Positions 1-64,000 of a DNA stretch of 64,000 bases are shown here, piece by piece. Numbering within the stretch: position 1 is the first letter of the stretch; each line of letters opens with the position of its first letter. Under the pieces are notes generated by a model. That model was not told the DNA's origin, searched no databases, and saw only the letters and a list, made by a program, of their open reading frames with translations. Made by a program: the position numbers and the translations under genes. The stretch is from Pseudomonadota bacterium (GTDB taxonomy: Bacteria; Pseudomonadota; Gammaproteobacteria; JAKAQQ01). The stretch is from NCBI GenBank assembly GCA_021810635.1, contig JAJZIH010000004.1, positions 76,131 through 140,130 on the forward strand, given 5' to 3'.

Positions 1-1741
1 GGTGCCAGTCGATGACGAGGGGAGGGCTCACGGTTTTCTTCTGACCGTGGGTCCGGGCGGCGGGAGGCTTTGCGGCGGGCCGCGGGGCGGCGCTTCCCCG
101 GATCGCGAGCGGGGAGGGAATTGTGGGGTTGAGTGTCATGGCATACAGCCCATCGGCATCGACCACGGCAAAGTTCATGCCGGTGGCGCTGAGTGCCGGA
201 TTGGTGTGGCGGGCCGAGACAAAGTAGAGGTAACGGCCGGCCGGGTCGAAAACGGGATTGCTGTCCGAGTTGTCTCCCCGCGTGACCGGATGCGTGTGAT
301 TGTCCGTCAGGTGATTGAGCCAGATGACCGCCATGCCGTTGCGTCCGACCCGGCTGTAGGCCAGCCACTGTGAATCGGGTGACCAGGAGTAGTCATGAAT
401 CCAGCTGTAGCGGTCCTGGGTGACCCGGACCAGCCGACGGGTCTCGACATTGACCCGCCAGAGCCGTCTGGCACTGTCGGCAAAGGCGATCCACCGGCTG
501 TTGGGCGACCAGAGCGGCCCATAGAGGGAGGCGATCTTGAACTGGGTGAGGATCCGGACCTGGTGCGGATAGCGCACCGACCGGACCGCAATTTCGCTGT
601 GGCCGGTCTGGTTGGTGACGAAGGCCACCCAATGTCCATCCGGCGACTCGACCGGCATGGAGAGGTCGGCCCGGGAGGTTGGAATCAGGTTTTCCGTGGT
701 GCCGTGCTTCAGCGGGACCCGGAAAAGATTGCCCCGGGCACCGAAGAAGGCGACCCGGCCGTCTCCCGACAGGCTGTAGCTCCGTATCGACTTCCAGGCC
801 TTGATCCATTCCGGATGGCGCCGGACACCGTCCAGGGGAAGATGGACATCGATCCGGACCAGATGGCGGGCGGGCAGTTCATAGCAGTAGAGCCGCCCCC
901 CATCCTGGAAAACGATGCCGGTATTGCCGAGACTGGGCCAATCGATGTCATAGCGGCGGAAGAAGGTCAGTTGCCGCTTGTGCCCCGTGGCCAGGTTGTC
1001 TGACCAGAGGTTGAGTACGCCCGAGGGACCGCGGTCGGACGCATAGTAAATGTGGTGATGCCCCCACATGGGGAACGTCGATGTACCCGGCCAGCGGGTG
1101 ATGGCGTGGATCTTGCCGCTCCTCAAGTGATAGATCCAGATCTTTTGGGCCCACCCGCCCCGATAATGCTTGCGGTGGAAGCTCTGGTTGCGGTAGAGCT
1201 TGTTGTAGGCCACGCGCCGTCCGTGAGGACTCAGGGCCAGCGGCCCCGACCACGGCAGGGGAAAGGGTCGAGCGAGACCGCCGGTCACCGGTACGGTGAA
1301 GGCCTTGAAGTATTCGGGGCTGGTACTGTCGCGACGGGACAGGAAAATGACCTTCCGGCTGCCGGGGGTCCATCCGACGACCAGTCCGGGACGATCGGTC
1401 AGGCGGCGGGCATAGCCTCCTCCCGCGGGAATCCGGTAGACGTCCGCGCTTCCGGCGTACTCGCCGGTGAAAGCGATCCAGCGGCCGTTCGGCGAGAACA
1501 GCGGATGGCTGTCATAGCCGGTATCGGCGGTGAGCCGGATGGCGGTCCCCCCCTGGAGACGGACCTGCCAGAGGTTTCCCGCCGCCTCGAAGACGATGGT
1601 CTGGTTGTGGATGGTGGGGAAGCGGATCAGGGCCCTGAGCGCACCAGCAGCGGGTAGGCACAGGCTGCCACAGGCCCAGACGCAGCCCGCGGCGAACAAC
1701 AGGGGTTTCCCGTAACGGCCGGGATGGTCGAAGCATGACAT
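1..1741 (-). CDS. Tricorn-protease-like beta-propeller protein, N-terminal ~580 aa (3' end lies outside the window)
   Basis: Absent from the ORF track because there is no stop inside the window. Hand translation of the minus strand from ATG 1741 (GGGAG 8 nt upstream) is stop-free to position 1: MSCFDHPGRYGKPLLFAAGC...IRFPTIHNQTIVFEAAGNLWQVRLQGGTAIRLTADTGYDSHPLFSPNGRWIAFTGEYAGSADVYRIP... The repeated PD40/TolB-type blades are typical of bacterial tricorn homologues. Confidence 0.7.
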   Translation of the reverse strand, partial: MSCFDHPGRYGKPLLFAAGCVWACGSLCLPAAGALRALIRFPTIHNQTIVFEAAGNLWQVRLQGGTAIRLTADTGYDSHPLFSPNGRWIAFTGEYAGSADVYRIPAGGGYARRLTDRPGLVVGWTPGSRKVIFLSRRDSTSPEYFKAFTVPVTGGLARPFPLPWSGPLALSPHGRRVAYNKLYRNQSFHRKHYRGGWAQKIWIYHLRSGKIHAITRWPGTSTFPMWGHHHIYYASDRGPSGVLNLWSDNLATGHKRQLTFFRRYDIDWPSLGNTGIVFQDGGRLYCYELPARHLVRIDVHLPLDGVRRHPEWIKAWKSIRSYSLSGDGRVAFFGARGNLFRVPLKHGTTENLIPTSRADLSMPVESPDGHWVAFVTNQTGHSEIAVRSVRYPHQVRILTQFKIASLYGPLWSPNSRWIAFADSARRLWRVNVETRRLVRVTQDRYSWIHDYSWSPDSQWLAYSRVGRNGMAVIWLNHLTDNHTHPVTRGDNSDSNPVFDPAGRYLYFVSARHTNPALSATGMNFAVVDADGLYAMTLNPTIPSPLAIRGSAAPRPAAKPPAARTHGQKKTVSPPLVIDWH

Positions 1742-1929
1742 GGGCAAATCTCCCGGAGGGTGTCCTATTGTATGCCAGGAGAAGGCCCTCCCCGCGGGCA
1801 ACCCCTGCGGGGTGTGAGCTTCCGGCAACCGGTCTGGGTCCCGTCTGGCGGCAGCATGGACAAGGGAGCCCCTCCGGTTCAGAATAGAACGACTGGTTCC
1901 AGCCCCCTCCCACCCAGAGGATCGCTCCC

Positions 1930-2601
1930 GTGAAACGAATGCTGTTTGTGCTGACCGGCGTCTTGTGTGTTGTTCTCGCTTCCTGTGCCACCGAGCACCC
2001 GGCCCCGCCAAAAAAGGTGAAGCCGGCTCCTCATGTAACGCAAACCATGCCCACCTCGGCCACCAGTCTGCGGGCCGCGCAGGCGCTGGCGGCGCGGGCG
2101 CGACGCGAAGCCGCCTTCCGGGCCTGGATGAAGGCCCATCCGGGACTGGCTGAGCGGTCGGTGTATTTCAATTTCAACCGTTCCCGTGTCCACAGCCGCT
2201 ACGAAAAGATGCTCAAGGCGCAGGCCCAGTACCTGTTTTCCCATGCTCGGGCAGTCGTCCGCCTGGAGGGAAACTGCGATGCGCGGGGTACGGTCGGCTA
2301 CAATCTGGCACTCGGCCAGAAACGGGCTCATGCGGTGGCCGGACTGCTCGAGTCCTTGGGGACGAATCCTGCCCAGGTCGAGGTTGTGAGCTACGGCAAG
2401 CAGCGCCCCGTGGCGCGTGGCAATAACCCGCCGGCGTGGGCCGTGAACCGCCGCGTCGACCTCGTCTACGTACGCCGGCCGCCCAAGGGATGTGTGTCGG
2501 CGTTGCCGGGCCGGGACCGGTCCCAGCCTCGGCGCTGGCGGATGCGCCAACTGAGGCGCCTCAAGTCCCGCCTGTGTCAAGGGGCCACTTTTTCGAAGTA
2601 G
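1930..2601 (+). CDS. OmpA/Pal-family peptidoglycan-associated lipoprotein
   Basis: GTG start followed by the lipobox VVLASC. C-terminal OmpA-like domain (NCDARGTVGYNLALGQKRAHAV...NRRVDLVY). The ~40-aa Arg-rich tail after the usual family end may be read-through. Confidence 0.8.
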   Translation: MKRMLFVLTGVLCVVLASCATEHPAPPKKVKPAPHVTQTMPTSATSLRAAQALAARARREAAFRAWMKAHPGLAERSVYFNFNRSRVHSRYEKMLKAQAQYLFSHARAVVRLEGNCDARGTVGYNLALGQKRAHAVAGLLESLGTNPAQVEVVSYGKQRPVARGNNPPAWAVNRRVDLVYVRRPPKGCVSALPGRDRSQPRRWRMRQLRRLKSRLCQGATFSK

Positions 2602-2636
2602 CCCACGACGGAGCCGGGGGCCCCGCGCGTCGGGCG

Positions 2637-2975
2637 TTAGGACGGGGGAGGAGGGGCTCCGTGGGCGGCCGTCTCCTCCAGGGTCCTGACCAGGGGACGT
2701 GCCCACCCCGGATGGACCAGCAACTCCCCCCGTTGCCGGTGGAGCCCGTCGGGTGAAAAGTCGAATTCGTAACGCCGCACGAGGACCCAGCCGCGGGTAC
2801 TGCGGCTCAACCGAAGCGATTTCAGGCTCACGGTTTCGTCCAGGAATTGCCAGCCCATTTCCTCGCAGTACTGGCGGCCGTAGGCAGAGAGCGCGGCCTT
2901 GCGGTCCGTCTGGCCGATGACCGTAAGCGTCACGGCCGCTCCAACCGCCAAACCGATCAAGACCAGAAGCGTCAT
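2637..2975 (-). CDS. DUF3301-like small membrane protein
   Basis: 112 aa with an N-terminal TM helix (MTLLVLIGLAVGAAVTLTVI). The pattern QFLDETVSLKSLRLSR...RRYEFDFS.DG..R.GEL is recalled from the DUF3301 family; the assignment is from memory. Confidence 0.55.
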   Translation of the reverse strand: MTLLVLIGLAVGAAVTLTVIGQTDRKAALSAYGRQYCEEMGWQFLDETVSLKSLRLSRSTRGWVLVRRYEFDFSPDGLHRQRGELLVHPGWARPLVRTLEETAAHGAPPPPS

Positions 2976-3028
2976 CCGAAAATCCTGCTTTTCCGCCTCA
3001 GCACAAGGCTAGCATAGGCTGGATGCGG

Positions 3029-4657
3029 CTAGGGGCCCACCTCGTAGACGGTTTCGACAACCTTGGGCAGATCCCGGGTCATGGCGGTGAACGCGGCCCG
3101 GGTGTGGTCCCGGTCGAGGCTGTTCCACAGGGCCAGTCCGAGGATGACCAGGCTCCAGAGTGCCACGAGGAGGTTGCCGGAGAAGAAACTCAGGAAGTTC
3201 TCCCCCCCCAGCCGGGTCGGTCCGAGCCAGCTCAGTCCCCAGAGCCCGCCGAAATAGGGAATCAGCCACAGGGCATGGAAGGCGTTCAGGGGGGGGGTTG
3301 GCCGACGGCGGCCGTATTTCTGGATGGCATAGCCAATCATGTAGACGATGAACAGGCCGAGCAGGATTCCGAAGACATAGGTGTCCGTTTTGAACCCGGT
3401 CCAGAAGATGATCCAGTTGGCAACGATGAAGGCGAGAGGCGCAATGATCCAGGCCCAGCGCAGGCGAAAACGGCGTTCAAGGTCCGGCAGACGGTTGCGC
3501 AACTGGAGCAGAACCACGGGCCCGATGCCGTAGGACAGAACGGTCGAGGAAGAAATCACGGCGACCAATTTCTGCCAGGAGGGAAAGGGAAAGAGGAAAA
3601 TGGCGCCGATCACGAAAGTCGCGATGAGCGCCGACCACGGAACTCCCCGGGCATTGATCAGGGTGAGCCGACTGGGTCCCGCTCCCACCTCCCCGGTGGC
3701 CATGAGAATGCGGGACGTGGTTGTGGTGTAAATGAAGGCGGTGCCGGTGGGGGAAACCACGGCATTGAGGTAGATGAAGTAGCTCCACCACACCGCGCCG
3801 GCGGTGACGACCATGGTCGCCAGTGGTCCCGCAGAGCCCTTGAATCGAAGTCCGCTCCACCCGTCCTTGAGGATCAGGGCCGGATTGATCGAGCCCAGGA
3901 TCGCGTATTGCAGTCCGACGTAGACGAAGGTGGCGATGATGACGGAACCGACGACGGCGAAAGGAATGTTGCGGCGGGGATCCCGGGTCTCGCCGGCCAG
4001 ATCAATCGCCTGGCGGAAACCTAGAAAGCTGAAGATGATGCCGGCCGTTGCCACCGACGTGAAAACCCCGTCGCGTGGCGTGGTCTTGAGCGCCAGCGTG
4101 AGATTGCCGGGGTGGAAGGAGAATGTCAGGAGAATGGCGACGGTGACGATTGCAATCAGAATTTTCCACCACGTGGCGGTGCTATTGATGAATAGGACCC
4201 AGCGGATGACGAGGAAATTCATGGCGACGATGAGCGTGAGCAGGACGATCGCGGCTCCGTATCCCCAGGTGGTCAACAGATGCTGGGGGCCATAGACGAG
4301 ACCGGGGAGGTAGTTGTTGGCATACGACAGGACGGCTAAGACCTCGGCCGGCGGCACTGTCACATAGGCGAGAAACAGGATCCAGCTCCAGATCCGGCCC
4401 ACGAGTTCACCGTGACTGAGGTGACTCAGGTGCACCAGCACGCCGCTTTTGGGAACCAGGATGGCCAGTTCGGCAAACACAAAAGCCAGGAGGAGGACGG
4501 CTGCGGCGCCGATCAGCCAGGAGGCGATGCTCCAGGGCCCGGCTTCCTGCATGGCCAGGAATGGGCCCAGGAGCCAACCGGATCCGATGATCCCCGAGAC
4601 ACTCGAATAGAGGAGCCCGATGCGGCCGGCATCCCGTTTGAGAAGGTGTTGGGTCAC
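3029..4657 (-). CDS. APC-superfamily amino-acid/polyamine permease
   Basis: 542 aa and strongly hydrophobic with about 12 TM segments. N-terminal SGIIGSGWLLGP motif and overall APC-like organisation. Confidence 0.85.
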   Translation of the reverse strand: MTQHLLKRDAGRIGLLYSSVSGIIGSGWLLGPFLAMQEAGPWSIASWLIGAAAVLLLAFVFAELAILVPKSGVLVHLSHLSHGELVGRIWSWILFLAYVTVPPAEVLAVLSYANNYLPGLVYGPQHLLTTWGYGAAIVLLTLIVAMNFLVIRWVLFINSTATWWKILIAIVTVAILLTFSFHPGNLTLALKTTPRDGVFTSVATAGIIFSFLGFRQAIDLAGETRDPRRNIPFAVVGSVIIATFVYVGLQYAILGSINPALILKDGWSGLRFKGSAGPLATMVVTAGAVWWSYFIYLNAVVSPTGTAFIYTTTTSRILMATGEVGAGPSRLTLINARGVPWSALIATFVIGAIFLFPFPSWQKLVAVISSSTVLSYGIGPVVLLQLRNRLPDLERRFRLRWAWIIAPLAFIVANWIIFWTGFKTDTYVFGILLGLFIVYMIGYAIQKYGRRRPTPPLNAFHALWLIPYFGGLWGLSWLGPTRLGGENFLSFFSGNLLVALWSLVILGLALWNSLDRDHTRAAFTAMTRDLPKVVETVYEVGP

Positions 4658-4925
4658 GCGGGGTCCGGAACGACGACGGTGGGAGGGGAAATGCGCTCTC
4701 CGGACAGGAGGCCGTCAAGCCCCGGGCCGGAGAGGATCATTCGGCTCCGCATCTTCGGACTCCGGGCCGACCGGGAGGGAGGCACCGGTCCCTGGGGGCA
4801 CGGCGGTTCAAGGTTCCAGACCCAGAAATGGCAAAAGCGCTGGTCCGATTCAGTACAATAGGCTTATTGTAACCAGAAGATTTTCCCACCGCCGGGTTTT
4901 CTGCGGAGGGGTGGAGGCGTTTCAG

Positions 4926-5534
4926 GTGAGCCAAGATCCGCGATCTGATGTGCCGGTCCCCGAGGCCGTGGTCGCCCGTTTCCAGGCGCTCCTGGATCAG
5001 GCGCGGCAAGCGGAGATCCCAGAACCTTCGGCCATGTCACTGGCCACCGTTTCTCCCGCGGGTGCACCCTCGGTCCGTACGGTTCTGCTCAAGTCCTGGA
5101 GCGCCTGCGGGATTGATTTTTACACCAACTTGAACAGTTGCAAGGCACGGCATCTTGAGGCTCACCCCCAGGCGGCCGTCTGTTTTTATTGGGGTCCCTT
5201 GTGGCGCCAAGTCCTCATGGAGGGCGGGGTTGAAAGACAGTCGGATCGCGAGAGCGACGCCTATTGGGAAACCCGGCCCCGGGACCACCAACTGGGCGCC
5301 TGGAGCTCAAGCCAGTCGCAGCCCCTGTCCAGCCGCGATTTCCTGGAATCGGAGTACCGGCGTTACGAGTTGTTTTTCGAGGGCCGGCCGATTCCCCGCC
5401 CGCCTTATTGGGGAGGATTTCACCTGCATCCCACGCTCATTGAATTCTGGAGCGGACAGGCCGGACGTCTCCATGAGCGGGACCGTTATACGGTGGTGGA
5501 GGGTCGTTGGACCCACCAGCTGTACTTTCCCTGA
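4926..5534 (+). CDS. pdxH: Pyridoxamine 5'-phosphate oxidase
   Basis: The C-terminal part of track ORF 4620..5534 aligns by eye to E. coli PdxH (…RTVLLKSW…FYTNLNS.KA…IEFWSGQAGRLHERDRY…). In-frame GTG at 4926 with GGAGG 8 nt upstream; the 5' 100 codons of the ORF are Arg/Gly-rich noise. Confidence 0.85.
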   Translation: MSQDPRSDVPVPEAVVARFQALLDQARQAEIPEPSAMSLATVSPAGAPSVRTVLLKSWSACGIDFYTNLNSCKARHLEAHPQAAVCFYWGPLWRQVLMEGGVERQSDRESDAYWETRPRDHQLGAWSSSQSQPLSSRDFLESEYRRYELFFEGRPIPRPPYWGGFHLHPTLIEFWSGQAGRLHERDRYTVVEGRWTHQLYFP

Positions 5535-5641
5535 CCCATGCGTGGCCGCTCCGATGTGACGGAGAAGATCCTTCTTCCTCCGTGTCCTGAACCCTCCCGG
5601 AGCGCTCGCGTTCCATCCAACTCCTGATCTGGAGAAATCGC

Positions 5642-6706
5642 ATGCCTTCCCGTCTCTTTTCCCCTTTAGAGATCCGTGGGGAACGGTTCCGCAACCGGAT
5701 CTTTGTCTCCCCCATGTGCCAGTACTCGGCCCGACAGGGGCTGGCCCAGGTGTGGCACTTGGTGCACTTGGGATCCCGGGCCGTTGGGGGGGCCGGTCTC
5801 GTTGCGACGGAGGCGACGGCCGTCTGCCCGGAAGGACGCATCTCTCCGGCTGATACTGGGCTCTGGAACGATGACCAGTGTCTGGCCTGGGCACCCATCG
5901 CCGCGTTCATCCGCGAACAGGGGGCGGTCCCCGCCATCCAGTTGGCCCATGCGGGACGGAAAGCGTCGACTGATCTTCCCTGGCTGGGCGGCCGTCCCCT
6001 GGATTCCGGACAGGGGGGCTGGCCGGTGGTCGCCCCTTCCCCCCTGCCCTTCGATACCGGCTATCCCGTCCCCCAGGAGTTGGATCGGGAAGGAATCCGG
6101 AAGATCGTCCGCGCGTTTGCCAGGGCAGCCGGCCGTGCCCTCGAGGCGGGTTTCGGAGTGGTCGAACTGCATTTTGCCCACGGGTACTTGGGCCACGAGT
6201 TTCTTTCGCCGCTCAGTAACCACCGCAACGACGACTACGGAGGCTCGCTCGAGAACCGCATGCGCTTCCCGCTCGACGTGGTCCGTGCCGTCCGGGCCGT
6301 GTGGCCGTCCTCGCACCCGCTTTTCGTTCGGCTGTCGGTGACCGACTGGGTTCCGGGTGGCTGGGATCTGGCTTCCTCCATCACGCTGGCACGGGAGTTC
6401 GGGCGGGAGGGCGTCGATTTGATCGATTGCTCGAGCGGGGGTAACGTCCCGCGGGCCGAGATCCCTGTAGGTCCCGGCTTCCAGACGGGCTTTGCGGAGG
6501 CGATCCGGCGCGAAACCGGCGTGCTCACGGGTGCCGTCGGGCTCATCACGGAACCCGTCCAGGCGGAGCACGTCCTGGGAACCGGACAGGCCGATGTGGT
6601 GTTTCTGGCTCGGGCCGAACTCCGCAATCCGTATTGGCCGCTCGCGGCGGCCCGTCTTCTCGGGGTCGAGCACGACTGGCCCGCCCCGTATCTCCGCGGA
6701 AAATAG
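5642..6706 (+). CDS. Old Yellow Enzyme family NADH:flavin oxidoreductase (YqjM/NamA-like)
   Basis: 354 aa. Motifs: LFSPLEIRG..FRNRI.VSPMCQY, HLGSRAVGGAGLV.TEATAV, ELHFAHGYL, NHRNDDYGGSLENRMRF. Confidence 0.85.
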   Translation: MPSRLFSPLEIRGERFRNRIFVSPMCQYSARQGLAQVWHLVHLGSRAVGGAGLVATEATAVCPEGRISPADTGLWNDDQCLAWAPIAAFIREQGAVPAIQLAHAGRKASTDLPWLGGRPLDSGQGGWPVVAPSPLPFDTGYPVPQELDREGIRKIVRAFARAAGRALEAGFGVVELHFAHGYLGHEFLSPLSNHRNDDYGGSLENRMRFPLDVVRAVRAVWPSSHPLFVRLSVTDWVPGGWDLASSITLAREFGREGVDLIDCSSGGNVPRAEIPVGPGFQTGFAEAIRRETGVLTGAVGLITEPVQAEHVLGTGQADVVFLARAELRNPYWPLAAARLLGVEHDWPAPYLRGK

Positions 6707-6728
6707 CCGCCGCGCCCGCCGGCGGGAC

Positions 6729-8289
6729 CTAGATCGCGGAGCCGGTGTCGTAATCCGCGGCGCAGGTCTGGTCCGTTCCCCGGGTGGATGAGAACGCGGA
6801 CAGCAGCAGGGTCCCCAGAATGGAGGCGGCGAAATTGAGGAGGACGGCCACGACCGCGATGTAGACCGGCATCGCTTCCCGGCCCCAATGGATGACGGTC
6901 ACCGCACTGGTGAAATGGTTCATCGCCATGAGGCTGGTTCCGGTCGCCATGCCGAGTGTCCAGCCGGCGACCAGGGCCCAGCGGTGGAACCAGCGCGTAT
7001 AGAGACCGGCGGCGACGCTCGGCAGGAGCTGGATGATCCAGATCCCGCCCAACAGTTGGAAGTCGATCGCATAGTGGAAGGGAATCTCGAGGACGAAGAG
7101 CAGGGCTCCGATCTTGATCGCGAGTGAACTCCATTTCGCGGCCCGGGCTTCGGTGGCGGGAGCGGCCTGCGGATTCACGTAGGTCCGGTAGATGTTCCGG
7201 GTGAAGAGATTGGCTGCGGCAATCGACATGATGGCGGCCGGGACGAGTGCTCCGATGGCGATGGCGGCCAGGGCCACGGCGGCAAACCAGGGGGGGAAGT
7301 TGGCCAGAATCAGGGCGGGCACGGCAAAATTGCTGCCGTAGCGGTGAAAGGCCGGGGCGAAGGCCGCGGCGGCCAGCGCCCGGTGATCGGCCATGGCCAT
7401 GAACCCGAGGAAACTGAGCAGGCCGAGGATGAAGCTGTAGGCCGGCAGATAGGTCATGTTGCGGCGGATGACCCCGGGGTTTTGTGCACTGAGGACGCCG
7501 GTCGTGGCATGCGGATAGAGGAAGAGGGCCAATGCGGAGCCCAAGGCCAGCGTGATGAAGGCGCTCGCCGGACCCAGGGAATGGGCCGCGGAGGCGGGCA
7601 GGAGCAACCGGGCCGGGGGGACCGCTGCGAAGATCTTCCCATAGCCTCCGAGGTGCATCGGAATGATCACGATACAGGCCAGTGCCGTAATGTAGATGAG
7701 GGCATCCTTGACGACGGCGATCAGGGCGGGGGCCCGGAGACCGCTGGTGAACGTGTAGGCGGCGAGAAATCCGAAGGCGACGATCAGGGGAAGGCCGGCC
7801 CAGGAGCCTCGTAACGGGAATCCCACGGCGGCCAGGACGACTTCGAGGCCGATCAACTGAAGGGCGATATAGGGCAGCGTGGCCAGGATTCCAGTCAGGG
7901 CAACGAGCAGAGCCAGGGTCGGGCTGCCGTAGCGGCCCTGCACGAAATCCGCCGTTGTGATGTATCCGTTGTCGGCGACTGACCTGCCAGAGCCGTGGCA
8001 GCGCGAGCAGGGCCACTGGGAATGCGATGATGGTGTAGGGGAGGGCAAAGTAGCCGAGGGCGCCCGTCCCGAAAATCAGTGCGGGAACGGCAATGAAGGT
8101 ATAGGCCGTGTAGAGGTCGCCCCCCAGGAGAAACCAGGTCAGCCAGCCGCCGAGACGTCGCCCGGCCAGGCCCCATTCCTCAAGCCGGTCCAGGGGGGCG
8201 CGTCTCCAGCGCGTAGCCAGAAAACCCAGAACGGTGACCAGCGCGAAAAGGCCGACAAAGATGAGGAGCGGAGTCGTCTCGGGTTTCAT
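6729..8289 (-). pseudogene. Sodium:solute symporter (SSF) family transporter, interrupted by a single frameshift near 7968
   Basis: The N-terminal ~107 aa (MKPETTPLLIFVGLFALVTV...ALPRLWQVSRRQ) lie in the frame of track ORF 6235..8370. The remaining ~413 aa (GYITTADFVQGRYGSPTLALLVALTGILATLPYIALQL...) lie in the frame of ORF 6729..8048. The junction CGA CAA C GGA TAC carries one extra base relative to a continuous reading. Confidence 0.7.
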
Positions 8290-8567
8290 GGCGGCTTTTT
8301 TCGGCGGGCCGGGGATTTGCGGATCAGGTAGGCCACGAGCCCGTTGAAGACACCGGACAGAGGGATCCAAGCCAGCAGATAGACGTAAAAGAAGGGAATC
8401 CCCCAGAGGATCGGATGTCGGTGGTTGAACACGGGGACCCAGAGGCTCCCGAGGATGGGAATGAGGAGGAGAAGGGCCCAGTATCCTCGGCGCGACCGAT
8501 GCCGGTCGTTCTCCCCCGTTCCGTCAGGGCGTGGGGCCACGATGGCTGGTTCCGGGTGGCGCTTCAT
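8286..8567 (-). CDS. DUF3311-type small membrane protein (usual partner of SSF symporters)
   Basis: 93 aa with two TM helices (YWALLLLIPILGSLWVPVF, ILWGIPFFYVYLLAWIPLSGV). ATGA overlap with the symporter start (8286-8289) and with the GT2 stop (8564-8567). Confidence 0.6.
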   Translation of the reverse strand: MKRHPEPAIVAPRPDGTGENDRHRSRRGYWALLLLIPILGSLWVPVFNHRHPILWGIPFFYVYLLAWIPLSGVFNGLVAYLIRKSPARRKKPP

Positions 8568-9313
8568 GGCGGAGGGTTCCGGGTCCGGCAGCGACCGGAG
8601 CCCCGCCAGTGGGTCAGCACGACTGCACTGATGGCGAGAGTGTCCCGGATGGGCCGAAAGTGGCTCCGCCGGGCATCGGCGGGATAGTGCCCCGACACCG
8701 GGATTCCGATGATGGGGAATCCCTGACGACCGAGCGAGATGAGGACTTCGCTTTCAAATGGGAAACCCTGGGTACGCGGAGGCCGGTGCGTGATGGCGGC
8801 GATCGCCTCCGCCGGATAAACCCGGAAACCCGACTGCGTGTCCTGGAGCGGGATCGTGGCCAAGTGCGAAATGAAACAGTCGGCCACCCGGTTTGCCCCG
8901 ACCCGGATCCGCGGGGCGGCGGTCTTCTCGCGGATACCCAAGATCAGGGCACGCGGGTTCCCGGCCGCCGCCCCGAGCAGCTGCGGGATGTCCGCCGGAT
9001 CGTGCTGGCCGTCCCCATCCAGGGTGACCACCCAACGATACCCGTGCTGGCGTGCGAACCGGAAGCCGGTGAGGAGGGCGGCTCCCTTCCCCAGGCGCCG
9101 GGCATGTCGGATGACCGTGGCCCCGTGCGCGGAGGCGATCCGTGCCGAATCGTCCCGTGATCCGTCGTCGGTCACGAGGCACGGATGGTGCAGGGCGAGT
9201 ACCCGGTCCAGCAGAGAGGCCAGGGTCCGGCTCTCGTCGAGCGCCGGGATGAGGACCAGTACCGGGGCCGGTTCGGGTTCGTGGGAGGTCGCGACCGAGA
9301 CGGGAGTTTTCAT
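8564..9313 (-). CDS. Family 2 glycosyltransferase
   Basis: 249 aa. Motifs: LVLIPALDES, VTDDGSRDDS, TLDGDGQHD, DTQSGFRVY. ATGA overlap with the upstream KS-like gene. Confidence 0.8.
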   Translation of the reverse strand: MKTPVSVATSHEPEPAPVLVLIPALDESRTLASLLDRVLALHHPCLVTDDGSRDDSARIASAHGATVIRHARRLGKGAALLTGFRFARQHGYRWVVTLDGDGQHDPADIPQLLGAAAGNPRALILGIREKTAAPRIRVGANRVADCFISHLATIPLQDTQSGFRVYPAEAIAAITHRPPRTQGFPFESEVLISLGRQGFPIIGIPVSGHYPADARRSHFRPIRDTLAISAVVLTHWRGSGRCRTRNPPP

Positions 9314-10077
9314 GCTGGCGGGCGGTTCCGGGCAGCCAGGTGGAGGATCAGGTCGTGCTGCTCCGAGAGGGGAAAGATCCTGCTTTGGGGAGGGGGTGCG
9401 ACTTCGCTGGTGTCTCCGAAGCCGGCCGGCGGCCAGGGATCTGCCGGAACGGGTGCCGCGCCCAGGGATCGCTCACGGAGTTCGAAGGTCAAAAGCCGCC
9501 TCGGGCGGCGGTCCGGATCGGGTGGTTTTGGGGATTCGAGGACGAAGGCCGACGCACGCGCGGGGGGCGAGCCAAAAACCGGTTTCAGGCGGTCGGGAAC
9601 CGTCATCTCGTAATAGACATAGAGCACGGGGGTTTCGGGTTCCGCGCGGAGTTGCCCGAGTGCGGCAAGAAAACCCATGGCGAACGAAAAGGGCCCGGCG
9701 GCCACGGCACGGCAGGGATTCCTGGATTGCGCGGCAATGGCCCAGTAGCCCGCCGCGGTGTTGTGCACGGAGTTGTGGAACAACACGGGAGACAACTCCA
9801 GGGGTTGTTCCACCAGGGTGGTACAGAGTCGGTCGGTGATTTCGAGCTCGCCCAAGGCCGAGGAAAAAACGGTCGACAGGGTTGCAGGTTGCCGGCCGGC
9901 CTCGAGGCAGGCCCGTTCCGCTGCGAGACCGCATAAACGAGCGGCGCGCGTGGCATGGCGCAGTTCCGCGTGGGTGAACGCCACGGGTTCGGTAACCATG
10001 GAACCTTCCGGCGAGCGGTCCGGGTCCGCGCAATCGTCCGCAAACCCCAAGCCCGAGAGCCAGACGTGTTCCCCCAT
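9310..10077 (-). CDS. Beta-ketoacyl synthase N-terminal-like protein without catalytic Cys (chain-length-factor-type KS partner)
   Basis: ATG at 10077, 2 nt after the KS stop. The motif LSPVLFHNSVHNTAAGYWAIA is typical of the Cys-less KS-like partner found in aryl-polyene-type clusters. The longer track ORF (to 10542) overlaps the KS gene and is rejected. Confidence 0.6.
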   Translation of the reverse strand: MGEHVWLSGLGFADDCADPDRSPEGSMVTEPVAFTHAELRHATRAARLCGLAAERACLEAGRQPATLSTVFSSALGELEITDRLCTTLVEQPLELSPVLFHNSVHNTAAGYWAIAAQSRNPCRAVAAGPFSFAMGFLAALGQLRAEPETPVLYVYYEMTVPDRLKPVFGSPPARASAFVLESPKPPDPDRRPRRLLTFELRERSLGAAPVPADPWPPAGFGDTSEVAPPPQSRIFPLSEQHDLILHLAARNRPPA

Positions 10078-10079
10078 GG

Positions 10080-11234
10080 TCAGGCTCCTGAAAAGATCAG
10101 GGCGCAGTTGTTGCCGCCGAACCCAAAGGCATTGGACAGCACGTAATGCGGGTGGGCGTGTTCGTGGTGCAGAAGGATCCGGCTCCGCAGACTGGGATCG
10201 CATTCCTGCGTATTCAGCGTTCTGGGCAGGAAGCCACTGTCCAGGGTCAGGAGGGAGAAAAGCGCTCCCATCATGCCGGCCGCGCCCAGAGTGTGGCCAG
10301 TCCAGCCCTTGGTCGAGCTCACGGGGGTTTCTCGTGGAAAGAGACGGCTGATGGCCCGGTCTTCCGAGGCATCGTTGAGCCGGGTTCCCGTGCCGTGGGC
10401 ATGGATATACCCGATGTCCGTCGGCCGGATCCCGGCCATCGCCAAGGCACGGGACATGGCCAGCCAGGCCCCCTCTCCATCCGGATGGGGGGCCGTGATG
10501 TGATAGGCGTCCGAGCTTTCCCCATAGCCGGCCAGTCGCCACGGGGCCGGCTGGCCTGAGACCAGCATCAGCGCCGCGGCCTCCCCGAGATTGATCCCCG
10601 CCCGGGCCCGGTCAAAGGGACGGCAGACCGTCGGCGTGATGAGGTTGAGCGCGCGAAAGCCAAAGAGGGTCGTCATGCACAGGCTGTCGATTCCGGCCAC
10701 CACGGCTGCATCGATCCATTTCTGTTCCAACCACTGGTGGGCCAGTGCGAGGGACTGTGCGCTGGATGAACAGGCCGAGGAGACCGTGATGGCCGGACCG
10801 GCGATTGGTAGACGCTGGCCAAGATAGCGGGTCGTCGCATGGAGTTCGAAGGTATCCCCGAGGCGGTCCGCGGGATCACAGGGTTCGTTCCGTTTCCGGC
10901 TGTAGGTTTCCTCGAGTGTCGCGATTCCCGAAGAACTGGTGCCGACGATGAGACCGATCCGGGATGCTCCGAACCGTCCGGCGGTGGCCTGTACGGCCGC
11001 CTCAAACTGGTCCAGTCTGAGCGCCATCTCGGCCAGGCGGTTGTTCCGGCAGTCGAAGTGCCGGAGTCGTTCCGGCAGACGGATCTCGTCGAGTCCGGAA
11101 ACGGCCCCGACATGGGTGGAGAGGGGCCCGGCCCAAGGGGTCAGACCCGGCCGGTCCTCGAGCAGGGCCTGCCGGAGTTCCCGGCATCCCTTGCCGCAGC
11201 TGGCCGTGGCGGAAAACGCATGGATGTACAGCAT
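10080..11234 (-). CDS. Beta-ketoacyl-ACP synthase (FabF/KAS II-like, Cys-His-His)
   Basis: 384 aa. Active-site motifs: ITVSSACSSS (Cys), YIHAHGTGT (His), GWTGHTLGAAG (His), NAFGFGGNN. Confidence 0.85.
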   Translation of the reverse strand: MLYIHAFSATASCGKGCRELRQALLEDRPGLTPWAGPLSTHVGAVSGLDEIRLPERLRHFDCRNNRLAEMALRLDQFEAAVQATAGRFGASRIGLIVGTSSSGIATLEETYSRKRNEPCDPADRLGDTFELHATTRYLGQRLPIAGPAITVSSACSSSAQSLALAHQWLEQKWIDAAVVAGIDSLCMTTLFGFRALNLITPTVCRPFDRARAGINLGEAAALMLVSGQPAPWRLAGYGESSDAYHITAPHPDGEGAWLAMSRALAMAGIRPTDIGYIHAHGTGTRLNDASEDRAISRLFPRETPVSSTKGWTGHTLGAAGMMGALFSLLTLDSGFLPRTLNTQECDPSLRSRILLHHEHAHPHYVLSNAFGFGGNNCALIFSGA

Positions 11235-11236
11235 GT

Positions 11237-13534
11237 TCAGGAAGCGGGCTGCGGTTCGCGAAAGCCGGCTCCGAGCGAAAAAGCGAGGGCCGTGTCCAGC
11301 AGGACCCCGAGACAGACGGTGAGACCGATGGTCACCAGCATGGGAACTCGGCTCAGGATGAGCGGGAGGAAAACCGTAAGCACGATGAGCATGCTGATCA
11401 GGATGACGTCTCGTGTCGGGTGTCGGGTCGGGGCTCGCGAAACCGAAAGAAAGATACTGTAATCGAGACCGAGCCCGAAGACCAGAAAGAGCCCGATCAG
11501 CACGTCCAGATCCGGCCGGATGCCCATGGCATTGAGGAGCGCCAGGGTCGATGAGACGCCGAGGACCGGTGTGCCGACGAGATGAAGAGTTCGCCCGACG
11601 GACCGGGTGAGCAGGCCCAAGAACAGGATGACGGCCCCCAGGACGGCGAATCCGATTTCAGCCAGGCGGTCGGTCAGTCCCTGCCGGAGATGTGACAAGG
11701 CGTGCGACAGGCGGATGAGGTGGAGATGGGGAATCGGGTGGCTTTCGAGGAGCCGGTTGAGTTCCGGATCCGGTGTCGTGGACAGCAAGGGCACCCAGGA
11801 AATCCAGCGATGACCGGGATGCATGAGTTCGCTCTGGACCAGGAATCGCCATCGGGTCCGGAGCAGTTGCGGCCGGCCAAGGACGGGAAGCCGTCGGCTC
11901 CGCTCGAGTGCATGGGTAAACGGATCAAAGAAGGCCGGGGTAAAGGGCAGGCCCGCCAGAGCCCGGATGAGCCTACGGTGGAGGCGTTTCGGGCCGGGGA
12001 TTGCCCGCTCGCGGCGGATCTGCACCGAGGGGGGGGGCAGGAGACGGGTGACGGTGAGAAAGCGCAGGCCCAATCCCCGGCGACGCTCGCGGTCCAGCAG
12101 TCTTTGCAGGTTTTGGGTCCGGTTGAGGACGACGTTCAGGTGGGGGGCGGTCAGCACCAGGTAACGGCCGATTCTCCGGGCGCCCATCGCCTGGCGCAGC
12201 TGGCGCGTCGTCCGCGTCAGGGACGCGGGGAGTCCAGATAGGGAGGAAGATCCCGTCTGCCACCGGAGAGGGTGGACCAGGAGAAGGAACGCGGTGAGCA
12301 GGAAGACCGAGAAAGCGAATCCACGGTGCGGGCGCAGGATCCGGCCAACGGTTTCAGGTCGGTCCCACCGGAAGGGCTGGAGGGGGACGGGCCCAAGCGC
12401 CACTGTGATCAGTCCGCCGCCGACCAGGCCGATGGCCCCCATGACGCCGATCTGTGCCAGGTCGGGGACTCCTGCCGACAGGAACCCTAGGTATCCCACG
12501 CCGCCGGCGGCGGCGGCGGTGAGTACGGTCCGGCGGTGCTCGGCCAGGGATTCCGGTTGGGCGTGGGCATGCATCCAGAAATACAGGGGGTGATCGACCA
12601 CCATCCCGATGACGATCCCGGCACAGGCCAAGGACAGTTCATTGACGGATCCGAAAATCCCCTCGGCCGCGAGCAGGGCCGACCCCACGGCCAGAGCCGG
12701 AATGGCGAAAAGGAGGAGTGCGGTTTTGAGGCTTCGGAAGAGGAACCAGAGCCCGATCACGAGCAGGATCGTGCTGGCGATGGCGAGTCCGGTCATCCGC
12801 GTGCGGATGCGTCGGGACAGGGCCGTGGCGATGGGGGCAACGCCTCCGAGCCTGAGGTGCGCCGGGCCGAGTCCGGCGCGGCGGATTCCCCGCCGGACGG
12901 CCCGGAGAGCGCGGGCATCGCTGGCGAGATCCCAGCCGGAATGGACGAGGATGGCGGCCAGAAGCGCCATGGGCGGATGGGGGGCGAACCAGACCCCATG
13001 GCTTTCGGGTGGGGTGGGCAGGAGCCGGATCCCCTGCAGCCAATGGGGCCAGGCGCGTGTCGGATCGAGTCGCAAGAGATCCGCTTCCCCGGGCCCCCCA
13101 GGCCCGGCCAGGATTCCCAAATCCTGAACGAACGTCCGGTGGAGTCCGGCGGCGGACCAGGGCCGCGTCCGGTTCGGGTGAACCAGCAGGTAGCGGTAAC
13201 GGAAAGGGACTTCACGCCGTAACAAGGTCATGGACAGGGCCCCCGGCGAGGGGGAGTGGTCCAGCACGGCGACGAACTCCGGGTCGCGGGAGAGGTCACG
13301 CTGCAGCGCGCGGGAGGCTCCGATCAGCCGTTGGGCTGGAGCCCCCTGGAGTCCAATGAGGATCAAATGATTGTCAAGACCGTGTTTGACCTGGCTCAGG
13401 ACCAACCGGGCCCGGGATCCGGACGCTGCTGGCAGGAAACCGCTCAGGCGGCTCCCTGGATGCGGGTGGTCGAGCAGGATGCCCAGAACCACGAGGAGCG
13501 CCCCTCCGAAAATCAGAACCCTTCTTTTCGGCAT
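11237..13534 (-). CDS. MMPL/RND-superfamily predicted lipid exporter
   Basis: 765 aa. Two clusters of ~5-6 TM helices are separated by large soluble loops, the architecture of the 'predicted exporter' of aryl-polyene-type clusters. The stop lies 2 nt before the KS start. Confidence 0.75.
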   Translation of the reverse strand: MPKRRVLIFGGALLVVLGILLDHPHPGSRLSGFLPAASGSRARLVLSQVKHGLDNHLILIGLQGAPAQRLIGASRALQRDLSRDPEFVAVLDHSPSPGALSMTLLRREVPFRYRYLLVHPNRTRPWSAAGLHRTFVQDLGILAGPGGPGEADLLRLDPTRAWPHWLQGIRLLPTPPESHGVWFAPHPPMALLAAILVHSGWDLASDARALRAVRRGIRRAGLGPAHLRLGGVAPIATALSRRIRTRMTGLAIASTILLVIGLWFLFRSLKTALLLFAIPALAVGSALLAAEGIFGSVNELSLACAGIVIGMVVDHPLYFWMHAHAQPESLAEHRRTVLTAAAAGGVGYLGFLSAGVPDLAQIGVMGAIGLVGGGLITVALGPVPLQPFRWDRPETVGRILRPHRGFAFSVFLLTAFLLLVHPLRWQTGSSSLSGLPASLTRTTRQLRQAMGARRIGRYLVLTAPHLNVVLNRTQNLQRLLDRERRRGLGLRFLTVTRLLPPPSVQIRRERAIPGPKRLHRRLIRALAGLPFTPAFFDPFTHALERSRRLPVLGRPQLLRTRWRFLVQSELMHPGHRWISWVPLLSTTPDPELNRLLESHPIPHLHLIRLSHALSHLRQGLTDRLAEIGFAVLGAVILFLGLLTRSVGRTLHLVGTPVLGVSSTLALLNAMGIRPDLDVLIGLFLVFGLGLDYSIFLSVSRAPTRHPTRDVILISMLIVLTVFLPLILSRVPMLVTIGLTVCLGVLLDTALAFSLGAGFREPQPAS

Positions 13535-14118
13535 GCGAGCCAGGAAACCGGGGTCAGCCGGTAATGCGACCAGTCTCCATTGCGGTACTGGATGGCCAGA
13601 CGGCGCAGGACGGATCCTGTGCCCCGGAGCCTCAGCGCGCGGAGACTGCGCGATCCGTTGTGGTGACGCGGGGTGAGATGCAGGGTCCAGAGCGAGGCAT
13701 GGGCTTGATAGACCAGATGGAATGCCCGTTTGAGCATCCGATCATGCCCGGACAGGAGTGACTGGAGGGCCTGGGCCAGGATCTGGAGATCGGGGACCAG
13801 CGAGAGGGCAATCGTCCGGCGTTGCCCCTTCGCATTGATGCTCCAGGCTTCCTTCCGGTTCATCCCGTACCGTTTCCGGACCGGGGAGAGCATGATGTCG
13901 GCCAGATGATCCGGTCGCCGGTAGCACCAGAGTCCGCTGGCCCGGATCTTCCCGTAGAGAAGTCCCACGTGTTCGGTTTCATGGTAGGCCGCGGCGAGCC
14001 GGGGTTTTTGCGCGAACGCCAGCAGAATGGCCCGCCAGGTGGGGTTGGCGGCCGGGGAAGGGCTGGCCGCCGCAAGGAGAACCAGCCCCGGAAGACAAGT
14101 GAGACCGATCCGTTTCAT
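13513..14118 (-). CDS. LolA-like periplasmic lipid-carrier protein
   Basis: ATG at 14118 in ATGA overlap with the acyltransferase stop. Signal peptide MKRIGLTCLPGLVLLAAASPSPAA. The later pattern LLSGHDRMLKRAFHL...WTLHLTP...LRALRLRG resembles the LolA-like proteins of these clusters. The track ORF start at 14307 is rejected. Confidence 0.5.
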   Translation of the reverse strand: MKRIGLTCLPGLVLLAAASPSPAANPTWRAILLAFAQKPRLAAAYHETEHVGLLYGKIRASGLWCYRRPDHLADIMLSPVRKRYGMNRKEAWSINAKGQRRTIALSLVPDLQILAQALQSLLSGHDRMLKRAFHLVYQAHASLWTLHLTPRHHNGSRSLRALRLRGTGSVLRRLAIQYRNGDWSHYRLTPVSWLACRKEGF

Positions 14119-15035
14119 GGTGGATCCAAGGGGCGCCAGAAATCGTAAAAGTTGAACCAGTTCATGGGATAGCGGCGTGCCTGATGTTCCAATCGTTGCA
14201 CATATTCTTGCCCGATGCCCAGAGCCGTCTCTTCGATTGTGGGTGCGGCCCGAGCGGTCAAGGGCTCGATCAGGATCCGGTAGTGCCGTGACCGTTCCTG
14301 AATACAAAAGAAGGTGAAGGTCGGGGGGGCCAGTCGGGCGGCGAGATAAAATGGGGTCAGCGGAAATTCAGCCGTTTGGCCGAGAAAACCGGTCTTCCAG
14401 GTGCGTGACGCCACGGGCGCCCGGTCGGCGAGCATCGCGAGAAGCCCGCCGGACTGGAGGTGGGTCTGCATGGCCAGAATGGCGTAGGGATCGTCGGTCC
14501 GCAGGACCGAGAGTAGCCCTTGGGGCCTGAACTTTTCCAGAAAGGCAGTGACCGGGCGGGCTTCCGCCGGATGCATGACGATTTTGAGGGGCAGGGAGAG
14601 GGATTCTCCCAGGGATCGCATGACCTCGAAGCTGCCCAGATGGGAGCCGAGCAGGAGGACGCCGTCACCTCTCCCAAGGGCGCTTTGTACGGGCTCGAAC
14701 CCCTCCGTGACGAAGTGATAGCGCGGATCCAGGCCGGAGGTCAGGATGATCCGGTCGTGGAGGGTGGCCGCGTAGGTCCAGAGATGAAGGTAGACGTTCC
14801 AGATTCTGATCCGGCGGTGGACACGGGCCTGCTGCAGGAACTGTCGCGAGGAGCGGGTGGTCGGTCGCGAGGTCAGGAGAAAGTACAGAACGATTCCAGG
14901 CAGAAACAGGCGCCCGGCGGTGTATCCGATGGTTTGGGTGATCCACAGGATCAGGCGGATCGCCCCCGGGGTGCCCCGGTCGGGCTGGGTTTGCCAGTTC
15001 ATCGACACACCTGGCAACGTCTCCCCGCCCGCCAC
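14115..15035 (-). CDS. LpxL/HtrB-type (LPLAT) lysophospholipid/lipid A acyltransferase
   Basis: 306 aa with an N-terminal TM region and GVLLLGSHLGSFEV (the HX4D-position region is degenerate). Ends ...YPMNWFNFYDFW, typical of the family. An alternative start is ATG 15002. Confidence 0.7.
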   Translation of the reverse strand: MAGGETLPGVSMNWQTQPDRGTPGAIRLILWITQTIGYTAGRLFLPGIVLYFLLTSRPTTRSSRQFLQQARVHRRIRIWNVYLHLWTYAATLHDRIILTSGLDPRYHFVTEGFEPVQSALGRGDGVLLLGSHLGSFEVMRSLGESLSLPLKIVMHPAEARPVTAFLEKFRPQGLLSVLRTDDPYAILAMQTHLQSGGLLAMLADRAPVASRTWKTGFLGQTAEFPLTPFYLAARLAPPTFTFFCIQERSRHYRILIEPLTARAAPTIEETALGIGQEYVQRLEHQARRYPMNWFNFYDFWRPLDPP

Positions 15036-15047
15036 CCGGACTCGCCC

Positions 15048-16427
15048 TCAGTGGGCAGCGGAATCATGGGGCTGGGCCAGATGTTCGCGGTAAAGCCCGG
15101 CCAGGGTGGCCTGGCTGATTTTGCCGGTGGGATGATGGGGAATCTCCTCGACAACCACGAGCGGCCGCGGCAGAAATGGGCCGTCGATGCGTTGTCTGAG
15201 TTGGACGAGGATCGATTCGGGCGGAAGGCCCGGGGCGACGACAAAGGCCACTAGCCGTTCGGGCTCGCCGCGGGTTTCCCGTTCGCGGGGGTGGTAGAAG
15301 GCTCCGGACCTGACCCCCGGGATCCCGAGGAGGGCTTCGTTGAGTGCGGCGAGCGAGGCTCGGCGCCCAGCCACCTTGACGATATCTTGCCGTCGTCCAA
15401 GAAGGCGCAAGTGGGTGGAGTCAAGGGCCTCCACTTCGTCATCCAGGAACCGCGTCGTTCCCTGTCGACGCCAGGCGATGCAGGGGCGCTTCCCCTGCCG
15501 CGCCAGTTTCACATGATCGAGAAGATGCCAGTTTTCCTCCCGGACCGTTCTCCGGGTGGCCAGTGCTCCGGTTTCCGTGCTGCCGTAGACTTCCACCACC
15601 GGGGTTTTGAATCGTTTCTCGGATTCGCGTGCCAAGGCCGTTGACAGGGGGGCGGTCGAGCAGACGATCAGACCGAGCCCGGCCACCGTCAACCCGCTCT
15701 CCACGAGTGCGCGCAGATGAAAGGGCGTGGTGACCAGCAGGGCACAATGGCCCAGAGTGGCCGCCGCCCGGATATCCGGCGGGAAGAGCAGCCGCTTGCG
15801 ATAGAGGCTGACCCCGGCGCGCCAGGGCATGAACAGGCCATGCTCAAGTCCATAGAGATGGTAGGGGGGGACGGTGGACAGAACATGGCTAAAACGCCGG
15901 ATTCCCAGTCTTCGGCCGACGGCATCGGCACTTTCCAGCAGTTGGGTCCAGGATTTGAAATGCAATCCGGGAGACTGTGTGGTCCCGGAACTCCACAGGG
16001 CGATCTGGCCGCGGGGCAGGGGATTTTTCCGTTTCCGGTCAGGGTCCGGGCTGGATGGAGGGGTGAGGAAGGCCACCAAGCGGGGGGTTGCCGATGTGCT
16101 GGCTTCCTGGGACAACAGGAGAGAGGGAGCGTCCAGGGACAGGGAGCGGAGCAGTGCGGAGGCACTTTCAGGATCCGGTGCCAGAAGAATCCGCATCCGG
16201 TGTCGGTGGGCCCACAGCAGGCCTTGGGCAAAGCATTGGAAATCCTGAGCCAGGTTGACCACGAGTGAGGGTGGAAGGGTGCCTTGGCCATCTCCGGGCA
16301 CCTCCGGTCGCGGGGGCGCCCATTCGATGCCGGAGCCGGCTCCCCGGGCGGTGAGCGGCCGCGGATGCCACAGGAGGGGCTCCGGCGTGGCGGGCGGGGT
16401 CAGGGGGCACTCTGGGGCGACGGTCAC
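15048..16427 (-). CDS. Adenylate-forming (AMP-dependent) acyl/aryl-ACP ligase
   Basis: 459 aa. Motifs: LWSSGTTQSPG (A3-like), VYGSTETG (A5), GRRQDIVKVAGRRASL (A8), PTGKISQ (A10). GTGA overlap with the ACP stop. Confidence 0.8.
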   Translation of the reverse strand: MTVAPECPLTPPATPEPLLWHPRPLTARGAGSGIEWAPPRPEVPGDGQGTLPPSLVVNLAQDFQCFAQGLLWAHRHRMRILLAPDPESASALLRSLSLDAPSLLLSQEASTSATPRLVAFLTPPSSPDPDRKRKNPLPRGQIALWSSGTTQSPGLHFKSWTQLLESADAVGRRLGIRRFSHVLSTVPPYHLYGLEHGLFMPWRAGVSLYRKRLLFPPDIRAAATLGHCALLVTTPFHLRALVESGLTVAGLGLIVCSTAPLSTALARESEKRFKTPVVEVYGSTETGALATRRTVREENWHLLDHVKLARQGKRPCIAWRRQGTTRFLDDEVEALDSTHLRLLGRRQDIVKVAGRRASLAALNEALLGIPGVRSGAFYHPRERETRGEPERLVAFVVAPGLPPESILVQLRQRIDGPFLPRPLVVVEEIPHHPTGKISQATLAGLYREHLAQPHDSAAH

Positions 16428-16714
16428 CGGGTCCGGTTTTGTGCCACATACAGGCTGAGTTGGCTCAAGTTGCGAAAAATCTCCTGCGATTCCGCGCGAT
16501 CCTCCTGAATCTGGATGCCGTAGCGCTTGGACAGTGCCAAGGACAACTCCAGAGCGTCAATGGAATCCAGTCCCAACCCCCGTTCCCCGAACAACGGCTC
16601 TTGCGGGTCAATCTGGTCGGGCAGGCGCCGCAACTTGACTGCCTGAACGAGCACGGCGGCGATTTCCCGTTGCCAATCGGTAAGAGCGGAGGCGGCGGTT
16701 TTCTTAGTCGTCAT
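16424..16714 (-). CDS. Acyl carrier protein
   Basis: From ATG 16714 the product is 96 aa with the phosphopantetheine-attachment motif GLGLDSIDALEL. The track ORF extends to 16783, so the start is uncertain. Confidence 0.8.
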   Translation of the reverse strand: MTTKKTAASALTDWQREIAAVLVQAVKLRRLPDQIDPQEPLFGERGLGLDSIDALELSLALSKRYGIQIQEDRAESQEIFRNLSQLSLYVAQNRTR

Positions 16715-16909
16715 CGTTCCATCAGTTTCTTCGGGCAGGAGAAGCGGAGATGCTGACGTCGTCATTGGATGCAACCATTCCACCGGGTCGGGTTTACGCG
16801 TGGGTCGGCGAGGTCACGGGGATCCGCGTCCATCCCCTCCCCATTTCAGCCTAGCATACGGCCCCGGGACCGACAATCACGCCGCTGCAACTGAGGGGCA
16901 GGAGGGTGA

Positions 16910-19521
<2,612 letters not shown>

Positions 19522-19532
<11 letters not shown>

Positions 19533-19881
19533 ACGAAACTGGTTGCTGTGGCTGGTCATGGGCGGATTCTTGGCACTGGCCCAAAACCAGCTATGGGGAT
19601 CGCGGGACGGTTTTCCGGCCGATGCCGGACTCGCCCGGGCCATTGTCCGGCAACGGCGCATCAACCGGCGGCTTGAGGAGACGAACCGCATGCTGTATGC
19701 GGAAGTGGAGAGCCTGGAGAAGGGGACTGGTGCCGTGGCCCAGCAGGCCCGGACGGATCTGGATTTCATCCGGCCCGGCGAGACGTTTTATGAAATTGTC
19801 GAACGGAAACGTTCCCCGGCTCCTCGCCCCCCCCCCGGTGTCCCGGGGCGCCCCGCGCCCACCGACCGCGGACCTGCGTGA
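19522..19881 (+). CDS. ftsB: Cell division protein FtsB
   Basis: ATG at 19522 gives [25 protein letters not shown] (TM), a coiled coil ([24 protein letters not shown]) and [18 protein letters not shown]. Conserved position after kdsA. Pro-rich tail. Confidence 0.75.
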
Positions 19882-20675
19882 CCATGGCGTTTCTCTCCCT
19901 CACGGATCACGGACCCATCCGGGAGATCGAGATGAACCGGCCACCGGTCAATGCCATCGACCTGGAGCTGGTCAATGAGCTTCAGGCAGCGTTGCGGACC
20001 GGAGCGGAGACGCCGGTCCGGGCGTTTGTTCTTTCCGGCCAGCCTAACTTCTTTTCTGCCGGGCTGGATCTGCCCGCTCTCCTGAATCTGGATGAAACCA
20101 GCATGGCCGTTTTCTGGCGGCAACTGGTCATGCTCCTGCAAACGATTGCGTTGAGCCCCGTCCCGATCCTGGCGGCGATGACCGGCCATAGTCCGGCTGG
20201 CGGAACGGTTTTGGCCCTGTATACAGATTATCGTGTGATGGCGCGCGGAGAATACAAGATTGGACTCAACGAGGTGCAGGTTGGATTGCCGGTTCCACAC
20301 TTTATCCAGCGCGGGCTGGCTCGCTTGGTCGGGGTGCGACAGGCCGGACGCTTGGTGATGGAGGGGCAGCTGCTCAATCCGGACGAGGCGTGTGCAATCG
20401 GTTTGGTGGATGAGCTGGCGGCCACCGATCAGGTTCGCGAATGCGCCCTGCAGAAAGCCCGGCACTGGCTCACCTTGCCCGAGGCGGCTTTCCGGACGAC
20501 GCGCGAGATCTCGAGAAAGGGCCTCGATTTCATGGCCAAAAAGCAGGCGGAGGTCGAGACGATGGTGGCGTTCTGGTTCCGTCCCGAAACGCAGGAGGCT
20601 CTCCGCCGTTATGTCGATACCCTTCGCGAGCGTCGCGATCGGGAACCGGACCGGTCGTGGCGCAGCAAAACGTAA
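19878..20675 (+). CDS. Enoyl-CoA hydratase/isomerase (crotonase) family protein
   Basis: 265 aa. Motifs: EMNRPPVNAI, FFSAGLDL, GHSPAGG. GTGA overlap with the ftsB stop; ATG 19884 is an alternative start. Confidence 0.8.
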   Translation: MTMAFLSLTDHGPIREIEMNRPPVNAIDLELVNELQAALRTGAETPVRAFVLSGQPNFFSAGLDLPALLNLDETSMAVFWRQLVMLLQTIALSPVPILAAMTGHSPAGGTVLALYTDYRVMARGEYKIGLNEVQVGLPVPHFIQRGLARLVGVRQAGRLVMEGQLLNPDEACAIGLVDELAATDQVRECALQKARHWLTLPEAAFRTTREISRKGLDFMAKKQAEVETMVAFWFRPETQEALRRYVDTLRERRDREPDRSWRSKT

Positions 20676-21211
20676 GTGGCTCCACTACCCCCTTCACAAT
20701 GACGGGAGGTTGCGTAGGCGAGAACCTCACGACGTTCTCTCAACCATTGAAGAACCGCCGGTCGCAAGACGGGTCCCTGGTTTCCGGAGTGCATGCCCTT
20801 GCCGTGGATGATGCGTACGCAGGAATGATTCGAATCGGTCGACTCCTTGAGAAAATCGACGAGCGCTGCGTGCGCGCCCAACCGGGTCAGGCCATGGAGA
20901 TCCAGAGTCGCCTGGCAAGACAACTGCCCGCGCCGGAGTTTTTCCACAATCGCGTTCTGGATGCCCGGTTGGCGGAACTGCGTGGCCTCGGCCTCCCCGA
21001 GATCCGGCTGGCCCAGCCCTCCCTCCAGCGAGGCTTCGAGAACCTTGCGCTCACCGCGCTTGCGCTGGAGGGCTTGGGGGACCGGCTTGGGCGGAGCGGG
21101 CTTTTCAGCGACCGAGGGGGTTGGGCGAACGCCAGCCCGAGCCATCGCCTGACGGAAGTCCCGGCTTTCCTCCGGGGTCGGTATCGGATCGCGCTTGCTC
21201 ATCGGGCTCAC
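20609..21211 (-). CDS. Smr-domain protein (SmrA/YdaL-like endonuclease)
   Basis: C-terminal Smr domain: TLDLHGLT...RIIHGKGMHS...PVLRPAVLQWL...GGSGATYVLL. An alternative start is ATG 21202. Confidence 0.8.
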   Translation of the reverse strand: MSPMSKRDPIPTPEESRDFRQAMARAGVRPTPSVAEKPAPPKPVPQALQRKRGERKVLEASLEGGLGQPDLGEAEATQFRQPGIQNAIVEKLRRGQLSCQATLDLHGLTRLGAHAALVDFLKESTDSNHSCVRIIHGKGMHSGNQGPVLRPAVLQWLRERREVLAYATSRHCEGGSGATYVLLRHDRSGSRSRRSRRVST

Positions 21212-21267
21212 GCTGATCGGCGGGGGGGCACGAGGGGGGATTGTACAGCGTGGGACAGGCGTGTGTC

Positions 21268-22023
21268 ATGCGGATCCTGTTGACCAACGATGACGGATGG
21301 AATGCGCCGGGCCTGAGCCTCCTGGCCGCAGCCCTGCGGGCCAGGGCCGAAGTGGTCATCGTGGCTCCCGACCGGAATCGGAGCGGGGCCAGCAACTCGC
21401 TCACCCTGAATGACCCCCTCAGGGTCGAGTCTGTGGGGCCACTCCTCTACGCGGTCAATGGCACGCCGACCGATTGCGTGCATCTGGCGCTGACCGGCCT
21501 TCTGGACCGGGAACCGGATCTCGTGATCTCCGGGATCAACGATGGTTCCAATCTGGGGGACGATGTCCTTTATTCAGGGACCGTGGCGGCCGCCATGGAA
21601 GGACGTTTCCTCGGGTTGCCGGCCATTGCGGTTTCCCTCGTGGATGCCCCGGACCGCCTGTACGATACGGCGCTCGCCGTGGTCGGGGTCATTCTTGACC
21701 ACCTGGAATCGGTGCTCTGGCCGGCCGACACGATTCTCAATGTCAATGTCCCTGCGGTTCCCTGGGCCCAGCTGCAGGGATTCCGGGCGACGCGCCTGGG
21801 CCACCGCCACCGGGCCTCGCCGGCCATCCGCGCCCAGGATCCCCGGGGGCGGCCGATTTACTGGGTCGGCCGGGCCGGACCGGCGGCGGATGCCGGCGAG
21901 GGAACGGATTTTCACGCCGTGGCCACCGGTTCCGTCTCGGTGACCCCGCTCGAAATCGACCTGACCCGTCATCCGGCGCTACCAGCCCTGGCCCAGTGGC
22001 TGGGGACGATCCACCATGACTGA
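21268..22023 (+). CDS. surE: 5'/3'-nucleotidase SurE
   Basis: [41 protein letters not shown]. First gene of the surE-pcm-nlpD-rpoS block. Confidence 0.9.
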
Positions 22024-22678
22024 CCCACAGGCCGGAATCGGGATGACTTCGCTGCGCGCCCGGGAGCGGCTCGTCCAGCGGCTGCGGGCGAGCGGCATTC
22101 ACGACGAACGGGTGCTGGCGCAGATCGCCGGCGTGCCCCGTCACTGGTTTGTCGATGAGGCGCTCTCCATCCGGGCCTATGAGGATACCGCGCTGCCGAT
22201 TGGGTATGGACAGACCATTTCGCAGCCATTGATCGTCGCCCGCATGAGCGAGGCCCTGGTGGCGGACGACCCACTCGACAGGGTCTTGGAAGTGGGCACC
22301 GGTTCCGGCTACCAAACCGCCATCCTGGCCGGCCTGTTTCGCGAGGTTTATTCGATCGAACGCATCCGCCCGCTGCATGACCGCGCCCGCGAAACCCTGT
22401 CACGGCTGGGGCTCCGCAATATCCGCCTGCATCATGGAGACGGGCTTGAGGGTTGGGCCAACGCCGGCAGTTGCTCCGCCATGCTGCTCGCGGCCGCCGT
22501 GCATCATGTTCCTGACTGCTTGCGGCACCAGCTCACGATCGGAGGCCGGCTGATCGCGCCCAAGATCACCCCCCGGGGCCAGCATCTCGTCTTCATCCGG
22601 CGGCTGGATGAGGTCCACTACCAGGAATCCGACCTCGGCCCGGTGGTCTTTGTCCGCTGCCGGAAAGGCCTCGAATGA
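22016..22678 (+). CDS. pcm: Protein-L-isoaspartate O-methyltransferase
   Basis: [12 protein letters not shown] and [16 protein letters not shown] (SAM motif); conserved synteny. Confidence 0.9.
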
Positions 22679-23367
22679 AACGCCCGGCGCCGGGTTGCCG
22701 GTGGGCCGGGTTGCTGGGGCTTGCGGGTGGATTCATCCTGATGGCCGGATGTGCGAACTGGCTGCATTGGCCCCGCCCATCCGGGCCGGGAACGTATGTG
22801 GTCCGGCCGGGTGACACCCTCTATTCGATTGCCTGGCGCTATCGGCTGGATTACCGCCGGGTTGCGGCCCGCAACGGCATCGGGCCACCCTATCTCATTT
22901 ACCCGGGGGAACGCATCCGTCTCCACGGTGCGCGGCCGGTTCCGCTTCGCCCGACCCGCCGCATGGTCCGCCCGCCCCCCCTGGCCCAGCATCGGTATGG
23001 GGGAGTCTGGGTCTGGCCGGTCACCGGACCCTTGGTGGGATCTTTCTCCGGTCATGGCCTCAACGGAAGTGGGATCAACCTCGCGGGACAGAGCGGTGAA
23101 ACCGTGGTCGCCGCGCATGCCGGACGCGTGGTTTATGTCGGCAGTGGACTTCCGGGTTATGGACGCCTTATCATCATCCGCAACGACCCGGAGTATCTAA
23201 GTGCCTATGCGTTCAACCGGAAAATCATCGTCCAGGAGGGGATGATCGTGCAGGCGGGACAGCCGATTGCCCGGATGGGTGTGCGGCATGGCCAGGCGCT
23301 CCTTCATTTTGAAATCCGGCGGGACGGCGTGCCCATCAATCCCCTCACGTTGTTACCCCGCCGGTGA
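22675..23367 (+). CDS. nlpD: LysM/M23-family murein hydrolase activator lipoprotein NlpD
   Basis: Lipobox FILMAGC, a LysM domain (YVVRPGDTLYSIAWRY) and an M23 domain (GINLAGQSGETVVAAHAGRVVYVG...LHFEIRRDG.PINP). Confidence 0.85.
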   Translation: MKRPAPGCRWAGLLGLAGGFILMAGCANWLHWPRPSGPGTYVVRPGDTLYSIAWRYRLDYRRVAARNGIGPPYLIYPGERIRLHGARPVPLRPTRRMVRPPPLAQHRYGGVWVWPVTGPLVGSFSGHGLNGSGINLAGQSGETVVAAHAGRVVYVGSGLPGYGRLIIIRNDPEYLSAYAFNRKIIVQEGMIVQAGQPIARMGVRHGQALLHFEIRRDGVPINPLTLLPRR

Positions 23368-24320
23368 GCCAGAAAGACGGGTCCTGGATGGAAAAAGAAG
23401 ACCCACTGGACGAGGAGGCCTCCGGTCCGAAGGACCGATCAGCCGGAGGGGCGACGAGATCCCGGGAAGACAACTGGTCGGAAGAAGACTCGTTGAGCCT
23501 GGCTCGCCGGTATCTCAATGAAGTCGGCTTCCGCCCCCTGCTCACGGTCCAGGAGGAAGTGAACCTGAGCCGGCGCAGTCGTCAGGGAGATCTGACGGCC
23601 CGTCACCGTCTCATCGAGGGCAATCTCCGGCTGGTGATCAAGGTGGCCTTGCGGTATGTCGGGCGTGGGACACCGCTGATGGATCTCATCGAGGAAGGGA
23701 ACCTGGGGCTCATGCGTGCCGTGGAAGGGTTTGATGCCGAACGCGGGATCCGGTTTTCGACCTACGCGATGTTCTGGATCCGTCAGAGGATCGAAAAGGC
23801 CCTTTTCGAACAGCGGGGCGATGTCCGGATCCCGATCAACCGGGCGCGACAGGCCAGTTTGATGCTGCGCACCGAGCAAAAGCTCATCCAGCAACTGGGT
23901 CGGAAACCGACCCTGGAGGAGGTGGCGGTCGAGCTGGGGCGGGAGGCCAAGGAAGTCCGGACGATCCAGCGGTATGCCCACCAGCAGACTTCGCTGGATC
24001 AGCCGGTTGCCACGGAAACGGATCGTAACCTGGCGGATTTCATCGAAGACGAGACCTCGACCGATCCGATCGAGTTCCTGCACCGGCTGGGCGTTGAAAA
24101 CCTGCTCGACCAGTGGATGCAGGAGCTGGACCCCCAGTCCCGGACGGTCGTGCAGCGGCGATTCGGGTTTGCCGGAGGGGACAAGGAAACACTGGACCGG
24201 ATCGGCCGTTCGATGCGGCTGAACCCGGAGGCGGTGCGTCAGATTCAGATCCGGGCATTAAGCAAACTCAAGAAGCTCCTGGTGCGCGGAGGATTTTCAG
24301 CCTCGGCCTTGCTCGATTGA
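23364..24320 (+). CDS. rpoS: RNA polymerase sigma factor RpoS (sigma-38)
   Basis: Sigma-70 regions 1.2-4: LYLNEVG-type RYLNEVGFRPLLT, NLRLVIKVA.RY, DLIEEGNLGLMRAVE.FD, FSTYAMFWIRQ, RVRQIQ-type AVRQIQIRAL. Located after nlpD. The start (GTG 23364 or ATG 23388) is uncertain. Confidence 0.8.
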   Translation: MSQKDGSWMEKEDPLDEEASGPKDRSAGGATRSREDNWSEEDSLSLARRYLNEVGFRPLLTVQEEVNLSRRSRQGDLTARHRLIEGNLRLVIKVALRYVGRGTPLMDLIEEGNLGLMRAVEGFDAERGIRFSTYAMFWIRQRIEKALFEQRGDVRIPINRARQASLMLRTEQKLIQQLGRKPTLEEVAVELGREAKEVRTIQRYAHQQTSLDQPVATETDRNLADFIEDETSTDPIEFLHRLGVENLLDQWMQELDPQSRTVVQRRFGFAGGDKETLDRIGRSMRLNPEAVRQIQIRALSKLKKLLVRGGFSASALLD

Positions 24321-24710
24321 AGGGAGGGATGTCTCGGCCACCACCAAGGCCGCAACGACGTGTCTTCCGTCTGTGGCCAGGATATTGTAGGTTCGGCAGG
24401 CCGAAGCGGTGTTCATGACTTCGAGGCCGATGCGACGGGACAGAAGGTCGGCCACCAGCCGGGCCGGAGGAAAGATCAGAGCCGTCCCGCTGCCGATCAG
24501 GAGGACCTCCGGTTCCAGCGCGAGCGCCGGCTCGAGAAGTTCCAGCGAAAGGTTTTCGATCCGCTCCATCGGCCAGACGGTTTTGAGCGTCTGGGGAGAG
24601 ATGATGAGATTGTGGGTATGGCGCGTTTCGTTGACGTGTACGAAGCCCGCACCATAGCTCCGGATGAGATAATGAACCTCCTTGGCTGGCACGTCTTTGT
24701 CAATCAGCAT
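24297..24710 (-). CDS. Mth938-like (DUF498/NDUFAF3-like) domain protein
   Basis: 137 aa. EVLLIGSGTALIFPP...IGLEVMNTASACRTYNILATDGRHVVAAL matches the family pattern from memory. Confidence 0.65.
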   Translation of the reverse strand: MLIDKDVPAKEVHYLIRSYGAGFVHVNETRHTHNLIISPQTLKTVWPMERIENLSLELLEPALALEPEVLLIGSGTALIFPPARLVADLLSRRIGLEVMNTASACRTYNILATDGRHVVAALVVAETSLPSIEQGRG

Positions 24711-24811
24711 GGTCCGAAATTACCCCGAGCCTCGCAAGAACACAAGCCAGACTCGTGCCGGTTGCTTCCGAACCCGGCCGGGGGCGGGTTGATGAACAGC
24801 CAAGGGATCTT

Positions 24812-26566
24812 GTGACGCCCTCGCGATCGACCATCCGGCTGGTGCGGCCTGAGGGGCGGACCCGGGAGGCGGGCTGGCCCGGAGTCGCTCCGGTTCTTGA
24901 GCGGATCTATCGAGCGCGCGGGGTTCGGGGCCCCGGGGAGCTCGACTTGGCTTTGCGGGGCTTATGTGATCCGGCCCACATGCCCGGTCTCGCGGCGGCC
25001 GTGGATACCCTCGTGGCCCATCGGAAAGCCCCCGTTCTGATCGTCGGGGACTACGATACGGATGGAGCGAGTGCAACCGCCCTGGCTGTTCTGGGCCTGC
25101 GGGATCTGGGATGGGATCGGGTCCGCTACCTCGTTCCCAACCGCTTCCGGCATGGATATGGCCTGGCTCCGGCACTGGTCCGCGAGATTCTGGCCGATCC
25201 GCCCGCACTGTTGGTCACGGTTGACCAGGGAACCACCAGCATTGAAGGGATTGAACAGGCCCGCGCAGCCGGCCTGTCCGTGGTGGTGACGGATCATCAT
25301 CTGGCGGGTGCCCGACTGCCGCCGGCGTCGGCAATCGTGAACCCCAACCTGCCGGGATCGGCTTTCCCCGCACATGGCCTGGCGGGTGTGGGCGTGCTCT
25401 TCTACCTTCTGATTGCCTTGCGGGCTGCCCTGCGGAAAGGCCATGCGCTTCCTGACGAGCAGATCGCTCTGGCCCGATGGCTGGACCTGGTCGCGCTGGG
25501 GACCATGGCGGATCTGGTTCCTCTGGAACGAAACAACCGGATCCTGATTGCCCAGGGCTTGAGGCGGATCCGGGCTGGCGAGTGCCGGCCGGGGGTGCGG
25601 GCATTGCTCGCGGTTTCCCGTTGCGAGTGCAATCAGGTGACGGAGGAGGATCTGGCGTTTCGCCTGGCTCCGCGCCTCAATGCGGCCGGGCGCCTGGACG
25701 ACATGGGCCTTGGGGTGGAGTGCCTCCTCACCGAGGATCCAGCCCGCGCCTTGGATTTGGCGCGTCGGCTCGATGACATCAACCGCCAGCGCCGCGAACT
25801 GCAGGGTGCCACGGAAGAGGAGGCGTCCAGGTTTCTACAGGATGGGATGGAGGAAGATCCCGGCCAGTTGGCCTGCGTGCTCTACGAGCCCGACTGGCAC
25901 CTCGGCATCCTGGGGCTCGTCGCTTCCCGGTTCAAGGAACGCGTGCATCGTCCGGTTTTTGCCTTGGCCCGTGGTGCGGATGGGCGGATCCGCGGCTCGG
26001 CCCGTTCGATCCCTGGAATCCACATTCGTGATCTCTTGGTTGAATTGGATGTTCGGCATCCGGCGCTTTTCCACCAGTTCGGCGGTCATGCGATGGCGGC
26101 CGGGCTGACGCTGGCGCCCGATGTCGATGTCGGGGAGTTCCGACGGCATGTCCAGGATGTTTTGGAGCCTTACCGGACCCTCTGCCTCGGGGATCGGGAA
26201 ATCCGTTCGGACGGCGAGCTCGCCGTCGGGGAACTCACCCGGGAGACGGCAGTGGCCCTCGACCGGGGAGGGCCGTGGGGGAGCGGTTTCCCCAAGCCCC
26301 TGTTCGACGGCCGGTTTGTCCTCGAAACGGTCGACCAGCGGGGGGAACGCCACGTCCGGGTCCACCTGCGCGATCCGCGTGGGGGCGGGGTCTTTGCGGG
26401 GGTTGGATTCCCGCCTCTACCCGAACGCCTGGAGCCGGGGGCCGTCAGCCACTATCTGTTTTACCCGACGATCAATCATTACCGGGGAGGGGAAAACCTC
26501 GAGCTCCGGATCGTGGCCCAGTTCGCCCCGGACCAGGTTGAGCTCCTCGAACGTGATAAATTCTAG
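24812..26566 (+). CDS. recJ: Single-stranded-DNA-specific exonuclease RecJ
   Basis: DHH motifs: LIVGDYDTDGASATA, VVTDHH, GGHAMAAG. In-frame GTG at 24812 matches the E. coli N-terminal length; the track start is 24755. Confidence 0.9.
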   Translation: MTPSRSTIRLVRPEGRTREAGWPGVAPVLERIYRARGVRGPGELDLALRGLCDPAHMPGLAAAVDTLVAHRKAPVLIVGDYDTDGASATALAVLGLRDLGWDRVRYLVPNRFRHGYGLAPALVREILADPPALLVTVDQGTTSIEGIEQARAAGLSVVVTDHHLAGARLPPASAIVNPNLPGSAFPAHGLAGVGVLFYLLIALRAALRKGHALPDEQIALARWLDLVALGTMADLVPLERNNRILIAQGLRRIRAGECRPGVRALLAVSRCECNQVTEEDLAFRLAPRLNAAGRLDDMGLGVECLLTEDPARALDLARRLDDINRQRRELQGATEEEASRFLQDGMEEDPGQLACVLYEPDWHLGILGLVASRFKERVHRPVFALARGADGRIRGSARSIPGIHIRDLLVELDVRHPALFHQFGGHAMAAGLTLAPDVDVGEFRRHVQDVLEPYRTLCLGDREIRSDGELAVGELTRETAVALDRGGPWGSGFPKPLFDGRFVLETVDQRGERHVRVHLRDPRGGGVFAGVGFPPLPERLEPGAVSHYLFYPTINHYRGGENLELRIVAQFAPDQVELLERDKF

Positions 26567-26592
26567 GACCTCAAACCCTGCCGGGAGAAGCC

Positions 26593-27712
26593 GTGCGTCC
26601 GGATTCGGTGGAATCATCCAACCTGAAAGTGCGTCTGCAGGGCGCGGAGGCCCGTCTGCGGTCCCTTCGGAGGTCCCTTTGACTACGATCATCGTCGTGC
26701 CCGCTTGGAAGAGGTCGGACGGCTCATGGAAGCTTCGGACTTGTGGGACCACCGGGAGCAGGCCCTCGAACTGGGCCGGGAGCGGGCCCGGCTGGAGGCG
26801 ATGGTCCAGCCTTGGGATGAAATCGGAAAACAATACGGGGAGCTGTCGGAACTCTGGGATTTGATGCAGAGCGCAGAGCCCGACCCGGTTCTTTTGGAAT
26901 CCTGGGCCGGCGACCTTGCCGCTCTCGAGGAACGGATCCGGTCCCTTGAGTTCCAGGGCATGTTTTCCGGGGAAATGGATGCATCCAACGCGTTTCTGGA
27001 CGTTCAGGCCGGGGCTGGTGGAACGGAGGCGCAGGACTGGGCGCAGATGCTCATCCGGATGTATCTCCGGTGGGCAGACCGGCACGGCTTTCGGACGGAA
27101 ATGGTCGAGGAGACGGCTGGAGACGTGGCGGGGATCAAGGGAGCCACGGTGCGCGTCGTGGGCCCGTATGCCTACGGCTGGCTGCGTACCGAGACCGGGG
27201 TGCACCGGCTGGTTCGCAAGTCCCCGTTTGATTCCGGGAACCGCCGGCATACCTCCTTTGCCGGAGTTTTCGTGTCTCCCGAAGTCGATGATTCGATCGA
27301 GATTGCCATCAACCCGGCCGATCTCGAGATCGATACCTTCCGGGCCAGCGGGGCTGGCGGCCAGCATGTCAACCGGACCGAATCGGCGATCCGGATTACC
27401 CATCGTCCGACGGGCATCGTGGTGGCCTGTCAGAGCGATCGCTCCCAGCATAAAAACCGGGCAACGGCCATGAAGCGGTTGCGGGCCCGGCTCTACGAGC
27501 GGGCCCTCCACGAAAAGCAGGAAGCACTCCGGGCCATTGAGGCCGGGAAGAGCGATATCGACTTTGGGAGCCAGATCCGCTCCTATGTCCTTGACCAGTC
27601 CCGCATCAAGGATCTGAGAACCGGAGTTGAGGTGGCGACGCCGCAGAGCGTACTGGACGGTGACCTCGATATTTTTTTGATGGCCAGTTTGCAACAGGAG
27701 GATCACCCGTGA
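26593..27712 (+). CDS. prfB: Peptide chain release factor 2, requiring a programmed +1 frameshift at 26680
   Basis: Frame 0 runs from GTG 26593 (GGGAG upstream): [29 protein letters not shown], then TGA at 26680-26682. The +1 frame continues [15 protein letters not shown]... through SPF (KSPFDSG) and GGQ (SGAGGQHVN). The track lists only the downstream frame (26705..27712). Confidence 0.9.
26669..26683 (+). promoter_or_regulatory. prfB +1 recoding site: internal SD GGAGG, 3-nt spacer, CTT TGA C
   Basis: The sequence GGAGG TCC CTT TGA C is read directly. It has the same architecture as the E. coli prfB site (AGGGGG UAU CUU UGA C). Confidence 0.85.
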
Positions 27713-29220
27713 ACCCACCGAATGCCTCCGTCGGAGAAGAGGGCCGCCTCATTGCCCAGCGGCGCGAGAAGCTCGCCGCTTGCCGTCGCCAGGGATTCGA
27801 CTATCCCAACCACTTTGCCCGCAATGCGCATGCCGGCGAACTGGTCGCGCTCTATGGGGACTGGGCCCCCGCGGCCCTTGAAGGCCGGGGGATTGAAGTG
27901 GCGGTTGCCGGGCGCCTCATGGCCCGTCGCCTCATGGGACGCGCCGCTTTTGCCGATCTCCGGGATTTTTCCGGCACGATCCAGATCTACTGCCGCAGTG
28001 ACCCGGAAGGAGATGGAAACAGAAACCGGAATGCTCTGGAGGAGTTGGATATTGGAGACCTGGTCGGCGTGACCGGCTCGTTGATGAAAACCCGAACGGG
28101 CGAACTGACCATTCAGGCCGGGGGCATCACCCTCCTTTCCAAGAACCTGAGACCTCTCCCGGAAAAATATCACGGCCTGGTGGATCCGGAACAACGTTAC
28201 CGGCGACGGTATGTGGACCTCATCATGAACGAGGAAACCCGGCGCGTTTTCCTGCGGAGGAGCCAGATCGTGACCCACCTCCGGCGTTACCTGGACACCC
28301 TCGGATTCCTGGAAGTCGAAACCCCCATGATGCATCCCCTGCCGGGCGGGGCGATGGCCCGCCCTTTCGTGACACACCACCATGCCCTTGACTTGGATCT
28401 TTTTCTCCGGGTGGCTCCGGAACTGTACCTCAAGCGACTGGTCGTCGGGGGCTTTGAACGGGTCTATGAAATTAACCGGAACTTCCGCAATGAGGGGATT
28501 TCCACCCGGCACAACCCTGAGTTCACGATGCTTGAACTCTACCAGGCTTACGCCACCGCCAACGAGATGATGGCATTGACCGAGCAGCTGGTCCGCAGTG
28601 CGGCCGAGCAGGTGATGGGTCAGGATCGGGTGACCGTGGATTCGCGCGAGCTCGACCTGGCTCCACCCTTCGCCCGGAAGACCGTGGTGGAACTCGTGGC
28701 GGAATACAATTCCGGCCTCGAGCCTTCGCGGTTGCGCGATGCTGGGTACCTGGTCCAGGTGATGACCGCCCGTGGGGCCCAACCCCAACCCCACTCCCAC
28801 GCCAAGGAGGCGGGGACCTTGTTGATGGAGCTTTTCGAAGAGACGGTCGAGCCGCATCTTTGGGATCCCGTTTTTGTGACCGACTATCCGCTTGCGGTTT
28901 CTCCCCTGGCCCGGCGGGCGGCGGATCCCTTTTTTGCCGACCGGTTTGAACTGTATATTGGAGGCCGCGAGATGGCCAACGGATTTTCGGAACTCAATGA
29001 CCCGGAAGAACAGGCCGATCGTTTCCGGTCCCAGCTCAAGGCGCGACAGGCCGGTGAGGAAGAGGCGATGAGCTTCGATCAGGACTACATCGAAGCCCTC
29101 GAATACGGGATGCCTCCCACGGGAGGACTCGGCGTCGGCATTGACCGTCTGGTCATGCTGCTCACCGGTCGGTCTTCGATTCGTGAAGTCCTCCTCTTCC
29201 CTTTGCTCAAGCCGGCCTGA
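27709..29220 (+). CDS. lysS: Lysine--tRNA ligase (class II)
   Basis: 503 aa. Motifs: [45 protein letters not shown] overlap with prfB (conserved prfB-lysS operon). Confidence 0.95.
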
Positions 29221-30151
29221 AGACCCGCAAGACCCGCCCGCCGAACGCCTCCGGGGACCGGTCCAGTGCCTCCTCGGCGACCACCGCCTGGGTCCAGATG
29301 CCGACCCCGGGGAGACTGGCACTGTCCAGCACGGTTCCCGCCGCTTCCCCCGGCCCGTCCGCCATGAGGAGGGAGCCCGGCTTGTGGGTCGTACCCGTTT
29401 CGATGAGGATGAGGCACCTTTTGATGCGCCCGCGGTATTCCGTCCGCGCAACGATCTCCTGGCCTGGATAGCACCCCTTGTGCAGGGATACCGCTCCGAT
29501 TCCGGTCAGATGGAGGGCGTGGGGGACGAACAATCCGCTGGTTTCCGCAAGAATGCGGGGGATCCCGAGCCAAAAATCGGTCATTGGCCACAAGGGATCG
29601 GATCCGGAACCCAGGGCGGGCCCGGGATCCGGAGGCGGGCCGAGAACCAGATGACGGTTGAGGGGAAAACCGGGCGGATCGAGACCGAGGAGCGAATGGG
29701 TGGGGGCCAATGACGGGTGGCTCCACTCCTGATCCGGCATCCCCCAGCCGCCCATGACCCGCCCCGCGTTTCCGACTTCGAGTCGGACCCGGCTGCGCAG
29801 CACATACCGCTGGAGCTGATCGTGCACCCGGGGCGCGAGATCGGATTCGAGGAGGAGGACAACCGCATCGGGGTGGACCACGACGCGGAACAGCCCAATC
29901 ACCCGGCCCTGGGCCTGGCACAAGGCCGCCCAGCAGGACCGGGGGGGGTGGGCGGGATCGGGATCAATCTGCTGGGTCAGGAGACGGTTCAGAAAGTCGA
30001 CGCGATCCGCCCCGGTCACCCGGAGCGTTGTGAGCGGCAACTGCGTGAGGCATCCCGCCTGCGCCCGCAGTCGGGATTCAAATTCGGAAGGCCACTTCAT
30101 TTCGGTTCCCGGCGGCAGCGCATGGAGCAGGGTCAGTTTTCCCACGGCCAT
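29207..30151 (-). CDS. ygfZ: Folate-binding Fe-S cluster repair / tRNA-modification protein YgfZ
   Basis: GcvT-like fold with the signature [12 protein letters not shown] and [20 protein letters not shown]. The start is uncertain (ATG 30151 or ATG 30100); the track start at 30322 is rejected. Confidence 0.75.
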
Positions 30152-30185
30152 TATCGGTCTGGCCTGAATCGGATACAATGAGCGG

Positions 30186-30401
30186 GTGAAAACCCCGCCT
30201 GAGAACCGTCTGGACGGTCCGGATACAACCGGGGCGAATCCGACTGGCGAGAACGGTCCGGCGCCGGGTGCCCCGGACTCTTCCCGGTCCCCTGAAACAC
30301 CGTCCGCCCGCCTTTCCCACAAGGAACGGGGGGGGCCGAAAGGTCCCGAGCCGACCCGGTATGGCGATTGGGAGCGGGATGGGCGCTGTATCGATTTCTA
30401 G
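30186..30401 (+). CDS. DUF1674 (SDHAF4/Sdh8-like) small protein
   Basis: 71 aa, disordered, ending in the family signature GGPKGPEPTRYGDWERDGRCIDF. Lies 18 nt upstream of sdhC on the same strand. Confidence 0.65.
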   Translation: MKTPPENRLDGPDTTGANPTGENGPAPGAPDSSRSPETPSARLSHKERGGPKGPEPTRYGDWERDGRCIDF

Positions 30402-30419
30402 GCCCAGCGAGGAGACCCG

Positions 30420-30800
30420 ATGACCTCTCCCGATCGTCCGCTGTCCCCCCATTTGCAAATCTACCGCTGGCAGATCACGTCGGTGTTGTCGATTCTGCAC
30501 CGCCTGACCGGGCTCTGGCTCGGCGTGGGTCTGCTCGCCCTTTCGGTTGCGATCTGGCTGGTGGGCGTTGCTCCGGCCGCCTACCGGATTTACGCGCATT
30601 TCCTAGCCTCGCCGGTGGGTCTGATTCTCCTGGTCAGCTGGAGCTTCTGCTTTTTCTACCACTTGCTGAACGGGATCCGGCACCTGTTCTGGGATATGGG
30701 CCACGGATTTGCCATCGCCGACTTCTACCGGTCCGGGTGGCTGGTCGTCGTGGGCAGCGTTCTGCTGGTTCTCGTGGCGTGGGGACTGGTGCTCTACTGA
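30420..30800 (+). CDS. sdhC: Succinate dehydrogenase cytochrome b556 subunit
   Basis: 126 aa with 3 TM helices. Motifs: RPLSPHLQIYRW, SILHRLTG, HLLNGIRHL.WD. Confidence 0.85.
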   Translation: MTSPDRPLSPHLQIYRWQITSVLSILHRLTGLWLGVGLLALSVAIWLVGVAPAAYRIYAHFLASPVGLILLVSWSFCFFYHLLNGIRHLFWDMGHGFAIADFYRSGWLVVVGSVLLVLVAWGLVLY

Positions 30801-30820
30801 ACTTTAAGAGGGTTCATGCG

Positions 30821-31207
30821 ATGTCAGAGACACGTTCCCCGTACAAGCAGGCAGTCGGTCTGGGGGCCGCCCATCGCGGGTCCGGAGTTTGGCTGGCCCA
30901 GCGGCTTACGGCCGTGGCCCTGATTCCCCTTCTGGGCTGGTTTGTCTGGGGACTGTTCGCGCATCTCTTGGCCGGACGGGATGTCCTGATCCACTGGCTT
31001 GCGGCCCCTGGAGTCGGGATTTTCGCCTCCCTGGCCCTGGGAGCGACCTGCTACCACGCCTATCTCGGTGTCCGGGTGGTCATTGAAGACTACGTGCATG
31101 CGCCGACCTCACGCTGGTTTCTCCTGATTGCCGTCCGCTTCCTGTCCTTGGGAGTCGCGTTTGCCGATGTTTTCATGATTCTTCGACTGTCGATGAGGAG
31201 TTTCTGA
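30821..31207 (+). CDS. sdhD: Succinate dehydrogenase hydrophobic membrane anchor subunit
   Basis: ATG 30821 (AGAGGG upstream) gives 128 aa with 3 TM helices and [13 protein letters not shown]. It lies inside track ORF 30368..31207, whose 5' part is out-of-gene. Confidence 0.8.
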
Positions 31208-32994
31208 TGGCCCGAGCCTATCCCCTGGTCGAACACGAATACGATGTTCTGGTGATTGGGGCCGGAGGCTCCGGACTGCGGGCCTGTGTCGGACTGGCGG
31301 AAGCCGGACTCAAGACGGCCTGCCTGACCAAGGTCTTTCCGACGCGCAGCCATACGGTCGCGGCACAGGGTGGAATCAGTGCGGCGCTCGGCAACATGGG
31401 GGAAGATCACTGGAGCTGGCACATGTACGATACGGTCAAGGGATCGGACTGGCTCGGTGACCAGGATGCCATCGAGTACATGTGCCGTGAGGCCATCCCC
31501 TCCGTCATCGAGCTTGAACATTACGGACTTCCGTTTTCGCGTCTCGAAAACGGGAAGATCTTTCAACGGGCGTTTGGCGGAATGACCACCCGCTTTGGCG
31601 AGGGGACGGCCCAGCGCACCTGTGCCGCCGCCGACCGGACGGGACATGCGATGCTGCATACCCTTTACCAGCAGGCGATCAAGCATGGGGTCGAGTTCGC
31701 CGTCGAGTATTACGCCATTGACCTTCTGGCCGACCCGGAGGGAGTCTTCGGCGCACTGGCTTGGGATCTGTCCCAAGGGACCTTGCATCTGTTTCGGGCC
31801 CAGACGACGATCCTGGCCACGGGAGGCTATGGACGGGCTTATTTTTCATGTACTTCTGCCCATACCTGTACCGGCGATGGAAACGGTATGGTGGCCCGGG
31901 CCGGCTACCCGCTGCAGGACATGGAGTTCGTCCAGTTTCACCCGACCGGGATCTATGGGGCGGGCTGCCTCATCACCGAGGGGGCACGGGGCGAGGGTGG
32001 TTATCTCACCAATGCGCAGGGTGAGCGTTTCATGGAGCGCTATGCTCCCCATGCCAAGGATCTGGCCTCCCGGGATGTGGTGTCCCGGGCCATTACGATC
32101 GAGATCCGCGAAGGCCACGGGGTGGGCCCCCGTCGCGATCACGTGGATTTACATCTTGAACATCTGGGGGCGGATATCCTCCATCACCATCTGCCCGGGA
32201 TTACGGAAACCGCGCGGATTTTCGCTGGAGTCGACGCCAGCCGCGAGCCGATCCCGGTGTTGCCGACCGTCCACTACAACATGGGCGGCATTCCAACGGA
32301 TCTGCATGCCCAGGCACTGACTCTGGACGCGCAGGGGCAGCCGACCCCGGTCCCCGGACTCATGGCCGTGGGGGAGACCGCCTGCGTTTCCGTGCATGGC
32401 GCAAATCGGCTAGGCTCCAATTCCCTGCTGGACCTCATGGTTTTTGGTCGTGCCGCAGCGCTCCACTGCCAAAACACTTTGGTTCGGGAGCACCGTCTCC
32501 GACCCGTCCCTGGTGGGGTGGTCGATCGGGTGCTCGACCGGTTTGACCGGCTCCGTCATGCCGCAGGGTCCGAACCGACCGCCCACCTGCGTGAGCGCAT
32601 GCAAAAAACCATGCAAAACGAAGCCTCGGTCTTCAGGACCGGGGACACCCTGAACCAAGCCCGCAAAGCCCTGGGCGAAATCTGGGAAGCCTCGGCCGAC
32701 CTCAGAATCCAGGATCATTCCCTCATCTGGAACTCGGATTTGGCCGAAACCCTGGAGTTCGAGAATCTCCTGGCCTGTGCCCTGACCACCGTGACCGGAG
32801 CCCTGATGCGAACGGAATCCCGCGGCAGCCATGCCCGCGAGGATTTCCCGGACCGGGATGACCTGCACTGGCTCAAACATTCGCTGATCTGGCTGGATGG
32901 GGCGGGGCAGACCCGGGTGGCGTACCGGCCGGTCAACCTCAAGCCGCTAACCGGCGAGGTCACCTCGATTCCCCCAAAACCACGGGTGTATTAA
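31207..32994 (+). CDS. sdhA: Succinate dehydrogenase flavoprotein subunit
   Basis: 595 aa. Motifs: [25 protein letters not shown] (FAD-His), FHPTG, HGANRLG.NSL. ATGA overlap with sdhD. Confidence 0.95.
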
Positions 32995-33015
32995 TCCCCC
33001 GTCTGACGGAGACTG

Positions 33016-33801
33016 TTGATGCCCCAATTCCGCTTGCCTGAAAACTCCAGGGTCCGGCCCGGCCAGAACCACCCGGCCGTGCATCCTTCGGCGCGGTCCT
33101 GTGAACTCCACATTTACCGTTATGATCCGGACCCCTCCAACGCCACTCCCCGTTTGGATCGATATGAGATCGATCTCGACGACTGCGGCCCCATGGTGCT
33201 GGATGCCCTTATCAAAATCAAAAACGAGATCGACCCGACACTGACTTTCCGTCGCTCCTGCCGGGAAGGAGTCTGTGGCTCCTGCGCCATGAATATCCAG
33301 GGAACCAATACCCTGGCGTGCACCCAGGCACTGGCCGATCTGGGCCCCCGGATTTCGGTCTATCCGTTGCCGCACATGCCGGTCATCAAGGATCTGGTTT
33401 CGGACCTGAGCCACTTCTACGCGCAGTACATGTCCATTGAACCCTGGCTCAAGACCCGGGCGCAGGCGGGCGATCGGGAGCGCCTGCAGTCACCCGAAGA
33501 CCGGGCTCGGCTTGACGAGGTTTACGAGTGCATTCTCTGTGCCTGTTGTTCCACGGCCTGTCCCAGCTACTGGTGGAACAGCGACCGTTATCTCGGGCCG
33601 GCCGTCCTCCTGCAAGCCTACCGCTGGCTGGCGGACAGCCGTGATGAAGCGACGGGCGAACGACTTGACCAACTGGAAGACCCATTCCGGCTGTACCGTT
33701 GCCATACCATCCTGAACTGCACCAATACCTGTCCTAAGGGGCTGAATCCCGCAGCGGCCATCGCGGCCATCAAGCGCATGATGGTTGAGCGTGAATCGTG
33801 A
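33016..33801 (+). CDS. sdhB: Succinate dehydrogenase iron-sulfur subunit
   Basis: Three Cys clusters: [37 protein letters not shown]. Confidence 0.95.
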
Positions 33802-33808
33802 AGACGGG

Positions 33809-34057
33809 ATGAGAATCCGGAGGCTGCGCTGGCAGTGCCGGCGCGGCCGGCGCGAGCTGGATCTGGTTCTCACGCGCTATCTGGATCACCGGTTTGCATC
33901 GGCGTCTGCCGATGAGCAGCGGGCGTTTGAAAAGCTTCTGGAGATGCCGGATCCAACCCTCTGGAACTTCCTGTTTTTTACGGGTTCGAGCGATCGTGGA
34001 TCGCCTGAGGGGCGCGTGCTTGCGGAACTGAAAGCGGTCGGGCACGGATCCGGGTGA
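33809..34057 (+). CDS. sdhE: FAD assembly factor SdhE (SDHAF2 family, DUF339)
   Basis: RRLRWQCRRGRRELDL carries the RGxxE motif, followed by F..LLE..D..LW. Immediately downstream of sdhB. The start is ATG 33809 or TTG 33785. Confidence 0.7.
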   Translation: MRIRRLRWQCRRGRRELDLVLTRYLDHRFASASADEQRAFEKLLEMPDPTLWNFLFFTGSSDRGSPEGRVLAELKAVGHGSG

Positions 34058-34243
34058 AACGTTCTTGGCCGGCATCCGTCAGATCGAGTCCGAGAACCCG
34101 ATCCGCCGCGTGAGCCCTGGGCTTGAGCCGTGGGGTGAGCGGCCGGTTCGGTCAATCAGTTGGGATTCCTTTCTCCCGGACCCGTTCCTTCGACACTCGA
34201 ACCGCACTCGCCCGCGGCAACCGCATCGGCCATCCGGCTGCCG

Positions 34244-35236
34244 TCAGTGGGATTCACCTTCCAGGGAGAGAACCAGTTTTCCCCTGACCCCCCCGCTTTC
34301 AAGGCGCCAGTGGGCCTCGGCCGTCTTTTCAATCGGGTAGATGGAATCGATGACGGGTTTGACCTGGCTGTTTTCCACCAAGCGCGCGATTTTCTCCATC
34401 CGGGATCCGGACCGGGTGGTACTGATCAGGTGAATGTCGACGTTTTTCCTGTAGGCCTGGCCCAGCGCGGTATCACTGGCGGTGATGCTCAGGATCTGGC
34501 CGTGGGGTTTGACCAACTCCAGGTTCTGGGCAAAGGCGGGACCGCCGACGGTGTCGAGGACCATATCCACGGCTTCAGCCCCGATCATCTTGCGGACGCT
34601 GTTGGCCACATTCTCGACCCGATAGTCGATCGCGACATCGGCCCCCAGTCGGACGACAAGATCCATGTTGCTTTTCCGACAGGTGGTGATGACCCGGGCT
34701 CCTGCGGCCTTGGCCATTTGAATGGCGAGGGAGCCGATGCCACCGGCACCGGCATGAATCAGGACGGTCTCTCCGACCTGAAGTCGCCCACGCTCGAACA
34801 GGGCCTGCCAGGCGGTCGAGGCGGCCAGGGGCAGGCTCGCCGCTTCCTCAAAGGTCAGGTTCCCGGGCTTGTAGGCCACTAGGTTTTCGGGAACCACATG
34901 GTATTCCGCATAGGTCCCCGGACAGGATTGTGCGATTTCTGCCGTATAAAAAACCTGATCCCCTTTTCGGAACCGGGTCACCGCGATTCCGGTTTCTTCG
35001 ACAATCCCGGCCGCGTCGGTGCCGATGATCGCGGGCGGTCGGATGTCGGACCACGCGCCATTGCGCCGGATTTTATAGTCGATGGGATTGACTGATGCGG
35101 CCAGAACCCGGACGAGGAGCGTTCCCGGAGCGGGTTTGGGTCGGGGCTGGAGGCGATAGGTCAGCGACTCCGGTGCGCCAAAGGCATCGAGGACGATCGC
35201 ATGCATCTGGATGTTGTTGCGCAGGCTGAAGGTCAT
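34244..35236 (-). CDS. Zinc-type alcohol dehydrogenase/NADPH:quinone oxidoreductase (MDR family)
   Basis: ATG 35236 with GAGGA upstream gives 331 aa. Motifs: ASVNPIDYK, GETVLIHAGAGGIGSLAIQMAK. The track start at 35401 is rejected. Confidence 0.8.
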   Translation of the reverse strand: MTFSLRNNIQMHAIVLDAFGAPESLTYRLQPRPKPAPGTLLVRVLAASVNPIDYKIRRNGAWSDIRPPAIIGTDAAGIVEETGIAVTRFRKGDQVFYTAEIAQSCPGTYAEYHVVPENLVAYKPGNLTFEEAASLPLAASTAWQALFERGRLQVGETVLIHAGAGGIGSLAIQMAKAAGARVITTCRKSNMDLVVRLGADVAIDYRVENVANSVRKMIGAEAVDMVLDTVGGPAFAQNLELVKPHGQILSITASDTALGQAYRKNVDIHLISTTRSGSRMEKIARLVENSQVKPVIDSIYPIEKTAEAHWRLESGGVRGKLVLSLEGESH

Positions 35237-35288
35237 GGGTGTCCGTCCTCGCAAGCTGGAGTGGGGTTCCGCATAGCCGGGGGCCGGG

Positions 35289-35648
35289 TCAGCATGGCTC
35301 CTCTTCAGGACCGGACTCCAGGGGCAACCCTTCCTGTGCCCAGGCCAGGGTTCCTCCCTGGACATGGACGACGTTGGGCAAATGTTCGAAGATCTGTTCA
35401 CAGGCGCTCATCGCCCGGCGCCCGGAATGGCACAGCACATAGATCGGCCCCCCCGGAGGACACTGGTGCCGTTTGAGCTTTTCCTGGAGGGTGGCCGCGC
35501 TCAGATCGCTGAGGGGGATCAGGAGGGCACCCTCGGCGTGGAGTTTTTCGTATTCCTCGGGCGTACGGACATCCACCAGAGTGATGGGCTCACCGGAGGC
35601 GATGCGCCGTTGGAGTTCATGAATGGAAACGGATGGAATTTCGGGCAT
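35289..35648 (-). CDS. Single-domain rhodanese-like sulfurtransferase
   Basis: Active-site loop VLCHSGRRA and LVDVRTPEEY. The start is ATG 35648 or 35699. Confidence 0.75.
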   Translation of the reverse strand: MPEIPSVSIHELQRRIASGEPITLVDVRTPEEYEKLHAEGALLIPLSDLSAATLQEKLKRHQCPPGGPIYVLCHSGRRAMSACEQIFEHLPNVVHVQGGTLAWAQEGLPLESGPEEEPC

Positions 35649-35770
35649 GGGCCGCAACGAAACCGGGTGATCGGGTACATGATACGACAGGATCCGCATC
35701 CCGGGTCAACCCCGGGGAACCCTTCCATCCCGTAAAATCCATGAACCCGATGGGTCCTGCCGGAGAAGCC

Positions 35771-36805
35771 ATGGCTGAGTTCGCGATCGATTATTCGGAT
35801 GTCCAGTGTGCGCGGGCGCGGATCCGCCGTCACGGCGTCGAACCGACCCCGGTCCATCGATGGTCTGCCTTTGAAGAACGTTCTGGCATCCGGGATCTCC
35901 AGGTGTATGTCAAATGCGAGAACCTGACCGCCATTGGTGCATTTAAGATCCGAGGAGCGCTCAATGCGGTCATGAGTCTGACGGAGAGCGAGGCGCGTTG
36001 CGGCGTGGCCACCCACTCCTCCGGAAACCACGGAACCGCCGTTGCGTATGCCGCGCGGACCCGGGGTATTCCTGCGACCGTGGTGGTTCCGGCCGGAGCC
36101 TCCCCTCAAAAGATGGATCTGATCCGGCACTATGGGGCCGAACTCGTGATGTGTGAACCGACCCAGGAAGGGAGAGAGGAAGCCCTGGCTGGCCTGGTCC
36201 GCGAGCAAGGACGGGTGCCGATCCATCCTTACGATCACCCGGCAGTGATGGCCGGTCAGGGAACCGTCGCGGACGAGTTTTTGGATTGTGTTCCGGACCT
36301 CGACTGGCTGTTTGTTCCGATCGGTGGGGGAGGGCTGATCAGCGGAACCGCGGTCACGGTCCGCACCCGTCGCCCGCAGATGCGCCTGGTCGGGGTCGAA
36401 CCCGAAGGGGCGAACGATACCCAACGCTCGCTTGAAGCCGGGGTTCGGACGAAGCATCCGGCTCCAAACACACTGGCGGATGGACTTCGTGCCTTCGTGG
36501 GCGCTCTAACCTTCCCGGTCATCCAGAAGTGGGTCGACCAAGTCCTCACCGTAACGGAGGAAGAAATCCGGAATGGCGTCCGGTGGGGTTTTGAAGAACT
36601 GAGGCTTGTGACCGAGCCCTCGGCCGCAACCGTTCTGGCGGCCCTGGCCAAGACACCCGTGCCGGATGGGGCCCGGGTCGGGCTGATTTTGACGGGAGGG
36701 AACGTCGACCCCGATCTCTGGGCTGGACTCCGGAAGGGAGCGAACCCGGGGTTCCTCGGTGCGCCTCCGTCCGCACGCTGGCCAGTGCAGAGGGCGGAAC
36801 GCTAA
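35771..36805 (+). CDS. PLP-dependent threonine/serine dehydratase family enzyme (serine racemase/threo-3-hydroxyaspartate ammonia-lyase-like)
   Basis: ATG 35771 with GGAGAAG upstream. PLP-Lys motif AIGAFKIRGA, plus SSGNHG and PIGGGGLISG. Confidence 0.8.
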   Translation: MAEFAIDYSDVQCARARIRRHGVEPTPVHRWSAFEERSGIRDLQVYVKCENLTAIGAFKIRGALNAVMSLTESEARCGVATHSSGNHGTAVAYAARTRGIPATVVVPAGASPQKMDLIRHYGAELVMCEPTQEGREEALAGLVREQGRVPIHPYDHPAVMAGQGTVADEFLDCVPDLDWLFVPIGGGGLISGTAVTVRTRRPQMRLVGVEPEGANDTQRSLEAGVRTKHPAPNTLADGLRAFVGALTFPVIQKWVDQVLTVTEEEIRNGVRWGFEELRLVTEPSAATVLAALAKTPVPDGARVGLILTGGNVDPDLWAGLRKGANPGFLGAPPSARWPVQRAER

Positions 36806-37076
36806 ATCGCTCTCACGCGCTGTGCGTCGCTCGCAAGGGGCGCCCGGCCACCACCCTCGGAAGTCCGATGGATGTTGCTGGCTCGTTCCCCGGCGCCACC
36901 GGGTGTGAGCCGACCCGAGTGGCCGATGACGTCGGCCCATCAACCGGGGACGGATCCATTCTCTGGACCGGTTTGTAGGAACAGAGGGACAGATCCTAGA
37001 GAGCCGGTCCGAGGTGGAATTCCTGGGCAATCAGGCCCAGATCCTTGGGGTCTCCGCGCTGCAGGTGGATTCCAGG

Positions 37077-37295
37077 CTAGCGGCCCCGGTACGTAATGCG
37101 GCCCTTGCTGAGGTCGTAGGGTGTCAGTTGAACGGTGACTCGGTCACCCGTCAGGATCCGGATGTAGTTTTTCCGCATGCGCCCTGAGATGTGGGCCAGG
37201 ACGATATGCCGATTGTCGAGCTTGACACGGAAAGTCGTGTTCGGCAGCGTTTCGACCACGACTCCTTCCATTTCGATATTGTCTTCTTTGGGCAT
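37077..37295 (-). CDS. infA: Translation initiation factor IF-1
   Basis: [72 protein letters not shown] is near-identical in pattern to E. coli InfA (72 aa). Confidence 0.95.
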
Positions 37296-37457
37296 GGTGT
37301 CCTGTAGCACAGGGTGAAGCGCCCGCAATTGTGCATCATGTGCCCTCTTTCTTCAACTATTTGTATTGATCCGGCCCCTTTGACACCCGGGGGAGTGGTG
37401 GGGGTCCATGGTCGGGGGGGCAGCGTTCGCCGTTCCGTCAGACTTGTTCATTCCTGT

Positions 37458-37895
37458 CTAAACAGGAACAAAGCTGACTTCCTGCTTCGCCGAGGCCGGT
37501 TTCACGCGAGCCTTGGGCCGGTGCGGATCATCCTGGCTATCGACGGGGCGATGGAGACGAACCACTGATTGGCCACACGGGAGATCGTGGCCGACAGGAT
37601 CTTGCCAGAAAAGCGCAACGTCTCGCGCATAAGTCGGGCGCAAATCCTCGCGCCGCCGCCCTTTGGGCGTGCGCTCGTCCAAGACGGGCTTCCCTTTGCG
37701 CTCCCAGCGCTGCAGCGTTTGCGTCGCGACGCCCAGGAACTCGGCAGCTTCGTGAATGCGAGCTCTCTTGCGAGATACGCTCAAACGATACACAGTCGCC
37801 AATGGCCCAATAACGCGAAACGACTGCGTTAGCAGTTCAGTCCTCTGCAACCGATTCCGCTCATCCAGGTCCAGCTGCCGGCATTTCTTTCCCAT
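37458..37895 (-). mobile_element. Degenerate IS607-type relic: ORF with a MerR-like HTH (TnpA N-terminus) overlapping an out-of-frame TnpB fragment
   Basis: ATG 37895 is preceded by GGAGGTGGAGA. The ORF contains IHEAAEFLGVATQTLQRWERKGKPVLDERTPKGRRR...TYAR, the pattern of IS607 serine-recombinase N-termini. In a different frame, 37502-37632 reads LRFSGKILSATISRVANQWFVSI, a hallmark TnpB/OrfB motif. No intact recombinase or TnpB is present. Confidence 0.4.
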
Positions 37896-37979
37896 TCTCC
37901 ACCTCCGACTCCTCTTTGAACCATCGGTGTTGCCGTGCATTCTGGATGCGTGCCCTGTTTAGGGCCGGGATCCCGCGTC

Positions 37980-39236
37980 CTACACGCTCGGCTGGAAGGC
38001 GGGAGCGAATACCTGCAGGTCTGCGTCGGTGAGTCCGACCTCCTTGGACGTTGCGATCTCGCGCCAGTTCGCCACGGCGGCGGCCATCGCGTTTGTCTCT
38101 TCCTGGGCCTCGATGGACTGCAGCCCGAAGTAGGTACTCCCGTGGATGAGTTGCTCCAAGGAAGTAATGGGCCCTGTGTCTTCCGACAGCCAGGTCTTGG
38201 ACTCCCTGACCCGATCCGGAAACGGGTTGACGTCGAAGACGGGCGCGAGCCGCCACTGACCGTTGCCCGTGTACAAAACACCCACGTTCCACAGATGATC
38301 ATCGACATTGTTGATGAGGAAATTGAACAGGAGTCGACGCCACAGTTCGCGCACGTCCTCGGCAGGCCTCGCGCTGACCCGACGCAGCGCATCGGCAAGT
38401 TCCGTATAGGCGCGGTCCTCATCCCGTCGGGCTTGGAGCAGCGAACCTCCTGACAGGTACGCGATGCGGGCTCCCTCGGCGGTTCGATCAAATCGGCGGA
38501 TGATCGAGACCGGCGTGCCGTCGACTGCTTCAACTCGTGCCTGAGCGACATCGAGCTTGGCGAGTGCCGCGAGCTTGAGCGCGAGCACCTCACCCCGCAC
38601 GACGGAGCGCGTGTCACTGATGCTTGGGAACTTGCCAAGTGCGAGTGCTCCATCCGTATCCAGCACGGTGCACTTCGGCCGAAGGCCGCCCAGGGAGGTG
38701 CCCTTCCCCTGAAGGAAGCGAAGATCGGCCTCGGTTTCAGTACCCTGCTCGACGGCGCGGGTTGAGGCGTAGATCTTTTCAAGCTCGCTGAACTGTGGAG
38801 TGTGAAACTCGGGGTCCGATCGAAGGAAATGGCCCTTCGCGTCGCGCAGGCGCAGCGCCCCGATGCGGCTGAAGTCATCGACCGCGGTGAGGAGATCGAA
38901 CCGCGTCAGCGCTCCAAGCGTGGAGTCGCGTTGGCGGAGTTTCGCGTGAGCGCGCTGAATGATGCGCTTCCCCCACGTATCCGGTTCTGTGTCCGCCAAG
39001 GCAAGGGGAAATGGCGAATCCTCGCCGGACGATGCGCGGCGCGTGAAATACCCCTCTCGAAGCGGCAGATCCGGGGAGATTTCAAAGCGCTCAGCGTGGG
39101 CCAGCCAAGACTTGCGATAGGTGAAGGCGGAATACTCGCGGCGGCCGTCGCGCAGAAGCGCAAGTTCGCCGACCTCGAGTGCCGCGCGCCCGACCCACAC
39201 GCTCGCCTCCTGCCGGGTCGTAGTGCGCGCGTTCAC
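37980..39236 (-). CDS. hipA: HipA-family serine/threonine kinase toxin (type II TA)
   Basis: 418 aa. Motifs: GTSLGGLRPKC (P-loop-like), NNVDDHLWN (catalytic loop), LAPVFDVNP. Confidence 0.85.
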   Translation of the reverse strand: MNARTTTRQEASVWVGRAALEVGELALLRDGRREYSAFTYRKSWLAHAERFEISPDLPLREGYFTRRASSGEDSPFPLALADTEPDTWGKRIIQRAHAKLRQRDSTLGALTRFDLLTAVDDFSRIGALRLRDAKGHFLRSDPEFHTPQFSELEKIYASTRAVEQGTETEADLRFLQGKGTSLGGLRPKCTVLDTDGALALGKFPSISDTRSVVRGEVLALKLAALAKLDVAQARVEAVDGTPVSIIRRFDRTAEGARIAYLSGGSLLQARRDEDRAYTELADALRRVSARPAEDVRELWRRLLFNFLINNVDDHLWNVGVLYTGNGQWRLAPVFDVNPFPDRVRESKTWLSEDTGPITSLEQLIHGSTYFGLQSIEAQEETNAMAAAVANWREIATSKEVGLTDADLQVFAPAFQPSV

Positions 39237-39565
39237 ATGGCCCCCGAGCTTTTCCGCGCACGCACGCGCTTCGGCAGTTTCTCATCCGCGAGCTGAATTC
39301 CGAGTTCGTCCGTGGCTGTGTCGAGCAATCGTTCCAGCCGACCGAGTTCACCAAGCACATACAGGGTGCGCGCGAGATTCTCGAGCGCCACCGCTCCGTC
39401 GCCCCTTTCCAGCCGCTTCAGCGTTGCCGCTGAGATTCCGCTGCGCTCGGCGAGAGAAGCGCGTGAGAGGCGGCGCCGCCGACGTGCCCTGGACACGTCC
39501 GCACCGACCTGAGTGATCGCGCGACCTACCGGAAGAGGTGTCGGCGGCCGAGTATTAGAGATCAT
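39233..39565 (-). CDS. hipB: HipB-like XRE-family HTH antitoxin
   Basis: 110 aa with an HTH (RRLSRASLAERSGISAATLKRLERG). ATGA overlap with the hipA start. Confidence 0.75.
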   Translation of the reverse strand: MISNTRPPTPLPVGRAITQVGADVSRARRRRRLSRASLAERSGISAATLKRLERGDGAVALENLARTLYVLGELGRLERLLDTATDELGIQLADEKLPKRVRARKSSGAM

Positions 39566-39637
39566 ATAGAACCTTTTAAACCATTTAAGTGGTCATATAA
39601 GACCAGTTGATCATATCATGGACGCTGCTAACATTAA
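39566..39637 (-). promoter_or_regulatory. Putative hipBA promoter/operator region
   Basis: AT-rich island in GC-rich DNA. On the minus strand: TTAATG (39637-39632), 16 nt, TATGAT (39615-39610). The TCATAT core occurs three times (39562, 39593, 39611). The palindrome GGTCATATAAGACC (39591-39604) lies between the -10 and the start codon. Confidence 0.35.
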
Positions 39638-39909
39638 GGGGTCGGATAGGATCCGTCATCGCCATTTACGGCTCATCGATCATCCATTGAATGGCACTCG
39701 GTTCAGCCGCCGGCCGTGTTGGACGCGTTCGAGGGGATCGACGAGGCCAGGGCCAATCATGCCTCTGATGTCCGGCTCCTCACGGTCTGTACGCTCAAGT
39801 CACGTTGGGAAAGGCTATCCTTTGACCGGATGCCTTGTGTCCAACTCCTGCCCTCCCCGGAACAAGATTCGACCGTGGGTTGAGACCGATGAGTGATGGA
39901 GACGGGCCC

Positions 39910-42103
<2,194 letters not shown>

Positions 42104-42185
42104 GGATCCCGTCATCAGCCGCCGGCTGAATTCCGCCTCGTCGCGCAATCACCGCGTCCTGTGGAATGCCGAGTTTGCCCACGGG

Positions 42186-44420
42186 GTGAGGGAAGGGCTG
42201 CTCTGGCTCAGTTTTTCGCTGGCGGTGATTCTTTTCCTGTCCTTGCTGAGTTACAGCCCGCACGATCCCAGTTTTACCTTTGCCGGTTCCGGGTCGCGAC
42301 TCCACAACTGGATGGGGCCATTTGGCGCGTGGACATCGGACCTGCTGTTCCTCTTGTGGGGCTGGTCCGCGTATCTCGTCCCGGTCCTGCTGGTCGGGCT
42401 TGGCCTGCTGATCCATAAACCCCCGATTTTGCGTTCCCGGCGTGAACTCTGGCTGCGAACGGGTGGCGGATTCGTGACCGTCATGGCCGTGAGCGGCCTC
42501 TTCTCCGCCCTTCGCCCGGCCTCTGTGCTGCCTGCGGGTTCGGGTGGCGTCATCGGATTTGAAGTCGCCCGATGGAGCGAGGTTGTCCTCCATCCGGGCG
42601 GAACCGACCTGTTGCTGGGCGCCCTGATCCTGGCCGGGATCTCCCTGAGCACCCGCTGGTCGTGGCTGGGACTGCTGCGCTGGCTGGGCGCGGGACTGCA
42701 GCGGGGGTTCGCCGGTTTCTGGGCCTTGGTGTCCCGGCCGGGGCAACGACGGGAAGCCCCTGTTTCGAGACGGCTCCCCGAACCGCTGGGCCTCGGCGAG
42801 TTCGGAGCGGCGAGAAGCGAAGTTCGTATCGAACCCACGGTCGAACGTCTGGAAACCGGGCTGCGTCTGGAATCTGAGCGCCAGCAGATTCTTTTTAAAG
42901 AGGTGGATGGACCGATTGGTTTGCCCCCCCTGACCCTGCTGGATACCCCGTCCGAGCCGGTGGGCCGCTATTCGGAACAGGCCCTCTCGGCGATGTCCCG
43001 CATTGTGGAGCTCAAGCTCAAGGACTTTGGCATTGTGGCCCGGGTGAGTGCCGTCACCCCCGGACCGGTCGTGACCCGGTTCGAGCTGGAGCCGGCCGCC
43101 GGGGTCAAGGTCAGCCAGATCACCGGCCTGGTCAAGGATCTGGCCCGTGCCCTTTCGGTGGTGAGTGTACGGGTGGTCGAAAACATTCCTGGAAAATCGG
43201 CGGTGGGACTCGAGGTCCCCAACGAGAAACGGGAAATCGTGACGTTGGGGGAAATTCTCTGTTCGCGCGCCTATGAAGTGGCGACGTCCCCCCTGACGCT
43301 CGCGTTGGGGAAGGATATCAGCGGGCAGCCGATCGTGACGGATCTGGAGCGCATGCCTCATCTGCTGATTGCGGGGACGACGGGATCAGGAAAATCGGTG
43401 GCCTTGAATGCCATGATCCTGAGCCTTTTGTTCAAATCCACGCCCGAACAGATCCGCCTGATTCTCGTGGATCCCAAGATGCTCGAGCTTTCGGTCTACC
43501 AGGAGGTGCCCCATCTCCTGACCCCGGTCGTGACGGATGGCCGGCAGACGGCAGCGATTCTGCGCTGGGCCATCGCCGAAATGGAACGCCGCTACCAGCT
43601 CATGGCCCAGCACGGCGTGAGGGGTCTCGCCGGATACAACCGGAAGATCCGGGAGCTGGCGGCGTCTTCGCGTCCGGGTTTCCGCTTGCCGGAGTCCGCA
43701 CCGGACTCCCCGGATGCCCAACCCGCCCCCCCCCCTTCCCAACCCCTCCCTCATATTGTCATGGTGGTCGATGAACTGGCGGATCTGATGCTGGTTTTGG
43801 GGAAAAAAGTGGACGAGCTTTTTGCCCGGCTGGCGCAGAAAGCGAGGGCCTCCGGCATCCATCTCATTCTGGCGACCCAGCGACCCTCGGTGGATGTGAT
43901 CACGGGACTGATCAAGGCCAACATTCCGGCCCGTATCGCGTTTCAGATCACCTCGAAGACCGATTCCCGGATCATCCTTGACCAGAACGGTGCAGAGGCG
44001 CTTCTCGGGAACGGTGACATGCTGTTTCTGCCACCCGGCCAGACGGTTCCCCAGCGCGTTCATGGGGCCTACGTTTCGGATAGCGAGGTCCATCGCGTCG
44101 TCGACTGGCTCAAGCGGGCCGGCCATCCCCAGTACCTCGAAATGGCACCGTCTCTGGGTGAAGAAGCAGAGCCCTTTGCACTGACCGACCTGGTGCAGCC
44201 CGAGCCCACAGGAGATTCAGACGATGAGTTTTATTCGGAAGCGGTTCGCCTGGTGCTGGAGACCCGCAGGGCCTCGGTTTCGCTGGTGCAGCGCCGGTTC
44301 CGGATCGGTTACAACCGGGCGGCCCGGCTGGTGGAGCGTATGGAACAGGAGGGACTCGTCGGTCCGCTCCAGGCGAACGGTTTCCGTCAGGTGCTGGTCC
44401 CTTCCTCCCATGGGGAATGA
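42186..44420 (+). CDS. ftsK: DNA translocase FtsK
   Basis: 744 aa with N-terminal TM helices, a Pro-rich linker, the motor domain (PHLLIAGTTGSGKSV, VVDELADLM, ATQRPSVDVITG) and a C-terminal gamma wHTH (VSLVQRRFRIGYNRAARLVE.ME). Confidence 0.9.
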   Translation: MREGLLWLSFSLAVILFLSLLSYSPHDPSFTFAGSGSRLHNWMGPFGAWTSDLLFLLWGWSAYLVPVLLVGLGLLIHKPPILRSRRELWLRTGGGFVTVMAVSGLFSALRPASVLPAGSGGVIGFEVARWSEVVLHPGGTDLLLGALILAGISLSTRWSWLGLLRWLGAGLQRGFAGFWALVSRPGQRREAPVSRRLPEPLGLGEFGAARSEVRIEPTVERLETGLRLESERQQILFKEVDGPIGLPPLTLLDTPSEPVGRYSEQALSAMSRIVELKLKDFGIVARVSAVTPGPVVTRFELEPAAGVKVSQITGLVKDLARALSVVSVRVVENIPGKSAVGLEVPNEKREIVTLGEILCSRAYEVATSPLTLALGKDISGQPIVTDLERMPHLLIAGTTGSGKSVALNAMILSLLFKSTPEQIRLILVDPKMLELSVYQEVPHLLTPVVTDGRQTAAILRWAIAEMERRYQLMAQHGVRGLAGYNRKIRELAASSRPGFRLPESAPDSPDAQPAPPPSQPLPHIVMVVDELADLMLVLGKKVDELFARLAQKARASGIHLILATQRPSVDVITGLIKANIPARIAFQITSKTDSRIILDQNGAEALLGNGDMLFLPPGQTVPQRVHGAYVSDSEVHRVVDWLKRAGHPQYLEMAPSLGEEAEPFALTDLVQPEPTGDSDDEFYSEAVRLVLETRRASVSLVQRRFRIGYNRAARLVERMEQEGLVGPLQANGFRQVLVPSSHGE

Positions 44421-44427
44421 CGGAAAA

Positions 44428-45081
44428 ATGCGCGTGGGCCGTCTCCTCAGGGGAGTGGCGATGGCCGGGATCGCAGGGGGGGTGTGGCTCTCGGGGGGGC
44501 TCCCCGTGCTGGCGAAAAGTCGTGAGAAACTGCCACCGGTCGTGGCCCGGCTCGAACGGATCTCGACGTTTTCGGCACGCTTTTCCGAAACGGTCTCGGA
44601 TCCTGCTCTCAAGACCCACCGCCATCATCGGGGACAGGTCTGGATCGAGAGGCCCAACCGGTTTCGCTGGGTCTACCGGACCCCCAACGCCGAAACGATT
44701 GTCTCCGACGGCCGTGCCCTGTGGGTTTACGACGTCGCACTGGAGCAGGTCACCGTCCATCCGCTTTCCCGGGATCTGGGTTCGACTCCTGCCATGCTGC
44801 TGGCTGGGACCCGGCCTCTGGCCCGTCTTTTTGTGATCCGTGACCTCGGTGTTTCCGGCGGCCTCGTTTGGTACCGGTTCACGCCCCGTTCTGCCCATGG
44901 GACCTTCCGTCGCATTGAGGTTGGGCTCGGAGCAGGCACACTGCGGGCCATGAAGTTGTGGGATCGCCTGGGTGAGGAGACCGAAATCCGGTTTTCGCAT
45001 ATTCGCGTCAACCGGCCCATCGATCCCTATCGGTTCCACCTCAAAGTGCCGCCCGGGGTTGCGGTCATTGGTCATCCCTGA
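44428..45081 (+). CDS. lolA: Outer-membrane lipoprotein chaperone LolA
   Basis: ATG 44428 with a signal peptide. Pattern F.ARFSETV......H...G.VWIERPNRFRW.Y..P....IVSDG..LW.YD. Conserved ftsK-lolA-rarA order. Confidence 0.8.
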   Translation: MRVGRLLRGVAMAGIAGGVWLSGGLPVLAKSREKLPPVVARLERISTFSARFSETVSDPALKTHRHHRGQVWIERPNRFRWVYRTPNAETIVSDGRALWVYDVALEQVTVHPLSRDLGSTPAMLLAGTRPLARLFVIRDLGVSGGLVWYRFTPRSAHGTFRRIEVGLGAGTLRAMKLWDRLGEETEIRFSHIRVNRPIDPYRFHLKVPPGVAVIGHP

Positions 45082-45094
45082 GGGGGCAGCGGAT

Positions 45095-46396
45095 GTGCCG
45101 CGGCACGATCTAGTTCCCCTGTCCGAGCAGTTGCGGCCTCATCGTATCGAGGATTTCCTAGGACAGGGGCATCTGCGTGGGCCCGGAGGACCCTTGTCCT
45201 TGCAGGCCAACCGTCCCTCTTCAATGGTTTTCTGGGGCCCCCCGGGAACCGGGAAAACAACATTGGCACGTCTTTTGGCCTCGAGGTGGGAGGCGGTTTT
45301 CCTGTCGCTGTCGGCCGTTGAATCGGGTGTCCGGGATCTCCGGATGGCCGCCGAGTCGGCCCGTCAGCGGGACTCCCAGGCCACCCTGCTGTTCGTTGAC
45401 GAGATCCACCGGTTTTCGAAAAACCAGCAGGACGTGCTACTGCCCTATCTGGAGGACGGCACGCTGTTCCTCCTTGGGGCGACGACCGAGAATCCGGGGT
45501 TCGCCCTGACGGGAGCCCTGCTGTCCCGCGTCCGCGTTTTCCCCCTCCACCCCCTGGAACCGGCCGAACTCGGAACGTTGCTCGAGCGCGCGGAACGCCA
45601 CTGCCGGGACACCTTGGGGCTTTCCGTTTTGTGGAGTCCCGGGGTTCGTGAGACCGCGCTCCGGATGACTCAAGGAGATGCCCGGAAGCTCCTGCAGGGA
45701 CTCGAAGCCTTGATGCATAGCGTCGCCCCGGGGATCGACCGGCTTTCGGTCGGGGAGAGGGAATGGGCACAGGCCTTCGGCCGGACGCTGCTGTACATGG
45801 ATCGGGGTGGCGACTGGTTTTACGACCTGCTTTCGGCCCTGCACAAGAGCATCCGTGGGTCCGATCCCGATGCTGCGCTGTACTGGCTCACCCGTTTTAC
45901 CGACGCTGGCGGGGATCCGCGCGTGGTGGCCCGCCGGATGGTCCGCGCCGCATCGGAAGACATCGGCAATGCGGATCCGGCCGCGCTGGGACTGGCGCTC
46001 CATGCGTGGGAGAGTTACGAACGTCTTGGAGAACCGGAAGGGATCTTGGCGCTGGCCCAGGTCGCGGTGTACCTTGCGGCGGCCGAAAAAAGCAATGCAG
46101 TCTACCGGGCGGCCGGGGCCGTGCAGAACCGGATCCGGGAAACCGGATCCTTGCCGGTTCCGCTTCACCTGCGCAACGCTCCCACGCGCTATGCCCGAAC
46201 ATTGGGTCATGGCCGGGGCTACCGCTATGACCCGGATGAACCGGGAGGACATGCCGTGGATCAGACCTACCTGCCTGAGGCGCTTCTGGGCTGCGTTTTT
46301 TATGAGCCCACGGAGCGCGGCTTTGAAAGAAAGCTGGCCGAACGTCTGCGGAAACTCCGGGAGCGGTCCCTCCCCCAAAACCGTCCCGACGATTGA
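45095..46396 (+). CDS. rarA: Replication-associated recombination protein A (AAA+ ATPase)
   Basis: GTG 45095 (GAGGGGG upstream) gives PLSEQLRP..IEDFLGQ.HL, FWGPPGTGKTTLARLLA, LFVDEIHRF.K.QQD.LLP, LHLRNAPT. Confidence 0.9.
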   Translation: MPRHDLVPLSEQLRPHRIEDFLGQGHLRGPGGPLSLQANRPSSMVFWGPPGTGKTTLARLLASRWEAVFLSLSAVESGVRDLRMAAESARQRDSQATLLFVDEIHRFSKNQQDVLLPYLEDGTLFLLGATTENPGFALTGALLSRVRVFPLHPLEPAELGTLLERAERHCRDTLGLSVLWSPGVRETALRMTQGDARKLLQGLEALMHSVAPGIDRLSVGEREWAQAFGRTLLYMDRGGDWFYDLLSALHKSIRGSDPDAALYWLTRFTDAGGDPRVVARRMVRAASEDIGNADPAALGLALHAWESYERLGEPEGILALAQVAVYLAAAEKSNAVYRAAGAVQNRIRETGSLPVPLHLRNAPTRYARTLGHGRGYRYDPDEPGGHAVDQTYLPEALLGCVFYEPTERGFERKLAERLRKLRERSLPQNRPDD

Positions 46397-46622
46397 AACG
46401 GAGGGATGCGCGGCCCGGCACCCGCCAGAATCGGGGGGTGCGGCAATACGGGGATCTCCGGGTGTTTTCGGACGGTTCCCGGAGGACTCGTGGTCCATTG
46501 CCATTCGGAGTGGCAGGCACGCTCAGGCCGGGACGTCACGACGCCGAGTGACGCCCATCTGACGGATGGAAAGCGTATCCTGTCCCAGATCCAGACCCTG
46601 GGTCGGGCGGAGGAGTGGGCGG

Positions 46623-46928
46623 ATGGCACGCCAGTTCGCGACGTTTCCGGATTTTTACCGGTTTTATCTCGTTGAACATTCGGAGATCAACTGTCGGCGT
46701 CTGCATTTTGCAGGCAGTTGGCTGGTCCTGTGCGACGTGTTCTGGGCGCTTGCCAGTCGCGACGGCTGGTGGCTGCTCCTGGCCCCGGTCCTGGGTTACG
46801 GCTTTGCTTGGGCTGGTCATTTTTTCTTCCAGAAAAACCGGCCCGCCACCTTCCAATACCCGCTCTGGAGTCTATACGGCGACTGGAGGATGTTCTGGGA
46901 TATCCTGAGAGGGCGCCTTCCGATCTGA
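46623..46928 (+). CDS. DUF962 (Mpo1-like) membrane protein
   Basis: ATG 46623 gives MARQFATFPDFYRFYLVEHSEINCRRLHFAGSWL..., then two TM helices and AGHFFFQKNRPATFQYPLWS. The family is recalled from memory. Confidence 0.55.
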   Translation: MARQFATFPDFYRFYLVEHSEINCRRLHFAGSWLVLCDVFWALASRDGWWLLLAPVLGYGFAWAGHFFFQKNRPATFQYPLWSLYGDWRMFWDILRGRLPI

Positions 46929-47011
46929 AGGTGGGTGGAATCCGGCCAGACCGACCGTTCCCTCTGGCGCACGACCGCCGGGTTTGAGTAATACTAGCGC
47001 GTCCCGACTGC

Positions 47012-47632
47012 TTGTCCTCCCCATTCATGTCTGATCATTTTCCGTTCTGGTCTGGTGTCGCCTTGATTGGAGTGCTGCTGCTTGTGGTGGCCGGGCTGCT
47101 GGCTTATGGTGCCCGTCTCCTCTGGCGCCGCCGCCGGATCCCGAAACTGATCCGGACCCTCCGCCAGCTGACCCCTTGGATCGTGACGGATCTCCTGTTA
47201 CCGGATGGCCTGGATTCGAAAATCCCGATGGATTGCCTGGTTCTGACCGGACAAAAGCTGCATGTCGTCCAGATGTTCAGGATCGAGGGATCGGTTTTCG
47301 GTTCCGCCAACATGAACGAATGGACGGTTTTGGGACGTGCGGGACGGTGGACGTTCCCCAACCCTCTCCTGAGCGGTCCTTTGCGTAGCCTGGCTATTCA
47401 GGAGAGCCTGGTGGAACGAATCCCCGTGCAGGTGGACTATGTCTTTTGGGGGGATTGTCGCTTTCCCAAGGGCAAGGCTGACGGGGTACACGAGATGGCC
47501 GAGTATCTTGAATCGATGCGTCGTGAGATCGGCCAGTTCGGCGAGCCGCCCGCCACGTGGCAGAACGCCTGGGAGAGCCTTAAGGAAGGCCGTGCTCGGA
47601 CGGTGACCGCGACCCGTCGGCATACGCGGTGA
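47012..47632 (+). CDS. Membrane-anchored NERD (nuclease-related domain)-like protein
   Basis: N-terminal TM helix (FWSGVALIGVLLLVVAGLLAY). Then the pattern VTDLLLPDG...IPMDCLVLTGQKLHVVQMFRIEGSVFG...NEWTV......FPNPL resembles NERD; the assignment is by eye only. Confidence 0.45.
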   Translation: MSSPFMSDHFPFWSGVALIGVLLLVVAGLLAYGARLLWRRRRIPKLIRTLRQLTPWIVTDLLLPDGLDSKIPMDCLVLTGQKLHVVQMFRIEGSVFGSANMNEWTVLGRAGRWTFPNPLLSGPLRSLAIQESLVERIPVQVDYVFWGDCRFPKGKADGVHEMAEYLESMRREIGQFGEPPATWQNAWESLKEGRARTVTATRRHTR

Positions 47633-49061
47633 GAATGTCAGCGAGACAAGCCGTCAGGCGGACCGCGGTGGCCAAGTGCAGGAATTCGTTCGGGCCGTGT
47701 GCATTGGATTCCGGACCGAGAACCCCGGTCACGAAATACTGGGTTTCCGGATACCGCTCGGCCAGCATTTTCATGAAGGGGATGGACCCGCCCGTTCCCA
47801 TCGCCAGGGCCGCCTGCCCGAAATGACGTTTTGAACTGGTTTCCAGTGCTTTCCGGAGCCAGGGAGCCGTGGTCGGCGCATTCCATCCGGGCATGGCCGA
47901 TGTGATCTTCAGTTGGATTGCAGCATGAAACGGCGCCGGCGCAGAGAACGCCTGTTCCAGCGACGTCACGGCCTGGGAGACCTCGAGCGTTGGAGGCAGG
48001 CGAAAGGAGAGTTTGAGGGTCGTCCGGGGGCGCAAGACATTGCCGCCGGTTCGGATGGGTGGGAGTCCGTCGGCACCCGTGACCTCGAGTGCCGGAGCCC
48101 AGGTATTTTCAAGCAGGGCTTTTTCCGGATCCTCTGATCGTGGATGCGTGGTCCCGGCAAAGGGGAACCGCTCCCAAACCAGCCGGTTCAGGGTTCGTGC
48201 CGCCTGCCGGACTTCTTCCTCGCGATTGGTCGGGACGGTGACGTGGAATGCGGCCAGCCGGATCCGTCCATCCCGTGAGTCCTCGACACGATCCAGAAGA
48301 TGCCGGAGCACCTGGAAACTCGAGGGAACAATGCCTCCTGCGGTACCCGAATGGACCCCGTGAGTGAGCGTTTCGACGCTCAACTCTGCGATGAGATTGC
48401 CGCGCAGTGAGGTGGTATACCAGAGCTGGTCGTAGTTCCCGCATTCGGCGTCCAGGCAGACAATCAGGCCCGGCACGCCCAGCCGATCCGAGAGATGGTC
48501 CAGGTAGGCGGCAAGATCCGGGCTCCCGCTTTCCTCGGAGCATTCGATCAGGGCCAGGAAGGGGGGCCAGAGGGTCCCGGCGGCGTTGAGCCGGCGCAGA
48601 GCGGAGACGATCGAAAAGACGGCGTATCCGTCATCGGCGCCACCCCGGCCATAGAGTCGCCCGTTTTCCAGAACCGGTGTCCAGGGGCCGAGTCCCGGCC
48701 GCCATCCCTCGAACTCCGGCTGCTTGTCCAGGTGACCATAGAGGAGGACGGACGGAAGGGTGCCCCGTCGCGGATCGGTGCTGGCTTCAATGCACAGGAG
48801 GGGCGTAGAGCCGGGCCGCTCGAGGATTTCCACGGAAGCAAGATCCTCGAGTTGGGCCCGGCACCAGTCTCGGACCAGACAGACGGCCCGGTCCATGTCG
48901 CCATGGCTCTTCCAGTCCGGATCAAAGGCGGGAGACCGGTTCGGGATCCGGATGTAGTCCTTGAGGGCGGGTACGATTGAAGTCCGCCAGAAGGAATCGA
49001 TTTCATCGAGGGGAGAAGGAACGGGCATGGGCATGGGAGGGGAGCTCCTGGAAGGCGGCAT
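47580..49061 (-). CDS. M20-family metallopeptidase/dipeptidase (ArgE/DapE/CPG2 type)
   Basis: Motifs: LLYGHLDKQP, GRGGADDGY, ECSEESGS, and a dimerisation-domain region. The start is uncertain (49061, 49034 or 49028). Confidence 0.8.
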   Translation of the reverse strand: MPPSRSSPPMPMPVPSPLDEIDSFWRTSIVPALKDYIRIPNRSPAFDPDWKSHGDMDRAVCLVRDWCRAQLEDLASVEILERPGSTPLLCIEASTDPRRGTLPSVLLYGHLDKQPEFEGWRPGLGPWTPVLENGRLYGRGGADDGYAVFSIVSALRRLNAAGTLWPPFLALIECSEESGSPDLAAYLDHLSDRLGVPGLIVCLDAECGNYDQLWYTTSLRGNLIAELSVETLTHGVHSGTAGGIVPSSFQVLRHLLDRVEDSRDGRIRLAAFHVTVPTNREEEVRQAARTLNRLVWERFPFAGTTHPRSEDPEKALLENTWAPALEVTGADGLPPIRTGGNVLRPRTTLKLSFRLPPTLEVSQAVTSLEQAFSAPAPFHAAIQLKITSAMPGWNAPTTAPWLRKALETSSKRHFGQAALAMGTGGSIPFMKMLAERYPETQYFVTGVLGPESNAHGPNEFLHLATAVRLTACLADILTAYADGSRSPSEHGLP

Positions 49062-49842
49062 GAGGCCAGAAGAAGTGGAACGAGTTGGTGCGTAGCTGGC
49101 TGGAAAAATCCATGAGGTCGCGGTTCAGGTGCGACGCGAGGAATGCAGCGATGTGGGGCAAAAAAGCCGGTTCGTTGCGCTTGTTGCGGGGAGGATCGGG
49201 CAGGGTCCGGGGCAGGAGATAGGGCGCGTCGGTTTCGATCAGGAGACGGTCTTCCGGGATTTCAGGAAGCAGGGCCACGAGGTGACGGCCGCGGCGCTCA
49301 TCGCACACCCAGCCCGTAAGTCCGATCCAAAGGCCCAGCGTGAGATAGTGTTCAAGTTCCACGGCGGTTCCGGTAAAACAGTGAAGGACCGCCTTCGGTA
49401 GGGCCGGACCCGCATTTTCCAGTATGGCCAACAGGTCGGCGTGGGCATGCCGTTCATGCAGGAAGAGTGGCTTGCCGAGCCGAATCGCGAGTTCCACCTG
49501 CTTTTCGAAAATGCGGCGCTGCTGTTCCGGTTCGGAAAGGTTCCGGAAATAGTCCAAGCCGCATTCACCAATCGCCACGACATCCGGCTGCTCGGCATGG
49601 GTACAGACCGTCTCCCAGTCTTCATCACGAAGCTGCCCGGCCTCGTGCGGGTGGATGCCCGAGGTGATCCACAACCGCTCGGGGTCGCGCTGCCGCAACT
49701 GTTTGGCGGCAAGCACCCCGGGTCCATCGCTGGACGTCAGAATCATCCGTTCGACCCCGGCATCAATCGCCCGGGCAATGACGGCGTCCCGGTCAGGGTC
49801 GAAGCGGGAATGGGTGAGGTTCACTCCGATATCAATCCACAT
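49003..49842 (-). CDS. tatD: TatD-family metal-dependent DNase/hydrolase
   Basis: ATG 49842 gives MWIDIGVNLTHSRF, then AIGECGLDY, LHCFTG, GITGWVCDERRG-type GLTGWVCDERRG, and IETDAPYLLPR. Colinear with E. coli TatD. Confidence 0.85.
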   Translation of the reverse strand: MWIDIGVNLTHSRFDPDRDAVIARAIDAGVERMILTSSDGPGVLAAKQLRQRDPERLWITSGIHPHEAGQLRDEDWETVCTHAEQPDVVAIGECGLDYFRNLSEPEQQRRIFEKQVELAIRLGKPLFLHERHAHADLLAILENAGPALPKAVLHCFTGTAVELEHYLTLGLWIGLTGWVCDERRGRHLVALLPEIPEDRLLIETDAPYLLPRTLPDPPRNKRNEPAFLPHIAAFLASHLNRDLMDFSSQLRTNSFHFFWPHAAFQELPSHAHARSFSPR

Positions 49843-50000
49843 CCCGGCGTTCCCGGCTGATTCCGCACGCATCCGGGATGGGTTTTCCGGCTGCCGCAGG
49901 TAAGCCCGGGTCCCGTGCTGCCGGAGGGATGGGTGCCGGATCCAGGCGAAAAGCATCGCGTTCCCGCTGGACAGGTCGGCTGGCCGGACCGGTCAGCTTC

Positions 50001-51191
50001 TTAGCTAAAGTATTCCTGCAGACGGGAGACGGCGATTTCAAGGGTTTGGTCATCGGTTGCGTATGAGAGGCGGAGATGGCCGGGCGCTCCGAATGCACTG
50101 CCGGGAACCACGGCAATGCCGGTGCGCTCGAGGAGATCGCAGGCCAGGGCCTGGTCATCGCTGATGGCCGGGTTCAGGCCCAGGTGGGGCCGGCAGTCCG
50201 CAAAGGCGTAGAAGGTGCCGTCCGCGGGCTGTACCCGGATGCCGTTCAGTTCATTCAGCCGGGGGACCAGATAGTCGTGCCTTGCATGGTAGGCGGCAAC
50301 CATCTGGTCGATGCTTGAGGAATCGCCACTCAACGCGGCTTCCGCCGCTGCCTGTGCGATTGAATTGGCATTGGAGACCGTATGCGACTGGAAATCCGCC
50401 ATGGCCTGGATCAGGGCGGGGGGGGCCGCCGCATATCCGATTCTCCAACCGGTCATGGCATGGGATTTGGATACGCCGTTGATGACGACGCACCGGTCCA
50501 CAAGGTCCGGGCAGACCATGGCGAGATTCAGGAAAGGCAGTCCCTGCCAGAGGATTTTCTCATACAGGTCGTCGGTGACAATGACGATTTGGGGATGGCG
50601 CCGGACCACCGACCCGATGGCGTCGAGCTGCGACCGGGGGTAATGAACCCCGGTGGGATTGCCCGGGCTGTTCAGGATCAGGAGACGGGTTGGAGGTTTG
50701 AGCGAGGCGTCCAGGGCATCAATGTCGATCGCGTAACGGTCCGTGGCATCGGTCTGGAGAATATGGCACTCGGCACCACTCAGCCGGATGATGTCCGGAT
50801 AGGAGACCCAGTAGGGGGCGATGATGACCACCCGATCCCCGGGATTGAGCAGGCACTGGGTCAGAGCATACAGGGCGTACTTGGCTCCCGGGGTCACCAG
50901 GATCGAGGTCACGGGGTAGTCGAGTTGGTTGTCCTTCCTGAATTTGGCCTGGATGGCTTCCCGCAGCGAGGGGGTGCCTGCGGCCGGGGTGTAACGGGTC
51001 AGTCCCCGCTCCATGGCCTCTCGGGCCGCCTCGCGGATGAACGTCGGCGTGTCAAAATCAGGTTCACCGATGGACAGGTTCAGGATGGGCCTGCCGGCCT
51101 GCTTGAGGGTGGCTGCGAGCGAGGCGATTGCCAGGGTGGGTGAGGGCTGGATCTCTGCGAGCCGGTTGGCAATGGCAAGGGATGCGGTCAT
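50001..51191 (-). CDS. Class I/II PLP-dependent (aspartate-type) aminotransferase
   Basis: Motifs: LSIGEPDFDTP, NSPGNPTG, and the PLP-Lys motif NGVSKSHAMTGWRIGY. The start is ATG 51191 or 51224. Confidence 0.85.
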   Translation of the reverse strand: MTASLAIANRLAEIQPSPTLAIASLAATLKQAGRPILNLSIGEPDFDTPTFIREAAREAMERGLTRYTPAAGTPSLREAIQAKFRKDNQLDYPVTSILVTPGAKYALYALTQCLLNPGDRVVIIAPYWVSYPDIIRLSGAECHILQTDATDRYAIDIDALDASLKPPTRLLILNSPGNPTGVHYPRSQLDAIGSVVRRHPQIVIVTDDLYEKILWQGLPFLNLAMVCPDLVDRCVVINGVSKSHAMTGWRIGYAAAPPALIQAMADFQSHTVSNANSIAQAAAEAALSGDSSSIDQMVAAYHARHDYLVPRLNELNGIRVQPADGTFYAFADCRPHLGLNPAISDDQALACDLLERTGIAVVPGSAFGAPGHLRLSYATDDQTLEIAVSRLQEYFS

Positions 51192-51247
51192 GGGGCGGGT
51201 GCAGGGGGCAATGGCGGTTATCATAGGCGTAAACAGGTGGGCACGTC

Positions 51248-53266
51248 ATGAAAGACCGGTTTCAACTGGTGGCTGGATATGCGCCGGCCGGAGATCAGCC
51301 CCAGGCGATCGAAGCCCTGACCCGTGGTCTTGAGGATGGGTTGGCCCGACAAGTGCTTCTGGGGGTGACGGGTTCGGGCAAAACTTTTACCATCGCGAAC
51401 CTCGTCCAAAACGTGCAGCGGACAACTCTGGTTTTGGCGCCCAACAAGACACTGGCCGCCCAGCTCTACGGTGAATTCAAGGGTTATTTTCCGGAGAATG
51501 CCGTCGAATATTTCGTCTCCTACTACGATTACTACCAGCCGGAGGCCTACGTCCCGCAGTCGGATACCTATATCGAGAAAGATGCCACGATCAACGAGCA
51601 CATCGAGCAGATGCGCCTGTCGGCCACCAAGGCGCTCCTCGAACGGAGGGATACGCTGATTGTGGCGACGGTTTCGGCCATTTATGGACTGGGTGACCCG
51701 GAATCCTACCACCGCATGGTGTTGCACCTGGCCGTGGGGGATCACGCGACCCAGCGGCAGATCCTGATCCATCTGGCGGATATGCAGTACCGGCGCAACG
51801 ATTACGAGCTTTTGCCGGGCTCGTTCCGGGTGCGCGGCGATCTCATCGACATCCACCCCAAGGAATCGGAGCGGGACGCCCTCCGGATCGAGCTGTCGGA
51901 CGACGAGGTGGCAACCCTCTGTTTGCTCGACCCCCTCACCGGCAAGGTCCGTGTCCGCCTGCAGCGGTATACCGTGTACCCGGGCAGCCACTACGTCACG
52001 CCCAGGGACCGGGTCCTCGAGGCCCTGACCCGGATCCGGACCGAGCTCGGCGAACGCCTGCAGTGGCTGCGGGAGCGAGGGCGGCTGCTCGAAGCCGAAC
52101 GGCTGGAACAGCGGACCCGTTTCGATCTGGAGATGATCCAGGAGCTGGGCTACTGTACGGGCATTGAAAACTATTCACGCCATTTGTCCGGCCGCGGTCC
52201 CGGAGAGGCGCCGCCCACGCTTTTTGATTACCTGCCGCCTCAGGCGTTGTTGGTGATCGATGAAAGTCACATCACGATCCCCCAGCTGGTGGGCATGTAC
52301 CGAGGTGACTACTCCCGCAAGTCGACCCTGGTCGAGTATGGGTTCCGGCTCCCCTCCGCCTTGGACAACCGGCCCCTGCGTTTCGAGGAGTTCGAGGCCC
52401 GCGCTCTGCAGACCGTCTATGTCTCCGCCACCCCCGGCCCCTATGAAACCCGGAAGGCCGATGCGACGGTCGAACAACTGGTGCGGCCGACCGGCCTCGT
52501 GGATCCTTCGGTTGAGGTCCGCCCAGCCATCACCCAGATCGATGACCTGCTCTCCGAGATCCGGCAGTGCGCCGGCCGCCAGGAACGGGTTCTCGTGACC
52601 ACGCTGACCAAGCGGATGGCCGAGGACCTGACCGAGTATCTTCAGGAAAACGGGGTCCGGGTCCGTTATCTGCATTCCGATATCGAGACCCTGGAACGAT
52701 CCGAGCTGATCCGGGAGTTGCGTAAAGGGACCTTCGATGTTTTGGTGGGGATCAACCTGTTGCGCGAAGGGCTCGACCTCCCGGAAGTGTCCCTAGTGGC
52801 CATCCTGGACGCCGATAAGGAAGGGTTCCTGCGTTCGGAAGGGGCTTTGATCCAGACCATCGGCCGGGCATCCCGCCACCTGTCGGGCCGGGCGATCCTC
52901 TATGCCGAGCACACGACGCCCTCAATGGCCCGGGCCATTCAGGAAACCGAGCGCCGCCGCCTGCGGCAGCTCGAATTCAATGAACGGCACCGGATCACGC
53001 CGCGTGGGATCCAGAAAGGAATCGTCGATGCCCTGGAAGGGGCGGGCGCGTACGCACCCGGTTCCCCGGGGCGGCGCGGAAGACGGTCCGCCGCCGGAGC
53101 CGGAGAGGCGACCTCCGATAGACGGAATCCGGAGGATCAGGCGCGTGAGATCCGGAAGCTGGAAGAGGAAATGCGTGAGCAGGCGCGGCTGCTGGAATTT
53201 GAAAAGGCGGCGGAGATCCGGGATCAGGTCATGCTGCTCAAAGAGCGTTTTTTGGGGTATTCGTGA
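51248..53266 (+). CDS. uvrB: Excinuclease ABC subunit B (its last 3 codons and stop are supplied by the inserted IS)
   Basis: 672 aa. Motifs: [16 protein letters not shown], the helicase motifs and the C-terminal UVR domain ([11 protein letters not shown]). It ends ...KERFLGYS*, with GGG TAT TCG TGA lying inside the IS left inverted repeat. Confidence 0.95.
53247..53254. repeat. Target-site duplication, left copy (GTTTTTTG)
   Basis: Identical 8-mer at 55813-55820, immediately outside the inverted repeats. Confidence 0.85.
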
Positions 53267-53279
53267 AAGTGGGTTGGGG
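53255..53279. repeat. IS left terminal inverted repeat, GGGTATTCGTGAAAGTGGGTTGGGG
   Basis: Matches the reverse complement of 55788-55812 at 20/25 positions. The GGGTAT...GGTTG pattern is reminiscent of ISPpu12-type ends (from memory). Confidence 0.8.
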
Positions 53280-53284
53280 CGGGG

Positions 53285-54679
53285 TCAAAGCTCCCCCGCC
53301 TCAATCATGCGGATGAGTGTTGAAATGTCCACGCCGTAGTTCTTCTCCCGCTTCTCATGCTTGTGTGGGTCATAGGCTTCGGGCGGGCGCAGCGGACGCT
53401 CTTTCTCCATCACCGGCAAGCCGTAGCCGATGGCATCATCCGGCAGGCCATAACCCATTTCGACCGGTTCCGGCTCGCGCTTTCGCTCGAATCTTGGACG
53501 CTTCTGTTTGTGGCTGTGAATGCTCTCGGTGAACAGCACCTTGGTCCGCAATGCCTCGAACGAGTAGCCCCGGCCTAGCCGGTTCATCACCCGAATCAGG
53601 CTGTTCAGCGACTCCGTGTAGGCGTTCGTCACTGGGTGCTCGAAGTAGTTGAGGATGAACGGCTGCCAGTTGGTGAAGGCGCGGATCAGGTCGGCGAAAT
53701 AGGGTCTGATCTCGGTCGAGATGACCCTATGCCACGCCTCGTAGCGCCGCATGGCGTCCTCTGGCGTCTCGGCCTCATAGATGCCGTAGAAGTCCTCCTT
53801 GAGCCTGTACGTCTCACCCAAGGCTGGGTAGTTCTTCGTCCAGCTGTCGAGATTCAGTCGCTCTTTATCGTTTAGGTCGCTCTCGCGCTTCAAGAGCACG
53901 AATCGGTCGTGCATCAGTCCGCGCTTCTGCTTGATGGTCAGTTCGCCTCGCAAGCCCTTGCGTGCCTTCTCCATCGCGTCGTTCGCCATTCTGACGACGT
54001 AGAACTTGTCGATGACGATGGTCGCCTCGGGTAGTACCGCACTGACCGCATCGCGGTAGGGCACCCACAGATCCATCGCCACGTACTGCACCTGGTCCCG
54101 GTTCGGCATCTTGAACAGGTACTTCTCCACTGTGTCCTTGTTCCGGTTGTGGAGCATGTCCACGATGGTGTTGTTCTGGATGTTCGAGACGACGCAGCGC
54201 GGCTTGTTGATGATGTGGATTTCGTTTATGCCCATCCACTTCGGCGTCTCGAAGTGGACGGTCTTCTCAAGCTCACCGATGTAGCCGCGGAAGATGTTGC
54301 GGATCGTCCCTTCAACTAGGCCGGTTTCATCGGCCAAAGAGGTGAAGGTGCGTTTCAACGCCTGTTGCCCGATCCACTTCACCAGCCGCTCGGTCATCAT
54401 GCGGTTCTCTGCTAGCACCGGCAGCGCCTGCGAGAAGGTCTTGCCACAGGATTGACAGCGCAACCGCTTGGTATCGATGTAGATGCCCACACGCTTGCCG
54501 TGCATCGGCATGTCTTTGAACACCTGCTCGCGGGTGCCCCACGAGGTCAGACGGTCGGACTGGCAGTGCGGGCAGGCTGAGGCCACGTCCACCGGCTCGG
54601 CGGTAACGTGGTAGTCGTGGTTGGTTTCCTCCACGCGCAGCACTCGGTACTGCGGGAGATTCAGGATGTTGGTGGGCAT
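53285..54679 (-). CDS. ISL3-family transposase
   Basis: ATG 54679 gives MPTNILNLPQYRVLRVEETNHDYHV, a zinc-ribbon (CPHCQS...CQSCGKTF), then WMGINEIHI, YVAMDLW.PYRDAV, VIDKFYVVRMAN and TNAYTESLNSLIRVMNR.GRGYSF. The track start at 55018 overlaps the toxin gene and is rejected. Confidence 0.9.
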   Translation of the reverse strand: MPTNILNLPQYRVLRVEETNHDYHVTAEPVDVASACPHCQSDRLTSWGTREQVFKDMPMHGKRVGIYIDTKRLRCQSCGKTFSQALPVLAENRMMTERLVKWIGQQALKRTFTSLADETGLVEGTIRNIFRGYIGELEKTVHFETPKWMGINEIHIINKPRCVVSNIQNNTIVDMLHNRNKDTVEKYLFKMPNRDQVQYVAMDLWVPYRDAVSAVLPEATIVIDKFYVVRMANDAMEKARKGLRGELTIKQKRGLMHDRFVLLKRESDLNDKERLNLDSWTKNYPALGETYRLKEDFYGIYEAETPEDAMRRYEAWHRVISTEIRPYFADLIRAFTNWQPFILNYFEHPVTNAYTESLNSLIRVMNRLGRGYSFEALRTKVLFTESIHSHKQKRPRFERKREPEPVEMGYGLPDDAIGYGLPVMEKERPLRPPEAYDPHKHEKREKNYGVDISTLIRMIEAGEL

Positions 54680-54746
54680 TTCAGGACGCGCTTTGCCAGG
54701 GGAACCGCGAAGCAGCCTTACGCCACCAAGACCCTTCCAGTCGAAT

Positions 54747-55472
54747 TCATGGTTCCATCCCATAATCATCAGAACGATCTTCTTCCATATTGCACACTCG
54801 GTCGAAGATGACGGCTGAGAGGTGGGAACAAGCCACTTTAACCCCCTGCCAGTCATGCCAGCGAGGATCAAGGTTCTTGTACTCGCTGAGTTCAGTTTCT
54901 TCCAAGTCATAGGGCAGCGCGTTGGCAAGCTGGACTTGTAACTGCTGTAGCGGAGATTCGCCACTCTCTTGCTGGTAGAGCCGGTCGAATGATAGTAGCG
55001 CATGGGCAACGCTCTCATCGCCCATGTGATCGGCCAAAGCCACGAAGTCCAGGTAATCCCGCGTGGCGTTGCGCTTGAGGATCAACACCCCCTTGATGCG
55101 CAGAATCTCACCCTCGGTCGGAACGGTGATTCGCGCCCCATGGTAATCCACCACAGTCGTTTCCAATGGTTCATCCCGAAGAAGCTGGCGAACCCCGGTT
55201 TCGATGCCGTCGAGGCTGCCAAGGATTTGCACGGGTCGCTGCACACGGGCCGTTTTCCAGCCAGCGACCGACTCAAGCTCGGCCAGCACTTCGTCAAAGC
55301 GGTGACGCAGATCGGTCAGCACGTGGTCGGCGTCACGGGAGAAGCGGTGTTCGGCATGGATGGCCGAGGCGGTTCCTCCAACCAACACGGCATCTGGCAG
55401 GATGCGCTGGAGCCGTGCTGCAGAGGACAAGACGAGTTCCCAGTCAGGCAGTGCTGCGGTGTTCTTCGGCAT
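54747..55472 (-). CDS. AbiEii/AbiGii (DUF1814) nucleotidyltransferase toxin family protein
   Basis: 241 aa. The N-terminal motif AVLVGGTASAIHAEHRFSRDADHV corresponds to the GG(T/S)A...R.S.D.D nucleotidyltransferase signature of type IV TA toxins. Confidence 0.7.
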   Translation of the reverse strand: MPKNTAALPDWELVLSSAARLQRILPDAVLVGGTASAIHAEHRFSRDADHVLTDLRHRFDEVLAELESVAGWKTARVQRPVQILGSLDGIETGVRQLLRDEPLETTVVDYHGARITVPTEGEILRIKGVLILKRNATRDYLDFVALADHMGDESVAHALLSFDRLYQQESGESPLQQLQVQLANALPYDLEETELSEYKNLDPRWHDWQGVKVACSHLSAVIFDRVCNMEEDRSDDYGMEP

Positions 55473-55671
55473 AGTGCATCCAGAAGTGATGACGTTGCGC
55501 GTAGGGGTCGGAGGCGTAAGGGCGGCACACGTGCTCCACCTTGTCGAGCAGGGCGCGGTCGGACAAAGCCGCCCGCCGTAGTTCCGCCCAATCCTGCCAC
55601 CGACCGCGTGAGATCACGTCGTCGATGGCGGCGAGGGTGAAGCGCTGATGGTTGAGGTGGCGATGAAGCAT
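55444..55671 (-). CDS. Small ORF overlapping the toxin start; candidate cognate antitoxin (family not recognised)
   Basis: 75 aa from ATG 55671 (79 aa from GTG 55683) with a 29-nt overlap onto the toxin gene. It sits directly downstream of the predicted promoter and repeat motif. No recognisable HTH was seen by eye. Confidence 0.4.
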   Translation of the reverse strand: MLHRHLNHQRFTLAAIDDVISRGRWQDWAELRRAALSDRALLDKVEHVCRPYASDPYAQRHHFWMHYAEEHRSTA

Positions 55672-55678
55672 GGCGAAC

Positions 55679-55697
55679 CACACACTTTTACGATTGT
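55679..55697. repeat. Internal copy 1 of the IR-core motif (CACACACTTTTACGATTGT)
   Basis: 17/19 identical to copy 2. It shares the core CACTTTT(A/G)CGA(T/A)T with the right terminal IR and lies between the predicted -10 and the small-ORF start. Confidence 0.7.
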
Positions 55698-55707
55698 CGA
55701 TGACTGT

Positions 55708-55736
55708 ATCTTACGCGAGCAGCGTGGAGGAAGCAA
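55708..55736 (-). promoter_or_regulatory. Putative sigma-70 promoter of the cargo/transposase operon
   Basis: On the minus strand: TTGCTT (55736-55731), a 17-nt spacer, then TAAGAT (55713-55708). IR-core repeats lie immediately upstream and downstream. Confidence 0.45.
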
Positions 55737-55753
55737 CACACTTTTGCGATTGT
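55735..55753. repeat. Internal copy 2 of the IR-core motif (AACACACTTTTGCGATTGT)
   Basis: Lies 56 bp from copy 1 and 57 bp from the terminal IR copy, and abuts the predicted -35. Confidence 0.7.
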
Positions 55754-55787
55754 GAGCAGCTTGCTGCTTTGCATTGGTTACAGAACT

Positions 55788-55812
55788 GCCCAATCCACTT
55801 TTGCGAATACCT
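55788..55812. repeat. IS right terminal inverted repeat (reverse complement AGGTATTCGCAAAAGTGGATTGGGC)
   Basis: Aligned by hand to 53255-53279, with mismatches at positions 1, 10, 11, 19 and 25. Confidence 0.8.
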
Positions 55813-55820
55813 GTTTTTTG
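55813..55820. repeat. Target-site duplication, right copy (GTTTTTTG)
   Basis: Identical to 53247-53254. It is followed by AAG CAG GCC AAC CCC TGA, the displaced original uvrB 3' end. Confidence 0.85.
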
Positions 55821-55925
55821 AAGCAGGCCAACCCCTGATGCCGGACCGGGCCTGCGTCTCAAGCCCGCAGGGTCCAGTCTTGTCAGGCTCCGGTGCGATA
55901 TGGTACTTTCACCCACTCTGAGAGG

Positions 55926-56002
55926 AAGGCGCGTAGCTCAGCTGGTTAGAGCACCACCTTGACATGGTGGGGGTCGTTGGTTCGAGTCCAATCGCGCCTA
56001 CC
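55926..56002 (+). tRNA. tRNA-Val (anticodon GAC)
   Basis: Hand-folded cloverleaf. The acceptor AGGCGCG pairs with CGCGCCT. D arm TAGCTCAGCTGGTTAGAGC, anticodon arm CCACC-TTGACAT-GGTGG, T arm GTTGG-TTCGAGT-CCAAT, encoded ACCA end. Near-identical to E. coli tRNA-Val(GAC). Confidence 0.95.
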
Positions 56003-56149
56003 AAGTAAAAATCAATAGGTTACCGATCCCATCCCCTCGGGCCTTTGGACGCAGGGTCCGTTTTTGTGTTGAAGGTCGGATGAGGTCGTTCGTGGTACAG
56101 AGGTCACGTTCGTGTCGGCTGCAACGCGAGCGGTGCTTCTCCCGAACCT

Positions 56150-56500
56150 TCAACTCGGTTGTGGACTCCTTACGCCAGCGCTTGATGCGCTCGAAGCTTC
56201 TGCCCGCGCTGCTGATCGATCGGAGGGTCGTCAAGACTCACCGTCACTCGCCCGTCCCGGACGACCATCCGGACTCCGGGGCGCCGTTCAAGACCCTGAA
56301 GTCACGGCTCGCTCTCCCTGAGCGTTTGGGCTTACTCGAGGACGCCCACGCTCACGGTCGGCCGCTCCTCCGCTGGGACAACCGGCAACCTCGCCAGGGC
56401 GGTCTCGGCTGGATGACCCCGGCCGTTGGGCATGAGGGCACCGTCCCGAAGCCGCCGGTGGGGCCCACCGCCACCTTGGATCCATCCGTCAAAACAGGCG
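56150..56500 (+). pseudogene. Decayed C-terminal fragment of an rve (integrase-core) DDE transposase
   Basis: Within track ORF 56080..56637. SKLLPALLIDRRVVKTHRHSPVPDDHPDSGAPFKTLKSRLALPERLGLLEDAHAHGRPLLRWDNRQPRQGGLGWMTPAV parallels the family pattern SK.VA.LLADLGV.KSHSRP.VSNDNPYSE.QFKTLKYRP.FP.RFGS.EDAR....FF.WYN.EHRHSG.G..TPA. The catalytic N-terminal part is absent and key residues are substituted. Confidence 0.6.
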
Positions 56501-56610
56501 GCGACACACCACCCGCCTGCCGGCTCATCTCATGGCACCAGGTGTTCCAAACGCATGGACACGTTCCGCCGGTGAAGATCCCGGGACCGTCTTTCGCTCG
56601 GGCAGTTCCA

Positions 56611-58194
56611 TCAGCGTTTGTGGCGTCGGGTATGTGAAGCTTCTTTCCGGAAGTGGAGCGGGAGAGTCACAAAGGACAGGGTTTCCGGTTGCCCAAAGGC
56701 ATTCACTCCGAAGGTCACGTAAGCGGTCCCTTCGTAGCGCTCACGCCAGCGTACCTCGAACGTGTTGGCGTTCCACGGAATGAGAACACCGCTGAAGGCC
56801 GGGTTTCCGAGGCTGAGCGTGAGTGCTCCGTGTTGTTCCTTCACGTGCGCCGTACCGTCAAAGTGGCTCCGGTAAAGACCGATGTAACGCACGAGAGGCA
56901 CAAGAGGGTGCGCGTACCGTTCTCGCGCCCGGACGAGATTTTCTTTGATGGCGTTTTCCCGTTCTTGTTCCTTCTTGCGAAAGCGGTACCAGGCGCGGCT
57001 CACATCGCGGTGTGGCAGGCCAAGGTAGGATTGGAGTACATCAAAAAGAACCCCTTCGGGCGCGAAGTTCTGGTCGAGGTTCGAGAGTACAACGACGCCG
57101 AGATGCGCGCTCGGGACGATCGCGAGCGCGGTCGACATCCCGTCGATGTTCCCCGGGTGCCAGATCAGCCGGTGTCCGCCGTATTCCTGGATGAAAAACC
57201 CGAAACCGTATGCGTAAAAGGGTTCACCGGGTGTCTGCACGCGTAACCAGCTGCCGACTGACGGGTTGTCTTCATGGATGAGCATCCAAGGGGTTTCAAT
57301 GGCGCGGATGACCGAAGGTGCAAGAACCTGTTTGTGGTCGTAGCGCCCATGGTCCATGAGCATCTCAAGCCAGTGACTCATGTCGAGCACGCTCGTATTG
57401 ATGCCGCCGACAGGGGCAAAGACATCCATGTTATGGGTCCAGTAGCGCGGAATCCGCGTGACGCGGCCGCCGATCACCGCGTAGGGGGCCGCGACATCCG
57501 GTTTCCCAGCGAGAGCTTCCTGCCGGGTGACCGTGCCCTTCATGTGCAGGGGTTGAAAGAGATCAAGCCGGACATAGCGGTTCCAGGTCATGCCGGTGAT
57601 CGCCGGAATGAACTGGCTTGCCGCAAGATACAAAGTGTTGTTGTAGCAAAAGTGGGTTCGAAAGGGATAGGTGGGTTTTTGGTATCGAAGCCTTCCCAGC
57701 ACATTTTTCACGGTATCGTAGGAGGTGTACCACATCGCGGTCGGATCGCAGTAGCCGCTCCGGTGCGTGAGCAGGTCACGGAGCGTGATCGCCTGCGTGA
57801 CGTACGCGCTTTTCAGGCGAAAACCCATGAGCTCATCGTGAACCGGGGTGCTCCAGCGCAGTTTCCCGGCGGCAACCAGCCGGCCCAGTGCGGCTGCCGT
57901 GAAGGCCTTGGTCAGAGACCCCAGCGTGAACAGTGTTTCGGGATTGGTGCGTCCCGGCCGGCCGAGCACGCGCACGCCGTAACCGTGTATATAGACGAGC
58001 TTGCCGTTCCTGACCACTGCCAGTGCGAGTCCGGGCACGTGCCAAAGGCGCATCGTCCTGCGGACGTAAGCGTTCAGGTGCGCAAGAGGCATGGGCGGCC
58101 CCGGATCCGCCCATGCGAAGGGTATGGCGGCCGACAGGACCCCCATCCAAACCGCAGCGGAAACAGACCACGCGGGGCCGATCGTTCTTTTCAT
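56611..58194 (-). CDS. Serine hydrolase of the class C beta-lactamase/PBP4* family with a C-terminal lipocalin-like extension
   Basis: ATG 58194 with a signal peptide (AVWMGVLSAAIPFAWA), SxxK (FTLGSLTKAF) and YxN (CYNNTLY). 527 aa. Confidence 0.85.
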   Translation of the reverse strand: MKRTIGPAWSVSAAVWMGVLSAAIPFAWADPGPPMPLAHLNAYVRRTMRLWHVPGLALAVVRNGKLVYIHGYGVRVLGRPGRTNPETLFTLGSLTKAFTAAALGRLVAAGKLRWSTPVHDELMGFRLKSAYVTQAITLRDLLTHRSGYCDPTAMWYTSYDTVKNVLGRLRYQKPTYPFRTHFCYNNTLYLAASQFIPAITGMTWNRYVRLDLFQPLHMKGTVTRQEALAGKPDVAAPYAVIGGRVTRIPRYWTHNMDVFAPVGGINTSVLDMSHWLEMLMDHGRYDHKQVLAPSVIRAIETPWMLIHEDNPSVGSWLRVQTPGEPFYAYGFGFFIQEYGGHRLIWHPGNIDGMSTALAIVPSAHLGVVVLSNLDQNFAPEGVLFDVLQSYLGLPHRDVSRAWYRFRKKEQERENAIKENLVRARERYAHPLVPLVRYIGLYRSHFDGTAHVKEQHGALTLSLGNPAFSGVLIPWNANTFEVRWRERYEGTAYVTFGVNAFGQPETLSFVTLPLHFRKEASHTRRHKR

Positions 58195-58305
58195 TCCGGG
58201 TTTCCCAACGCCTGCACCCTCTTGAGTATAACTCCCGGGGGGAGCGTGAAGGATCCCGTATTCTGGAGCTGCCAACCCGGCGAATTTTTGTGCGACACTA
58301 TCGCC

Positions 58306-59295
58306 ATGTCAGATCCATTGCCGGTTTTAAGAGCGCCACTTTCGACCTTCGGGGAAGTGCTGCGGCGTCATCGCTTGTCGCTGGCCCGCCGGCCCCTTGA
58401 GATCCTGCAGGTCAATGTGGGGAAACGGTGCAATCAGGCCTGTACCCACTGTCATGTCGAAGCGGGACCGAAACGGACTGAAATCATGACCGGACAGACG
58501 GTCGACCGGGTGCTGGAACTGCTCGACCGGTCGCCGGGGATCCCAACGGTCGATCTGACCGGAGGGGCGCCGGAACTGAATCCCCACTTCCGCCGTCTGG
58601 TGGTTGCGGCGCGTCGGGGCGGAAGGCAGGTGATCGACCGCTGCAACCTGACCGTTCTCTTTGAGCCCGGACAGGAAGAAACCGCCGGGTTTCTGGCAGA
58701 AAACCAGGTCACCGTGATTGCTTCCCTGCCCTGTTACAGTCGTGACAACGTGGACAAGCAGCGTGGGGTTGGAGTATTCGAACCCAGCCTGCGGGCCCTT
58801 CAGCAACTCAACGCATTGGGCTATGCGGCCCCCGGGAGTCCACTGGAGCTGCATCTGGTCTACAACCCGGTGGGTCCGTTTCTTCCGCCCGAGCAGACCC
58901 GGCTGGAAAAGGAATACAAAAAGCAGCTCGGGGAACATTATGGGATCCGTTTCAACCGTCTTTTGACGATCACCAACATGCCCATCAGCCGGTTTCTCCA
59001 CCAACTGCTTCGGGACCACGCACTTGAAGCCTATCAGACGCTTCTGGTCCAGTCTTTCAATCCTGAGACCGTCGCGGGCCTGATGTGTCGGAATCTGCTG
59101 TCCGTTGGATGGGATGGGCAGCTTTATGACTGTGATTTCAACCAAATGCTCGAGTTGCCACTGGGTGGGCGGCCACGGAGTCTCTGGGATATCAATGGTT
59201 TCGATGATCTGGCGAACGGCCCGATCGCCTGCGGTCCGCATTGCTTCGGCTGTACGGCCGGGGCAGGCAGTTCCTGCGGCGGTGCGCTCGCCTGA
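58306..59295 (+). CDS. arsS: Radical SAM/Cys-rich-domain protein of the ArsS (arsenosugar biosynthesis) family
   Basis: ATG 58306 gives LQVNVGKRCNQACTHCHVEAGP (CxxxCxxC), DLTGGAPELNP, NMPISRF and the C-terminal CGPHCFGCTAGAGSSCGGAL. The 1-kb 5' part of track ORF 57274..59295 is antisense to the hydrolase gene and is rejected. Confidence 0.75.
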   Translation: MSDPLPVLRAPLSTFGEVLRRHRLSLARRPLEILQVNVGKRCNQACTHCHVEAGPKRTEIMTGQTVDRVLELLDRSPGIPTVDLTGGAPELNPHFRRLVVAARRGGRQVIDRCNLTVLFEPGQEETAGFLAENQVTVIASLPCYSRDNVDKQRGVGVFEPSLRALQQLNALGYAAPGSPLELHLVYNPVGPFLPPEQTRLEKEYKKQLGEHYGIRFNRLLTITNMPISRFLHQLLRDHALEAYQTLLVQSFNPETVAGLMCRNLLSVGWDGQLYDCDFNQMLELPLGGRPRSLWDINGFDDLANGPIACGPHCFGCTAGAGSSCGGALA

Positions 59296-59406
59296 GGGTG
59301 GAGGGAATGGAGAGGGATCGCGACCGATCCCGGCCCGATTGGGCTTTCCCGCTATAATGGCACGGCGCCTCCCCCCGGAGGCTCTCGTTTATCCGGATTA
59401 CGGTTC

Positions 59407-61335
59407 ATGCCCAAAATGACGATTCCACTTCATGGTGAGGTGGATCAGACGGTTCCCCTGTCGGTTCGGGAGGTCTTGGCACGCCGCATCGATCCTCAGG
59501 TCATGGGGAACGTCGTGGCCGGGCGCCTCGATGGCCGCCCGGTCGACCTTTCGACCCCTCTGGCGTCCGATGCCGTCTTGGAACCGGTGATGGGGGACGA
59601 ACCCCTGGGACTGGAAATCCTGCGGCACTCAACTGCCCACCTTCTGGCTCATGCGGTCAAGCGGCTTCACCCGCAAGCCCAGATCACCATCGGGCCGGTC
59701 ATCGAAGATGGCTTTTACTATGACTTCCTGGTCGAGCCCCCTTTTTCAGCGGAGGATCTGCCCGGAATCGAGCGGGTGATGCGGGAAATCGTGGCTGAGG
59801 ACTGGCCCATTGAACGACGGGTCATGACGCGTGACGAAGCCATCCGGTTTTTCTCCGAACGGGGCGAAGCCTACAAAGCCGAGATCATTCGCGAGATTCC
59901 GGAGGGTGAGGTGATCAGTCTCTACCGTCAGGGAGAGTTTCAGGATCTGTGCCGAGGACCGCATGTGCCGTCGACCGGTCGCCTGCGCGATTTCAAGCTG
60001 ACGCAGGTGGCGGGAGCCTACTGGCGCGGGGACTCGCGGAATGTCATGTTGACCCGGGTTTACGGAACGGCTTGGGCCAGTCCGGAGGCGCTGGCGCAGT
60101 ACCTGGAACGCATCGAGGAGGCGGAAAAAAGGGATCACCGGAGATTGGCCAAACTGATGGACCTGTTCCATTTTCAGGAAGAAGCGCCCGGAATGGTGTT
60201 CTGGCACGAAACGGGATGGCTACTGTACCGGATCATTGAGGACTATGTGCGGGGGAAGCTGGCCGCGGCCGGGTACCGGGAGGTCCACACGCCCCTCATG
60301 TTGGACCGCACCCTCTGGGAACGCTCGGGGCATGCGGACAAGTTCGGCACGCAGATGTTCTCGGTCGTAGTGGAAAACCGGGAATATGCCATCAAGCCGA
60401 TGAACTGCCCGGCCCATGTCCAGATTTTCAACCAAGGGATCAGGAGCTATCGGGAGCTGCCGCTCCGCCTGGCTGAGTTCGGGGTCTGCCACCGCAATGA
60501 ACCGTCGGGGACCCTGCATGGCCTCCTCCGCGCCCGCGCTTTTGTCCAGGATGATGCCCATATTTTCTGTACGCCCGATCAGGTCGAGCCCGAAGCCGTC
60601 GCCTTCATTCGCCTGCTTTTCGACGTTTATCGAGATTTCGGTTTCACGGACATCGAAATCAAGCTGTCCACGCGTCCGGCGCAGCGGGTCGGGGACGACG
60701 AGCTTTGGGACCGTGCGGAACAGGCCCTGTCCCAGGCCTTGCAGCATCAGAACCTTTCCTTTGCGATCCAGCCGGGAGAGGGTGCCTTTTATGGCCCGAA
60801 AATCGAATTTTCGCTACGGGATACCTTGGGCCGGGTGTGGCAGTGCGGAACCCTCCAGCTCGATTATGTATTGCCTGAACGGCTCGGGGCGAGTTTCGTC
60901 AATGCCCACGGTGACAAGGAACGGGTCGTCATGTTGCACCGGGCCATCCTGGGATCCCTGGAACGGTTTATCGGGATTCTCCTCGAACACCATGCGGGAG
61001 CCCTTCCGCTCTGGCTGGCTCCGGTCCAGGTTGCCCTTCTGACCATTACCGACCAGCAGGACGGCTATGCCCGCCAGGTCGCCCGGGTTCTGGAGCAGGC
61101 CGGGCTCCGGGTTTGCCTGGACTTGAGAAATGAGAAGATTGGACTTAAAATTAGGGAACGCTCGATCCAGCGGGTTCCCTACCTCGTGGTGATCGGGCCG
61201 AAAGAGGCGGCCGCAGGCCGTCTCGCCGTACGCCGCCAGAACGGCACTAACCTAGGAGAAATCTCCCTGGAAAACTTTGTGGCTGATTTGACTAGGGAAC
61301 GGAATCGCCGTGGCCTAGATGTAGTGGAGGACTGA
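59407..61335 (+). CDS. thrS: Threonine--tRNA ligase
   Basis: 642 aa, colinear with E. coli ThrRS: TGS domain, [27 protein letters not shown], and the class II motifs (FRNE-type HRNEPSG, QLDY). Confidence 0.95.
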
Positions 61336-61338
61336 GGC

Positions 61339-61857
61339 ATCAGCGGCGAGAAAAAAGTTCGGCGTAATGCCGAGATCACGGTACCTCGAGTGCGCGTGAT
61401 TGACCAGGCTGGCCAGCAGATCGGTGTTCTGCCTACGAGTGAGGCACTGAGAGTGGCCGAAAACGTGGGGCTGGATCTGGTCGAGGTCTCGCCGACCGCT
61501 GATCCGCCGGTTTGCCGGGTGATGAATTTCGGCAAATACCAGTTTGAACTGAACAAAAAGGTTCAGGCAAACCGCAAGAAGCAAAAGCAGATCCATATCA
61601 AGGAGGTTAAGTTCCGCCCGACCACAGAGGAAAACGATTATCAAATCAAGCTGAAAAGTATCCTGCGTTTTTTGGCGGATGGAGACAAGGCGAAGGTCAC
61701 GTTGCGTTTTAGGGGCCGCGAGTTGCTGCACCAGGACTTGGGCGCCCAGATTCTGAACCGGATCCAGACGGACTTGGATTCCAATGCGGTGGTCGAAACG
61801 GCCCCGCGCCTCGAGGGACGCCAGATTGTGATGGTGCTCGTGCCCCGTCGCAAGTAA
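61339..61857 (+). CDS. infC: Translation initiation factor IF-3, predicted non-AUG (AUC) start
   Basis: The frame is open from the thrS stop (TGA 61333-61335). ISGEKKVRRNAEITVPRVRVIDQAGQQIGVL aligns to the E. coli IF-3 N-terminus. GGAGGA (61326-61331) lies 7 nt before ATC 61339. The track's GTG 61390 would remove ~17 conserved-length residues. Confidence 0.85.
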   Translation: MSGEKKVRRNAEITVPRVRVIDQAGQQIGVLPTSEALRVAENVGLDLVEVSPTADPPVCRVMNFGKYQFELNKKVQANRKKQKQIHIKEVKFRPTTEENDYQIKLKSILRFLADGDKAKVTLRFRGRELLHQDLGAQILNRIQTDLDSNAVVETAPRLEGRQIVMVLVPRRK

Positions 61858-61943
61858 AACCTAAAAGCGTTTCCCTGTTGGAAATGCCCTTGGTTGTCAA
61901 TGCCGCGTGAGCGGAACCAAGCCACTGTGAGGAGTTGCGTGTC

Positions 61944-62138
61944 ATGCCCAAGCTCAAAACCAACCGTGGTGCCGCCAAGCGTTTCCGTGCGCGGGCCAAT
62001 GGCTTCAAACGGAAACAGTCCCATCGTCGGCACATCCTGTCCACGAAATCGCCCAAACGGAAACGCCAGCTCCGCAGTCCTGCGGTTGTAGGACCGGCCG
62101 ATCTGGACCGTCTGCGCCCGCTTCTGCCTTACCGGTAA
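61944..62138 (+). CDS. rpmI: 50S ribosomal protein L35
   Basis: [15 protein letters not shown]...; GAGGAG ~9 nt upstream of ATG 61944. Confidence 0.9.
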
Positions 62139-62151
62139 GGGGGATCGCGAG

Positions 62152-62514
62152 ATGGCACGAGTGAAAAGGGGCGTCACAAGCCACGCCCGTCACAAGAAGG
62201 TTTTGAAACAGGCCAAGGGTTACTATGGTGCGCGCAGCCGGACCATCAAGGTGGCCCGCCAGGCGGTTCTCAAGGCCGGGCAGTATGCGTACCGCGACCG
62301 GCGGCGGAGAAAGCGCGAGTTCCGCGCCCTGTGGATCGTCCGGATCAACGCGGGAAGCCGCGAACACGGGTTGTCTTACAGCCAGTTCGTGAGGGGACTG
62401 GCCAAGGCCGAAATCCAAGTCGACCGCAAGATTCTTGCCGAGTTGGCTGTCCATGATCCGGCGGCCTTTGCCACGCTGGTGGAGCAGGCCAAAACGGCGT
62501 TGACGGCTGGCTGA
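62152..62514 (+). CDS. rplT: 50S ribosomal protein L20
   Basis: [30 protein letters not shown]... Confidence 0.95.
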
Positions 62515-62570
62515 ACCCCCCGTTGGGGGGTGTGTGGCGTTCCCCGCCGCTCGCTTGCGGAGGTTGACCC

Positions 62571-63602
62571 GTGGTTTCCGAACTGGATTTTCTCGATTCC
62601 GCCTTGGCCGCCATCTCCTCTGCCAGCACCCTCGTTGAACTGGACCGGGTTCGGGTGCATTGGCTGGGACGGAACGGGGTTCTGCCGGAGGCGTTCCGTG
62701 AGTTGGCGACCCTGCCCGCGACGGAACGAAATGCCACCGGGCAGCGACTGAACCGCGCCCGGGATGCGATTGAGGATGCGGTCCGGAAGCGGCGTCATGT
62801 CCTTGAAGCCGAGGCGGTCGAAAAACAACTGGCCCGGAAGCGGATTGATGTCACCCTGCCTGGCCGGGGCACCCTGCCTGGCACCCTGCATCCGCTGACA
62901 CAGGCCCGGCTTCGCATCGAGGCCTATTTTTTGGGCTCTGGCTTTACCATTGCGACCGGACCCGAGATCGAAGACGACTTCCACAACTTCACAGCGCTCA
63001 ATATGGGGCCGGATCATCCGGCCCGGGCCGCGCATGATACGTTTTATCTCGAAGAGACGGTCCTGCTACGGACCCACACATCCCCCGTACAGGTTCGTGC
63101 CCTCAAGCGCTGGCCCCCTCCCTTGCGGATCATCGCTCCGGGAAGGGTCTACCGTCGAGATTCAGACCTGACCCATACGCCCATGTTTCACCAGATTGAG
63201 GGCCTGGTCGTGGACCAGGGAATTACCTGGGCGGAGATGACCGGCGTGCTGACCGACTTCCTGCATGATTTTTTTACGGATCGCCTGAACATCCGGTTTC
63301 GTCCTTCCTATTTCCCTTTTACCGAGCCCTCGGCGGAAGTCGATCTTGAGTGTTTTTTTTGCGCCCGGCGGGGATGTCGCGTTTGCAAGCAGTCCGGCTG
63401 GATTGAGGTTCTCGGTTGTGGTCTGGTGCATCCTCAGGTCTTCCGTCAATCCGGACTGGATCCGGACGAATGGTCCGGACTGGCGTTTGGGATGGGAGTC
63501 GAACGGCTGGCCATGCTCAAGTACCGCATTGGCGATATTCGTTGGTTTTACGACAATGACCTGCGTTTTCTGACCCCCGCCCCGGTTGCCTCGGGGCCAT
63601 GA
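62571..63602 (+). CDS. pheS: Phenylalanine--tRNA ligase alpha subunit
   Basis: 343 aa. Motifs: HPLT, PEIEDDFHNFTALN.P.DHPAR, LLRTHTSPVQ, FRPSYFPFTEPS, GMG.ERLAML. GGAGG upstream of GTG 62571. Confidence 0.95.
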   Translation: MVSELDFLDSALAAISSASTLVELDRVRVHWLGRNGVLPEAFRELATLPATERNATGQRLNRARDAIEDAVRKRRHVLEAEAVEKQLARKRIDVTLPGRGTLPGTLHPLTQARLRIEAYFLGSGFTIATGPEIEDDFHNFTALNMGPDHPARAAHDTFYLEETVLLRTHTSPVQVRALKRWPPPLRIIAPGRVYRRDSDLTHTPMFHQIEGLVVDQGITWAEMTGVLTDFLHDFFTDRLNIRFRPSYFPFTEPSAEVDLECFFCARRGCRVCKQSGWIEVLGCGLVHPQVFRQSGLDPDEWSGLAFGMGVERLAMLKYRIGDIRWFYDNDLRFLTPAPVASGP

Positions 63603-64000
63603 AAATTACCCGCCGGTGGCTCGAGGACTGGCTCCCGATCCGCATGGGAGACCGCCGCTTGCGGGACCGACTCACCGAAGGAGGCCTCGAGGTTGAGGCC
63701 GTCCAAATTTTGTCCGCCCCCTTTTCCGGTGTCCGGGTGGCCCGGATCCGGTCGGTGGATGATCTGCCGGATGGCCGGCTCCGGGTCTGTCAGGTCGAGT
63801 CGGCCGCTCAGCTGGCTGTCGTTGTTTCGGGAGCCCCGAACCTCCACCCCGGTCAGTGGGTGGTCTGGGCGCCGCCGGGAGCCCGTCTCCCGGGCCGCGA
63901 TCCGCTCACTGATCGGCATTTTGGGGATGTGGTCTCCTGTGGCATGCTCTGTTCCGAACAGGAGCTCGGGATTGGAGCCCGTGCCGACCGGATTCTGGAG
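63600..64000 (+). CDS. pheT: Phenylalanine--tRNA ligase beta subunit, N-terminal 133 aa (continues beyond the window)
   Basis: Absent from the track because there is no stop in the window. ATGA overlap with pheS. Hand translation: MKITRRWLEDWLPIRMGDRRLRDRLTEGGLEVEAVQ...VRVARIRSVDDLPDGRLRVCQV..., the tRNA-binding (OB) N-terminus typical of PheT. Confidence 0.9.

Follow-up and report, generated by a model that had tools for sequence, protein, structure and literature searches.

An eight-gene offshoot of the aryl-polyene (APE) clusters that has shed four genes, is maintained by selection between pyrG and mctP, and makes a product other than a polyene is the reading that we favor, with some reserve, for the operon in the 64-kb stretch of DNA analyzed here (the window). 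Sequence comparisons showed that genes 1 to 8 derive from the xanthomonadin-like branch of APE clusters, a widespread family of outer-membrane pigment clusters, with a clean deletion of four genes: those for the ApeG-position membrane protein, the ApeI-like and ApeP-like dehydratases, and the FabG3/ApeQ-like ketoreductase. Because the polyene-making genes have been lost, the cluster probably makes a different membrane lipid, not an aryl polyene.

The ORF check recovered ten consecutive minus-strand ORFs from 16714 to 6729, and together with Pfam annotation it bore out the gene run, junctions, and domain content of the original prediction. The ACP and ligase genes overlap at GTGA (16424 to 16427), 12 nt (15036 to 15047) separate the ligase and LPLAT genes, and the LPLAT and LolA-like genes share an ATGA (14115 to 14118). 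The LolA-like and MMPL genes overlap by 22 nt (13513 to 13534), or lie 20 nt apart with the alternative 751-aa MMPL start, which is the one used by public gene calls. Gaps of 2 nt follow the MMPL (11235 to 11236) and ketosynthase (KS; 10078 to 10079) genes, and ATGA junctions join the KS partner to GT2 (9310 to 9313), GT2 to DUF3311 (8564 to 8567), and DUF3311 to the symporter (8286 to 8289). Flank annotation placed both operon boundaries inside the window, as predicted, with a divergent pyrG followed by kdsA on one side and a convergent Oxidored_FMN (OYE) gene ending at 6706 on the other. The only sizeable noncoding gap upstream of the ten genes (16715 to 17074), common to the operon and pyrG, is the presumed operon promoter region; no sigma-70 consensus was found in it. 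A terminator-like GC-rich hairpin with a T-tract (6707 to 6725, minus strand) directly after the mctP stop is a consensus match only, and the region holds six terminator-like sites versus 6.4 expected.

The 384-aa ApeO-type KS (10080 to 11234; ketoacyl-synt N and C, E = 8.8e-16 and 8.4e-33) finds its best solved-structure matches in XdApeO (6QSP_A, 244 bits) and AbApeO (7F28_B, 230 bits); FabF scores no more than 163 bits. Its partner, a half-size, Cys-less ApeC-type chain-length factor (CLF) of 255 aa (9310 to 10077; Ketoacyl-synt_2, PF13723, E = 8e-21), matches only XdApeC (6QSP_B) and AbApeC (7F28_A) in the PDB. The KS and the 96-aa ACP (16424 to 16714; PP-binding, PF00550, E = 8.6e-8) exceed the NCBIfam cut-offs of subfamilies that include complete clusters (NF006618, 444 bits versus 407; NF006617, 91.5 bits versus 70). 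These PDB matches and scores uphold the originally predicted APE/xanthomonadin kinship over a housekeeping Fab origin. The KS conserves its catalytic residues (Cys155, His280, His314, and Lys309) and also Ala154, Phe193, and Phe372, which correspond to cavity and gating positions described for AbApeO, and the DSID motif of the ACP, which contains the Ser in GLDSIDALEL, aligns with ACPs from complete clusters.

The remaining biosynthetic and export genes fit the same family. The adenylate-forming acid:ACP ligase (459 aa, ApeH/XanA2-like, 15048 to 16427; AMP-binding, PF00501, E = 6.5e-12, plus PF13193) shares 34.5% identity over 440 aa (E = 3e-66) with its counterpart in the complete Thiodiazotropha cluster and retains YGSTE and the TGK lysine, with an unusual P-loop, SSGTTQ. 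The LPLAT/LpxL-type acyltransferase (306 aa, ApeD-like, 14115 to 15035; Lip_A_acyltrans, PF03279, E = 1.8e-6) has the same HLGSFE (HX4E) motif as in complete clusters and matches its “Candidatus Thiodiazotropha” counterpart (locus L008) by tblastn at E = 8e-49. The 201-aa LolA-like carrier (ApeL-like, 13513 to 14118; LolA_3, PF19574, E = 4.9e-14) is predicted to be secreted, with a signal-peptide-like N terminus (MKRIGLTCLPGLVLLAAASPSPA). The MMPL/RND-type exporter (765 or 751 aa, ApeM-like, 11237 to 13534; PF03176, E = 2.7e-7) is the most diverged component, retaining 57 of 96 conserved columns, and aligns with the L008 MMPL over 749 aa (tblastn, E = 9e-50). Conserved DDGS and DGDGQH motifs like those of polyprenyl-phosphate glycosyltransferases mark the 249-aa GT2 protein (ApeJ-like, 8564 to 9313; Glycos_transf_2, PF00535, E = 8.2e-21); related GT2s often have a C-terminal hydrophobic tail of their own.

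Xanthomonadin-like APE clusters, such as that of L008 and the Xanthomonas campestris pig cluster, encode the same protein families and share the order of the eight genes with the window (ACP, ligase, LPLAT, LolA_3, MMPL, KS, Ketoacyl-synt_2, and GT2); they too have one ACP and no in-cluster thioesterase. The nearest KS homologues (41 to 51% identity) reside in clusters with ApeI-like, ApeP-like, ketoreductase (KR), and GT2 genes, whereas the window lacks the ApeI-like and ApeP-like dehydratases (DHs), the FabG3-type KR, the ApeG-position protein, and the halogenase, and its cluster is 8 to 14 identity points more distant from the others than those are from one another. The ape cluster of Escherichia coli CFT073 and Xenorhabdus doucetiae (ApeA-R; product, APE lipids) shares the ApeO/ApeC-type KS/CLF and has window counterparts for ApeE, ApeH, ApeD, ApeL, ApeM, and ApeJ, but not for ApeQ, ApeI, ApeP, ApeR, ApeK, ApeB, ApeG, ApeN, ApeA, or the second ACP. 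Since the published operational definition of an APE core requires DH and KR genes, the window cluster falls outside it. Heterodimer-type KS/partner pairs acting on a dedicated ACP also occur in the cispentacin (AmcF/AmcG) and ishigamide (Iga11/Iga12) systems, where such KS/CLF-like pairs perform few or single condensations; these systems are not known to include genes for lipid anchoring or export. The window proteins matched AmcF (183 bits; cut-off, 325) and AmcB (28 bits; cut-off, 80) so far below the NCBIfam cut-offs that the cluster is no member of these families.

Among comparable proteobacterial loci, defined as those with ACP, ligase, LPLAT, MMPL, KS, and CLF genes within 10 kb, both hot-dog DH types are linked to the core in 19 of 19 and a FabG-like KR in 15 of 19. 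In the window clade, KR and both DH types are missing from all four lineages with the same gene order, an absence unique to this clade among the surveyed loci; the window and its three sister lineages also lack the ApeG-position membrane protein, the remaining order being unchanged. Neither tblastn with the proteins of a complete relative nor iterated profile searches covering every ORF of 50 aa or longer detected KR, DH, or halogenase homologues in the 64-kb window. Pfam annotation of the remaining window genes and of 8 kb past its left end returned housekeeping functions only, with no homologue of the missing genes in ∼72 kb of contig. The unusual absences originally listed thus stand in part: those of KR and DH are real, whereas a thioesterase, a second ACP, and a starter-acid gene are also missing from the clusters of the closest complete relatives. 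What distinguishes the window cluster is the loss of the KR, two DHs, and the ApeG-position protein.

The block is kept by purifying selection across four or more species-level lineages within an uncultured clade of Gammaproteobacteria. Across four lineages, dN/dS was 0.06 to 0.41 for all ten genes (dS, 0.25 to 1.55), and all eight ORFs for biosynthesis and export are unbroken in these lineages, which have diverged to a dS of 0.3 to 1.5. The clade forms a long isolated branch, and no intermediates were found among 5.8 billion proteins. Substitutions fixed in the clade at sites otherwise at least 90% conserved map beside Cys155 and His280 of the KS, to the ligase P-loop, and to the putative ACP-docking surface of the CLF, where the otherwise conserved ERRR and SPT motifs are replaced by xLRH and SPV. 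Given these substitutions, the isolated branch, and the pigment loss described below for Xanthomonas lacking the cluster KR, changed chemistry is plausible.

In the scheme that we propose, the ligase would adenylate a carboxylic-acid starter and load it onto the ACP, and KS/CLF would condense it with malonyl-ACP. Lacking a dedicated KR and DH, the cluster would not convert the chain to a conjugated polyene; the chain may be a short beta-keto acyl or be processed to a saturated one by housekeeping FAS enzymes. LPLAT and GT2 would then attach the chain to an anchor, either a glycerophospholipid or a glycolipid, and MMPL and the LolA-like protein would carry the lipid to the outer membrane.

It is unlikely, if worth serious attention, that a classical aryl polyene is still made with the KR, DH pair, and ApeG-like protein encoded in trans, in a split or second APE cluster. 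Split architectures do occur in the family: 4 of the 19 complete blocks have no KR within 10 kb (L018, L023, L028, and L041), in L010, L012, and L027 the KS-CLF block is detached from the other cluster genes, in Xanthomonadales loci it occupies separate sub-blocks, and the AbApeO cavity and gating residues persist in the window KS. However, the DH genes are core-linked in every complete block, relocation would imply three separate excisions that each left a tight junction, the ∼72 kb held none of these genes, and the clade-specific changes on the docking surface of the CLF and around the catalytic residues of the KS suggest that the partners have altered. We rate as rather unlikely the processing of intermediates by housekeeping FabG/FabZ, with or without FabI, to an acyl lipid, saturated or partly reduced, with an omega-aryl or other unusual structure. 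The cluster does keep only initiation, condensation, anchoring, and export functions, and Xanthomonas FabG3 can act on FAS substrates, which shows that the two systems have chemistry in common. [quoted passage not shown] In E. coli, too, pigment is lost on deletion of most core genes of the cluster although the host FAS is intact, and no FAS genes were found near the operon. Decay into a functionless remnant, the other earlier suggestion, draws on the mctP frameshift and the four lost ancestral genes but is barely credible against intact ORFs under purifying selection in four lineages, retained catalytic motifs, and a frameshift that is a single-base strain variant.

This frameshift is real in the window sequence, as originally noted: mctP (6729 to 8289, minus strand; SSF, E = 4.2e-13) carries one extra A at ∼7970 that is missing from a contig otherwise 99.97% identical, where the gene is intact (519 aa). 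The intact L003 allele (519 aa) scores 659 bits against NF046076 (MctP; cut-off, 625), and the frameshifted fragment scores 486 bits. With the 93-aa DUF3311 small membrane protein encoded by the first gene (8286 to 8567, minus strand; PF11755, E = 2.5e-10), it constitutes a bona fide mctP operon, the two-gene arrangement known from S. fredii and found in Rhizobium/Sinorhizobium. Unlike that operon, the window pair follows GT2 by stop-start coupling, with no separate promoter gap. The eight-gene block is flanked by pyrG and this resident operon, to which it is translationally coupled. The coupling is even tighter than originally claimed, GT2 and DUF3311 being fused in frame in three sister lineages.

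A relative without the eight cluster genes (L096) has the same synteny, with DUF3311 alone beside pyrG and the DUF3311-mctP pair at the same locus; the link between cluster and transporter therefore probably arose by adjacency. For the same reason, and the pair being a standard mctP operon, the proposal that it imports the starter acid gains no specific support. We find it distinctly improbable that MctP works in the pathway as such an importer, to which a GT2::DUF3311 fusion would tether lipid assembly. Stop-start coupling, the lack of a starter-acid synthesis gene, and the fusion speak for it; the fusion is kept under selection in three lineages, has lost the internal ATG in two of them, was not found outside the clade, and could mean that the transporter became functionally integrated after all. 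Yet the symporter is an MctP equivalog, a type known to carry pyruvate and other small monocarboxylates, its inactivation is tolerated in a natural strain, deleting DUF3311 in S. fredii barely alters growth with pyruvate, and the fusion may simply supply a membrane anchor like the tails of related GT2s. The simplest reading is that the transporter was a neighboring housekeeping operon that became part of the same transcript and did not originally belong to the pathway.

The ten minus-strand open reading frames (ORFs) of the cluster, running from 16714 to 6729, and all nine junctions between them were recovered exactly as described in the original prediction. Pfam searches confirmed PP-binding, AMP-binding, Lip_A_acyltrans, LolA_3, MMPL, ketoacyl-synt N and C, Ketoacyl-synt_2, Glycos_transf_2, DUF3311, and SSF domains. 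In public gene calls, the MMPL start codon lies 42 nt further downstream, so that this junction is a 20-nt gap instead of a 22-nt overlap. The operon is flanked by the divergent pyrG-kdsA genes on one side and by a convergent Oxidored_FMN gene on the other, and a terminator-like hairpin lies just 3′ of its last stop codon. A scan for the operon promoter, uninformative because of the 65% GC content, retrieved no sigma-70 consensus.

The assignment of these genes to the aryl-polyene/xanthomonadin family proved correct, with a ketosynthase (KS) and its half-size partner (CLF) of the ApeO and ApeC types, respectively. The KS scored 444 bits against NCBIfam NF006618 (cut-off, 407) and the ACP 91.5 bits against NF006617 (cut-off, 70), two subfamily models that also match the KS and ACP of a complete Thiodiazotropha cluster. 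Among solved structures, the KS scored 244 bits with XdApeO (6QSP_A) and 230 bits with AbApeO (7F28_B), the best FabF reaching at most 163 bits, and the CLF matched only XdApeC (6QSP_B) and AbApeC (7F28_A). The CLF, which starts 2 nt downstream of the KS, further matched PF13723 (E=8e-21), and the exporter matched PF03176 as well as the MMPL protein of a complete cluster (tblastn, E=9e-50). A grouping with housekeeping Fab enzymes can therefore be set aside; the KS is closer to ApeO than to FabF and fell below the cut-offs for both FabF (TIGR03150; 200 bits versus 494) and FabB (NF005935; 118 bits versus 630). Its catalytic residues Cys155, His280, His314, and Lys309 are kept, the first three forming the Cys-His-His triad, as are the gating Phe372 and Phe193 and the surface His245 highlighted for AbApeO (PMC8358021). 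Further motifs are intact in the LPLAT acyltransferase (HX4E), GT2 (DDGS and DGDGQH), ACP (the DSID serine), and ligase (YGSTE and TGK). The operational core of aryl-polyene (ape) clusters comprises KS, ACP, CLF, dehydratase (DH), ketoreductase (KR), and transporter (Grammbitter et al. 2020); of these, the window cluster contains KS, CLF, a dedicated ACP, and an MMPL/RND transporter (ApeM) but neither DH nor KR. It shares with xanthomonadin-type clusters a single ACP, a XanA2-type ligase, and the LPLAT-LolA-MMPL and KS-CLF blocks in their characteristic order.

Outside the window clade, i.e., the window lineage and three sister lineages of uncultured gammaproteobacteria, the nearest homologues among the matches listed have KSs 41 to 51% identical to that of the window. 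Their usual gene order is ACP, membrane protein, ligase, ApeI-like DH, LPLAT, LolA_3, MMPL, KS, CLF, ApeP-like DH, KR, and GT2. The membrane protein (200-220 aa) occupies the position of E. coli ApeG, and a halogenase is often present too. We surveyed loci with ACP, ligase, LPLAT, MMPL, KS, and CLF within 10 kb, drawn from at least 80 KS-matched loci. Both hot-dog DH types were present in all 19 proteobacterial relatives listed and the KR in 15 of them; the four window-clade lineages have neither. The ApeG-position membrane protein is also absent from the clade, none of the missing proteins has a homologue in the 64-kb window, and the window gene order equals that of seven complete loci (L008, L011, L014, L015, L017, L025, and L038) minus the four missing genes. 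Where these once lay, the junctions are now tight: ACP and ligase overlap at GTGA, ligase and LPLAT are 12 nt apart, and CLF and GT2 overlap at ATGA. The 64-kb window yielded no SDR homologue as a KR candidate by tblastn (best E=0.87) or profile search, and neither the window nor the sister loci matched ApeI- or ApeP-like hot-dog DHs by tblastn or iterated profiles (jackhmmer for ApeI). The absence of KR and DH noted originally was thereby confirmed and, among the loci surveyed, is exclusive to the window clade. Searches of the window for a halogenase homologue (tblastn and profiles) and of its annotated genes for an FkbO/chorismatase domain (XanB2-type, supplying 3-/4-hydroxybenzoate) were also negative, a weak test because both are missing near many complete relatives too. 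Similarly, the lack of a thioesterase, a second ACP, and a starter-acid gene, which had been regarded as unusual, does not distinguish this cluster, since complete relatives go without them as well; single-ACP xanthomonadin clusters are on record (PMC8253772).

The survey also returned several loci that merit separate mention. L041, a candidate second, independent stripped cluster, was rejected on finding ApeI-like and ApeP-like genes in it. One stop-free ORF covers both ligase and ApeI-like DH in two complete clusters of the xanthomonadin-like type (L018, 3047-4690; L028, 5628-7283); this may be a natural ligase-DH fusion. Two complete proteobacterial-type clusters, with KSs 45% identical to that of the window, lie on contigs binned as Nitrospira (L015) and as the actinobacterium Candidatus Planktophila lacus (L016), indicating either horizontal transfer or mis-binning.

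The same arrangement occurs at the same locus in the three sister lineages, one of them the metagenome-assembled genome GCA_027320085.1, with KS 78-80% and PyrG 88% identical to the window proteins. Pairwise Nei-Gojobori estimates of dN/dS ranged from 0.06 to 0.41 across all ten genes (dS, 0.25-1.55), and were 0.06-0.11 for pyrG and kdsA and 0.19-0.27 for ordinary neighbours such as the crotonase gene. The symporter gene, mctP, is disrupted in the window by a single extra A at ∼7970 (minus-strand GCCGACAACGG versus GCCGACACGG in L003, a 99.97% identical contig). L003, present in five samples, encodes an intact 519-aa symporter. Both alleles, frameshifted and intact, were recovered in assemblies of several samples; the frameshift is thus probably a genuine polymorphism between strains, one that would inactivate the permease, and it is uninformative about the biosynthetic genes. 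The suggestion of a cluster in decay was therefore discarded, given a strain-specific frameshift and dN/dS values of 0.06-0.41 for all ten genes.

The eight biosynthetic proteins of the window clade form a long, isolated branch, standing 8 to 14 identity points further from complete-cluster proteins than these do from one another. No KS intermediate between the clade and its relatives was found among 5.8 billion clustered proteins. One apparent intermediate (P0005; 472 bits), a 584-aa "KS" encoded at 682-2436 of a 2.4-kb contig (L097), was rejected: part of one KS gene is repeated in tandem there, the protein is 45-47% identical, and its homology score had been inflated by the repeat, for which misassembly is the most likely cause. 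We then scored fixed substitutions, counting a change when every lineage of the clade had it and the site was otherwise conserved to at least 90%, with columns taken from domain envelopes. In the KS, AKVF is replaced by AQSL right after the active-site Cys and NLHGT by HAHGT right before the catalytic His. The CLF carries xLRH for ERRR and SPV for SPT, and the ligase Gln for a P-loop Gly. By alignment to 7F28_A, the Thr of SPT corresponds to AbApeC Thr83; the Arg run of ERRR, in a stretch outside that alignment, probably corresponds to Arg30/Arg31. All three AbApeC residues are conserved at the surface and likely involved in ACP docking (PMC8358021). As read from the alignments, these fixed substitutions would be consistent with re-tuned partners or substrates.

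As for the transporter pair, the intact symporter scored 659.4 bits against the NF046076 MctP equivalog (cut-off, 625), and the frameshifted window protein only 486 bits over its C-terminal 439 aa. In Sinorhizobium fredii, DUF3311-mctP is a pyruvate-induced two-gene operon in which DUF3311 deletion has a negligible effect (PMC9100948). A relative with 77% identical PyrG (L096) has an identical neighbourhood (Tricorn, OmpA, DUF3301, amino-acid permease, PNPOx, OYE, SSF-DUF3311, pyrG, kdsA, ftsB, crotonase, and Smr) without the cluster, DUF3311-mctP (7669-10001) alone lying upstream of pyrG. The pair is therefore resident, and the eight-gene difference is an indel between it and pyrG, which either insertion or deletion fits. 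Mapping of the insertion point found nothing alignable between the pyrG-proximal intergenic regions of the window and L096. A single ORF of 340-342 aa spans GT2 and DUF3311 in the three sister lineages (L007, 11931-12959; L091, 11910-12938; L093, 11925-12947; counterpart of window 8286-9313). The two halves, joined in frame by a Pro/Gly-rich linker that varies, are both under purifying selection. The internal DUF3311 ATG is in frame and kept in L093 and lost in L007 and L091. The PF00535-PF11755 combination was not seen outside the window clade among the best 120 database matches. Related GT2s often bear a hydrophobic C-terminal extension of their own, so the fusion may merely provide a membrane anchor. 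A functional link between the cluster and MctP is at most possible, and the best explanation for their association is that they were first adjacent and later became more closely linked.

The genes retained suggest a route in which the ligase would load a carboxylic acid onto the ACP, KS/CLF would extend the chain with malonyl units, LPLAT and GT2 would build a membrane-anchored conjugate, and the MMPL and LolA-like proteins would export it. In Xenorhabdus, ApeD attaches an acyl chain to a lysophosphatidylglycerol, whereas GalNAc and the chromophore are added by ApeJ. The conjugated polyene that defines aryl polyenes requires a dedicated KR and DH pair. Xanthomonas mutants lacking the cluster fabG3 lose their pigment and are not rescued by other reductase genes (PMC6859482); deletion of most core genes of the E. 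coli cluster likewise leaves cells unpigmented despite an intact host FAS. A conjugated polyene is an unlikely outcome of a cluster without the pair, and the product of the window cluster is probably non-polyene. The main rival explanation, that dedicated KR/DH enzymes are encoded elsewhere in the genome, may hold, since split clusters occur in this family and our searches covered ∼72 kb of one contig. A fuller version of the non-polyene reading, which we advance tentatively and hold to be rather doubtful as a whole, is that the eight genes may encode a self-sufficient type II KS/CLF lipid pathway without beta-carbon processing. Instead of a polyene pigment, it would make outer-membrane lipids of a type not described before, namely beta-keto or poly-beta-keto (aryl)acyl glyco-/phospholipids. 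Such a pathway would have arisen when an aryl-polyene cluster lost its reductive genes and its KS, CLF, and ligase were re-tuned, and lipid assembly would be physically tied to a monocarboxylate importer via GT2::DUF3311. Whatever its product, the window variant is a natural experiment: maintained by selection, it has kept loading, condensation, lipid anchoring, and export and shed the reductive genes. It can thereby show which cargo other than polyenes can be anchored and exported by this machinery, and how KS/CLF pairs of type II adapt once their partners vanish. Genome-mining rules that need KR and DH would miss such clusters, and rules without them would mislabel the window cluster as an aryl polyene. 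The GT2::DUF3311 fusion also offers a testable handle on the role of DUF3311 proteins.

The region upstream of pyrG differs among related uncultured gammaproteobacteria. L095 and L098, with PyrG 78-79% identical, were considered as candidates to have a complete cluster here and were rejected. They contain (L095, 1-5400; L098, 1-10000) a different, distantly related lipid/PKS-like set of PAP2, an orphan Ketoacyl-synt_2 protein, a Trp-halogenase-like protein, the enoyl reductase FabV, a KSIII-like protein, BtrH_N, KS, ACP, and an ABC2 permease, and the KS is only 33% identical. The window host was placed only as an uncultured gammaproteobacterium by PyrG search, with 66-69% identity to Thioalkalivibrio, Ectothiorhodospira, and Steroidobacteraceae, and metagenome contigs identical to the window exist in ENA ERZ27236985 and JGI 3300033990. 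The remainder of the window and 8 kb past its left end consist of housekeeping genes. A crotonase-fold enoyl-CoA hydratase gene (19884-20675, plus strand) lies downstream of pyrG-kdsA-ftsB in the same orientation and encodes the sole dehydratase-type fold near the cluster; all relatives examined keep it there, cluster-less ones included, and it is probably unrelated to the cluster. At 37458-39236 (minus strand), a MerR-type HTH protein adjoins a HipA-like kinase toxin (HipA_C, Couple_hipA) on the same strand, and the two may be a toxin-antitoxin pair. Finally, an ISL3-family transposase gene (DDE_Tnp_ISL3; 53285-55018, minus strand) and the window's single tRNA gene (55927-56000, plus strand) are ∼0.9 kb apart, and the local GC content falls to 0.585 at 54-56 kb.

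Follow-up and report, generated by a model that had tools for sequence, protein, structure and literature searches.

A complete ISL3-family insertion element carrying an AbiEii/DUF1814-type two-gene cargo at the 3′ end of uvrB

Introduction

In the window, i.e., the whole 64-kb stretch of DNA that was analysed, the end of uvrB adjoins a transposase gene and two further open reading frames, which raises the question of whether these three genes make up one mobile element inserted into uvrB, and what the two non-transposase genes encode. We examined the borders of the putative element, the age of its insertion, its cargo proteins, and its relatives at other loci.

The Inserted Element and Its Target Gene

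The features located around the insertion are compiled in Table 1. The two terminal inverted repeats, which were read directly, are identical at 20 of 25 positions and differ at the other 5, and an automated repeat search paired them over 23 nt at 87%. The 23-nt degenerate inverted-repeat pattern matched twice in the 64-kb window against an expectation of 0.00 (100 shuffles). A perfect 8-bp direct repeat lies directly outside these inverted repeats and encloses 2,558 bp, which comprise tnpA and both cargo genes, while neither the repeat search nor the pattern scan gave any repeat-like sequence between tnpA and the nucleotidyltransferase (NTase) gene. The order on the coding strand is IRR, a leader of ~140 bp, the 75-aa gene, the 241-aa NTase gene, the spacer, tnpA, and IRL. 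The transposase was matched by the Pfam domains DDE_Tnp_ISL3 (1.7e-58), Zn_ribbon_ISL3 (1.7e-09), and HTH_Tnp_ISL3 (9.2e-08) as well as by NCBIfam transpos_ISL3 (3.4e-82, 276.5 bits against a cut-off of 180 bits). Terminal inverted repeats of the ISL3 family are imperfect and about 15–39 bp long. The present element exhibits the ISL3-type DDE transposase, the imperfect inverted repeats, the 8-bp duplication, and the occurrence at different sites that characterize this family. Its borders, duplication, and transposase family are hereby established, and the original prediction of a complete ISL3-family element was borne out base for base with respect to coordinates, inverted repeats, duplication, and open reading frames.

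Table 1. Features of the inserted element and its target gene; positions are those of the window.
Feature	Position	Strand	Basis or remark
uvrB, target gene	51248..53266	+	NCBIfam UvrB equivalog, 1022 bits; Pfam UVR motif
Left target-site duplication, GTTTTTTG	53247..53254	.	Read directly; identical to 55813-55820
IRL, left terminal inverted repeat, GGGTATTCGTGAAAGTGGGTTGGGG	53255..53279	+	Read directly; same repeat type in related elements
tnpA, ISL3-family DDE transposase, 464 aa	53285..54679	-	Pfam, NCBIfam
Spacer, cargo stop codon to tnpA start codon, 67 nt	54680..54746	-	
Cargo gene 2, AbiEii/DUF1814-family NTase, putative toxin, 241 aa	54747..55472	-	Pfam PF08843
Cargo gene 1, all-helical protein, putative antitoxin, 75 aa	55444..55671	-	Pairing, coding constraint, model
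R3, innermost IR-like subterminal repeat, between -10-like box and cargo start codon	55678..55693	-	Repeat search; position conserved with different cargo
Promoter-like element, predicted	55708..55736	-	By eye; conserved in leader alignment
R2, middle IR-like repeat, overlapping -35-like box	55734..55749	-	Repeat search, leader alignment
IRR (= R1), right terminal inverted repeat; minus strand reads AGGTATTCGCAAAAGTGGATTGGGC	55788..55812	-	Read directly
Right target-site duplication, GTTTTTTG	55813..55820	.	Read directly
Orphaned original uvrB end, AAG CAG GCC AAC CCC TGA = K Q A N P stop	55821..55838	+	

The present uvrB ends with ...KERFLGYS*, and its last 12 nt (53255–53266, GGG TAT TCG TGA, encoding G Y S and the stop) are supplied by IRL. 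When the element and one copy of the direct repeat were removed in silico, the reading frame was restored to ...KERFLKQANP*, exactly as foreseen for an insertion into the last uvrB codons. The gene loses only its last five codons, which represent a variable tail, with KQANP replaced by GYS. This change can be regarded as small, as had also been predicted, because the UVR domain (UvrB residues 633–666 in the Pfam match) is kept intact and the tail behind the UVR motif naturally varies from 9 to 50 residues among UvrB homologues; it is presumably neutral for the phenotype.

A search with the element detected homologous copies elsewhere, in which the same composite unit (IRR, small ORF, NTase, tnpA, IRL) occupies unrelated sites, each with a different perfect 8-bp duplication. 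The copy on the Pseudomonas putida plasmid pKF715A shares 85.7% nucleotide identity over 97% of the element and is flanked by GAAAAACA, and that at metagenome locus L105 (2,753 bp, flanked by AAATAAGG) encodes an NTase and a transposase that are 93% and 87% identical, respectively, the protein identities of these two copies to the uvrB element being 84–93% overall. More tnpA-linked copies of the two-gene module were found at L020, L021, L023, L030, L034, and L036. In each of three independent insertions (window, pKF715A, and L105), tnpA and both cargo genes lie within the duplication, which shows that the cargo moves together with the transposase and that the unit is mobile as a whole; the prediction that the AbiEii-type gene and its small companion ORF belong to the element as cargo, rather than being its neighbours, was upheld by these copies with duplications of their own. 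The uvrB insertion is hence very probably an intact, passenger-carrying ISL3-family element of 2,558 bp that transposed as one unit with toxin-type cargo. Its target was a T-rich run at the very end of the uvrB coding sequence, and transposition would have followed the route assumed for ISL3 elements in general.

Age of the Insertion

A different history is that of an immobile fossil, fixed long ago and now inactive, for which the perfect duplication would reflect slow drift instead of a recent event. Host contigs from about ten samples all carry the element at the same site with 0 SNPs and no empty allele was found, a single copy was seen per genome context, and the inverted repeats differ from each other, all of which would fit such a fossil. 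The exact search of metagenome contigs for an empty site with the same flanks gave 0 matches, and the UvrB protein search for an empty allele returned only relatives of ≤69% identity. Long host contigs (78–154 kb) span the element without an assembly break and show a single genomic context, which fits one copy per genome. The sampled host population is, however, nearly clonal (3–5 SNPs in 7–10 kb of flanks), so that fixation says little about age, and imperfect inverted repeats also occur in copies with fresh duplications. Moreover, none of the three genes (tnpA, the NTase gene, and the small ORF) is truncated or interrupted, and the target duplication is perfect, making an old and inactive element improbable. 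The originally predicted recent insertion agrees with three observations, namely that the duplication is perfect, the genes are intact, and polymorphism is absent; every sampled host contig carries the element. Because no empty site was found, we infer a recent insertion solely from those three observations.

The Cargo Genes

Translation of the small ORF gives 75 aa from the ATG and 79 aa if the GTG at 55683 is taken as the start; its 3′ end extends 29 nt into the NTase gene. In 77 of the 80 genome loci it accompanies the NTase, it is intact at the same length in 63 of 78 copies, and its differences are distributed over codon positions 1, 2, and 3 as 17852, 11951, and 57183. The sequence search yielded 1339 homologues, which are only hypothetical proteins, and no Pfam domain was present in the 120 of them that were listed; the 75-aa protein itself had no match in Pfam, NCBIfam, or PADLOC. 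Its AlphaFold2 model (pLDDT 82.7) consists of five helices and gave no match at E ≤ 0.001 in the PDB fold search (best E of 1.7), in which MenA1 and other solved antitoxins were not matched. The small ORF is a genuine protein-coding gene, conserved alongside the NTase, and its product belongs to no known family.

The 241-aa protein matched Pfam AbiEii PF08843 with 29.7 bits against a cut-off of 22.5 bits, which provides the predicted HMM support for a DUF1814/AbiEii domain, and the same family was matched by 19 of 21 diverse NTase relatives; 6216 homologues were found in total. NTase motifs were recognized at G32-G33, S45-x-D47-x-D49, K127, R134, D139, and D142. Among the 21 aligned sequences (down to 70% identity), G32, G33, S45, D47, D49, R134, D139, and D142 are invariant, and K127 is present in ≥90% of the sequences. 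Its local match to canonical AbiEii covers exactly the catalytic motif, and the PADLOC AbiEii model matched weakly (E = 0.0041). No sequence match was obtained with the solved MenT or AbiEii structures, and the AlphaFold2 model, built from a shallow alignment, had a mean pLDDT of 40.4. These comparisons place the NTase as a weak, divergent member of the AbiEii/DUF1814 family.

Short antitoxins encoded upstream of DUF1814 toxins have been documented, such as the 68-aa MenA1 (PMC10435456, PMC11375011). As in MenAT1 of Mycobacterium tuberculosis, a short helical protein is here encoded directly upstream of a DUF1814-family NTase, overlapping it and conserved with it as a pair, and a Ser/Thr precedes the catalytic Asp by two residues in both (S45-x-D47 in the 241-aa protein, T39-x-D41 in MenT1). 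The likeness is confined to gene arrangement and motif; unlike MenA1, which adopts a two-helix V shape, the 75-aa protein has five predicted helices and no detectable sequence or fold similarity to it, and the 241-aa protein has no sequence similarity to MenT1. With AbiE the module shares the toxin-side family PF08843 and a bicistronic arrangement with overlapping genes, but the defining antitoxin AbiEi (COG5340, with a winged-helix N-terminal domain) is absent upstream of the NTase, so that in its layout the module is closer to MenAT1 than to canonical AbiE. The predicted AbiEii-type toxin cargo therefore stands as to family and location inside the element but not as to its partner, which is a 75-aa helical protein instead of the AbiEi of a type IV AbiE system; what was matched is the AbiEii domain family, which does not amount to a demonstrated AbiE system. 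By analogy, the two cargo genes probably form a toxin–antitoxin pair: like MenT toxins, the NTase would attach nucleotides to the 3′ ends of tRNA and thereby block translation, and the small upstream protein would neutralize it as in the MenA1/MenT1 architecture. Such a pair would benefit the element by addiction and/or abortive-infection defence.

Relatives with Other Cargo

Sister elements were found to carry other genes at the same position. Next to perfect duplications where given, the cargo is a type ISP restriction-modification enzyme at L005 (GGGGTTAC), an intact 1590-aa type ISP enzyme at L114 (CATTTTTA), a DUF6036 NTase with other genes at L107 (AAACTTTT), canonical AbiEii at L122, and DUF5397 with a Cas2/VapD-like gene at L127; genes for a Fic toxin and GIY-YIG proteins also occur. 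L100 and L104, the smallest relatives (1,827 bp), hold a single cargo ORF of ~92 aa. Further independent relatives are flanked by the 8-bp duplications GTCTTTTT, CATCCGGC, AATTTAAT, and GTAAAAAT, and matching duplications were not found at L021, L030, L113, L149, and L004. The transposase is 79–92% identical to its close relatives in the tree, 72% to that of L122, and 66% to that of L127, and the inverted repeat is common to close transposase relatives of 66–91% amino-acid identity. RefSeq annotates the close relatives generically as "ISL3 family transposase" with no named element.

This variety bears on whether the two upstream genes are accessory factors, e.g., regulators of transposition or target choice, with a non-toxic NTase. 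The conserved gene order, orientation, and tight spacing to tnpA would suit such a role, as would the one small ORF that even the smallest relatives retain upstream of tnpA and the divergence of the NTase within its family. A dedicated transposition cofactor would not vary so much, however, as the unrelated type ISP, Fic, DUF6036, Cas2/VapD-like, and GIY-YIG genes that fill the slot. Since, in addition, the two-gene module is widespread and conserved at loci with no transposase nearby, and the catalytic NTase motif with its phospho-acceptor-like Ser before DxD is invariant as in MenT toxins (PMC11375011), we judge the accessory role to be quite unlikely. Lastly, a plain ISL3 insertion sequence beside a resident toxin–antitoxin module, with the distal IRR as a chance or fossil look-alike, might be read from the ~68 of 80 module loci that have no adjoining ISL3 transposase (the module is thus not intrinsically part of an insertion sequence) and from nucleotide homology between loci that ends precisely with the NTase stop codon and resumes at the tnpA ATG giving 464 aa (two separable blocks), but it is effectively refuted, and left with hardly any probability, by a duplication that surrounds the whole unit and not the transposase block, the lack of an inner repeat, the perfect duplications at two other unrelated sites, and the restored uvrB frame.

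Comparison with Known Systems

The passengers of ISPpu12 include lspA and a merR-like gene. They also include czcD (PMC3735179), and the 2,985-bp ISPst2 carries an ArsR regulator and a permease between the duplications TTTTTAAA and CAAAAAAG (PMC6305408). The uvrB element resembles both in its ISL3 transposase, imperfect inverted repeats of ~24–25 bp starting with GGGTAT, A/T-rich 8-bp duplications, and passenger genes located between the repeats and mobilized along with the element. It differs from them in the repeat core (GGGTATTCGTAAAAGTGG versus GGGTATCCGGAATTT) and in carrying a toxin-type NTase with a small partner instead of metal or transport genes. Tn3-family transposons contain toxin–antitoxin pairs embedded beside the transposition gene, which were proposed to serve the transposition module or to stabilize the element (Lima-Mendez et al. 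2020, PMC7157771). That system differs in its DDE transposase plus resolvase and replicative transposition, and its pairs are of type II (e.g., ParE, Gp49, PIN), whereas the uvrB element has a DUF1814 NTase. ISL3 elements with passenger genes and toxin–antitoxin pairs in transposons of the Tn3 family are hence already known.

The Leader Region and a Possible Cargo Slot

The ~140-bp leader contains the inverted-repeat core in three copies (R1–R3) phased by ~56 bp, two of which are placed around a promoter-like site composed of a -35 box TTGCTT (55736–55731), a 17-nt spacer, and a -10 box TAAGAT (55713–55708). The consensus promoter scan kept this site below its threshold, which makes it a weak prediction. 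The leader with three repeat copies is common to transposase relatives of 82–91% identity. In the alignment of ten leaders, which represent six cargo categories, every element retains R1 and R2; L149 has a degenerate R3 and -10-like box, both of which are clear in the other nine. R3 lies 3–7 nt upstream of the cargo start codon where the start was read (window, L100, and L114/L005), and the spacer upstream of tnpA varies from 67 nt in the window to 202 nt in pKF715A and 2–6 nt in elements with other cargo. The cargo and tnpA would be transcribed from the leader promoter, and R2 and R3 are putative transposase-binding sites that would couple their expression. We tentatively raise the possibility, although the odds are rather against it, that this ISL3 clade has a dedicated, promoter-equipped cargo slot, reaching from R3 to the tnpA start codon, through which toxin and defence cassettes are exchanged between close relatives; binding of the transposase to the internal repeats R2 and R3 around the promoter is proposed to co-regulate cargo and transposase. 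If this is the case, the clade would serve to shuttle small cassettes for defence and addiction.

Structure of the Insertion and Its Genes

Direct reading of positions 52900-56100 bore out every sequence statement of the original prediction on the element. Its two arms agree at 20 of their 25 positions and form the longest inverted repeat listed by the repeat search. In the 64-kb window a 23-nt degenerate arm pattern had exactly two matches, with 0.00 expected from shuffles. When the element and one duplication copy were spliced out in silico, the junction read ...AAAGAGCGTTTTTTGAAGCAGGCC... and the predicted uvrB frame, ending in KERFLKQANP*, was obtained. The three ISL3 domains, both arms, and the duplication were all found, which agrees with the proposal of a complete ISL3-family element with an 8-bp target duplication; for this genome it is an ordinary mobile-element insertion. 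The transposase also scored above the cut-off of the NCBIfam ISL3 equivalog model (276.5 vs 180 bits). Longer versions of its frame exist, namely a 494-aa call by public gene callers and a 577-aa ORF. Between-locus nucleotide homology of tnpA starts exactly at the ATG at 54679, indicating that the 464-aa model is correct. The spacer before tnpA varies from 2 to 202 nt in other copies and the upstream frame extension is not conserved there, so that the extension is probably an annotation artefact. In the window, the 577-aa ORF (53285-55018, minus strand) extends the transposase frame upstream, across the spacer and into the 3' portion of the nucleotidyltransferase (NTase) gene, which the public 494-aa call overlaps by 23 nt.

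Features of the window and of the comparison loci
Locus	Feature	Position or size	Strand	Description
Window	uvrB	51248-53266		Present end KERFLGYS*; GYS and stop from inverted repeat
Window	Left 8-bp duplication copy	53247-53254		GTTTTTTG; direct reading
Window	IRL	53255-53279		GGGTATTCGTGAAAGTGGGTTGGGG; adjoins left duplication; direct reading
Window	tnpA	53285-54679	minus	464 aa; Zn ribbon, HTH, DDE (ISL3 domains; DDE 1.7e-58)
Window	NTase gene	54747-55472	minus	241 aa; divergent AbiEii/DUF1814 member
Window	Small ORF	55444-55671	minus	75 aa
Window	Repeat copies	55791-55806 (IRR itself), 55734-55749, 55678-55693		Repeat search
Window	IRR arm	55788-55812		GCCCAATCCACTTTTGCGAATACCT; direct reading
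Window	Right 8-bp duplication copy	55813-55820		GTTTTTTG; adjoins IRR; direct reading
Window	tRNA-Val(GAC)	55927-56003		107 nt beyond element
L001	Three-copy repeat arrangement	5560-5695		
L004	Three-copy repeat arrangement	11715-11845		
L005	Three-copy repeat arrangement	17420-17554		
L005 (Burkholderia multivorans plasmid)	Element	~7.5 kb		Perfect 8-bp GGGGTTAC; type ISP restriction enzyme, interrupted by ISBmu23
L114	Element	6,336 bp		Perfect 8-bp CATTTTTA; intact 1590-aa type ISP enzyme
L107	Element	6,252 bp		Perfect 8-bp AAACTTTT; small ORF, DUF6036 NTase, GIY-YIG, DUF5710, others
L122	Element	6,023 bp		Perfect 8-bp AATTTAAT; canonical AbiEii (91.9 bits) and others
L127	Element	2,766 bp		Perfect 8-bp GTAAAAAT; DUF5397 and Cas2/VapD-like gene
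L100, L104	Elements	1,827 bp		Perfect 8-bp GTCTTTTT and CATCCGGC, respectively; single ORF, ~92 aa
L107	DUF6036 NTase with ~100-aa domain	5622-6521		
L113	Fic/DOC protein with ~100-aa domain	6535-7656		
L122	Canonical AbiEii with ~100-aa domain	641-1678		

The 241-aa protein had been assigned to AbiEii/DUF1814, which held for the family, as it scored 29.7 bits against the Pfam cut-off of 22.5, a cut-off also passed by 19 of 21 relatives. The assignment is to the domain family rather than to a demonstrated AbiE system. The PADLOC AbiEii model gave only a weak match (E = 0.0041). Residues G32-G33, S45-x-D47-x-D49, R134, D139, and D142 are invariant in relatives down to 70% identity, and K127 is conserved in at least 90% of them. 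Single-sequence and profile searches of the PDB gave no sequence match to solved MenT/AbiEii structures and returned chance-level matches only, to Tus and Elongator proteins. Structure prediction reached a pLDDT of only 40, too low for use, because the input alignment was limited to sequences 85-95% identical.

On comparative sequence grounds, the small ORF is a genuine gene. It is paired with the NTase gene in 77 of 80 genome loci (the best 80 of 247 relatives), its frame is intact at identical length in 63 of 78 copies, and pairwise differences at codon positions 1, 2, and 3 number 17852, 11951, and 57183. The 75-aa protein has 1339 homologues; among the 120 listed, no Pfam domain was found and all the named ones are called "hypothetical". 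Its predicted fold consists of five helices (pLDDT 82.7), for which the PDB fold search found no structural relative (best E-value 1.7), the matches being generic helical-repeat proteins with E > 1.

The Module as Cargo of the Element

A search for other copies recovered the same unit, with its inverted repeats, at independent sites. In a megablast search of plasmids it was identified in pKF715A of Pseudomonas putida KF715, with 97% of the element aligned at 85.7% identity. There the gene order is unchanged, and the copy has inverted repeats and an 8-bp duplication (GAAAAACA) of its own. The metagenome contig L105 carries a third copy, 2,753 bp long, between AAATAAGG flanks, and further copies linked to the transposase come from MAGs and genomes, that of Verrucomicrobia bacterium LP2A among them. 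That a plain IS landed beside a resident module is ruled out by these three independent insertions, which each duplicated 8 bp around the complete unit. The ISL3 element hence moves together with its cargo, as had been proposed.

The module is also found on its own. We scanned one genome per species for the NTase and examined the best 80 of 247 relatives, of which only about 12 loci have an ISL3 transposase or its remnants downstream of the NTase; the remaining module loci have housekeeping or other genes as neighbors. The NTase stop codon is the exact end of the homology blocks, which begin at the small-ORF start codon or approximately 80 bp upstream of it. Such IS-free contexts and sharp block ends indicate that the module is a small cassette in its own right, and one that was picked up by this IS lineage. 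Genomes assigned to Pseudomonadota, Verrucomicrobiota, Desulfobulbus, Polyangiaceae, and Chloroflexi contain close relatives of the module, with protein identities as high as 95%.

Two neighborhoods of the module were inspected by eye. In a Candidatus Competibacter MAG (L052, 3362-8171), the IS-free small ORF and NTase lie between ORFs with HsdM-like and HsdS-like N-termini, candidates for the type I restriction-modification subunits of those names. In Ectothiorhodospira shaposhnikovii (L025, 6747-7862), the module adjoins a 371-aa protein whose first 70 residues closely resemble the N-terminus of the Fic cargo of L113, a related element.

Other Cargo on the Same Backbone

Relatives of the backbone were collected from plasmid matches to the transposase half alone and from a metagenome scan with the transposase. 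Elements with transposases of 66-91% amino-acid identity carry the same repeat type and differ in what lies between IRR and tnpA (Table). L113 carries a Fic protein and is without a matching duplication. Cargo types are interleaved in a neighbor-joining tree of the transposases, constructed with no bootstrap, which suggests that cargo has been exchanged repeatedly among elements. Runs of A or T characterize about 10 of the 14 target duplications compiled, and the window duplication conforms to this preference.

Non-matching 8-bp flanks despite both inverted repeats were observed for L004 (element 5757-11845, Xanthomonas citri pv. phaseoli var. fuscans plasmid pF), L113, L149/L151/L152, L021, and L030; they fit rearrangement at a later time, recombination of one copy with another, or one-ended events. 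The type ISP cargo in Burkholderia and Pandoraea plasmids is disrupted by ISBmu23 and ISPpn1. L107 is identical to L108 including the flanks, the two lying 120,195 bp apart on OFEK01000023.1 (240,449 bp), and this contig is probably a circular replicon of ~120 kb assembled as a head-to-tail dimer, rather than evidence of two insertions. A C-terminal domain of ~100 aa with no Pfam match is common to three different toxin-type cargo proteins (Table); over this domain, Fic is 55% identical to the DUF6036 NTase (E = 2e-33) and 36% identical to AbiEii (E = 9e-16). It has the appearance of a shared module to which exchangeable toxin heads are fused, and by eye the 241-aa NTase of the window is apparently without it.

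Conserved Leader at the IRR End

The first ~185 bp inward from IRR were aligned for ten elements of six cargo categories. A repeat core, ATCG[T/C]AAAAG[T/C]GTGTTG, occurs at the IRR end only, as three direct copies with ~56-57-bp phasing. All ten elements conserve the first two; the third can be recognized clearly in nine, L149 having a degenerate version. At the place of the innermost copy, L027 has a complete repeat-like sequence together with an A/T-rich flank. A -10-like TAAGAT or TATGAT sits between the second and third copies and is preceded, at a distance of 17 nt, by a -35-like box with a TTG, which overlaps the second copy. The cargo start codon follows 3-7 nt past the third copy where it was read (window, L100, L114/L005). 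A consensus promoter/terminator scan of the element missed this promoter-like pair and gave nothing useful. The same repeats, at the same phasing, accompany unrelated cargo and are missing from more distant IS-free copies of the module, which indicates that they belong to the IS; a role as operators of the module's antitoxin was rejected on both points. The second and third copies may instead be extra transposase-binding sites bracketing a weak promoter for cargo and tnpA.

Insertion Site and Consequences for the Host

Only a small change of UvrB had been expected, and this was the case: the UVR motif (residues 633-666) is untouched, and the tails beyond it are unconserved. The tail that follows the AAxxRDxI motif ranges from 9 to 50 residues in a set of 120 UvrB C-termini, compared with 11 in the present protein and 13 in the restored one. 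A phenotypic effect on UvrB is thus unlikely. An Rfam scan detected the neighboring tRNA-Val only.

Every host-lineage contig, from approximately ten ENA, JGI, NCBI, and Logan samples, carries the element at the uvrB site, with 0 mismatches in the element and 3-5 SNPs per 7-10 kb in the flanks. Contigs of 78-154 kb assemble through the element and a single genomic context was seen, which fits one copy per genome. The insertion had been regarded as recent, which a perfect duplication and intact genes make plausible. Searches for an empty site found none. An exact 27-nt search of metagenome contigs gave 0 matches to the restored junction, a protein search with the C-terminal 227 aa of restored UvrB gave only fragments of at most 69% identity, none from the host lineage, and look-ups by the neighboring aminotransferase and by the NTase gave only IS-bearing contigs. 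In L008, a related contig, uvrB is followed directly by tRNA-Val with no insertion, and then directly by thrS. This contig is 94.8% identical over 8 kb upstream and diverges completely from window position 53016 onward (L008 1-707), so that it represents another allele and no true empty site; it also differs in the UvrB C-terminus (...RLKRLELGIA*) and in the tRNA-Val allele. The difference stems either from recombination that exchanged the segment of the uvrB 3' end and tRNA-Val in one of the lineages, or from a chimeric contig.

Contigs of MAG GCA_027326975.1 and of one ENA sample (L007, L013, L016) are 100% identical to the window through the tRNA-Val end (56003), differ past it, and regain similarity at 58345 at only 82.6%. 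The intervening stretch of the window (56004-58344), downstream of tRNA-Val, includes a 554-aa beta-lactamase-family ORF and resembles either a variable island at a tRNA hotspot of integration or a chimera from binning or assembly.

Proposed Function and Significance

Passenger-carrying ISL3 elements are established, as exemplified by ISPpu12 (PMC3735179) and ISPst2 (PMC6305408), and the present element is of this known kind. Toxin-antitoxin pairs integrated in Tn3-family transposons have been described (PMC7157771), and a statistical link of type VII toxin-antitoxin systems with IS/transposon clusters is cited in a review (PMC12548467). Among the four papers mentioning ISL3 and AbiEii in a full-text literature search, neither term appeared in any title or abstract, and close transposase relatives in RefSeq bear the generic name "ISL3 family transposase" only. 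Novelty may lie in the cargo-slot pattern and in the leader with its repeat copies.

By analogy with the MenT literature (PMC7450476, PMC10435456, PMC11375011), the NTase would be a toxin adding nucleotides to tRNA 3' ends, which the small upstream protein would neutralize. The phospho-acceptor lies in T39-x-D41 of MenT1 and S78-x-D80 of MenT3 (same sources), to which the invariant S45, two residues before D47, may correspond. The payoff for the element would be addiction, whereby loss of the IS is punished, abortive-infection defense of the host, or both, and the type ISP, Fic, and other toxin-type cargos of sister elements appear to point the same way. Overall, the interpretation of the original prediction is supported; the reservations concern toxicity, age, and membership of an AbiE system.

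The element exemplifies the way in which small toxin/defense cassettes spread: an IS as compact as this one (2.6 kb) can deliver a self-contained NTase module to any A/T-rich run. The 75-aa partner defines an uncharacterized family of more than 1,300 proteins and, if it is an antitoxin, would add one more solution for the control of DUF1814 toxins. The interest of the single locus is modest and grows somewhat with the clade-level pattern; if the shared leader is a transposase-controlled promoter, the clade would offer a simple model of cargo expression coupled to transposition.
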